DNA of 45,332 bases, filler included, from Jimgerdemannia flammicorona (taxonomy: Eukaryota), in the NCBI GenBank assembly GCA_003990765.1. It is 2 parts of 2 records of this genome, joined end to end, with 100 filler letters (N's around TTAATTAATTAA, not from the genome) between each part and the next. Parts side by side here need not be neighbours in the genome. Positions count along the whole stretch, not along the records: positions 1 to 22,619 come from RBNJ01001240.1; 1 more part is not named here. One strand, written 5' to 3'. Positions within the stretch are counted from its first letter, which is position 1; each line of letters begins with the position of its first letter. Shown here one piece after another: positions 1 to 45,332 of this stretch. The notes under the pieces were generated by a model. The model did no database searches. It saw only the letters and a program-made list of their open reading frames with translations, and was not told the origin of the DNA. Both the position numbers and the translations under genes were made by a program.

Positions 1-249
1 TATGGGAACGTCTTTTAAGCAGTGATTTTTTAATTGAAAAAATCTGATTTTTTCAAGTTTGCATTTTCTGTTAGAAATATAACTCAATTCATCTAAATTC
101 AAAATTTTATTTTTATATAAAATTTTACCCAAAGGTAAAAAAATATATAAAATCAATAATTTAAATATTTTTGAAAAGTTATTATTATTTTCAGACTTAT
201 GAATTTTCAAAAATTTGCAGCCATATTTGGCTGCATTACCATCTAAGGG

Positions 250-2442
250 ATAGTAGATACTAAGTATCTACTTTAAAGTTTGATTAGTTTATTTTATTTA
301 GCTATCTATCTATAGATAATAGATAGTAGATATCTTGAGTTATACATATATACTTTTAGTTCTTTAAAGAGTATTTATTAGAAGTTACTTGTAAATTTCA
401 CATTTCTGTTAAAGATAATTACTAATAGTACTTATAGAGATAAAAAATATTGTCATTAAATAATTATACTATTTTTGGAGCTGTTACTATGGTAGTTATT
501 ATAATAAAATAAGTCTGATTACTGAGATAATTGATAAAGACAATGATTGTATCTTTTTTCTTCTTTATTTTTAGCAATTAGACAATAAAGTCTATTTTGA
601 TATAATCTTAAATTTAGGTAAAAATTGATAGTAGTTATATTATTCTAGCTGAGACTTAGTTGCTGGACTTATATCTTTAATAAATATTATAGAATATAAT
701 ATAATTCTTAATGTTAGCTATCATCTTGAGCTAGTAGAAATCTTGAGCAATATATTAGTATATCTTATTAAATCTTATATAACTACCTATAGATATATAT
801 ATTATATAATTTTTGTAGGATTTATAGATAGATATAGATATTAAGAATCTAAATTCTTATATTGATAAAATATATATCTATTTTAAATAGAAATATTCTT
901 ATATATCTTCTTTATAATATTATTTTCTTCTTTAAGAATTTGCTTAACAATTTTTTGTATATTAATATTTTTAATATATTCTTTTTAACTTCTTCAAATA
1001 GGCTGATAGTGATATTACTAATTACTATAAGGTTATTTTTTAAGTACTTTGGAAAAATATATTGATTACTTTATTCTTATTAAAGGATATAAGGATCTAT
1101 ATTTATCATACTTGTCTTTCTGTAAGAATTAGTTATGTTTGAATATATATATTACAAAGCTTGATAATTTGTCTATAAGGTAAATTTCTTATAAAGAAGA
1201 AAATATCTCTATAACTGTAAAGATTAGATAATACATAGTAAGGAGTTTCTTATCTTATATTTTATAGTTCTTTTTATACTTATTCAGCTTCTGAGACAGA
1301 TATGTAACTAAGTATTTATACTGAATCAATATAGCTCCAATGATAATATTTGAGATATCTATAGTAATAGTGAAGAGTCTTATAGAGTCTAGACTAATCA
1401 GGATTAATATATTAGTCAATATTCTCTTGAGGGTATTTATTACTATAGTATATTCTTCTGTTTATTCTTTTTCAATATTGGTTTTCTTCTTATAAAAATT
1501 TGTAAGTAGAGAGATAATTGTGAGAATTCTTGAATAAATCTTTAGTAATATTCAACTAATTTATTGAATTCTTATAGAAACTTAAGAGTCTTCATAATAG
1601 ACTAAATGTAGATTATTTTAGTCTTTTTGAGATTAATGGTAATACTATTTGCTAAGATAATATATTCTAAGTATTTGATTTCTTTCTTGAAAAAGTAGTA
1701 CTTCTTTCTTTTTACTAAGAGCTTATATTTTCAAAGTATATCAAAAACTATCTATAGATATTATTATTAGACAGTACTACTTGTATTATATACTAAGATA
1801 TTATTCAAGTATATATACTAGAATAAATACTCTAAGGTATTTTTTAAATATATATATCATTTATTAGTATCTAGAAGATTACTAGTATATTAGTAAGTCT
1901 AAAAAACATTATATAGAATTTGTAATATTCAAATTTGTTTAAAATATTATCTTTGAAATATCTTCTTCCTTAATATAAATTTGGTAATAGCTAGATATAA
2001 GATTGATAAGTAAAAAGATCTTAGCATTACATACTTAATTGAGTAGTTTATTAATTTATATGAGTATATATTAATTCTTAATAGATATATATCTTATTGA
2101 GTACTCAGTAATCAATACATATATAGAGACTTCTACCTTTTTTATAAATAAAGAGAATTGATATACTATATGGTAATTTTAATAAATATATAAGATCTTT
2201 GTTTAACAGATCTGCTAGCTATTTCTTGAGAGTTTTCAGCTCAGGCTGAGCTAGTTAGTAGATTCTATAGTAGAGAGAGTCTGCTCCTAGAGTGGGTTTG
2301 ATACTATATTCTACTACTCAGATATATAGTAATTTCTAAAGATCTTAAAAGATATCTTCAGTATCTTTGAGTAGTTTCTGGAGGCTTTCTTCTTTATCAT
2401 CTTCATTCATCAATAGTTCAGAAAGATTATTATTATAATTAT
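250..2442 (-). pseudogene. Degenerate Ty3/Gypsy element B, pol portion (RT-RNase H-integrase)
   Basis: Minus-strand translation gives LINLISSYYQIYIKEEDISK (decayed DLxSGYHQIRI), YLNNILVY (decayed YLDD, ~1790-1815) and integrase remnants VKFTSNF..LFKEL and TNQTLK (~265-420). Very AT-rich, many stops. Left boundary approximate. Confidence 0.85.
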
Positions 2443-2446
2443 CTAC

Positions 2447-2944
2447 TATGATGGTCAATCTGAATTAGTAACATGAATCAGGAGAATTAGACATTTGATC
2501 ACAGTATCTGAATCCAATTCTCAATATAGCTTAGCCTTATAAATAGCAGTCATATTTTACAAGTGTAGAAACTTTAATGTTCATAGAAACTTTGGCAACT
2601 ATAGAAATTCTACAGATGTAAATCCTTCACAATTGTAAAGATTCTGGCAGATGTAGAGAACTTATACTTGCTGACTTACAGAAAACATAGTCATAACTTA
2701 GCTACCTTATAGCTAGCAAAACTTGTATAAATAACCCAGTATCTTAGAGTAAATAAAACCTCAGATCGAAATAGTTCAAAAGCAAAGAGATAGCAAAGGA
2801 ACTAGTAAGCCTGCAGGCAGATACACTTTGAACTCACCCACCTGCCCCTGCAACTTCAAGAGACTCTGCAAGAGTCAGAACAGTCAAGTTTTCAAGATAC
2901 AGAAATCTGACATACTTTCAAGAGTAAGTGTCCACTATGTTACA
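2447..2944 (+). repeat. 5' LTR of element A
   Basis: Direct repeat of 8685-9182. Starts TA (decayed TG), ends TGTTACA; TATAAATA at 2726 and AATAAA at 2752. Confidence 0.95.
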
Positions 2945-2947
2945 ACT

Positions 2948-2963
2948 TGGTGCCTATTAGCTG
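2948..2963 (+). promoter_or_regulatory. Primer-binding site of element A
   Basis: TGGTGCCTATTAGCTG 3 nt after the LTR; TGG is complementary to tRNA CCA. Cognate tRNA not identified. Confidence 0.7.
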
Positions 2964-3058
2964 ATGATTCAAGACGAATCCCTCACTTTCAAGCTAAACA
3001 ATGAACAATCACCCCTACCCAAACAACCATACAAACAGAGCCCCAATACCCAGACAAG

Positions 3059-6000
3059 ATGGATATGAGACTACCAGTATTTCATAGATATACCTCAGAT
3101 GAATCAATCATTACCTTCATTGATGATTTCGAGCAGTATGCTGCTGTAAGAACCCTGACAGCAGTACAGCAGGTAGCCCTTATGCCCTTTAGTCTATGAG
3201 GCCCTGCAAGAACAGCATTTATAGCTGCAAACTATGTGGAAAATGATGCCAATGCTACACTGATAGCACAGAAGACCTGGTTTCGAAACACCTACTACAC
3301 AGATGAGATCAAGCAAGCTCTGAAGGATCAGCTCAATACAATATACCAAGGAATGAGCGAAGATTCAAACACATTCTACACTAGAATCCGATATCAGATA
3401 ATCCTTGCGGATTATACCAATGCTATCCAAGACCAAGTAGCTGAAGCAACCTTCATGAAAGGAGTCTACCCAGAGATAGCCATGGCCATCCGCTCATCAC
3501 CAGTGATTCTGGATCTGCCACAAAAGGTCACCTATGCTCAGCAATACTGGATAGCCAGGCATCCACAAGACCATACAATGGAAAGGGTCACGGGAGTCAA
3601 AATCAAAGTACCCAAGACAACTAGTGTGATCCCTACCACAATGATCAATCAAAACACACCTCAGCTAAAAGCTACAGAGCAGCAAAAGAACAGTGACCCT
3701 ATAGAGGAACTCACCAAAAGGTTTGCTGAAATAACTACCCACCTGGGAGATGTGGTAAAGGAAATTCGAGAAAGAGACTGCCGCCCTGTTCAGAAGTTTG
3801 CCACCACCTCAGACAAGAAGAAAGATACCTGCTACAGCTGCGGAGAAGAAGGCCACTACTCATATGAATGTATGAGTAAAATTAAGTATAAGGCCCAACT
3901 AAGCAATGCTACTAGAAATAAGGAATAGGCCAACACAATCACCTTTGAAGAAATTGGAGAATCTGATGAAGAGGAATGGGAGGCCTATTCTGTGCAGACC
4001 ACCAAGAAGGATGTTTGCAAAGAGCTCTACAAGAGACCACCAGGAAGACCCAAGAAGAACCCAGTGGAAAAGCAGATGGAAACTGCCACAGAAAGCCAAG
4101 CCGAAGAGATGGACCAAGATATGAAGCTGGAGCAAGCAGTTCAAGATATCATCTGAGGAATCACTCCAGCCAGTGAAGGAGAAAAAGAAAAAAGGCTTCG
4201 CAAAACCAAGACCTTCAAGTATGATATCTTCAAGGACCTCAGTCAACAAAAGGTCAATGCAACCTTTGGTCAGCTCACAGAAATCCCAACATTCAGACAG
4301 CAAATGAGGTTTGGACTTGCCAAAATAAGTAAGAAACAAGGATGAAAGATAACTAAGACCAATAATGTTCAAGAGGACTCAAGAGAAGAAAGTGAGGACA
4401 ATCACAAAACCTCTGCTTATGCAACATGCCAAATTGAAGATAGAATCTTTGAAGCCATCATTGATACTAGAGCAGAAGGATGCCTCCTCAGCAAGAAGGC
4501 AGCAGACTGCCTAGGTTAGGATGTGGAAGAAGTAACTAAGCTGGTATTTATCATAGCTGATAGCACAAGAGCTACACCTCTGGGAAAAATCCGAGATGTT
4601 CCTATCAAGATTGGAGGAGCAACTATCTCAGTAGATATAATTATAACTAATGCCACCAACTATGACATCCTCATTGGCAATTAATGGCTTCACAAAGCCA
4701 AGGTAGTAATTGATCTCAATGCTCAGAAGATGCAGATCAACTACTGGGGACAGAAGATATGAATTCCCATCAATGTCAACAAAGGAGTCCTGCCCAACAT
4801 GGAGGAAGAAAAGAGCAAGCAAGAGGAAGCTTATATGGTGACTACTCCAAAGAAGCAGAAAGTTGGATGGATGAATGAAGAAGAATGGTACAAGAAGATT
4901 GCAGAAGGCTATGCACCATAAGGAGTCTGTCTCCATAGGATCAAGATGTATTGTATGAAGCACACTAATGATTGCTATTAGTACACCATCAGAATCAAGA
5001 ACCATGAGGAAAGAAGATAGAAAGCCCTTGAGAAACAGACCAGAGAAGAAGAGAAGGAGGAAGATGACGAACCACCAGCCCTCTTGGACTACCCTGATGC
5101 AGTCTTGCCAGAATACAAGTCAGAAAATGCAGCCAGAATGGACATCACTACAGTAGAAGAGACTGTACTGAAACCCCAGAGAACCACCCTACTCACAACT
5201 GGACTGGAGATAACCATCCCAAAGGATCATGTCAGGATTCTCAAGACAAGAAGCAGCCTGGCTAGAAGTGAAATTACAATCGAAGAAGGAGTCATCGATT
5301 CAGACTATACTGGAGAAATTCTACTCATTGCTAGGAATCACAATCCTACAATCCCATTTCCAGTCAAGAAGAAGGACTGATTAGTGCAAATGTTGATCTT
5401 TCCAATCCTACAACTAAAGATCATAGAAGTTAAGAAGCTGGAGGAAATGAAAAGAGGAAAGAAAGGATTTGGATCTACAGGAAGAGGAGTATTCACCAGC
5501 ACCAAGATCACTGAACTCGAGCATAAGAAGGAGGAAAACACAAGCAAGTATAGCTATACCATTGGAAATGAATTTCCACTCAAGAAAGAACTCAAGGAAA
5601 TACTCCACAAATTTGAAGATGTTCTTACCACAGATTTCAAGGATATCAAAGGAAAGACCCTACACTACTATCATGAAGTAGATACTGGAGATACTAAACC
5701 AATTTATCAGAAGGCAAGACCTGTTCTGCCAGTCTACTGAGAATAGCTCAGAGAAGAAATCAAGCAGATGGAAGAAGCCGGCATCATTAAAGAAGCCAGC
5801 AGCCCCTGGTCCTCACCTGTTGTACTAGCCCCGAAAAAGGGCAGCAAGCCTGGAGAATTCACCCCAAGACTCTGTGTTGACTACAGAAAGCTCAACATAG
5901 TTATCAAGAAGGATTGCCAACCACTGCCCCTCATCAATGACATCCTCATAACACTGGGAGACAAAGCACAGTACTACAGCACTTTGGACTTATACTCAGG

Positions 6001-7006
6001 ATTTCACCAAATTGGACTCACAGACATGGCAAGTGAAAAGTCAGCTTTCATCACCCTAGATGGAACCTACATCTACCTACAAATGTCATTTGGAATGTGC
6101 AATGCACCAGCAAGTTTCCAGCAAATGATGAACAAAATCTTCTGCTATGATATAGAAAGATAGATGATGGTCTATGTTGATGATGTAATCATCTACAGCC
6201 AGACACCAGAAGAACACCTGCAGTACATCCAGCAGATAATGGAAAGACTGAGAGAGCATGGCCTATACATCAAGCCTAAGAAATGCAAATTCGCAGAAAT
6301 TGAAATCTCCTATCTTGGTCATATCATCAACTGAGACAGAATACACACAGACCCCCTCAAGATATGTATAAGCAGTGGCAGCATACCCAAGACCCACTAC
6401 TGTTACAGAAGCCCAAGCCTTCATGGGACTTGCCTCTTATTATCACAGATTTATTAGAGGATTTTCTAATATTGTAGGACCAATCTATGAACTTAATAAG
6501 AAGGATACCAAGTTCCAGTGGACTGGCAGACAACAAAACACATTTGATGAACTCAAGGTTAGACTGACCCAGGCACCCATCCTCAGAAGACCTGACTGGA
6601 CTCAAGAATTCATCCTACAGACTGATGCAAGTGCACAAGGACTAGGAGTAGTCCTAGCTCAAAAGAAAGATAAAGTGAAGTATATCATCACATACCTCAG
6701 CTGCAGAACCCGAGGAGCTGAAAAAGAATATGAATCCTACAAGTTGAAATGCCTCACAGTCATCTGGGCTGTAGAAAGTTCCACTACTACTTAGCTGGAA
6801 GACACTTTACCATCCAAATGGATTACTCAGCTCTTACCTGGCTACTGACAACTGGACAACCTAAAGGAATCTATGCCAGATGGATAATGAAGTTGCAAGC
6901 TTATGATGTAACCATTGTATACCGCTCTGGAAGAACCAATGCCAATGCAGATATCCTCTCATAGACACTCCAAACTACCTCCAACCAACAAATCAATCAT
7001 GAATAA
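3059..7006 (+). pseudogene. Element A gag-protease-dUTPase-RT-RNase H polyprotein (stops, compensating frameshifts)
   Basis: Zinc knuckle CYSCGEEGHYSYEC; protease IDTRAEG (decayed DTG); RT SPWSSPVV, LCVDYRKLN, LDLYSGFHQI, YVDD; RNase H FILQTDAS, NANADILS. Gag through RT share one frame. Confidence 0.93.
5090..5490 (+). pseudogene. dUTPase domain of element A, between protease and RT
   Basis: Motifs AARMDI, TRSSLA, GVIDSDYTGEI, VQMLI and RGKKGFGSTG (trimeric dUTPase motifs 1-5). Confidence 0.92.
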
Positions 7007-8201
7007 GGAGCTCTACTACAGAATTATCACATACCTGAGACAGCGAAAAATGCCCCAACATCTGGAAGAATGGACACAAATGATTATCAACAGAACATAG
7101 AAACAATTCGAAACTGACAGAGAAACACTGAAGAAAGGAAAACTACTAGTTATACCAGAACACAAGAAGGAGCAAGCGATGAAATCAGTATATGAACTTG
7201 GCTATCTAGGAGGAACGAATACTTATGACAAGGCAAGAAGAATAATATGGTGGCCAGGAATGGAGGAAGATATCAGACAATTCATCAAGACCTGCGACAA
7301 ATGCCAGAAACAGAAACAAGACTAATGAAATCGAGCCCTAGGATCAGCACACATAGAACTAGTACCATTTGCCCACATTGCAATAGATGTAATTGGCCCT
7401 CTACCCTTGACTTTGACTGGCAACTGATACATTATTGTTATCATAGACCTTTTTACAAAATAGATAGAAGCAGGACCCCTTATGGAAGCCAATGCACAGT
7501 CAATCACTGATTTCTTCCACAAAGAAATCATCTGCTGATTCAAGACCCCAATGCAAGTAACCACAGATAGAGGAATGGAATTTATGAACCAGTTCTTCAA
7601 AGTTCTCTACAAGAAGTATAAGATCCAGCATATTCGGACCATAGCATATCACTCTCAAGGAAACGGACAAGTAGAAAGGACCAACAAGACTCTCAAAAAT
7701 ATTATTGCCAAGATCTGTGATAACTATGAGAACTGGGATCACTATCTGCTAATAGCATTATCCACTCTCCAGGATATCCGATCACAAAGTACCTACTTTA
7801 CCCCTCAAGAAATGCTGTTCAGAGAAGAATGTTCTCAGGGAACCCTATCATATAATGGAAATACTGTATGGAAACATGTAGACATGGAAATACGAAGACT
7901 ATACCAAATCAGGAAGAAGGCTGAGGATTACATAACCAAGGTACAGACACTACAACAGAGGAATGTGGAAAAGACCCACAAACCCCTGAAGATTATCAAG
8001 ATAGGAGACAAAGTTCTAGTGTATCAGAATATAGTAGAAGCTTCATGGTCATGAAAACTGGAGCCCAAGTGGGAAGGATCTTACCTGGTGCAAGATATAA
8101 AAGGGACCACCTTTTGGCTACAAAAACTCTCAGGCACAATCATCCCCACTACTATCTACTGAAACAGACTCAAGAAGTACTATGACCAGTCAACGAAGTA
8201 A
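6999..8201 (+). pseudogene. Integrase of element A
   Basis: WWPGM..IKTCDKC, IAIDVIGPL, TTDRGMEF, YHSQGNGQVERTN, KWEGSY (GPY/F-like). Starts at its own ATG in a different frame from RNase H. Confidence 0.9.
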
Positions 8202-8706
8202 TACAGCTGCCCTCAAGATCACCAGTGCCACCCAATGAGCCATAGAGAGACAATGGTGTTCTACCAAACTGCCAACAATGGAGGAATCCTTTGATAGTAT
8301 ACAAAGTATAGTCCAGACCCACCTATCATGAATTTTGCACTTCAAAGCCTACCAGACATGAACTGAGTTTCAGGAATACTTCAAGCTAGGACAACTACTG
8401 AATTCAAATCTGAAGATAGGGAAAGAAGACTGGATTAAAGAATGTCAGCTCACCTACATTCAGATCACAATTGCCAAGAGAGTGCACAAATTATTCAAAG
8501 ATGATGAGTCAACTCTAGCTCATCTATGAGAAGTAATCCCAGGAGATTTTGGACAGGTTAGGAGACAACATTGGAAGAATATAATAGCACAAATTGCACA
8601 GTACAAGGAGATACAAATCATAGAAGCCTGGGAGTTTGAGTGAATAGGATACTTCAGGGATGAATCACCTATTCAGGAGGAAGTTATAATGATCAATCTG
8701 AATTAG
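8182..8706 (+). pseudogene. ORF3 of element A, unknown function (~174 aa)
   Basis: One frame from ATG 8182 to TAG 8704-8706, interrupted only by TGA codons (plausibly CGA>TGA); similar to post-integrase ORFs of elements C and X. Confidence 0.75.
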
Positions 8707-9182
8707 TAACATGAATCAGGGGAATTAGACATTTGATCACAGTACCTAAATCCAATTCCCAATATAGCTTAGCCTTACAAATAGTAGTCATATTTTACAA
8801 GTGTAGAAACTTTAATATTCATAGAAACTTTGGCAACTGTAGAAATTCTACAGATGTAAATCCTTCACAATCATAAAGATTCTGGCAGATATAGAGAACT
8901 TACACTTACTGACTTACAGAAAACATAGTCATAACTTAGCTACCTTATAGCTAGCAAAACTTGTATAAATAACCCAGTATCTTAGAGTGAATAAAACCTC
9001 AGATCGAAATAGTTCAAAAGCAAAGAGATAGCAAAGGAACTAGTAAGCCTGCAGGTAGATACACTTCAAACTCACCCACCTGCCCCTACAACTTCAAGAG
9101 ACTCTGCAAGAGTCAGAACAGTCAAGTTTTCAAGATACAGAAATCCAATGTACTTTCAAGAGTAAGCATCCACTATGTTACA
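8685..9182 (+). repeat. 3' LTR of element A
   Basis: Repeat of 2447-2944; preceded by purine tract AGGAGGAAG (PPT); followed by TSD CTAC. Confidence 0.95.
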
Positions 9183-9186
9183 CTAC

Positions 9187-11060
9187 TAATAGCTCTTTGA
9201 TAATATATATAAATATATTACTCTGGTTTTTAGATTAGCTTCTTCATTTGGATAATAGAGATAATATTATACTTGAGTTTTACTTTCTTCTTGACTTGTT
9301 CTGACTATAGCTTAATATATCCTAGAGAGATTGTATTAGTTTATTAGTTAATATATAGATTTACTTAAGTGAGCTAGAATTTTCCAAAAATGAGATTATG
9401 TCCTAAAAGATATATAATGTAAAATGTCTGCTTTGTAGTATAGTCTTCTAGTTATAGAAGTATATTCTTACAGACTTTAGAGAGTTTCTAAGTTGTTCTA
9501 TTTTCAAATATAGTAATATTTTCTTCTGAGTTTTTTTTGTATCTTGAGTCTGAACTTATCAGTAGTTTTCTTATTAAGATAGTACTTGCTTGCTCTACTG
9601 TTGATAAGGACTTTAATAGAATTTTCTTTGATTTTTTCTTATAGGTAGATGTATTTAGAGTTATTTTCTTACTAGATAGTAATTATTTCTAGAGAGACTT
9701 CTTTTTTCTAATATTATATATATATCTTTATCTTTATTATTGATATTCTTGATTTTTTTATCTCATTATTCTGAGATAGTTGATTTATAATTTTCAGATT
9801 TAAAGGTATGTAATATCTCCTCTTATACATATATTCAAAATAGTATATCTTGATTCTATGAGAATATTGCCCTATAGAGATATATGTATATACTAGTACT
9901 ATTTCTGGTCTTGATCTTGAAGTTCTTCAATATATTCTTCTATACCTTGATCTTCTCCTTAATCTTATCAGAGTACTTTTCTGTATTGATCTGAAAGCTT
10001 TTTCTTCTCTATCAAAGAGAAATAGTTTATTTGTTTTTTTAACTTTAAGATTATTATATATTATCTCAATAATAGTTTAGATAATTTGTTTTTCACATAT
10101 GATTTCAACTGTCTTCTATCTAGTATTATATAGCAGAATCTTGATTTTGTCTTTAAATCCTTAGTTTATAACTTCTCTAGTTATATAGAGTCTCTCTTTC
10201 TTGGTCAGGCTACTCTTTTCTATAAAATAGATGTAGATTCCTTTAGAGACTTCCATTCTAACACCTATGCTAATAGTTACTTACTTGTTTGGTTTGATGA
10301 TTACTTCTATACTAGAGTAGAGATAATAATCAGTATTGAATTTATATATTTTGTCTGAGATTTTTATAGCAATATAAAATCTCTTAATCTTGATTTTTTC
10401 AAAAGTTCTGTGAGATTATCTTCTATTATAGTAATAGTATATAGAGAGGATGGTTCTTTATTTATATTGGTCTTCTTATCAGGAAATTTACAAGATATAT
10501 ATTCTCTCTTTTTGTAGTAGAAATATACTCCTTTCTTTATAAGTTTCTCTATTTTCTTATTAGATAATTTCTTAAATCCTCTTTGTAATTTTGAGAAGTA
10601 TGATAGTATATCTTTACTATTATAGTAATTGTACTCTTTAAGTTAATAATTCTTAATATCAATAACTTAAAAGTACTTATGTCAGATATCTGTAGCTTGA
10701 GGAAGTAGCTATCTTAATACCTAAGTACTATCTATTATACTTATAATTGATCTAGTCTCTTTCTAGTAAACTTGAATAACAATTTGATAATTATAGATTT
10801 TAATTCTTTAAAATCTAAGTTCCTTAGTATATCTTTTCTTAGATATAGTTTGGTTCTGAGAATTATATTTAGATTCTTCAGAGTTTATATATTTATAGAG
10901 TTTAAAATATTTAATTTTAGATATAGTCTTTCTATTGAAGATTATTCTGAGACTTATCTATTATTATATAGTAAGCACTGAGTTCTCCAAGTATATCAGA
11001 TTTTCTTCAAGATATATCTCTTAGACCAACTATAAGTTTCTTATAAGCAAATTCTATTAG
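9187..11060 (-). pseudogene. Element B, gag-dUTPase-protease portion
   Basis: Minus strand: decayed zinc knuckle YFYYKKREYISCKFP (~10480-10530), dUTPase (9982-10360), protease LINSRAS (decayed LIDSGAS, ~9587-9609). Right boundary approximate. Confidence 0.75.
9982..10360 (-). pseudogene. Decayed dUTPase domain of element B, upstream of protease
   Basis: Translation includes YLYSSIEVIIKP..SIGVRMEVSKG..EKSSLTKK..EVIN*GFKDKIKILLYN..DREEKAFRSI, matching dUTPase motifs after G>A / C>T changes. Confidence 0.75.
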
Positions 11061-11069
11061 AGTGCCTTT

Positions 11070-13085
11070 CTAAGATCTTATAGTCCTCAAACTTCTTATC
11101 TTTAAACTGTTCTGTTGTCTCTTGGATTTACTTGTATAGAATTGAGTAGAGGACTGAAATTTTTGTGCTTTTGAGTAGTTGGGTACTTGAATGCTTGAGT
11201 GTTTTAATACTGACTTTATTTTAAAGAAATAAGAGAAGTATTTATACAAAATATAATTCAATGGTTGCTAAGTTATAAAACTAAATATAAATCCTAATAA
11301 CTAAATAAATAAGATACTTAAATATAGAAAACTTCAGATTGTAAGTATAAATTTGAGTGTCTATATAAATAGTTGTATAAGATCAAAATACCAGAATAAT
11401 TTCAATAGTTATATAAAGAACTTAGAGCAGAATGTTCAGAATCCTAGAGACTTTATCTTCATCACTATTACTAAGACCAGAGGTTGGGATACATATCTTC
11501 AAAAGAGATAAAGTCAGCAAATGTTTTTATAAATATTTCATTTATTTCACATATTTCATATATTTCATATATATCAATTAGCAGAATAATATCATTGCTA
11601 ATGATGTCATTATATCCAGTAGTAGCAGAGAGAGCAAGGAGATTAAGGGCTCTCTAATCTATGATATTTTCCTCCACAAAGTAGAAAATAAAGGTGGGAT
11701 CTTGAGGGGATCTGATCTGGATACTGGGGCTTAGAATACTGAGATTAATTCTAGAGGATGAGATTCTAGAACTCTTCTACTTTATTACTTTTGAGAGTGA
11801 TGGTGGCTTCTATGGCTACTATGGCCTCTAGTACATCTGTGCAGTGACTGATAATTTCTTAAAGTTTGAGACTCTAATATACTCTAAGTTGGAGATTGAC
11901 TAAGGTATATACCTAAAGATCTAATGGATCTTTTTAGCTACTCTCAATTTATATATATCTATAGAGATGTTATCTTGTATCTCTTAGAGGCTGGTCTAAG
12001 AGAATTTCCAGCAAAGGAGATTTCTTATTTCATATTTCTGCTATATCTAGAGATATTCAGTAGCAGTAGTGATCCTTATCTCCATCTCACAGTAGTAGAG
12101 AGTAAAGTAGTAGGAGTCACCAGTATCTAGGTTGAGGCTTCTGGTATAGGTCTTTATAACTCTCTTAATATCTTAGAACATTCTTTCTTGGACTGAGAAA
12201 TCTTGGTGATTCCTAGATCTTACAGTTTAGTAAGTAGCTGATATTTTATTTATAGTGAGTCTTTCAAACTATTTTAGGATTTTATAAGTCTTATTTATAT
12301 TGCTGCTATAGTTTCTTAGTTCTTCTTTTATATTCCTTGAGATCTCTATCTTATAGTCATCATGACTCATAGTTGGTCATCATTACTCATCTTGTAGCCT
12401 GGATAAGTTATGCTGTATGATCTTCTTATATGATGATCTAGTAGCTTGTAAGAAAAGGCTCCTGTAATGATATCACTATTCTGAGATCACTATTATATCT
12501 TCCTTCTGAATAAGAATCTTTTCTTAAATGTTCTTATTCATTAGTCTAGTCTAAAAATTTTTCAGATCTCATAACCTCTGGCAAGGAGTCAAAAAGTGAT
12601 ATTTATAGACTGATATCTTCTTTATATATTTTGACATAATGGTAAAGAGTAGCTCCTTTTATATAAAGCAAGGGTCTGATTCTGATCTTAATCAATCAGT
12701 TGATAATTTGAACTTCTCTAACTTTAAAAGTCTTATGAATGAGTAGTTGCTAATATTATATTCCTTAGAGAATGATCCAGACAGATTGCCTGCTAGTTAT
12801 AAGATATACTATTATAATTTGCAGACTAGAACCTTATAGGCAGTCATCATATTTTACTTCTCTTATATATGTTTATAGTACTTCTTAAGTCTATTCCTAT
12901 GTACTGTAGTAGGCAGTATGATCTCTAAGAGTTTTCTAAGTTAGAAGATAGTTCTCTTGATATCTTATACATAGAAGAGTCTTTTCTATTTGAGCTCTAG
13001 TTTTCATAACCATAAGGCTTCTACTATATTTTGATATAGTAGAACCTTTTCTCTAATTTGAATAGGTTTTAGAGTCTTATAATTC
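11070..13085 (-). mobile_element. 3' part of a Gypsy element related to family A (element X): integrase C-terminus, accessory ORF region, PPT and probable LTR
   Basis: Reverse complement of 12860-13080 aligns with element A ~7980-8185 (KVLLYQNIVEALW..RLKKYY). PPT-like GGAGGAAAA at ~11667-11675; TATAAATA/AATAAA pair near 11215-11250. Which element owns that LTR, and its end, are uncertain. Confidence 0.7.
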
Positions 13086-13089
13086 TTTT

Positions 13090-15102
13090 CTAGAGAAGTA
13101 TGAAATATTATCATCTTCCTGAGATACATTCAATTCTCTATCCTGAAAGTTATTATCACTAAAGCTATCATCTATGATATAATTCTTAGTACTAGCTGGA
13201 AGAAAATGAATATAGTTGTTGATATTGATTAATAAGTACTCAAGTTTGACTACTAAGGTAAGAAGTACAGAGTTAAGATAACCAGCTATGAGCAATTAAA
13301 GAAGAAGAAGAAGGTTACTATCTAGGAAGAATATATCAGCAGTAAAGAGTCTACTATAGAAGAGGAAGAAGAATCCAAAGATGGAAATAATTTCAGACTC
13401 AATCTCCAAATCAATCTAATAGATGATAGGCCAGAAGACAACATATAGGTCAGAAATACTATCTCTATTACTATCAGAGCTATTGCAGAACAGATCAAAG
13501 GATGCCCCATCTATCTTAAGAGACACAAGTATCCTAAGTACTCCTCTAAGATCATTGAGACAAGGAATTCATCTGGTACAGTCTGCTCTGAGTGCAGAAG
13601 AAAGAAGAAGAAATACAGATATATTCCAGAAACACTTACAGCTGAAGCTATAGAAATACAAGCAATCTGGGATCAAAAATCATCTGAGAAAGAAGAAATC
13701 CCTAAACAGGAGATTTCTGAACAAGAAGTATCTAAAAAAGAAGAGGTCTCCAAACTCATTTCCTGTGATGATCCTTACTAGATATTACCTAAAGATAATG
13801 ACTCTTAGAATATTGAAGAAGGATTCAGTATAATTCTCATTATCCCAAAGTAAGAAATATATATATCAAGAAAGAGCCTTTTGGCTAAGAAGATATCTAC
13901 ATCAAATGGTCTTCTACTCTCTCCAAGACTACTGTTATTAGTTCCACCTACTAGATTAATAAGATATAGACTCTGAAGGCCAGAACTCTCAACTATAATT
14001 ATATAGTCAACTACTTTTCAAGAAGTTATTATAAGATTACAAAGTCAATTTAGAGGATAAGGTCTCTTTATCTAAACAGAAGTATATCCCTTGGCCACTC
14101 TTTCTCCAACCTATAACTAAGATAGATACTAATTTCTAAGATAACAGAAGATTAATAACTAAGAATAGTATTTTTGAGTAATGAGATATTGTAACTATAA
14201 AAGACACCCAGACTTCTGAAACTATAAATACCAGAAGATTCACCTCAGTCAGAATGTTACAATCCACACACTGAAGAGAGGAGATAACAGAACTCAGATT
14301 TGAAAAAGCCAGACCAAGAAGCCAGAAAGAAGGACTCTCAAAATCTATAATTTAGAAGAAGATATCCTAGCTCTCATCAGATATACAATCTGCTAAAAAT
14401 GGGTAGAAGATATCACCAATTTTATGGAAGCCCTAGACTCTATAGGAAAAAGAGAAATTAATTATCTCAAAGATCTCTCTACTAGAGCCAGATGGCTATA
14501 CCTTAATCTCAGAGCTTAGAGACTTTCTACCAGTAGAGCTTCAGTACAAGAATAGCTCAAACTCAGCAAAGATATTGCTCAGTATGTTCTGCTATATTCT
14601 AAGGCCAAACCCCTGACCAAAGCTTACTAAGATATAGGGTATGACCTCTACAGTCTAGAGGATGAATCTATCAAGTTTGAAAGAACATTAGTGTTCAGAA
14701 CTGGACTAGCCATGTAGCCACCCAAAGAAACCTACATCTAACTAACCTTAAGATCTGAACTTATCAGACAAGAAGTAACTATAGAAGGAGAAACTATAGA
14801 TCTAGAATATATAGATGAAATAAAGATCATTTTGTACAATAGTGATATAAAATAGTACTAAATTCTTAAAGGACAGAATATTGCTCAAGCAATCTTCATA
14901 AAAGTCAAGACCTCTCAATTATAAGAAGTCTTTAGACTGACTGAAGGATCAAAGCAAGCTGAAGGATTTGGAAGCTCAAATAAGAAGAAAGTATATCTCC
15001 TTCAGATCAACTACCTCAAGAAGAATACTTCTCAGTAAGTATATCACCAACTGGTCAAACTATACAAGAATCTCATTCTGGAGCCTAGAGAGCAAACCAC
15101 CT
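13090..15102 (+). mobile_element. Internal fragment of Gypsy family C (protease C-terminus, Cys/His spacer, dUTPase)
   Basis: Colinear with ~33680-35695 of the complete C element, more mutated; ends at a LINE 5' junction. Confidence 0.9.
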
Positions 15103-16167
15103 TACATCTTCCTGGCAGGGTGGGTGTCAATCCTGAATGTATACTGGTTCCCCAAGCTGTGGTACATGGCATATCACTTAGACTTTCTGGCCTGGGTGGT
15201 GAAAAGGCTGATGAAACTGACTAAAGATTGGATTTGGGCAGGAAGAAGGTCCCAGATCAGTTGGGATACCCTTGTGACACTAGTGATTAGGGGAGGCCTA
15301 GGTCTTGTGGACTTTCCTAAGTATCTATACTGCTTGCAAGCATGGTGGTTGAAAAGGGCAGTTGAATTATAGAGAGAAGGTTGGGTACTACTGATGCAGA
15401 AGGTGTAGGAGATGAGATTCTCTCCTCAAGGTTCTTCAGGAGACTTGCTCTCTCTGGTGGGTCTGAATGGAAGCTGGCAGATGTAGTATAAGGGCTTCTG
15501 GTGGGGAGTGGTGGATGGAGTACACTATATTGGCCTATACTGGTGTGGCAATGAGGGGGAGGTGGTGTGGGGTCCTGCTATGTAGCAGTGAGACTGACTG
15601 CTTCTAGGGAGGAGTCTGCTGACAGAGTTTGACATTGGTGATGGAGTGGAGTATCAGTGGAGTCTTGGCCAGAATCTTTGACTGAGTAGTTGGCAGGCAG
15701 TGAGGATTGGTGAGGAGTGGGACTGGGCAGAAATCTGGTCCTGGAGTACTGAGGTGTGGTAGTGGCTTTCTCCCAAGTTCTGGGTGGTTTGGTGATGAAT
15801 GCTGAGGAGGAATATTATGTTAAATTTCCATGCTAGGTATCTGGTGGAGGGGGGCCAACTGGATTGTGAGGAGTATTATAATGTCAGACAAGCAGGGGGA
15901 TTTGTGCAGATACCAGAACATTGGCTGCGGGAGTATGAGGTTTTGGGGGACTTTTAGATAGCTATAGGGGACCAGCTGGGTGTAGAAAGGAGGCTGGATA
16001 GAGAGAGAGGCCATTGGGAGGATTTAAGATCTCAACTAGTGAGAGGGGTTGGCAATGAGTAGCTTACTGTAGGATGGGTTGTAGCAGTGTAGGTAGGGCT
16101 AGCTGGTCATTGGTTTTTTGTTTTCAAGGAAGGGTAACAGATAGAGATACAGGAGAAGTTATTGAAG
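15103..16167 (+). mobile_element. 5'-truncated LINE fragment (ORF2 3' part)
   Basis: LAGWVSILNVYWFPKLWY..GGLGLVDF, colinear with ~20600-21660; 3' end cut where the next LINE begins. Confidence 0.85.
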
Positions 16168-16249
16168 CATCTTTCACCCATACTATTCAGGTGATACAAG
16201 ATCTCAGCAACACTTTTCTCAACATTTTTGGTAACAGACGACTATCAAT

Positions 16250-18190
16250 ATGGATGGCAATGATCAATCTGGCAGACATGCTGACCAGGGAGGTGATGGT
16301 GTCTTTGACTGGCAGCAGGTGGGGAGGAGGAGTGATGGTTTGGGGATGCCGGGGGCCTCGACAGCCACCTGAGACACTGGGGGCAGAGGGAGGGGCAGCT
16401 TGAGGCAGTAAGGAGGAGAGAGGTCGACCTTCACAGACAAGGTCAAGATGGGGAGGATGGCCTCAGGTCTGGATGGTTGGCTGGGTCTGAGATAGGCATC
16501 GATAACTACTGCTAGGGGACAGAGAGAAGTATCTGAGGGAGTATCTGATGGTAGGGGTGAAGGGGGAGTAGGGGCAGGAGATGTGACTGTTGATGAGACT
16601 GTGACTGAGGATCTGGCAAAAAATCCAGATATGATGGTAGCTACTAATTCAGGACAGGGGGTGGGTATGAGGTCTGGGGACCTGGCAGATGGGGTGATGG
16701 GCATGGTGTCAGCACCATTACTCAAGAAATCAAGGTTGGAATTCATGGTCACAATATGTTTCAGAGACTTGGCAGTAATGGCGAGGATGATTCTGAGGCT
16801 GGTGGCACAGGAGGCAAAAGGTGTGGCTTCAGTGAAGTTTTTGAAAGGGAAAGAAGGGATCAAGGTGGGGTTTGAGGAAGAGGAAGCACTGCTGGTAGCT
16901 ATAGAGAAGGGGGTGACAGTGAGTGGGATTGTGGTCCCTATGGCCAGGTGCATGTACTGGGACCCCAGAGTGGTGCAGTTGACAGTTTTGGATCTTCCAA
17001 TAGTGTCGAAGGAGAGAGCTAGAGAGTTGATTGTGCAGGTAGTCAAGGAATATGGGGAGATTGTGGATGTTGGGTTCAAGGTCTGGGAGGGTACCAAACT
17101 CCAGATGGGGGACATCGATATCAGGGTGTGATTGGCTGGAAAGGAGAACATGGGGAAGATGAGAGACTGGCCAGTGACACTGAGGTGGAGACCAGTGGAG
17201 TGCAGGATCATGAGGGTGAAGGAGACTCTGGAGGAGGAGGAGGACTTGCTTGAGGCACTGGAGGACCTGGAAGGGGCAGTCAAGAGAAGGTGATTGGCAT
17301 GGAAGAAGTATGTAACCAGGACAGTGGTAGAGGAAGTGGATGGAAAGAGGGTCAGGATGGATCAGATGACCTAGGAGAAGATGCAGGGGAGGAAAATTCA
17401 GAAGGAGCTGTTGGTGAAGCTGGGTTGGGGTAGAGTAGGTGGCAGCACAGAAGGTGGAAACACAGGATTGAGGGAGAGTGCCTGGGCTAGGGAAAGCAGG
17501 TTGGTCCAGGGTGGGGCTCAGAGTGGATTGAGAGAGGTGAGGGAGGGTAGTGGGGAGGCTGATGCTGAAATGAGCAAAGGAGTATACCCTCAGTATAGTG
17601 TCCCAGGAAGAGAGAGAGGGGAGGAGGAGTTGCTGGATGTCCCAGATGAGGAGTGGGATGAGTCAGTGAGGAGGAGTGCCCTGGTGGACCAAGGAGTGGA
17701 AGGGGGGCAGGTTGTCCAGGGTGTGGCAGAGGCAGTAGATGAGAAGAAGTGGCTGTGGAAGACTCTGGAAGGGGTGGTGGCTGAGGAGCTAGGAGGAGAG
17801 AACTTCTGGATTATAGAAGAGAGGCATTGAGAGGAGATCCTTCAGGGGGAGGAGGTGCCGAGGAAGGTGAGGAATGAGATCCTGGCAGTTCTATTGGAGT
17901 CAGTTGAATACCAGGTTGATGATCAGTGGGAGAAGGAGCTTAGGAGGATTGCAAATAACAGAGTGAAATTCTTGTGGAACTCAAGGAAGGGATTGAAGAA
18001 GTAGCACACAGTCTGCAGGGACTACCAGTCAGAGATGGAGGTGGTGGATGGGGTGGAATGTCAGGAGATCTTGGAGACATTGGATGCTCAGACTGTTGTG
18101 GAGGGTGACTTGGAGGCAGAGTGGTACTTGGATCTGGCTGGGGATGAGATGAGCATAGAGTACTAGGATGGGACTGCATTTGCAAATATT
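16250..18190 (+). pseudogene. LINE ORF1 remnant
   Basis: ATG 16250 in frame with the 16583 ORF; RRM-like segment VVQLTVLDLP..KEYGEIVDV typical of L1/Tx1 ORF1; several stops; 3' end approximate. Confidence 0.7.
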
Positions 18191-18197
18191 TTTCAAT

Positions 18198-21100
18198 ATG
18201 AATAGTATAACCAGGATTTTTTCTTTGAACATAAATAGGCTATGGGGGGTGATAAGGAGAAAGTATATATTTGGCTGGCTAAAGGGACTGAATGTGGATC
18301 TCTTCTTGTTATAGGATATTCATTATGAGACAGATGTGGACTTACAGAATTGGACTAAGGAATGGGGGGGGGCTGTAGTGTGGATGGGGAGAGTGGGTAT
18401 CCTTATTCGGAAAGAGATGGGGGACATTGGGGACATTGGACATTGGGGGTCTTGGTTGGTATGGGGAGTGTGGAAGTGGCCTGGATGGAGCCCATTGATA
18501 GTGGGGTCTATTTATTGCCCAGCTGAGAGAGGGGAGCAAGTGGCTTGGATTCACAGGTTAAAAGAGGCTGGCATCTTAGGAGAGGTTGGGTTGGACTGTT
18601 TAGGGGGTGACTTCAATATGGTGTGGGATAAGGTGGTGGACAGAACAGATGGAGGGAGAGGAATGCAGAGTAGGAGTGGTGGATTGGAGGACTGGTTGGA
18701 GTTGGAGAGGTTGAGTTCTCTGGTGAATTCAGGAAGATGGTTTTGGGATGATCATTGGGTTTATATGCATTGGGCTGCAGAACTGGGCTCCAGGATTGAC
18801 TGGATTGTGATGGCAGATTGTTGGAGTGTAGATGTCTGGACAATGCTAGAGGTGGTCTGGTGTCTATGGTCTGATCACTGGGGGCTGCTAGGAGGGGGGA
18901 GGTTTGGGGGTAATGAGGATGGGCCTGGACATTGGTGCCTAAACTCTTCTCTGTTGGAGGATGGGGATTTGTGGACAGATTGAGAAGCAGAGATCATTGG
19001 GAACATTGGAAGGTGGCAGGACCAGGGCCTGGAGATTGGGAACTGCTGGAGGAGGCTGAAGGCAAATGTTCAGAGGTACTGGAGGGAGGCAGGAAAAGGA
19101 AGGGGTGTCCAAAGATGGGGAAGGGTGTTATGGGCATCACAGCATTTGGCAGCACTCATGAAGCGATAGATGGGTGTGCTGGAAGATCAGGAGGTGACCA
19201 ACTGGCATATTGTGAGGATCCAGAAGGAAGTTGTAGAGCTTAAAGAAGTGCTACATCAGGAGGAGGAGCTGAGGCTACAGGGGATGGTGGCACAGTTGTG
19301 GTAGCAAGGGCTTGAGGAGGGGGGGAGACCTACTAGGTTTCTATCATAGATGCTTCAGGTATGATGAATGAAGCAGCAGTGGGATGGGGTCCTGGATGGG
19401 GATGGGGAGCTGGTAGTGGGGGCACCAGTGATTCTTGGATTGCTGCAAACCCATTGGGAGGGTCTATGGAGTGAAGAGGAGAGTGGGGAAGATGCCTTGG
19501 ACATTGAAAGGTAGCTGGGAGATTGGCATCCAGACCCCATGATGGGCCTGGGGAATTTGGGAGACCCAGTGAGCCAAGAGGAAATCAGCAGGATCCTGGC
19601 TACAACTAGCAAGGGGACAGCACCAGGGGAGGATAGACTCCCCTGGGACTTCTGGAAGAAGATAACTGGAGTGGGCGTGGTGTTGGAGGAAATGGCAGAT
19701 ATGTGCAGAGAGGTTCTTCAGTCTGGAACTTGGATTGGGGGCCAGTGTCTGGGGTTGGTCTCCTTGCTCTACAAGAATAAGAGGAGGCAGAAAGATTGGA
19801 AGAACTGGCAGCCGATCATGCTACTCAACATGGACCACAAGCTGGTGATAAAGATTTTGGTGATAAGGCTGTAAGGTATTGCTCAACAAGTTCTTGGTGT
19901 TGAACAATGTGGATTTGTTGGTGGCCAGTTGATCCATAATGGAATGATGTGGGTCCATGGTGTGATTGAAGGTGCCTGGACTGCAGGGGTGGATGGCCAG
20001 TTGGTCTTCTTGGATCAGGAGAAGGTGTATGATAGAGTATGGAGAATTTGGCTAGAGGGAGTGTTGAAGCGGATTGGTATTCCCCCTAGGGTTCATAGGT
20101 CATTGATTGGCCTTTTGGAGAATAGTCAAGCTGCATTGGTTATTAATGACCACAGGGGGGTGGTATTTCCCCTTGGCTGTAGGGTGCTGCAAAGGGACCC
20201 TTTGTCACCCATCTTGTATGCCCTCTCCCTGGAACCCTTACTAGATAGGATCTAGCATCAAATTGGAGGTTTGGACATTCTAGGGATAAATTGGAAGATG
20301 GGGGCCTTTGCAGATGACATGGTGGTTAGACTGAGCTTGTTGAGGGATGTTGAGGAATTACAATGGTCTGTTGATTGGTATGAGAGGGGCTCTGGTGCTA
20401 AACTCAATTGGCACAAATGTGAGACTTTGGTACTAGGTGGTGGAATTATTGGTGGTGATGTAATTGGGATGGTAGTACCAGCAGGCAAGCCAGTGCAGTA
20501 CTTGGGGATCTACTTCTCAGTGTATGGGTCTCTCCTTCCCCAGGCATAGTGGGATTGGCAACTACTGGAGTGGAGAAATGTACTCTTATGGTAGGGGGGA
20601 CAGTTTCTGTCCCTGGTGGGGAGGGTGATGGTGCTGAATGTATATTGGCTGCTGAAGCTGTGATATGTTGGATACCATCTGGACTTTCTGGCTTGGGTGG
20701 TTAAGAGGCTGTTGAAGATGGCAAAATCATAGATCTGGGGGGCTGGCAAAGTCAGATTGGTTGGGAAACACTCACACTATCCATGGAAAGAGGTGGGCTG
20801 GGTTTAGTGGACTTCACCAAGTAGCTTCTTTGTTTGAGGGCCTGGTGGCTGCAGAGGGTGAGTGAGCTAAGGGGCTGGGAATGGGTACCACTCATGCAGA
20901 GGGTGTGGGAGGTCCAGTATTCCCCTCATGAAAACTCTGGTGACCTGCTTGCAATGGTGGTCATGGATGGAAGCAAGAAGATATGATATAAGAGCTTTTG
21001 GTGGGGGGTGGTAGATGGAGCTAAGAGGATTGGACTTCAGTGGCAGGGTGGGGAAGAAGAGGAGGACTGGGGACCACAGATGTGGCAGTGGGACAGACTT

Positions 21101-21703
21101 CTGCTGGGTGGTATCTTGGCAGAGAACTTCCAGCTGGGTGAGGGTATGGAGTGTCTGCAGGGCTTGGATGGTGACCTTTGGCCTAAAGCCTGGTAGAGGG
21201 TCAGGATTGGTAAGGAGTGGGACTGGAATGGGCTTTGATGTTGGAGCAAGCAGGTGATGTGGTGGCTGCCCCCCAAGTTCTGAGTGATATGGTGGCAATT
21301 TCTCTGACAGAATGTGATGTTGAACTATCAGTCTGGATACTTGGTAGAGGGGGGCATTTTTGAGTATGAAAATTGTCTTGATGTTAGTCAGGAGAGAGGA
21401 GTGGTGCAAATGCCTGAACATTGACTTGGCGAGTGCAATATGTTGGGGGTATTCTGGAGTCATATCATGGACTGGTTAGGGCTGTGAGCTCTAGAGGGAG
21501 AGGTAGGGAGGAAGTGGGGAGAGCTCTGCCAAAGGCTGGTTGGTGGGGTTGGGGATGAATAGTTGACACTCGGCTGGGCTCTGGCTATATAAGTTAGGAT
21601 AGCTGGACATTGGTTACATGTATTTGAGGAGGGTAGGCAGGTTGGGGTTGGGGATAAGGTAGCATGATGGAAATGGTTGTTGCTGGACATTTTGAATGGC
21701 TAG
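18198..21703 (+). pseudogene. LINE ORF2 (APE endonuclease-RT-zinc finger) remnant
   Basis: SLNIN, GGDFN, SRIDW, SDH (APE); APGED, NWQPIMLLNMDHK, LDQEKVYDRV, QRDPLSP, FADD, YLGI (RT); Cys/His cluster near 21370-21440. Confidence 0.92.
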
Positions 21704-21908
21704 TGGTGGGGGTGGGGGCCAGAGAGGGGGAGTCACAGGGATTTGGTACAGGGTATTTCTCGGAAAAGTAACAGGAGGGTTTGGGTAGTGGGTGACTGGG
21801 TTGTCTTTGGGCAGGAGGGCATCAAGGGGGGTGGAATGGGTCCAAGGGGTATTGGTTGAAGGGTTGGGGTGATACTGTATTATTATTATTATAGACAGTA
21901 GTAATAAA

Positions 21909-22619
21909 GAGCAGTTCAGGGGTGCTCCGCTGGCTATGTTCGATATTGGAGAGGAAGTGGAGTATCAGCAGGGGCCTGGCCAGGATCTTTGGCCGAGTGG
22001 CTGACAGGCAGCAGGGATTGGTGAGGAGTGGGACTGGGCAGGTATCTGGTCTTGGAGTGCCAAGATACAGAGGTGGCTTCCTCCCAAGTTCTAGGTGGTA
22101 TGGTGGAGAATGTTGCAGAGGAATGTCATGCTGAATTTCCACATAGGGTATTTGGTAGAGGGTGGACAATTCAAATGTGAGGAGTGTTATGATATGGGGC
22201 AAGTGGAGGATTATGTACAGATGCCAGAACATTGGCTGGGAGAGTGTGAGGTTCTGGGGGAATTTTGGGCTGCAATAGGAGATAGATTGGGTGTGAGAAG
22301 GAGGCTGGGGGGGGAGGGTGGTCATTGGGTGGACTTGAGATCTCAACTTGTAGGTGGGGTGGGTGATACATAGTTGGCTCACTATAGGGTGGGTATTAGC
22401 AGTATAGGTGGGACTGGCAGGATATTGGCTTTTTGTGTTTGAGGAGGGATGGCAGTTGGGGCTGTGAGAGAAGGTGTTAAGGTGGGAGGGGCTGTTGGGG
22501 GATCTGTTGACTGGTTGGTGGGTGGGTTGGGGTCCTCAGGGGGGTTGACATCGCTGTTTGGTGGTTAGGGTCTGTGAGCAGAGTGGTGGGAGGATAGCAA
22601 TAGTGTTAGACAAAGTGGT
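21909..22619 (+). mobile_element. Second 5'-truncated LINE fragment
   Basis: Colinear with ~15600-16160 and ~21100-21700; CEEC..PEHWLGEC zinc finger; runs into the gap. Confidence 0.85.
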
Positions 22620-22719
22620 NNNNNNNNNNNNNNNNNNNNNNNNNNNNNNNNNNNNNNNNNNNNTTAATTAATTAANNNNNNNNNNNNNNNNNNNNNNNNN
22701 NNNNNNNNNNNNNNNNNNN
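22620..22719. other. Assembly gap / contig spacer (44 N + TTAATTAATTAA + 44 N)
   Basis: Exactly 100 bp, symmetric, carrying a six-frame stop motif at 22664-22675. Confidence 0.95.
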
Positions 22720-23557
22720 TCCATCGACTCTCCAGCGCCTTGCGCTTGGCAGCCTCATCAGCCTCCTGTTTCACCTGCCGTGTCTTCTTCCACGCGCTGA
22801 ACGTCTCGAGGTTCACTGGTGTGAGGTTCGTGCCAAGTTTGTGACGTTCCGTCTCCAAGAAGTCCTCGATACTAATTTCCTCCTTGTCGTCATCCTTCTT
22901 CTTCTGCGACTTAAGCACAAACCCAGGCGGAAGCGCGTGCCTGTACTTGCATTCCATACCTCCGTTCGGGCACTCCCAGAACCAGCCATACTTTTGGTTC
23001 TCAATCGCCTCCAAGAAATGCTTGCAGACGATATCGGTCGTCGTCCGCGGGTTGCCCTGTTTGGACAAGACGACCTCCTCCAGCTTCGATTGGTCCCATT
23101 TGTCCATGGTGTCTGCTTGTAAATCATCCCTGGTGTCGGTGTACAGATCTTTTTTCGCGGTCTTGCGTTCAATGTTCAAATCGTGAGAGAACTTGCACTT
23201 GGTGCCCTTGTCGCAGCTGCCAGCCTTAAAGTACTGGCATAGCACAGTCTTGGGGTCGGTGCCGAAGGGGATCTTCTGGGCGACCTGGATGGGCTTGAAG
23301 AGCTCGGCGAGCTCTTCCTTCTTCTTCTGCTCGGCAAGTTTCTTGGCCTCAATGTCCTGCTTAGCCTTCTCCTTCTCCAGCTGGGCCTTCCGATTACCGG
23401 CAGCCATCACCTGTTGCTGAACCTGCTGGACATGCTGCTTGACCTTTGCGGATTTGTTTTTGTTCTTCAGGCCAAATGTCTTGTCTTCGATGAGCTTTGC
23501 CTTCTCCTTGTTCACGGCCTTCGTGGAGCCTCCGGCGGGTGCCTTCTTAGGGGGCAT
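22720..23557 (-). CDS. TMA46: Translation machinery-associated CCCH zinc-finger protein (Tma46/ZC3H15/DFRP1); 3' end lost in gap; possible retrocopy
   Basis: MPPKK..EDKTFGLKNK, CQYFKAGSCDKGTKCKFSHD, CKHFLEA..KYGWFWECPNGG.CKYRHALPPGFVLK, DFRP region. Uninterrupted frame, no introns, CpG-rich. Confidence 0.93.
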
Positions 23558-24095
23558 GATTCAATTCTGCAGGGTTGAATGCCTACTCAAATATCTTTAG
23601 ATAATGAGATATTTTATAAGATTTCTACTAGATGAGTGTTATATTTCCTGTATTTATACTATAGTAGTATGTATGATAGATTATATGATATATTACTATA
23701 GTCTGTAGTAAAGATATCTTGATATTTAAAAAGGAGTTCTACTAGTTACTGCTATTGCTGAGATATCAACTCCTCTCCAATATTAGTAGAAGGCTTCACT
23801 TTCTTCTAAGTCATAGAGGAGTCTTTTCTTTCTTCTGAGATCTTTTGCTATTTCTCAATAGGTTAAACTCATAAACCTCTCTATGTATCTAATTGAAATA
23901 GAGCACAAAATGGCCTATGATAATTCTTTTTAATAGAATGAGACTTTCTTCACTTTGGTTAATTACTCAAAAATACACAGAGTTCATTTTGTCAAAAAAT
24001 ATATATACTTCAATGTTCAAGTTCTTGATATCTTCATTAGGTTTAAAGAAGAGATTTTAGAAATTAGGATATATTAAGATTTTGAAGATTGTTTG

Positions 24096-24239
24096 TATTG
24101 TATAATAGCAGTACTTCTTTGGGATACAGGGGAAAGAGTGGCTGTTTATTGGATAATATTGTGATGTGAATTTATGTATACTGATTGATAATGTCTCTTA
24201 TGATGATATCTACACATATTGAGTTGTCATATCTCAACA
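24096..24239 (-). repeat. Copia 3' LTR
   Basis: Repeat of 29054-29197; adjacent PPT-like TTGAGCAAGAG on the minus strand. Confidence 0.93.
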
Positions 24240-24491
24240 CTCTTGCTCAAGAAGATATATACAAAAAAAGAATACAAACTAAACAAAAAGAGTAGTGCAA
24301 TATATACAAAAAGACTAAAACTGCATATAACCCAGATTACAACTAGAAATCCTACAACTAAGAAATTTTCATAGGTTGAAAAGTGTTTCGAAATACCTAT
24401 AATGCCCACAGAAATGCATTATAACTCAATGTATGTAATCCACTTGTAGATGAGAAATGTAACCAATATATTTCAATGTAGTATAGGGCTT

Positions 24492-27400
24492 TTAACAGCC
24501 TAAAAAGTCTTGTGACCTGCTTGTAAGACCCATTCCTTTAGTGTATAGCTCAAATTTCGGCTTTGGAAGGGCTTTCATAAGTGAATCGGCAATCATATAC
24601 TCTGTGGGAATATATTCCAAGTATATACTCCTACATGCTATGCATTCTCTAATGAAATGATAGAGTATATCAATATGTTTCATTCTGCTATAGTGTACTG
24701 GATTCTTGGCAAGTGCTATTGTCAATTGATTGTCTTGTCTGATCAGTATAGAGTTTTATTCCTGAGTAAAGCCAAGTTCTTTTAACAGTTCATGGAGCCA
24801 TACTGCCTCCTTTGTCACCAAAGACAATATCTGGTACTCTACCTATGTTAATGATGTCACCATAGAACTCTGCTTATATGTTTGCTATGAAACAATAGAC
24901 TCTTTATCTTTGTTTATGCTGCTGATATGGAAATGATACCTGGTTATAGACCAGTGATCATCTAAGTCTCTGGCCCAATCAGTGTCATATATGCCAGATA
25001 GCTAGATACTATTACCATTGCTGTTTCTCTTACTATTGCTCCTGCTCAATCCAATGTCACCACCCAATGTGAGTGTATAGTATACTGATCCCTTTAAATA
25101 CCTGAAAATTCTTTTAATTGTCATCTAATGCAAGTTATCATAGTATGAGCAATACTGCACTATCTTATTGACAGCATAGGATAGGTTGGGCCTCATTCCA
25201 ATCATTAGATATATGAGGGAACCAATGGCTTGATGATAGGGAATGTTGTCAGCAGGTTCAAGCATAATGTCAGGCTTCCTTAACTTCATGGAAGTCTCCA
25301 TCAGGGTGCCAATGGGCTTGCATTCACTCATATTGAATCTTTCAAGAATGGCTTTGGTATATGTTTCTTGTGAGAGGTGTATGGCATGTATACTTCTATC
25401 ATGTGTAATTGATATTCCCAAAAGGAAGGACATGTCACCCATATTGGTCATTTTGAATTCTCGGCATAGATTTTTCTTTACTCTATTGAGTCTATTCTTG
25501 CTAGCAACAATGATGATATCATCCACCCATATGCCAATAAATACTATACCATCATTATAATACTGGACATATACTCAATTATCTGCTTTATAATATGTGA
25601 ATCTATCATCAAGGAGATTTTTATTAATCCTTTTGTTCCACAATCATATTGCTTACTTGATGCTATATAGTCCCTTATGTAATTTGCATACAAGTTTGCC
25701 ATCTTCATATCCTTATAGTTGACAGACATATAGTTCAGTATCTACATCACTATTCAGGAATGCTGTCTTCATATCTATTTGATGGACTTTTAGATTATAT
25801 AGCATGCCAATCGCAAGGAGTATTCTAAGCAAAGTGAGCTTAAATATGGGCAAAAAGGTCCTATCATAGTCTACACCATAATCCTGTGAATAACTCTTGG
25901 CTATGAAATGAGTTTTATACCACTCTACATTTCCTTCAGCATTGCACTTTATCCTATACACCCATTTGGATCTGATTGCTTTATGTTTTAATAGAAGAGG
26001 TACTAAGTCTCAGGTACTATTTTCGATGAGCAAATCATATTCCTCATCCATTGCATATCCCTATTTTTTGCTGCCAGGGTATTGCATAGTCTTGTTATAT
26101 ATATATAGCTCACTAGATGTGGCCATATACACACATTTGTATGTATCAGCATAACTCACATGATCCTTACATTGCTGTCTGGGGCTTACTAGTATATCCC
26201 AATAACTCCCTAAGTTGGAACACATTTCATTCTTGGGCTTATGCTTTGGCTTGCCTTTTCCTTTGATTTTCTCATCACCAGAGGATTTATCGTCATCATT
26301 AATCTTGGTAATTTTTAGTTCTTTGAACATTAGCTTGTCCTTATATAGTAGTTGATAATAATTTTGATTCACTGCTAGAGCCTTTGTTGGCATTGGTTGT
26401 TACACTGGCTGGAATATAGAGATCTCAACCTGTACTTCCATGTGTTCCAAATCTCCCTTTTCTCAGAATTATATATTATGTGAAATTACCATATGTCCCA
26501 TATATAGATTCCAGAGCCTATATGATGTCCTGCTATACTCTAGAAGGATATGCTTACTTGCCTTTGGCTCGAATTTATGCCAATTAATATTGCTTTTGTT
26601 AAGGACATATATATTGCAACTGAAAATCCATAGATAGGATACATCTGGCTTCATTCTGCTCTATAACTTCTCAGGGTTACAATCAGCATCACTGAAATGC
26701 TCATTGCCAGAATTCTTGCTTAGTGATCAAGATATGCACCAGTTACAAATATATGTCACTGTATTCATGGCTTCTCCTCAATAGGAATATCCTAATCTAG
26801 CTGTATTAATTATTATATATGCCATTTCTATGATCATATAGTTAAATTGCTTGGTCATACTATTTTGCTGCAGCATATAGGGAGCCATTGTCTGATGGCA
26901 TATACTGTGTTTCATCAGGAATTGCCTAAATTGCCCATTCATATACTCCCGACTATTGTCTGAGTATATAGCATGTATTCTTCATCCTGTTTCATTCTCG
27001 GCAATTACTTTGAATTCTTTGAATTTCTCCAAGACTTTGCTTTTTGCCAATAGCAGATATATATATGTCTTGCATATATTATTGTCAATGAATATGAGAA
27101 AATACCTCTTGCTGGAATGTGACAGGGTTTGCATTGGGCTGCAGATGTCAGTGTGGATTAAATTAAGGATCTCTGAGGCACATTTTCATCATTCTTTGAA
27201 TGGACACTGGGATGCCTTATTTGTCATGCAATCCTTATAGAAGTTGTTATCTTGATGTATGTGTACTGGTAGTTCATTCACCAAACCATTCTTAATCATC
27301 CTTTCAAGGCTTGATTTACCAATATGCTCCAAATATTTACGTTATATATTGTACATGTCAGGCATAATTGTGGTCATATATGCGAAGGTCTTTACTCCAC

Positions 27401-28887
27401 TTAGTGTACTATCAATCATATACAGATTACTTCACTTTGAGGCTGTCATCAATGTCTTGTTGTATTTGCTACCATATAGGTCATATATTGTTGTACCATT
27501 TGAATGTATGTACATTTTCTTATTGCCTTGACCCATCATCTTGCCTATGGAGAAGAGGTTCTTTTCTATCTCCAGAGCATATAGTATATCCCCAAGAGTG
27601 GCTACAGGCTCAATGACATTTCCATGGAGATATATCTCTATGTTTCCTTTGTCTTGAGTATAGATTATGTTATTGTTCCCCAGTTTGGTAGGTACTAGGC
27701 ATTCAAACAATTTGTATATAGAGAACCACTCTTAGTAGGCTATCATATACTACATGGCTTCTGTATCCATAAGTCAGACATTGTTGTTGTTGGCTGTATT
27801 AGCCTATTCACTAGAATTACTACCATTGTCACCACTTTTCATCAGTCTAAAAGTATTTTGCCAATCAGTTATAGATGATGGATTAGTGGATCCTTTCTTG
27901 GATCTCATACTGGTGGTGGATTTGGTGAAACTGGCATTATCATCTTGTGTAAAAAATAGATCACTACTTTTATCAGTTTCAGTAGTATTTGCATTACCAC
28001 ATTTCCCTTTGCTGTGGTAGTTTCTCTTTTCTTTTCCACGCTTATTTTCACCACTTTCCTTATGATAGCAATTATGCTGCATATGGCCATACTTGTCACA
28101 GTTGTAATAATACTCATCAATCTTGTCTGATTGACTGCTATCCTGTTGATTTTGGGTTTGGGTTTCTCTCTTTTGGCTGTGCTTTTGCTGTTGACCACAT
28201 TTGCTACCAGTGCTGCATCTGTGAGATCCATAGAATGCCCTTTCATCATCATCTTTGGTAGGACCATTTCCTTGGTGCATTTCCTCATTAATGAGACTTA
28301 TGATCACATGAGTGTAGTTCATGAGGCTCCTGCTTTCATACATAGTAGTGACAACAACATTGTACATCTTGGGAAGGCCTCTTGTAAGTACCAGGACCTT
28401 ATCTTCATCACATATGCAATCTATTGATGTGCTGACAGAATTCACCTCATTCACCAGATCATCAACATGATTGCTGTAGTTGCAGATGCACTCCTTTGGC
28501 TTCATTCTTACATATGTTGAATAGCTGTGATTTCAGATGGAACCTATTTGATGTGGATGCTTGCAAGTAATGGGTATATAGAGTCTCCCATACATCATAC
28601 ATCATTATAGCATATATTACAAGCTTCATTTGCAAGTTCAATAGCATAAAAGCAATCTCTCTTAGTACTTGGCAATCACTGTTGGCATTGTAATTTGAAA
28701 TTTGTGATTGTGGCTTCATATAGGCTGCTAAGCCATACTTGTCAAGGAGATTCTTCATATGAAATACTCAAATAGCATAATCTTTTCCATCAAAGATCGG
28801 AATGGACCTCTTGCTTGTGTTTATACTTACAACAGAGACTGCTGCTGTTCCCATATCTGTTGTAGTTACACCCACAATTACACCCAT
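24492..28887 (-). pseudogene. Copia gag-pol polyprotein remnant
   Basis: IPIFDGKDY, LTRGLP, decayed zinc knuckle YYNCDKYGHMQHNC, KNLFSIG, QDYGVDY..HQIDMKTAFLN, WVDDII, YHQAIGSLIYL..RPNL, RMKHIDILYHFIRE, ADSLMKAL. Confidence 0.93.
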
Positions 28888-29038
28888 AATGGTTGCCAGA
28901 ATACTCGTGATTGACTGATCTAAGCTTCTTTGTTCTTCTTAATCAATGTGATCCATTATAGTGTTGTGTATATAGCATAGCATATGTTAAAGAGGTGTTT
29001 TTTTTTTTTTACTATGGTTATTGCTGCTTTGTACTAGT

Positions 29039-29051
29039 GGGGCTTATAACC
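29039..29051 (-). promoter_or_regulatory. Copia PBS, half-tRNA-iMet type
   Basis: GGTTATAAGCCCC 2 nt after the 5' LTR; resembles the GGTTATG(G/A)GCCC PBS of copia-type elements primed by an initiator-tRNA fragment. Confidence 0.75.
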
Positions 29052-29053
29052 TT

Positions 29054-29197
29054 TGTTATATAATAGCAGTACTTCTTAGGGATACAGGGGGAAGAGTGGC
29101 TGTTTATTGGATAATATTGTAATATGAATTTACATATACTGATTGATAATATCTCCTATGATGATATCTACACATATTGAGTTATCATATCTCAACA
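29054..29197 (-). repeat. Copia 5' LTR
   Basis: TG...CA termini; repeat of 24096-24239. Confidence 0.93.
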
Positions 29198-30037
29198 GTT
29201 TGCTCTCCTGGTTCTAGGATGAGATTATTATGTAGTTTAACTGATTGATAATATACTTGCTAAGGGGCATTTTTCTTAAAGTAGTTGACCTGAAGGAGAT
29301 ATACTTCTTTCTGATCTGAGCTTTTGAATCCCTTGGTTTGTCTTATTTCTTTAGTTAGTTTGGAGACTTCTCATAGCTGGGGAGTCCTGATCTCTATGAA
29401 GATTACTGATATAATCTTCTATTCTCTATATATTTAGTACTATTTTATACTGCTATTGTTCAGGATGATCTTGATTTTGTCTATATATCTAGGGTCTATT
29501 ATTCCTCCTTATATAGTTATTTCTTCTCTGGTGAGTTCAGATATTGAAGCTAGTAAAATATAAGTTCCTTTAAGTAACTATATGACCAATCCTATATGAA
29601 GTACTATTGTTCTTCTAGGCTTAATAGATTTATCATCCAGGCTGTAGAGATCATATCCTATATCTTTCTGATGAGCTTTGGTTGAGAGTTTGGCCTGGAG
29701 ATGTAATAGAATATACTGAGTAAGATCTTTGCTAAGTTTGAATTATTTTTGGGCTAAGACTTCAGTAGCAATAAGTCTCTAGACTCTGTGGTTGAGGTCT
29801 GGCCATTTGGCTCCAGTGGAGAGGTCTTAGAGATAGTTGATTCCTCTACTTCCCATTGGGTCTAGGGCTTTCATAAAGTTGGTAGCATCCTCTACCCATC
29901 CTTGACAGATTGTATATCTAATGAGAGCTAGGATATCTTCTCTCAGATTATAGATCTTGAAAACTTCTTCTTTGGTTTCTTAATCTGATTCCTTTGTCTT
30001 CAGATCTGAGTTCTATTTTCTTCTCTCTTTAGGGTAT

Positions 30038-31442
30038 TGTAACAAACCAAAATGTACCACCTGAATTATAACTTAGCCAGATGATGTGAACAATTAGCAT
30101 ACTTACTCAGCATAATGTGACTTCCAGTATATCATAGTTACCTATGTCTGCCACACTTATAATTAGCCAAGACACTAGATCAGGATTGTTTATCTGTATC
30201 CTGAGGACACACTCATGTCCTGCAGACACACTTATGTCCTGTGGACATACTCATGTCCTGCAGACACACTCATGTCCTGCGGATACATCTGTACCCAGAG
30301 AATACACCCAAACATTACCAGAAGTGGTAAATCTATAGTTAGCCATATAGCAACCAGATAGCAACCAACTTGTATAAATTACCCCAGAGATAAGAGTGAA
30401 TAAACCTCAGTCCAAATTGAAGTGCAACCCAAAGAAGCCTCTAAATATTGAGCAATTGGTCCCCTTATTCCCACTCCAGTCCACTTTCTAATACAAAGAT
30501 TGATTAGTACACTTGCCAGATAAGCCTGAAGAATTCGAGTTTTCCACCTAAGTTCAAGAAAGAACTTCACCACCTTTTGAAGAGAAATCTGCTGCTTAAG
30601 GAATAAGTTGCCATTTCCAAGTTATTTGCTGCCATTCTTGCTACAAGCCAGTCTTTCTGACACAACTTTGCAGTGGAGCCAGTCTATGATGTAATCTCAT
30701 GCAAACAAAGCCAGTCATTGATATAACTTACCAAGAATCCTAGTTAATTCCCAGTTGAAGCTGCCATTTTCAAGAAGTCCACTGATTTAGGAGAATCTAT
30801 ATTATTCGCCATTTTCAAGTTATCTGCATTCCCAGAAGAGCCTGATTTGGAATAACTCACACTATTTAAGTAGTATTCTCAGTTGAAGCTGAATCTGTGA
30901 CATCCAAGTTATTCATCATTCCCAGTGAGCCTGAGAAGAATCTGCTATCAGTATAATTCCCAGTGAGCCAAATCAAGTTATCTGCCAAATTATCAGAATG
31001 TTCTGCATAAGGAACCTGCCATACTACACAGAAATCGCCTGCCACCTGAGAAGGAGAACTGCTAAATTGTCAGACTATCATGCATAAGATCATCGCACTA
31101 CACAGAAATCGCCCACCACCCAAGAAGGAGAACTGCTAAATTGCCAGACCATCACATACAAGATTGTCATACTATATAAATTCTGCCATTCCCAGTTGAC
31201 CCAAGAAGAAAAACCATTCACACACACAAATTGCCACTACACTCAAAGAACTGTCTTAATTAGGAAATCAACATACAAATCACTCACAGATATCCAGCTT
31301 TGACTATTATACCACTAAACACCAAAGACCTCAGGAATCTTAGAACATTTTGTTACTTTTTGACAAAGTAACTGGGGGCTCAAGCCAAACTACATCAATC
31401 TCCAACCTTGTAATTTTCCTCTATTAAACTGGGCACATTAAA
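30038..31442 (+). repeat. 5' LTR of element C
   Basis: Starts TGTAAC; repeat of 38966-40349; TATAAAT at 30373, AATAAA at 30399; internal 19-bp and 74-bp tandem repeats. Confidence 0.93.
30202..30295 (+). repeat. 19-bp tandem repeat in the family C LTR
   Basis: Unit TG(C/T)(A/G)GACACACTCATGTCC; 4 full units plus a partial here, 3 plus a partial at 39130-39204, 4 plus a partial at ~43140-43234. Confidence 0.9.
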
Positions 31443-31444
31443 TT

Positions 31445-31462
31445 TGGGGGCTCAACTGGGAA
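31445..31462 (+). promoter_or_regulatory. PBS of element C, tRNA-Pro-like
   Basis: TGGGGGCTCAACTGGGAA resembles the tRNA-Pro PBS TGGGGGCTCGTCCGGGAT after CpG decay; same motif at 44329-44346. Confidence 0.8.
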
Positions 31463-32000
31463 GATTTCAAAATAAACATAACTTTTCAGCTCACAAGAAC
31501 CCATAGTCAAACTGGATACATTTGATATAACACCAATTTCTGCCACTACAGAAGAACTAGTTATCACCAGTATTTGGACAGGAAGAGAAGTAATCACATC
31601 AAGACTTGCTGACTACCCAGTATCAGAAGGATTCCAGCCAGAAGCAGGAGACAGTATAGGTCAAAATCTCCAACCAGATCAACCAGACAATATAGATGGC
31701 CTTGCTGGAGATTTTGAAGAACTTGCATAAGAACTAGAAGATCTTATTACACAAGCCCAAGATCTTACAGCCAGACACCCCATATTTATCCCACCAATCT
31801 CCCAAATAGAACCTTTACCACAATCCCTTGCAGAATCTGAAGTAGCTCCTACAAGAATACCTAGGCCCATTCTATTTCATCCAAGGTCCAGAACACCATC
31901 CTCAGAATACCCAAGCACTCCCATTTCCAGTGACAGCTCAGAAAGTAAATCAGAATCAGAATCCAGACCAGAACCAGAATCAGAAGAAAGTAATGATGAA

Positions 32001-35000
32001 ATGGCCACCTCATTGCCAACCTTTGCAGGATATCCACAGGAAGACTCCAGAGAATTCCTTGATGGAATTGAAGAAATCACAGCCCTAAGGAACCTCTCAG
32101 ATGAAAGAAAAATCGCTATCTATAAGGCTTAGCTCAGAGAACCAGCTAGAGGAATTTTCCATCAAACAGCAGGCAACCAAGATTCAGAACTGGTGAGAGA
32201 GATACAAGCAATAATGTCTGATGAGCTAGAATATACAGCCATAGTCCACTGGCTCATTGAAAAGTATGCCAAAAATGAAATCCACCACAAGACTCAAGAA
32301 TCCATCATGGGGATGAAGATGAATCTTGAAGAATCACCCAGAGCCTTCTTCATAAGAATCCAGAAGAGAATGTATACTGCTGGGTTCAATGCTACCAACT
32401 AGGACATTATAGGTCCAATGACCTTCTTGAATGGAATTCCTCCAAACATTGCCCAGCATATCTGTACTCTAGACATCAGAAGGTCTGAAGAGTAAGTAGA
32501 TGTAGCCCAAGGATTCTTTGATATCAGACAAGGAACCACTTAGAGTGATCATGATAGAAAAGAAGATAAAGAAGACATCTTGGTCAAAGCTCTACAGGGA
32601 CTCCTTCAAGGACAAGAAAGATCTGAAGAAAGAAGGCCAGCCAAGAAAGGAAAGAAGGACAGAAATGAATTCCAAGATCTTAGTTCCAAGTTGGACTGAT
32701 TGGTTGGACAGATTGAAAAACTCACTACATGCGAAAATTGGGGCTACCAAGACAACAGAGGGTACCCACTATAGAGGAGCCAAGGTTATCCACCAAAAGA
32801 TAACAGGAATTACCAGCAAGAAGAAAGAAGGTACCCTGCCTGAGACAGAGCCCAAGTCCAATGCTTTCACTATAGACAATTCAGACACTATGCCACTGAA
32901 TGTGATAATAAAAGAAGTGACTGAAGAGACTCAGAACCACCAAACCAAAGGAATGACACTCAGTACAAAAAGACTGAAGCCCATCCTGTTGAAGATTTCG
33001 AGGAAGTAAGTAACAGTGAAGACTACAGTGACCTAGACTTGTACCCTATCAAGGTTACCACCTAAAAGACAGTCTACCCAGCAGAAAAGAGGAAGAGACC
33101 TATAGGAAGGCCATCCAGGAACATCAGCAGAAGAATCATCCAAGAAGAAGATGAAGAACATAAGGAGGAATAAGTAGAAACACCTCCCTGAACCCCCTCA
33201 CCTTTTGTTCCTAAGATAAATAAGTTACTACCAGAAAATGAAGAAATGAAACAAGAAGAATGAGAACCTACTGCTCCAAAGCCTAAGAAGAAGTATACTC
33301 TGAAGACCATGCCTAGAGACATTTACAACAAAGCCTGGCAGAAGATTCAAGAAGCCAAGATAGAAGTCTCTCTCCTACAGTTCTTGCAACTGACACCAGC
33401 TGGAGTCCAAAACAAATTGCTGAGAACCACCAGGTCTAGCACTGGCTGAGTTCCAATCCCACAGCAAGAACTAGCTCCCATCCCTGTCCAAGCAGCCGAA
33501 AGACATATTAGCACCTACTTACATGGAGATATTGGAGGACAAAAGGTGAAGATCCTCATAGATACAGGAGCAGCTGTCTGTATTATTGCCAAATGGTTCC
33601 TGGACACCCTTCAATAGCCCATTGATGGACCATCTAATCTCAGCATCATAGTAGCAGATGGAGCCTGAACTCAACCCCTTGGAGAAGTATGAAATATCAC
33701 CATCTCTCTTAGACACATTCAGTTCTCCATCTCCAAAGCTGTTGTCATCGAAGCTGTCACCTATTATATGATTCTTGGTACCAACTGGATGAAGGAAATG
33801 AATGCAGTTGTTGATATTGGCCAATAAGTACTCAAGTTTAATTACCAAGGCAAGAAGTATAGAGTTAAGGTGATTAGCTATAAGCAATCAAAGAAGAAGA
33901 AGAAGGTCACTATTCAGGATGAATATGCCAGCAGTAAAGAATCTACCACAGAAGAAGAGGAAGAATCTGAAGATAGAAATGATCCCAGACTCAATCCCTG
34001 AATTAACCTGGTGGATGACAGACCAGAAGACAATGTGTGGGCTAAGAACACCATCCCCATCACTATTGGAACCATTGCAGGAGAAGCCAAAGGATGCCCT
34101 ACCTGCCTCAAGAGATACAAGTGTCCTGAGCACTCCTCCAAGATCATGGGAATAAGGAAATCACCTGGTACAGCCTGCCCAGAGTGTAGAAGGAAGAAGA
34201 AGAAATGCAGACATATTCCAGAAACACCTGCAACTGAAGCTGCAGAAGTACAAGCAATTTGGGGTCAAGAATCATCTGAGGAAGAAGAAACTTCTGATCA
34301 AGAAGTCCCCAAACAAGAAGCACCTGAAGAAGAAGAAGTCCCTGAACTCATTCCCTGGGATGATCCTCACTGGATATCACCTGAAGACAATGATCCTTGG
34401 AATACAGAAGAAGGACCCAGTACAATCATCTTCATCTCTAAGAAAGAAACTCACTAAGAAAAAGCTTTCTGGCTAGGAAGATGTCCAAACCAAATAATCT
34501 TCCACTCTCCCTGAGATTACTGCTCTCAGTATCATCTGTTAGACCAACAAGAAAGACAGAGACCCCAGAAACCAGAACCCCCAACTACACTTACACAGTC
34601 AACTATCTTTCAAGAAGTTACCACAAGGTTATAAAGTCAATTTAGAGGATAAGGCTTCTTCACCCAGATAGAAATATATCCTTTGTCTACTCTTCCACCC
34701 ACCTATGACCAAGATGGGTACCATTTCCTAAGACAATAAGAAATCAATAACTGGGAACATCATTTCCAAGCAATGGATACTGCAACCATGGTAGACACCT
34801 GGACTGCAAAGAATGCAGACATCAGAAGATCTATCTCAGTCATGATGTTGCAGTCCATACCTTGAAGAGAGGAGACAACTGAAGCCAGATCTAAAAAAGC
34901 CAGACCAAGAAGTCAGGAAGAAGAATCCTCAAGATCTATGATTTGAGAGAAGACATCCTAGCTCTCATTAGACATACAACCTGCCAAGGATGGGCAGAAG

Positions 35001-37355
35001 ATGCTACCAACTTCATGGAAGCCCAAGATCCTATGGGAAGAAGAGGAATCAATTATCTCCGAGACCCCTCTACTAGAGCCAGATGGCCACACCTCAACCT
35101 CAGAGCTTGGAGGCTCTCTGCTAGCAGAGCTTCAGCCTTAGGAAAGTCTGAACTTAGCAAGGATATTGCCCAGTATGCCCTGCTATATCCCAAGGCCAAA
35201 TCCCCGACCAAAGTCCACCCAGAGGATGTAGGATATAACCTTCACAGCCTGGAGGACAAATCTATCAAGCCTGGAAAAACCTTCATGATCAGAACTGGAT
35301 TAGCCATATAGCCACCCCAAGGAGCTTACATCCAACTGACCTCAAGGTCTGGACTTGCTAGACAAAGAATAACTGTGGAAGGAGGAACTATCAACCCAGG
35401 ATATACAGGCGAAATCAAGGTTATTTTACATAACAGCAGTGTAGAATGGCACTGAATCATTAGAGGACAGAAGATTGCCCAAGCAGTATTCATGAAGATC
35501 AAGAACCCTCAGTTACAAGAAGTCTCTGAACTAACCAAAGGAACAAGACAAGCCAAAGGATTTGGAAGTTCAGATATGAAAGAAGTATACCTCCTTCAAG
35601 TCAACCACCTCAAGAAGAATGTTCCCCAACAAGTATACTGGCAACCAGTCAGACTGCACAAAAATCTCATCCTGGAGCCTGGAGATCAAGCTACTTTCGA
35701 AATCTTTGTACCACCTGACCCCAGAAATCTTTCTTTGAACCCAAGGAAGATATCCCATACCTGGACATAGAGGGATACACATTCCCTGACAAGATGAATC
35801 CAGTACACTCCCAAGCAACCAACCAAAGTTGGGAAACCATTATCTTGCCAAAAGGAACCATTATAGGACATCTGGTGCCTTTTCTCAACCAAACTCATAG
35901 GGAAGTTTATGAACTAAACCTATCAGGAAATGGCAAAAGGTCCCAGAAGAAAGGAAAGACCCCTCTGCGACCCAGGAAACAGTGAAGCCTTCCACCAACA
36001 TTGGAGAAGAATTGACACCTGAACAACAGCAACAACTAGTAGAACTTCTCAACAAATACCAAGATATCTTCACTACCAATTATGGCAACCTGCCATACAA
36101 TCCATCATATCACCACAGCATAAATATAGGAAATGCAACCCCCATCCAGCAGAAACCCTATAGAATACTCCATCACTTGAAAACATTCAAAAAGGAGCAC
36201 ATTCAAGAACTCTTAGACAATGAAGTCATCTGACCCTCTACCAGCCCCTGGGCTAGCCCTATACTTATTGTACCAAAGAAAGGAGGATGGAGACTCTGTA
36301 TGGATTACAGAAAACTTAATTCAGTCACTGAAAAAGATGCCTATCTTCTGCCCAGAATCAATGACCTTTTGGACCAGTTACAAGATGTCAGATACTTCAG
36401 CAGTATAGACCTCTTCACAGAATTCCATGAAATTCCCATGGACCCTAAAGACATTCAAAAGACAGCCTTCCTTGCTCTAGGAAAACTGTTTGAATACCTC
36501 TGAATGCCCTTTGGACTTTGCAATGCACCCCTCACTTTTCAGAGAATGATGAATTCGGTCTATGCCCCCCTGATCCACTACTGCCTGATTGTATACATGG
36601 ATGATTCCAATATCTATTCAGCAAATTTCGAAGAACACCTGCACCACCTAGAGGAATTCTTCAAACTCATCTGCAAAAATCACTTGAGACTAAATGCAAA
36701 GAAATACTACTTTGGGAAACAGAAACTTGAATTCCTTGGATTCATAGTCTCAAAAGAAGAAACCCATACAGACCCAAAGAAAACTAAGAAGATCAACAAT
36801 TGGCCAGTATCAAAGACCCCAAAAGAAACACTATCATTCCTGATGCTAGTATCCTACTACAGAAGGTTTATCAAGAACTTTGCCCAAATTGCTGCCCTAA
36901 TCTGGATCCTCCTCAAGAAAGAAGTACCATTCAAATGGACAGAATCACAGAAAATAGCCTTCAGAAAACTCAAGAACCATATGACCACAGCACCAATCCT
37001 TGTGCACCCCAATCTACAGAAGCCATTCATCCTGTATACAGATGCTTCCAAAGATGGCCTAGGAGTAGTTCTAGCCCAAGAAGGACCCAATCAACAGCAG
37101 ATGAACTATGGTAGCACCAAACTGGAATGTCTTGCAGTCATATGGGTAGTCACTCTGTTCAAGCATTACCTCATTGAAAAAAGGTTCACTCTGATCACAG
37201 ACTATACAGCCCTCAAATAATTATTCTACCATAAGAAACCCACCAGAATTCTAGCCCGATGGATCCTTATCCTTCAGAATTACAAAATTACCATCATCCA
37301 CAAGGCAGGGAAAGCTCACAACAATGTTGATGTACTTTTCCACCAGCCCCAATGA
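32001..37355 (+). pseudogene. Element C gag-protease-spacer-dUTPase-RT-RNase H polyprotein remnant
   Basis: LPTFAGYP (capsid start), ILIDTGA (protease), SPWASP, DYRKLN, MPFGLCNAP, YMDD, FILYTDASKDGLG. The frame probably extends upstream of 32001. Confidence 0.92.
35190..35575 (+). pseudogene. dUTPase domain of element C
   Basis: DVGYNL, SRSGLA, GGTINPGYTGEI, KIAQAVF, RQAKGFGSS. Confidence 0.92.
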
Positions 37356-38431
37356 ACCAGAAGAAGGGTGTCCCAAGAAACTACATCCTAAAGGAAGCTC
37401 CTCAGACCATCAAGGTACAAGAAGATCTTATCCAAAAAGAACATCAGAAAGCCCACTAAGGACAAGCAAACATAGAAGAGAAGCTGCAAACAATACACCA
37501 ACATTGGCCCAATCTCAGAACACAAGTCTGAGACATTATTCAGAAATGTGACACCTACCAGAAGTACCAAGGAAAGAAGAACTATCAAGCCCCCCTGCAA
37601 CCAATTCCTCCACCCACTCACATCTTTCAAAGATGGGGAGTAGATATAATTGAACCTCTACCAGTTATACCAAGAAGAAATAAATACATCTTTGTATTTA
37701 TAGTACATCTGACCAAGTGGCCTGAGGCTTTCCCAATGGAAATTGTGGATGCCCTAACCAGTGTAGGCCTTCTCTATGAACTCACACTCAGATATGGATC
37801 CCCAGAAGAACTCATCTCTGACCAAGGTACAGAATTCATCAACAACATAATCACAAGTTATGCTCAAATTCACAAGATCTATCTCAAATGGACCACATCA
37901 TACCACCCCCAGACCAATGGCATGATAGAAAGGATGAACCAGACCATTAAGAAAGGACTTGCCTGAGTCAATGCTATCAATTGGGACCTCTGCTTACCTG
38001 AGATCCTATGGGAAATTCAGAACACCCCTGCTGCCTCCACCAAACAAAAGCCATTCGAAATAATATTTGCCAAGTAAACCAGAACTGCTGACCATGAGAA
38101 AATTGGAGACCTCCTCAAGAAGGCAGAACAGTTATGTAATCAAGCCAAAGGTCAGATTATCAAAGCCCAAGAAATACAAAAGAAGTATTATAATCAGAAA
38201 TGGAAAGATCAGAAGATCAAGATTGGAGATCAAGTACTAGTTTGGAGAAGCATGGTTGAAACAAACTTCACCACCAAATTGGAGCCCAAATGGGAAGGAC
38301 CTTATCTTGTATACAACATCAGAGGAACCAGTATCTATTTAAAAAGTATGGATGGATGAACCCTGAAGACACCAGTACACATAAATCACCTCAAGATATA
38401 TCTCTCCCCACACTATAAATCAGAGAATTGA
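37352..38431 (+). pseudogene. Integrase of element C
   Basis: H..AH..CDT(C) zinc-binding remnant, WGVDII, ISDQGTEF, YHPQTNGMIERMN, KWEGPY; its ATG overlaps the RNase H TGA. Confidence 0.9.
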
Positions 38432-38999
38432 CAACTGCCTCCAGACCCTTGTCCTCAGTTCCCTCCAAGCCCTACCAGTTCTCCTGCCTCAGTTCTGAGA
38501 ACCCAATGGAACATATCTTCAGAAAATCCAAGTTCATCAAGAGAACCTCACTCTGGCTGAGAGACTACTCCAGGTCCACCAGCTGTAGGCATACTATACA
38601 ATTGGAGAACAACTGCAGAATCTCCCCCTCCCAGACCTAGCTTATGTTTATAACACTACTGGCCTGAACAGAAGAAATACTACTGCTGCAGACAGACTAT
38701 ATACAATCTACAAATGAAATCCTTCTGCCTTAATCCAGGCCCAGTTCTCTCTAAATGACCTTCAGAGGATGACACTGCCTACCTATCTCAGTATCATTCA
38801 CCAAGTTGAGATCCTATTTCCTGAGGAAGAAGAGGAGCCCCTGGAATGGAGTGACTGTAGCTCAGATGATGATGATGGAATAGGTATAGATACAGAAGCT
38901 GCTTATGCCTATTGGGATGATGACTGAAGAATAGTCTGAGACAGACACCCTTCAGTGGGGGCTGATGTAACAAACCAAAATGTACCACCTGAATTATAA
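38415..38999 (+). pseudogene. ORF3 of element C, unknown function (~194 aa)
   Basis: One frame from ATA (probable decayed ATG) to TAA inside the LTR; only TGA/TAG interruptions; similar to ORF3 of A. Confidence 0.72.
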
Positions 39000-40349
39000 C
39001 TTAGCCAGATGATGTGAACAATTAGCATACTTACTCAGCATGATGTGACTTTCAGTATATCATAGTTACCCATGCCTGCCATACTTATAATTAGCCAAGA
39101 TACCAGATCAGGATTATTTATCTGTATCCTGAGGACACACTCAAATCCTGTGGACACACTCATGTCCTGTGGACACACTCATGTCCTGCAGATACACCTG
39201 TACCCAGAGGACACACCCAAACATTACCAGAAGTGGTAAATCTATAGTTAGCCACACAGCAACCAGATAGCAACCAACTTGTATAAATTACCCCAGAGAT
39301 AAGAGTGAATAAACCTCAGTTGGAATTGAAGTACAAACCAAAGAAGCCTCTAAAGATTGAGCAATTGGTCCCCTTATTCCCACTCTGGTCCACTTTCTGA
39401 TACAAAGATTGATTGGTATGCTTACTAGATAAGCCTGAAGAATTTGAGTTTGCCACCTAAGTTCAAGGAAGAACTTTACTACCTTTTGAAGAGAAACCCA
39501 CTGCTTAAGGAATAAGCTACTGTTTTCAAGTTATTTGCTACCATTCTTGCCACAAGCCAGTCTTTCTGATGTAACTTCACAGTGGAGCCAGTCTATGATG
39601 TAACTACACACAAATAAAGCCAGTCTTTGATGTAACTTACCAAGAATTCTAGTTAATTTCCAGTTGAAGCCACCATTTTCAAGAAGTCTGCTGATTCAGA
39701 AGAATCTATATCATTCACTGTTTTTAAGTTATCTGCATTTCCAGAAGAGCCCAATTTGGAATAACTCTTACCATTCGAGTAGTATTCCCAGTTGAAGCCG
39801 AATCGGCAACATCTGAGTTATTTGTCATTCCCAGTGAGTCTGAGAAGAATCTGCACCAGTATAATTTCCAGTGAGCCAAATTGAGTTATCTGCCAAATTA
39901 TCAGAATGTCCCACATAAGGAACCCACTGCACTATACAGAAATTGCCTGCCACCCAAGAAGGAGAACCACTAAATTGTCAGACCATCATATACAAGATCA
40001 TCACACTATACAGAAATCACCTGCCACCCAAGAAGGAGAACTGCTAAATTGCCAGATCATCATATACAAGATCATCACACTACACAAATTCTGCTATTCC
40101 CAGTTGACCCAAGAAGGAAACCTGTTTATATACACAAATTACTGCTATACCCAAGAACCGTCCCAATTAGGAAATCGATACACAAATTGCTTGCAGATAT
40201 CCAGCTTTAACTATTATACCACTAAACACCAAGGACCTCAGAAATCTTAGAACATTTTGTTGCTTTTTAACAAAGTAACTGAGGGCTCAAGCCAAACTAC
40301 ATCAACCCCCAACCTTGTAATTTGTCTCTATTGAGACAGGCACATTACA
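38966..40349 (+). repeat. 3' LTR of element C
   Basis: TGTAAC...TTACA; preceded by AGTGGGGGCTGA; followed by TSD GTAT. Confidence 0.93.
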
Positions 40350-42210
40350 GTATATATAATAATGTCTTGGCTAAGACAGATCTTCTGATATTAGCAGTTT
40401 TGGCAGTCTAGATGTTTTTCATGATTACAATATCCCATTGCTTGGAAATATAGTTTCTGATTATTAATTTCTTGTTATCTTGGGAATCAGTATCCATCCC
40501 CATCATAAGTTGAGAGAAGAGTGACCAGGGGCTGTACTTCTGTTTAGATAAAGTGTCCTTTTCTATTAGATTACTTTTTTTAGCCATATGGTAGTTTTTT
40601 GGAATATAGTTGTCTGGACAATTATGATCAGGACATCTGATCTATGGGGTCTCTGTCTTTCTTATTTGTCTAATAGAGAGTATTAATAGCAATAGTCTCA
40701 GAGAGAGTGAAAGACTATTTGATATTAGTATCTCTTAGACAAAAGGCTCTTTTCTGATGTATTTTCTATCTTGAGACAATGATAACTATACTTGGTCCTT
40801 CCTCAATATTCCAAGAGTCATCATCTTCTAATAGTATTCAATAAGAGTCATCCCAGAAGATAAGTTCAGAAGCTCCTTATATTTGGAGACTTCTTGTTTA
40901 GAAGTCTCTTCTTCAGATATTTCTTGATTCCAAATTACTTATACTTCTGCTGCTTTGGCTATAGATATTTTAAGAGTATGGTTGCACTTCTTCTTTCTCT
41001 TTCTACACTTTGAGCAGACTGTACCAGGTGAATTTCTTATTTCAATAATTTTGAAGGAGTGTTCAGGGTACTTATATCTCTTGAGATAGATGAGGCATCC
41101 TTTGATTTATCCTGTAATAGCTCTGATTGTAATGAGAATGATATCTTTGACCCACATAGTCTTTTAGTCTATCATCAACCAGATTGATTTGTGAGTTGAG
41201 TCTGGGATTATTTCTATCTTCAGATTCTTTTTCTTCTTCTATGATAGATTTCTTGCTACTGGTATACTCTTTTTGAAAAATAACCTTCTTCTTTTTCTTC
41301 AATTACTTATAGCTGGTCATTTTGATTCTATACTTATTTTCTCTATAGTCGAATTTAAGCATCTGTTGGCAAATTTCAATGACTGCATTAATTTCCTTCA
41401 TCCAGTTAGTACCAAGAATCAAGTCATAGGTGATAGCTTTAGTGACAACAGCTTTTGGGATAGAGAACTTGATATATCTCAGAGAGATGGTAATATTTTA
41501 CACTTCTCCAAGGAGTTGAGTTTGGGCTCCATCTGCTACTATGATGCTAAGGTTAGATAGTCCATCAATGGGCCACTAGAGAGTATCTAGGAATCATTTA
41601 GCTATAATACAGATAGCTGCTTCTGTATCAATGAGGATTTTTATCTTTTGTCCTCCAATTTCTCTATGTAGATATATGCTGATATGTCTTTCTACAGCCT
41701 GAATAGTAGTTGAGACTGGTTCTTGTTATAGAATTGGAATTTGGCCAGTACTATATCTTATAGATCTCAGTAACTTATTTCAAACTCTAGTAAGTATTAG
41801 TTTTAGATACTATAAGAGAGATACTTCTATTTTGGCTTTTTGAATATTTTATCAGACTTCATTATAGATATCTCTGAGTATAGTCTTTGGGGTATATTTC
41901 TTTTTGGACTTTAGAATAATAGGCTTTTGTTCTTCTTGCTCTATTTCTTCATCATCTAGTTATAGTTTATTTATTTTAGAGACAAGTAGTAAGAAAGACA
42001 AAGGAGATATTTCTACCTACTTTTCTTCATATTCTTTATCTTATTTCTGAATAATTCTTCTACTAATATTTCTGGATGATCTTTCTATAGATCTTTTCCT
42101 TTTCTCTGCTGGATAGACTATCTTTCTAGTAATGGCTTTGGCTAGATATAAATCTAGATCACTTTAGTCTTTATTACTTCCTTTTTCAAAGTCTTCAACA
42201 GAATAGACTT

Positions 42211-42370
42211 TGTTATGGAATACTTGGAAGAGTAGAGAGAAGAGAGGGCTATACTTGTTTATTGATAGCTAATGTACTTTTATTCATATTGATGATATTT
42301 ATAAATAATAATACAGATAGGCTACACCTCTACATATATATCAAGTTACTATAATTAAGATATTTCAACA
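42211..42370 (-). repeat. Probable 3' LTR of a second Copia-like element
   Basis: TGTT...CAACA, 160 bp, adjacent PPT-like TTAAGTAGGAG on the minus strand; interrupts the old C copy; no partner LTR in the window. Confidence 0.55.
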
Positions 42371-42999
42371 CTCCTACTTAATAAGATATATTCCAGAATA
42401 TACAGAATATATAAATAAAAAGAACTGAACAAATTATGACCAACTAGATACTATCTAGATGATCAAAAAATATCTAAATTTCCTACTTATAAGCATAAAA
42501 ATAAATAAAGAATATAGTGAAAAATGAAGATCCAAAATAATATTAATATAGAAAATTACTTACAACTAGATGAAACTAGCAATATTGATGAGAGATATAA
42601 ATGTAAGATATAAGAAATACATATTATCAAGAGCTATAATATGTCTAAAACTATCCCTAATTTTACTATAGTATATAATTCAATAGTTAGCCATAGAATA
42701 ATTGGAAAATTTAATTTATATTAAATAAGATTGAGGTTTATTTTAATGAATATTCTAGGCTCTATTAATAATATAGATTGCTCTATTTCTAAAAAAAGGC
42801 TTTGAGAGCTTACAGAGTTCTTAAAAAAAGTCAGATTGACTTCATATATAGCTTATCTGGAGATTTTTACTAGATGTCTTATTGTTTATAAAAAGTAGCA
42901 TACTAAGCTATTGAGTTATTAAGTTACTATACTCAATGATAAAATTAAATAATTCCATTTGATGTACATACTTTGCACTTTCATATAATATATATATAT

Positions 43000-45040
43000 T
43001 ATAATAAACTAAAATATACTATCTGAATTATAACTTAGCCAGATGATGTGAGCTCCCAGTATGAGTGTAACATAGTTACTCATGTCTGCCACACTTATAA
43101 TTAGCCAGGATATCAGACCAGGGTTGTTTATCCATATCCAGAGGACACACCTGTGTCTGGTGGACACACTCATGTCTGGTGGACACACTCATGTCCTGCA
43201 GACACACTCATGTCCTGTGAACATACCTGTACTCAGAAGATACACCCAAACATTACCAGAAGTAGTAAATCTATAGTTAGCAACATAGTAACCAGATAGC
43301 AACCAATCTGTATAAATTACCCCAGAGACAAGAGTGAATAAATCTCAGTCCAAAATTGAATCCAAAAGCAAAAGACAAGTCTGCCTACCACACTTTGAGA
43401 GGAACTCTATAGCCACTGTTAGGAGATTGTAAGCATTGGTCCCCTTTTCCACTCCAGTCCACTTTCTGATACAAAGCCTTGGTTCACTTTCCAGATAAGC
43501 CTGAAGAGTCTGAGTTTGCCGCCTAAGTTCAAGAAAGAACTTCACTGCCTTTTGAAGAGAAACCTGCTGCTTAAGGAATAAGCTGCGTTATTGGTATGCT
43601 TGCCAGATAAGCCTGAAGAACCCAAGTTTCCGCCACCTGCCTTGCTCAAGCCAGTTTCTGACACAACTTCGCAGTGATCCATTGCACAAACAAAGCCAGT
43701 CTTTAATGCAACTTTGCCAAGAGACTCTTTCCCAGTTAAAGCTGCCATTCCCAAGTTATCCGCATTCCCAGAAGCCTGCCGATTCAGGAAGAATCTGCGA
43801 CGTCCAAGTTATCCAAGTTATCCGAGCTATCCACGCCATCCGAGTTACTAGTTTGTTTCTAGTGAGCCTGATTCAGGAATAATCTGCACCATCCGCCATT
43901 CCCAGAAGCATCCACTGCCAGTATAATTCCCAGTGAACCCGCACCCAAATCGAGTCATCCACCAAATTGCATAAGAAGTCCACCCGCGTTACACAGAGAT
44001 TGCCGTGCTACACAAGGAGATCGTCATGCAGAAATTGCATACTTTGGAGATCATCACACTACACACGAAATTCTACCAATTCCCAGTTGGCCCAAGAAGG
44101 AACCCCATTCACAAATCGCTGCTACACTCAGAGAACCATCCTAATAAGGAACCCTGATGAAATTGACTATTGTATCCAGATTGACTATTATATCACTAAA
44201 CACCAATAAGGACCTTAGGAATCTTAGAACATTTTATTGCTTTTTGACAAAGTAACTGGGGGCTCAAGCCAAACTACATCAACCCCCAACCTTGTAATTT
44301 GCCTCCATTGAGCCAGGCATGTTACATTTGGGGGCTCAACTGGGAAGATTTCAAAATTGATATGACTTTTCAGCTCACAAGAACCCACAGTCAAACTGGA
44401 TACATTTGATACAATATTAATCTCTGCCACCACAGGAGAACCAGTTATCACCAGCATCTGGACAGGAAGAGAAGTAATCACTTCAAGACTTGCCAATTAC
44501 CCAGCATCAAAAGGATCCCAACCAGAAATCAGTATAGCCTGAAATCCCCAACTAGATCAATCAGACAATACAGGTGGCCCTGTTGGAGATTTTGAAGAAC
44601 TTGTACAAGAACTACAAGATCTTATTACACAAGCCTGAGATCTTACAGCCAGATACCCCATACCAGTCCCACCAATCTCACCAGTAGAACCTTTACCACC
44701 ACCCCTTGAAGAATTGAAAGTAGCTTCTACAAGAATACCTAGGCTCATTCTACTTCACCCAAGGCCCAGAACACTATCCTCAAGATACCCCAGCACTCCC
44801 ATCTCTAGTGATAGTTCAGAAAGTGAATCAGAGTCAGAATCTGAATCAGATTCTAGACCAGAACCAGAATCAGAAGAAAGTGACAACAAAATGACCACCT
44901 TATTGCCAATCTTTGCAGGATATCCCAAGAAAGACCCCAGAGAATTTCTTGATGGAATTGAAGGAATTGCAGCTCTCAGAAATCTCTCAGATGAAAGAAA
45001 AATCGCCATCTATATGGCCCAGCTCAGAGAACTAGCCAGA
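43000..45040 (+). mobile_element. Family C copy: 5' LTR (43000-44326), PBS and start of gag
   Basis: Homologous to 30038-32150; LTR ends GTTACA and is followed by TTTGGGGGCTCAAC; gag cut by a LINE at ~45040. Confidence 0.9.
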
Positions 45041-45332
45041 ATGGGGTGGAGTGTCAGCAGGGTCTTGGCCAGGATCTTAGGCCGAGTGGTTGGCAAGGGG
45101 CAGGGATCGGCGAGGAGTGGGACTGGGCGGGTGTCTGGTCTTGGAGTGCTGAGGTACAGAGGTGGCTTCCTCCCAAGTACTGGGTGGTGTGGTGGCGAAT
45201 GCTGTGGAGGAATGTCATGCTGAATTTTCGCACTGGGCATCTGGTGGATGGTGGCCAATTTGATTATAAGGAGTGTTACAATGTAGGGCAAGATGGGGGA
45301 TTTGTGCAGACGCCGGAACATTGGCTGGGAGA
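45041..45332 (+). mobile_element. 5'-truncated LINE fragment inserted in family C gag
   Basis: Colinear with ~21950-22240 and ~15640-15930; retains CpGs; runs off the window. Confidence 0.88.

Follow-up and report, generated by a model that had tools for sequence, protein, structure and literature searches.

A probable accessory gene in the envelope position of Ty3/Gypsy retrotransposons of Jimgerdemannia flammicorona

What does a Ty3/Gypsy retrotransposon encode between its integrase and its 3' LTR, if this place is not taken by an envelope gene? LTR retrotransposons are usually considered to need gag and pol alone and, to our knowledge, third genes with a demonstrated role are few, namely env and CERV of Cer1. 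The question is raised by a stretch of 45,332 nucleotides (filler included) from the Jimgerdemannia flammicorona assembly GCA_003990765.1, which consists of two parts of two records joined end to end and is referred to as the window throughout. An initial annotation of the window had proposed a conserved third open reading frame, here termed ORF3, behind the integrase of an element A, with counterparts in an element C and a fragment X, and had regarded it as an accessory gene of this Gypsy lineage. Our analysis bears out this view: with a probability of roughly 0.9, ORF3 is a real, selected accessory gene of the lineage, as indicated by intact homologues, an omega (dN/dS) of 0.10, and the same place and frame in elements A and C. 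The features discussed below are collected in Table 1.

Element A is a Ty3/Gypsy LTR retrotransposon with the order gag-PR-dUTPase-RT-RNaseH-IN-ORF3 and without a chromodomain. It has two LTRs and a target-site duplication, and the order PR-RT-RNaseH-IN was obtained by Pfam on L001 and mapped onto A and C. L001 is a near-intact DNA relative, the sole locus resulting from 85 pattern matches in a single metagenome scan, and its layout corresponds to that of A, with IN followed by ORF3 and then by the polypurine tract (PPT) and LTR. Pfam reports a gag zinc knuckle, PR, dUTPase, RT, RNaseH, the IN zinc domain and the IN core on L001. Regarding the chromodomain, the integrase region of L001 gives just Integrase_H2C2 and rve, the IN tail in the window gives weak integrase-core matches and nothing further in Pfam, and in both window A and L001 the integrase terminates 5-14 codons past the HxNRLK motif. 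CpG observed/expected is 0.10 across the window. In a soil metagenome DNA run, 1578 contigs are at least 80% alike across element A, with low cover at 8297-8521. For a gene nearby, the closest clusters in the Atlas are fungal, a lead to a host that is probably a soil fungus.

Table 1. Positions of the retrotransposon features in the window, with remarks on their state.
Feature	Element	Position	Strand	Remarks
5' LTR	A	2447..2944	+	498 nt; 472/498 identical to 3' LTR
3' LTR	A	8685..9182	+	about 95% LTR-LTR identity
Target-site duplication	A	both flanks; one copy precedes 2447		CTAC, 4 nt
gag-PR-dUTPase-RT-RNaseH-IN	A	3050..8201	+	decayed, with several stops and frame changes (translation)
gag	A	3050-3925		tblastn, L001 query
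PR	A	4400-4768		tblastn, L001 query
dUTPase	A	5099-5482		tblastn, L001 query
RT	A	5831-6328		tblastn, L001 query
RH	A	6519-6904		tblastn, L001 query
Integrase stop	A	8199-8201	+	TAA
ORF3	A	8182..8643	+	ATG 8182; 153 codons and stop; decayed copy
In-frame TGAs of ORF3	A	8236, 8329, 8359, 8527		Arg in relatives; true stop TGA 8641-8643
Spacer with polypurine tract	A	8644..8684	+	non-coding; AGGAGGAAG immediately 5' of LTR
Integrase C-terminus	X (A-like element)	12869..13096	-	tblastn 55% over 76 aa, E 9e-14
Possible ORF3 remnant	X	11849..12034	-	2.6 bits, E 0.034; profile positions 64-125
5' LTR	C	30038..31440	+	86.8% identical over 1403 nt to 38966-40347
3' LTR	C	38966..40347	+	
ORF3	C	38415..38927	+	170 codons and stop; start decayed to ATA (M in relatives)
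Stops in ORF3	C	TGA 38496, TAG 38586, TGA 38715		internal; true stop TGA 38925-38927

From its ATG, the ORF3 frame of element A meets five stops, all of them TGA (codons 19, 50, 60, 116 and 154), and the first TAA or TAG is the TAG at 8704-8706; the remaining two frames over the same stretch contain 16 and 10 stops, respectively. The initial annotation had noted that the interrupted ORF is missed by the ORF track of the window and that it overlaps the integrase stop. Both observations are correct: the ORF list does not contain it, and the overlap amounts to 20 nt up to the end of the TAA, in the +1 frame. The proposal to read TGA as Arg can be followed for the four internal TGAs, where the consensus residue in the alignment of relatives is Arg at 4/4 positions, but not for the fifth. 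Of the 19 relatives, seven extend to the C-terminus and every one of these finishes with ...EAWEFE, and L001 has a TGA at the codon matching the fifth TGA of ORF3 A. Thus, the fifth TGA is the true stop, and ORF3 A ends at 8643, 41 nt 5' of the LTR, instead of extending across the PPT into the LTR as had been supposed. As L001 carries the codons AGA, CGG, CGA and AGA at the four internal TGA sites, a change from CGA to TGA in an ancestor of the window copy can only be inferred. The stretch from 8182 to 8643 derives from a genuine ORF3 by CpG decay and scores 233 bits against the A-type profile.

Relatives of the A-type ORF3 are readily found. Of the 12 candidates in the first search, nine are relatives (E 2e-58 to 2e-35), and their clusters comprise 19 related predicted proteins. 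Five are full-length with exactly 153 aa and share 71-80% identity. Every named record of the ORF3 relatives reads 'hypothetical protein'. With the alignment of the B type described below, 0/22 stretches in viral contigs and 0/66 in prokaryote genome contigs gave a relative.

Between window A and L001, ORF3 shows 32/14/68 differences at the three codon positions and an omega of 0.098, compared to 0.87 and 2.4 in the two shifted frames, and the excess of synonymous changes is significant (binomial p=4e-15). Removal of the codons with CpG-type transitions leaves omega at 0.104, far below 1. The comparison values are 0.153 for the integrase and 0.059 for RT/RNaseH; by this one DNA pair, ORF3 is under purifying selection as strong as that on pol.

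Is ORF3 restricted to the lineage of element A? Element C, which likewise contains a dUTPase (tblastn), carries its own ORF3, which lies in the +1 frame and shares 17 nt with the end of the integrase frame (stop TGA 38429-38431). A search over 113 candidates gave four relatives of ORF3 C (E 7e-71 to 9e-36); the two complete ones have 171 and 172 aa, share a common start, and end as the window frame does. The pol domains of A and C are just 27-46% identical (RT about 40%), and the pairwise signal between their ORF3s is weak, with a Smith-Waterman score of 38 equalled by 87/2000 shuffles. Profile-profile comparison of the two types, by which the ORF3s had been expected to resemble each other, does reveal similarity (P=4.8e-4). 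After addition of two distant relatives from an exhaustive search, P0026 (E 2e-6) and P0027 (E 3e-5), the match reaches P=1.6e-5 with a probability of 79%, and the homology depends on this single region of 57 columns; between P0026 and P0020, BLASTP yields an E-value of 0.2. The resulting family profile, alignment A7 of 29 natural proteins, matches C at 38412-38882 with 152.8 bits (profile positions 4-160) and A at 8200-8634 with 126.7 bits (profile positions 3-164). Two further sequences from the exhaustive search, P0025 and P0028, are spurious, being repetitive inside and matched over short parts, and were excluded from all alignments. A weak profile match at 25397-25266 on the minus strand lies within a Copia element and is due to chance.

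In A, L001 and C, ORF3 lies on the sense strand, its ATG is found 17-44 nt 5' of the integrase stop and always in the +1 frame, and its end precedes the PPT/3' LTR by approximately 40 nt. A and C agree in relative frame and in the way in which ORF3 overlaps the integrase stop. Judged by sequence comparison, ORF3 is common to these two deeply diverged element lineages and to at least two further subfamilies, B and D, which are known as predicted proteins only. Identity between the subfamilies is 13-30%.

A spaced residue pattern had been described behind the integrase of both C and X. For C this holds: in all six frames of the window, the pattern is found at two places only, behind the integrases of A and C and with identical spacing, and it spans those columns that are best conserved in the family (G70, R100). 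For X it does not, since the six-frame translation contains the second half alone, AKKIH*IF at 11938. Fragment X is 72% identical to A at the nucleotide level, and its candidate ORF3 remnant (Table 1) is marginal; the score of the profile match is equalled by 3/200 six-frame shuffles, and the remnant lies about 600 nt farther from the integrase end than expected.

Which protein would be made from this gene? AlphaFold2 (AF2) models of the A type (pLDDT 88.9, pTM 0.81, eight helices) and of the C type (pLDDT 81.4, helices in the same order, tail below pLDDT 50) were obtained; their likeness is not independent evidence, because the same mixed alignment stands behind both. The predicted product is a soluble, all-helical protein of 150-185 aa. 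This agrees with the small helical protein first suggested for this locus, as does the lack of a visible signal peptide or transmembrane stretch: no hydrophobic segment was detected in four relatives, one member per subfamily (top 19-residue Kyte-Doolittle mean 0.19-1.03).

A symmetric homodimer is also predicted, formed via the helix 2 / helix 3 hairpin, which is the best conserved segment; the modelled interface comprises residues 40-72 and 84-94. The homodimer model lends support to such binding, with a score of 0.47, compared to 0.00 for the best of three controls. Among solved structures, this mark is reached by 21/30 same-chain pairs and 0/23 single-chain proteins, and in eukaryotes by 17/29 same-chain pairs and 0/30 single chains. 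Three dimer runs share at least 50% of their contacts, with a partner pLDDT of 66-67, and the prediction was made without the family alignment of ORF3.

The folded body carries little net charge (-2 to +4), which is atypical for a DNA or RNA binder. The subfamilies differ in their C-termini. The last 39 residues have a net charge of -9 to -15 with 10-14 W/F/Y/L in the B type (n=7), -15 to -18 with 5-8 W/F/Y/L in the C type (n=5), 0 to -2 in the A type (n=5), and -3 to -4 in the D type (n=2). In two of the four subfamilies, B and C, the predicted protein ends in a strongly acidic tail (net charge -12 to -17) that is disordered and contains two Trp-centred motifs. Of this, just ...EAWEFE is retained in the A type, and the P0027 type has no tail.

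At the level of families and folds, ORF3 could not be assigned. For the two window ORF3s and five relatives, Pfam returned 0 families, and NCBIfam gave no match below E 0.02. The best hit of the ORF3 profile among PDB sequences has E 0.48. With the two models as queries, Foldseek reached at best E 1.2 and 0.55 in PDB, and E 0.94 in BFVD. VIA-align against 48,161 chains gave top Z values of 4.3 and 3.7, none of them at or above 5 and both inside the noise range of helical proteins. The C-terminal halves of both models align to the helix-turn-helix proteins SopB (3mkw_B; Z 3.1, rmsd 5.1, 85 aligned, and Z 2.8, 4.2, 80) and VirB (3vwb_A; Z 3.4, rmsd 4.8, 78 aligned, and Z 2.6, 4.5, 78), resemblances at noise level, with many unrelated rows at equal Z, and thus no more than a lead. 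They are the sole hints towards the nucleic-acid-binding regulator or anti-silencing factor that the initial annotation had suggested as possible roles, which are still guesses. Look-alikes of P0001 in the ESM Atlas are unnamed prokaryotic or viral clusters at 0.95 with 166-173 shared features and are uninformative.

An envelope is rejected as the identity of ORF3, given the lack of a hydrophobic segment, the soluble all-helical models, and the absence of any match to an env or fusion-glycoprotein family in Pfam (the two window ORF3s and five relatives) or in the fold searches of BFVD and PDB. An origin from Gag or capsid was rejected as well (hhalign of A7 against the L001 Gag: P=0.7, probability 0.07%). 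No description of ORF3 was found in the literature searched, Repbase and GyDB lying outside this search. The initial annotation had recognised no characterised family, and this impression persists after the searches of Pfam, NCBIfam, PDB sequences and folds; nor was a described retroelement domain matched, which would have taken away the novelty. Apparently, ORF3 is an undescribed family among the additional ORFs of LTR retrotransposons.

For the function of ORF3, we propose an element-encoded regulatory adaptor. The folded dimer would hold a component of the element, which may be LTR DNA, genomic RNA or Gag/IN; recruitment of a host factor would fall to the acidic-aromatic tail. Expression would most likely proceed from a subgenomic mRNA, either spliced or with an internal start. 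Within this proposal, the single likeliest version, which we put forward tentatively, is that ORF3 activates transcription from the LTR of its own element; the logic would be that of foamy-virus Tas or herpesvirus VP16, with a structured binding core and an acidic activation tail. Since A-type proteins, such as the one encoded at 8182-8643, have only a short acidic tail and those of the P0027 type have none, a mechanism based on the tail would not be universal.

Several other readings have to be weighed against this proposal. The dimer might instead bind integrase or Gag while the acidic Trp tail contacts a host chromatin, nuclear-import or motor protein, such that ORF3 would serve the pre-integration complex as an adaptor for targeting or trafficking and substitute for the integrase chromodomain. 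Most fungal Gypsy elements carry a chromodomain on their integrase, and its absence here (L001 Pfam, window IN tail) fits this idea, as does the fact that ORF3 abuts and overlaps the integrase in both lineages. The disordered acidic tails with their two Trp motifs resemble short linear binding motifs: W-acidic motifs bind kinesin light chain, to which the ORF3 tails bear a loose likeness, and acidic-aromatic stretches bind histones. The tails are unlike the Atg8-interacting motif, the Hsp70/90 EEVD-type C-terminus and AP-2 FxDxF. The near or complete loss of the tail in the A and P0027 types speaks against the idea, however, and kinesin-1 of fungi reportedly has no light chains; we consider it unlikely, although worth keeping in view. 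Somewhat less credible is a factor that binds unspliced genomic RNA and promotes its nuclear export, translation or packaging in the manner of Rev or CERV. ORF3 is small, helical and predicted to be dimeric, like many RNA-export adaptors, and the env-position protein of Cer1, which is not an envelope, is a precedent, being required for genomic RNA export (PMC10309623). A basic or Arg-rich patch is absent from the body of ORF3, though, the Pfam and NCBIfam searches gave no family of RNA-binding proteins, and aid in export is needed mainly for intron-retaining genomic RNA.

A counter-defence against host silencing (DNA methylation, heterochromatin or RNAi), in which the acidic tail sequesters a basic host protein, for example, is improbable. 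Repeats are strongly mutated or methylated by the host, as the CpG depletion indicates, so such a function would pay, and divergence between lineages is rapid with conservation within them, as in host-interaction genes; but rapid evolution fits any lineage-specific accessory protein equally well, and known suppressors show no similarity. We give still less credit to the reading that ORF3 is a C-terminal extension of the integrase, produced by programmed +1 ribosomal frameshifting in the 17-44 nt overlap. The +1 frame in A, L001 and C would suit it, as would the openness of the ORF3 frame for some codons 5' of the ATG and the N-terminally extended gene calls P0029, P0033 and P0040; a +1 frameshift from gag to pol is known in Ty1 and Ty3. 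Against it, Met occupies the same aligned start in 4/4 subfamilies, the L001 ATG stands in a strong initiation context (ACCATGG), the L001 frame has a stop just 14 codons upstream, and a frameshift site was not identified. Finally, the frame might be open by chance, or only through cis-acting constraints on RNA or DNA, with no protein made. ORF3 is known here from its sequence alone, it is short, and its region also houses cis elements such as the PPT. However, the third-position excess, the low omega, the five 153-aa copies and the confident fold prediction all speak for a protein, and the truly cis-acting spacer behaves differently, being identical to L001 at 39/41 nt, compared to only 75% for ORF3. 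This reading is close to refuted.

Returning to the proposed regulatory adaptor, a broader picture can be sketched, which we regard as speculative and rather doubtful in its full extent: a clade of 'complex' fungal LTR retrotransposons may possess its own dimeric regulator with an unseen fold and a Trp tail that recruits host machinery, kept since the split of A and C. In this case, a retrovirus-style accessory gene would have arisen outside retroviruses, with host co-activators, chromatin or trafficking factors switching on or steering the element. ORF3 deserves attention for being as constrained as integrase, shared by lineages whose RTs are about 40% identical, and without a family match, and for a predicted, confident fold that resembles no solved structure. 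If ORF3 acts as a regulator or adaptor, it would offer a way to understand how chromodomain-less Gypsy elements persist in a host with heavy methylation or mutation of repeats, and would point to more retrovirus-like accessory functions outside retroviruses. The profile also enables annotators to recognise the gene, such that its copies are no longer called host 'orphan' genes.

How does ORF3 relate to known systems? Foamy-virus Tas/Bel1 and HIV Rev and Tat are small regulatory proteins encoded 3' of pol, and in Tas and VP16 a structured part for binding is joined to an acidic tail for activation. By composition, the B and C subfamilies of ORF3 may have a Tas/VP16-like architecture, whereas the A type is almost tailless; no similarity of ORF3 to Tas, Rev, Tat or VP16 was found in PDB sequences or folds. 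The env-like ORF3s of errantiviruses (Drosophila gypsy), Athila and their relatives occupy the same slot, from integrase to PPT on the same strand. In contrast to these, the ORF3 studied here has about one third of the size, no signal peptide or transmembrane segment and no Pfam env family, and is predicted to be a soluble helical dimer.

CERV, the env-position protein of the C. elegans Ty3/Gypsy element Cer1, is regulatory in the life cycle of the element and is stated to have no obvious homology outside nematodes (PMC10309623). Compared by description only, CERV and ORF3 both take the env position without homologues beyond their host group. They differ in that CERV has 517 aa and derives from a five-exon spliced mRNA with exons common with gag (PMC10309623), while ORF3 has 150-185 aa and its own ATG overlapping the integrase stop; the role of CERV in RNA export is demonstrated, that of ORF3 inferred. 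In Boty/BcGypsy1 of Botrytis cinerea, the additional gene brtn (PMC7264820; bioRxiv 10.1101/2021.04.13.439636) is described as antisense to gag-pol (PMC7264820), unlike ORF3, which by the same comparison of descriptions is sense and overlaps the integrase stop. The fungal Gypsy survey of Novikova et al. 2010 draws an 'add. ORF' of unknown function, which the text gives without sequence, position or description and which may be identical with the ORF3 family; it also reports a dUTPase between PR and RT in PosPlaTy3-5 of Postia placenta (PMC2864245). Along this line, the LTR retrotransposons of bdelloid rotifers resemble the elements studied here in having family-specific third ORFs together with a dUTPase (PMC5408684). 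Their non-envelope ORF3s are of GDSL esterase, DEDDy exonuclease, coiled-coil and TM types, and those with an assignable function are enzymes of known fold, whereas the ORF3 of A and C matches no enzyme family or known fold. These cases show that accessory genes in general can come to lie in the env slot (PMC5408684).

ORF3, the small third gene 3' of integrase, occupies the env slot without being an envelope; it is under selection and looks like a gene of its own. In element A, a Ty3/Gypsy insertion with a 4-nt duplication (CTAC) on both flanks, a frame extends from ATG 8182 over 175 codons to TAG 8704-8706, with five internal stops that are all TGA, none of them TAA or TAG; the remaining two frames of this stretch hold 16 and 10 stops. 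The initial annotation had described this frame as it is seen in the sequence, and it is indeed absent from the mechanical ORF list. In alignments with relatives, the first four TGAs fall on consensus arginines, which bears out the reading of TGA as R; L001, a near-intact relative of element A recovered as DNA, has AGA, CGG, CGA and AGA at these positions. The fifth TGA, however, is the stop position of all complete relatives, and the frame of L001 likewise closes with TGA at this codon. We therefore place the actual ORF3 of element A, as judged from these alignments, at 8182-8643, and the proposed run through the polypurine tract (PPT) into the LTR is given up. The last 63 nt of the longer frame are a spacer with the PPT plus the first LTR bases. 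The ORF3-to-LTR spacer (8644-8684; 6257-6297 in L001) is identical at 39 of 41 positions between the two elements, compared to 75% identity in ORF3 and approximately 74% in the elements otherwise, which argues that these 41 nt around the PPT act as a strongly conserved cis element rather than as coding sequence.

A word-seeded protein search with the element A ORF3, stops read as X, yielded nine proteins among 12 candidates (E 2e-58 to 2e-35, 66-75% identity). Their clusters hold 19 sequences; exactly 153 aa are found in five, the shared C-terminus ...EAWEFE is reached by seven of those sequences, and wherever a family member carries a source name, it is 'hypothetical protein'. L001 is a 6479-nt contig, 73.7% identical to A across 6.1 kb, with the order gag, protease (PR), dUTPase, reverse transcriptase (RT), RNaseH, integrase (IN), ORF3, PPT, LTR. 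Its positions 1-300 comprise the 3' end of a further ORF3 copy (...KTIQTIEAWEFE*), a spacer and an LTR, followed by the full element, and represent either two tandem elements sharing an LTR or an assembly loop.

Between A and L001, ORF3 shows 114 differences, distributed 32/14/68 over codon positions 1/2/3. The Nei-Gojobori omega is 0.098 (pS 0.66, pN 0.14; binomial p=4e-15 for the synonymous excess), while this DNA gives 0.87 and 2.4 when read in the shifted frames. CpG-type transitions make up 8 of the 114 differences, and when the six codons holding them are dropped, omega for this one pair is 0.104, still far under 1. As the same pair gives 0.153 for integrase and 0.059 for RT/RNaseH, ORF3 is constrained as strongly as pol in this single DNA comparison. 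A second line of evidence for constraint is given by five independent 153-aa copies with 71-80% identity. Intact homologues and selection together support the accessory gene of this Gypsy lineage that had been proposed.

Element C, the other Ty3/Gypsy element considered here, has pol domains 27-46% identical to the A family and carries extra sequence between PR and dUTPase, as seen from a distance of ~1.36 kb versus ~0.33 kb in A. Located 3' of its integrase stop (TGA 38429-38431), in the +1 frame, is a reading frame of 170 codons, interrupted by three stops. A search with it revealed four proteins among 113 candidates (E 7e-71 to 9e-36); two of these are complete, at 171 and 172 aa. The start MNQR/MTQR is shared by all four and falls on ATA in the window, and both complete proteins terminate with ...WDDD at the place of TGA in the window. 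Given this common start and matching end, element C also has a real ORF3, at 38415-38927.

Compared pairwise, the A and C ORF3s show only a weak signal, with a Smith-Waterman score of 38 that 87 of 2000 shuffles equal; profile against profile, P=4.8e-4 (probability 32%). When the A-type profile was run with HMMER exhaustively against 1.84 billion representatives, seven proteins reached E 0.001 or better: three of A type, two repetitive ones set aside as spurious, and two new ones that agree in size, namely P0026 (165 aa, E 2e-6) and P0027 (154 aa, E 3e-5), which match each other at E 2e-8. With these two included, the A profile matches the C profile at P=1.6e-5 (probability 79%, 57 collinear columns); P0026 against one C-type protein gave no match (E 0.2). 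The case is strengthened by the location, which is the same in both elements, as are the frame relative to integrase and the way its stop is overlapped (by 20 nt in A, 17 nt in C and 44 nt in L001), and we consider the two ORF3s probably homologous. A search seeded with all types found 25 proteins among 1293 candidates, and a joint alignment of 29 proteins resolves four subfamilies: A type (153 aa), B type around P0026 (164-169 aa), C type (164-183 aa) and D type around P0027 (154-168 aa). P31, G70, R100 and A111 are almost invariant, and the two motifs initially spotted by eye contain G70 and R100.

With the joint profile, element C reaches 152.8 bits and element A 126.7 bits. The sole other match of this profile in the window (12034-11849, minus strand) lies downstream of the integrase of X, a fragment of an A-like element whose integrase C-terminus (13096-12869, minus strand) is 55% identical. 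This match (2.6 bits, E 0.034, profile positions 64-125) includes the AKKIH*IF noted in the initial annotation; its score is reached by 3 of 200 six-frame block-shuffles, and reversed sequences reach -5.4. Compared to A and C, the putative remnant is ~600 nt more distant from the end of integrase; this offset (11849-12869) could stem from an insertion or from a longer N-terminus, or the match could be due to chance. Hence, of the three elements originally credited with the ORF, A and C are certain and X is marginal.

Decayed retroelements crowd the window, and CpG is nearly lost from it, with an observed/expected ratio of 0.10 over the whole stretch. The LTRs of element A differ from each other by transitions. 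In a soil metagenome run, 1578 contigs resemble element A at 80% or more, and among the kinds of change counted on soil-metagenome contigs aligned to A, 554 transitions stand against 80 transversions. Owing to the CpG depletion and the transition-rich differences, methylation-driven decay fits better than classic CpA-targeted RIP. The GC content of old fragments drops to 20-30%. Unlike the remaining window, 15000-22600 (~7.6 kb) shows 47-53% GC and a strong strand asymmetry, with a GC skew of +0.33 to +0.58; its plus frames carry stop-ridden remnants that resemble a LINE-type reverse transcriptase in its tail part. A TMA46/ZC3H15-like ORF, with fungal clusters closest in the ESM Atlas, is surrounded by dead transposons and may be a retrocopy or a genuine single-exon gene; the TMA46/ZC3H15-like protein is a partner of DRG GTPases. 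This ORF and the soil contigs make a soil fungus a reasonable candidate for the host.

Coordinates of elements and neighbouring features in the window
Feature	Position	Strand	Remarks
Element A, complete Ty3/Gypsy insertion, LTRs	2447-2944, 8685-9182		LTRs 472/498 identical
Element A, end of integrase frame	8199-8201		TAA
dUTPase between PR and RT, element A	5099-5482	+
dUTPase between PR and RT, element C	35231-35572	+
dUTPase between PR and RT, C-like fragment	14637-14978	+
Element C, LTRs	30038-31440, 38966-40347		86.8% identical
TMA46/ZC3H15-like CCCH zinc-finger ORF	22721-23557	-	intact, intron-less, at least 279 aa, cut by N run
Ty1/Copia-type element	~24100-29200	-	zinc knuckle, integrase and RT motifs in translation
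142-nt direct repeats bounding the Ty1/Copia-type element	24098 and 29056		93% identical
Further Gypsy protease fragment	41324-41689	-
Third C-like 5' LTR and gag	42976-45332	+	running off window end

None of the ORF3 proteins examined has a hydrophobic segment, consistent with the lack of a transmembrane stretch reported initially. AlphaFold2 predicts eight helices for the A type on the joint alignment (pLDDT 88.9, pTM 0.81), and for the C type the same helix succession followed by a tail at pLDDT <50 (overall 81.4). The two models share their input alignment and are thus not independent; both agree with the small helical protein envisaged earlier. The folded body is near neutral, and the last 35 residues have a net charge of -9 to -14 in B and -15 to -17 in C, compared to -1 to -3 and -2 to -4 for the A and D types, respectively. 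Two Trp-centred motifs occur in the B and C tails (e.g., ...LWLD...DEWDV, ...LEWSD...YWDDD), and the A type retains ...EAWEFE. Homodimer prediction, run without the alignment as input, scored 0.47 (best of three controls 0.00). Among proteins solved as one-chain pairs, 21 of 30 attain this value, compared to 0 of 23 among those solved as single chains (17/29 versus 0/30 on eukaryotes). The runs share at least half of the contacts, with a partner pLDDT of 66-67, and the predicted symmetric interface, formed by the helix 2/helix 3 hairpin (residues 40-72) and residues 84-94, is the best-conserved part of the A-type alignment. This supports a homodimer. The ORF3 product is predicted to be soluble, helical and dimeric, and two subfamilies out of four would add a disordered tail of acidic-aromatic composition.

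Given a structured dimeric core and an acidic tail with Trp, Phe and Leu, the core may hold one partner while the tail would recruit another. Our first choice, at a probability of about 0.3, is that ORF3 activates transcription of its own element, following an activator logic like that of Tas and VP16. Any tail-centred model has to face the A type, found in element A itself, which is nearly tailless, and the D type, which has no tail. An adaptor for targeting or trafficking that replaces the missing chromodomain is a rather unlikely alternative. A Rev- or CERV-like RNA factor appears more doubtful again, and the body is not basic, which speaks against nucleic-acid binding. We regard a counter-silencing factor as improbable, and an extension of integrase by +1 frameshifting as slightly more so: the conserved Met and the ACCATGG context in L001 favour independent initiation, as far as sequence context indicates.

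In agreement with the earlier impression that no characterised family is recognisable, ORF3 matched no Pfam family, nothing of weight in NCBIfam, and PDB sequences at best with E 0.48. Foldseek against PDB and BFVD gave E 0.55-1.2 at best, and VIA-align against 48,161 chains gave best Z scores of 4.3 (rmsd 5.8, 75 aligned) and 3.7 (rmsd 4.3, 78 aligned), typically far exceeded by chance for helical models according to its notes. The element's own Gag gave no match either (P=0.7). For the C-terminal half, both models repeatedly bring up ParB-type DNA-binding domains (SopB, VirB), at Z 2.6-3.4 and alongside unrelated entries, which we treat as no more than a lead. No description of the ORF3 protein was found in the literature searched, which includes the main text of Novikova et al. 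2010 (PMC2864245). Fungal Gypsy elements are drawn there with an 'add. ORF' of unknown function, and for an element from Postia a dUTPase is reported to lie between PR and RT; the 'add. ORF' may overlap the ORF3 family. Additional ORFs in LTR retrotransposons are already known. They include env-like and antisense ORFs (PMC7264820), enzymatic ORF3s in rotifer elements (PMC5408684) and CERV of Cer1 (PMC10309623). According to the first of these, brtn of Boty is antisense, whereas ORF3 overlaps the integrase stop and runs in the sense of the element. What may be new is an unnamed, apparently fold-novel family of accessory genes in dUTPase-bearing, chromodomain-less Gypsy elements.
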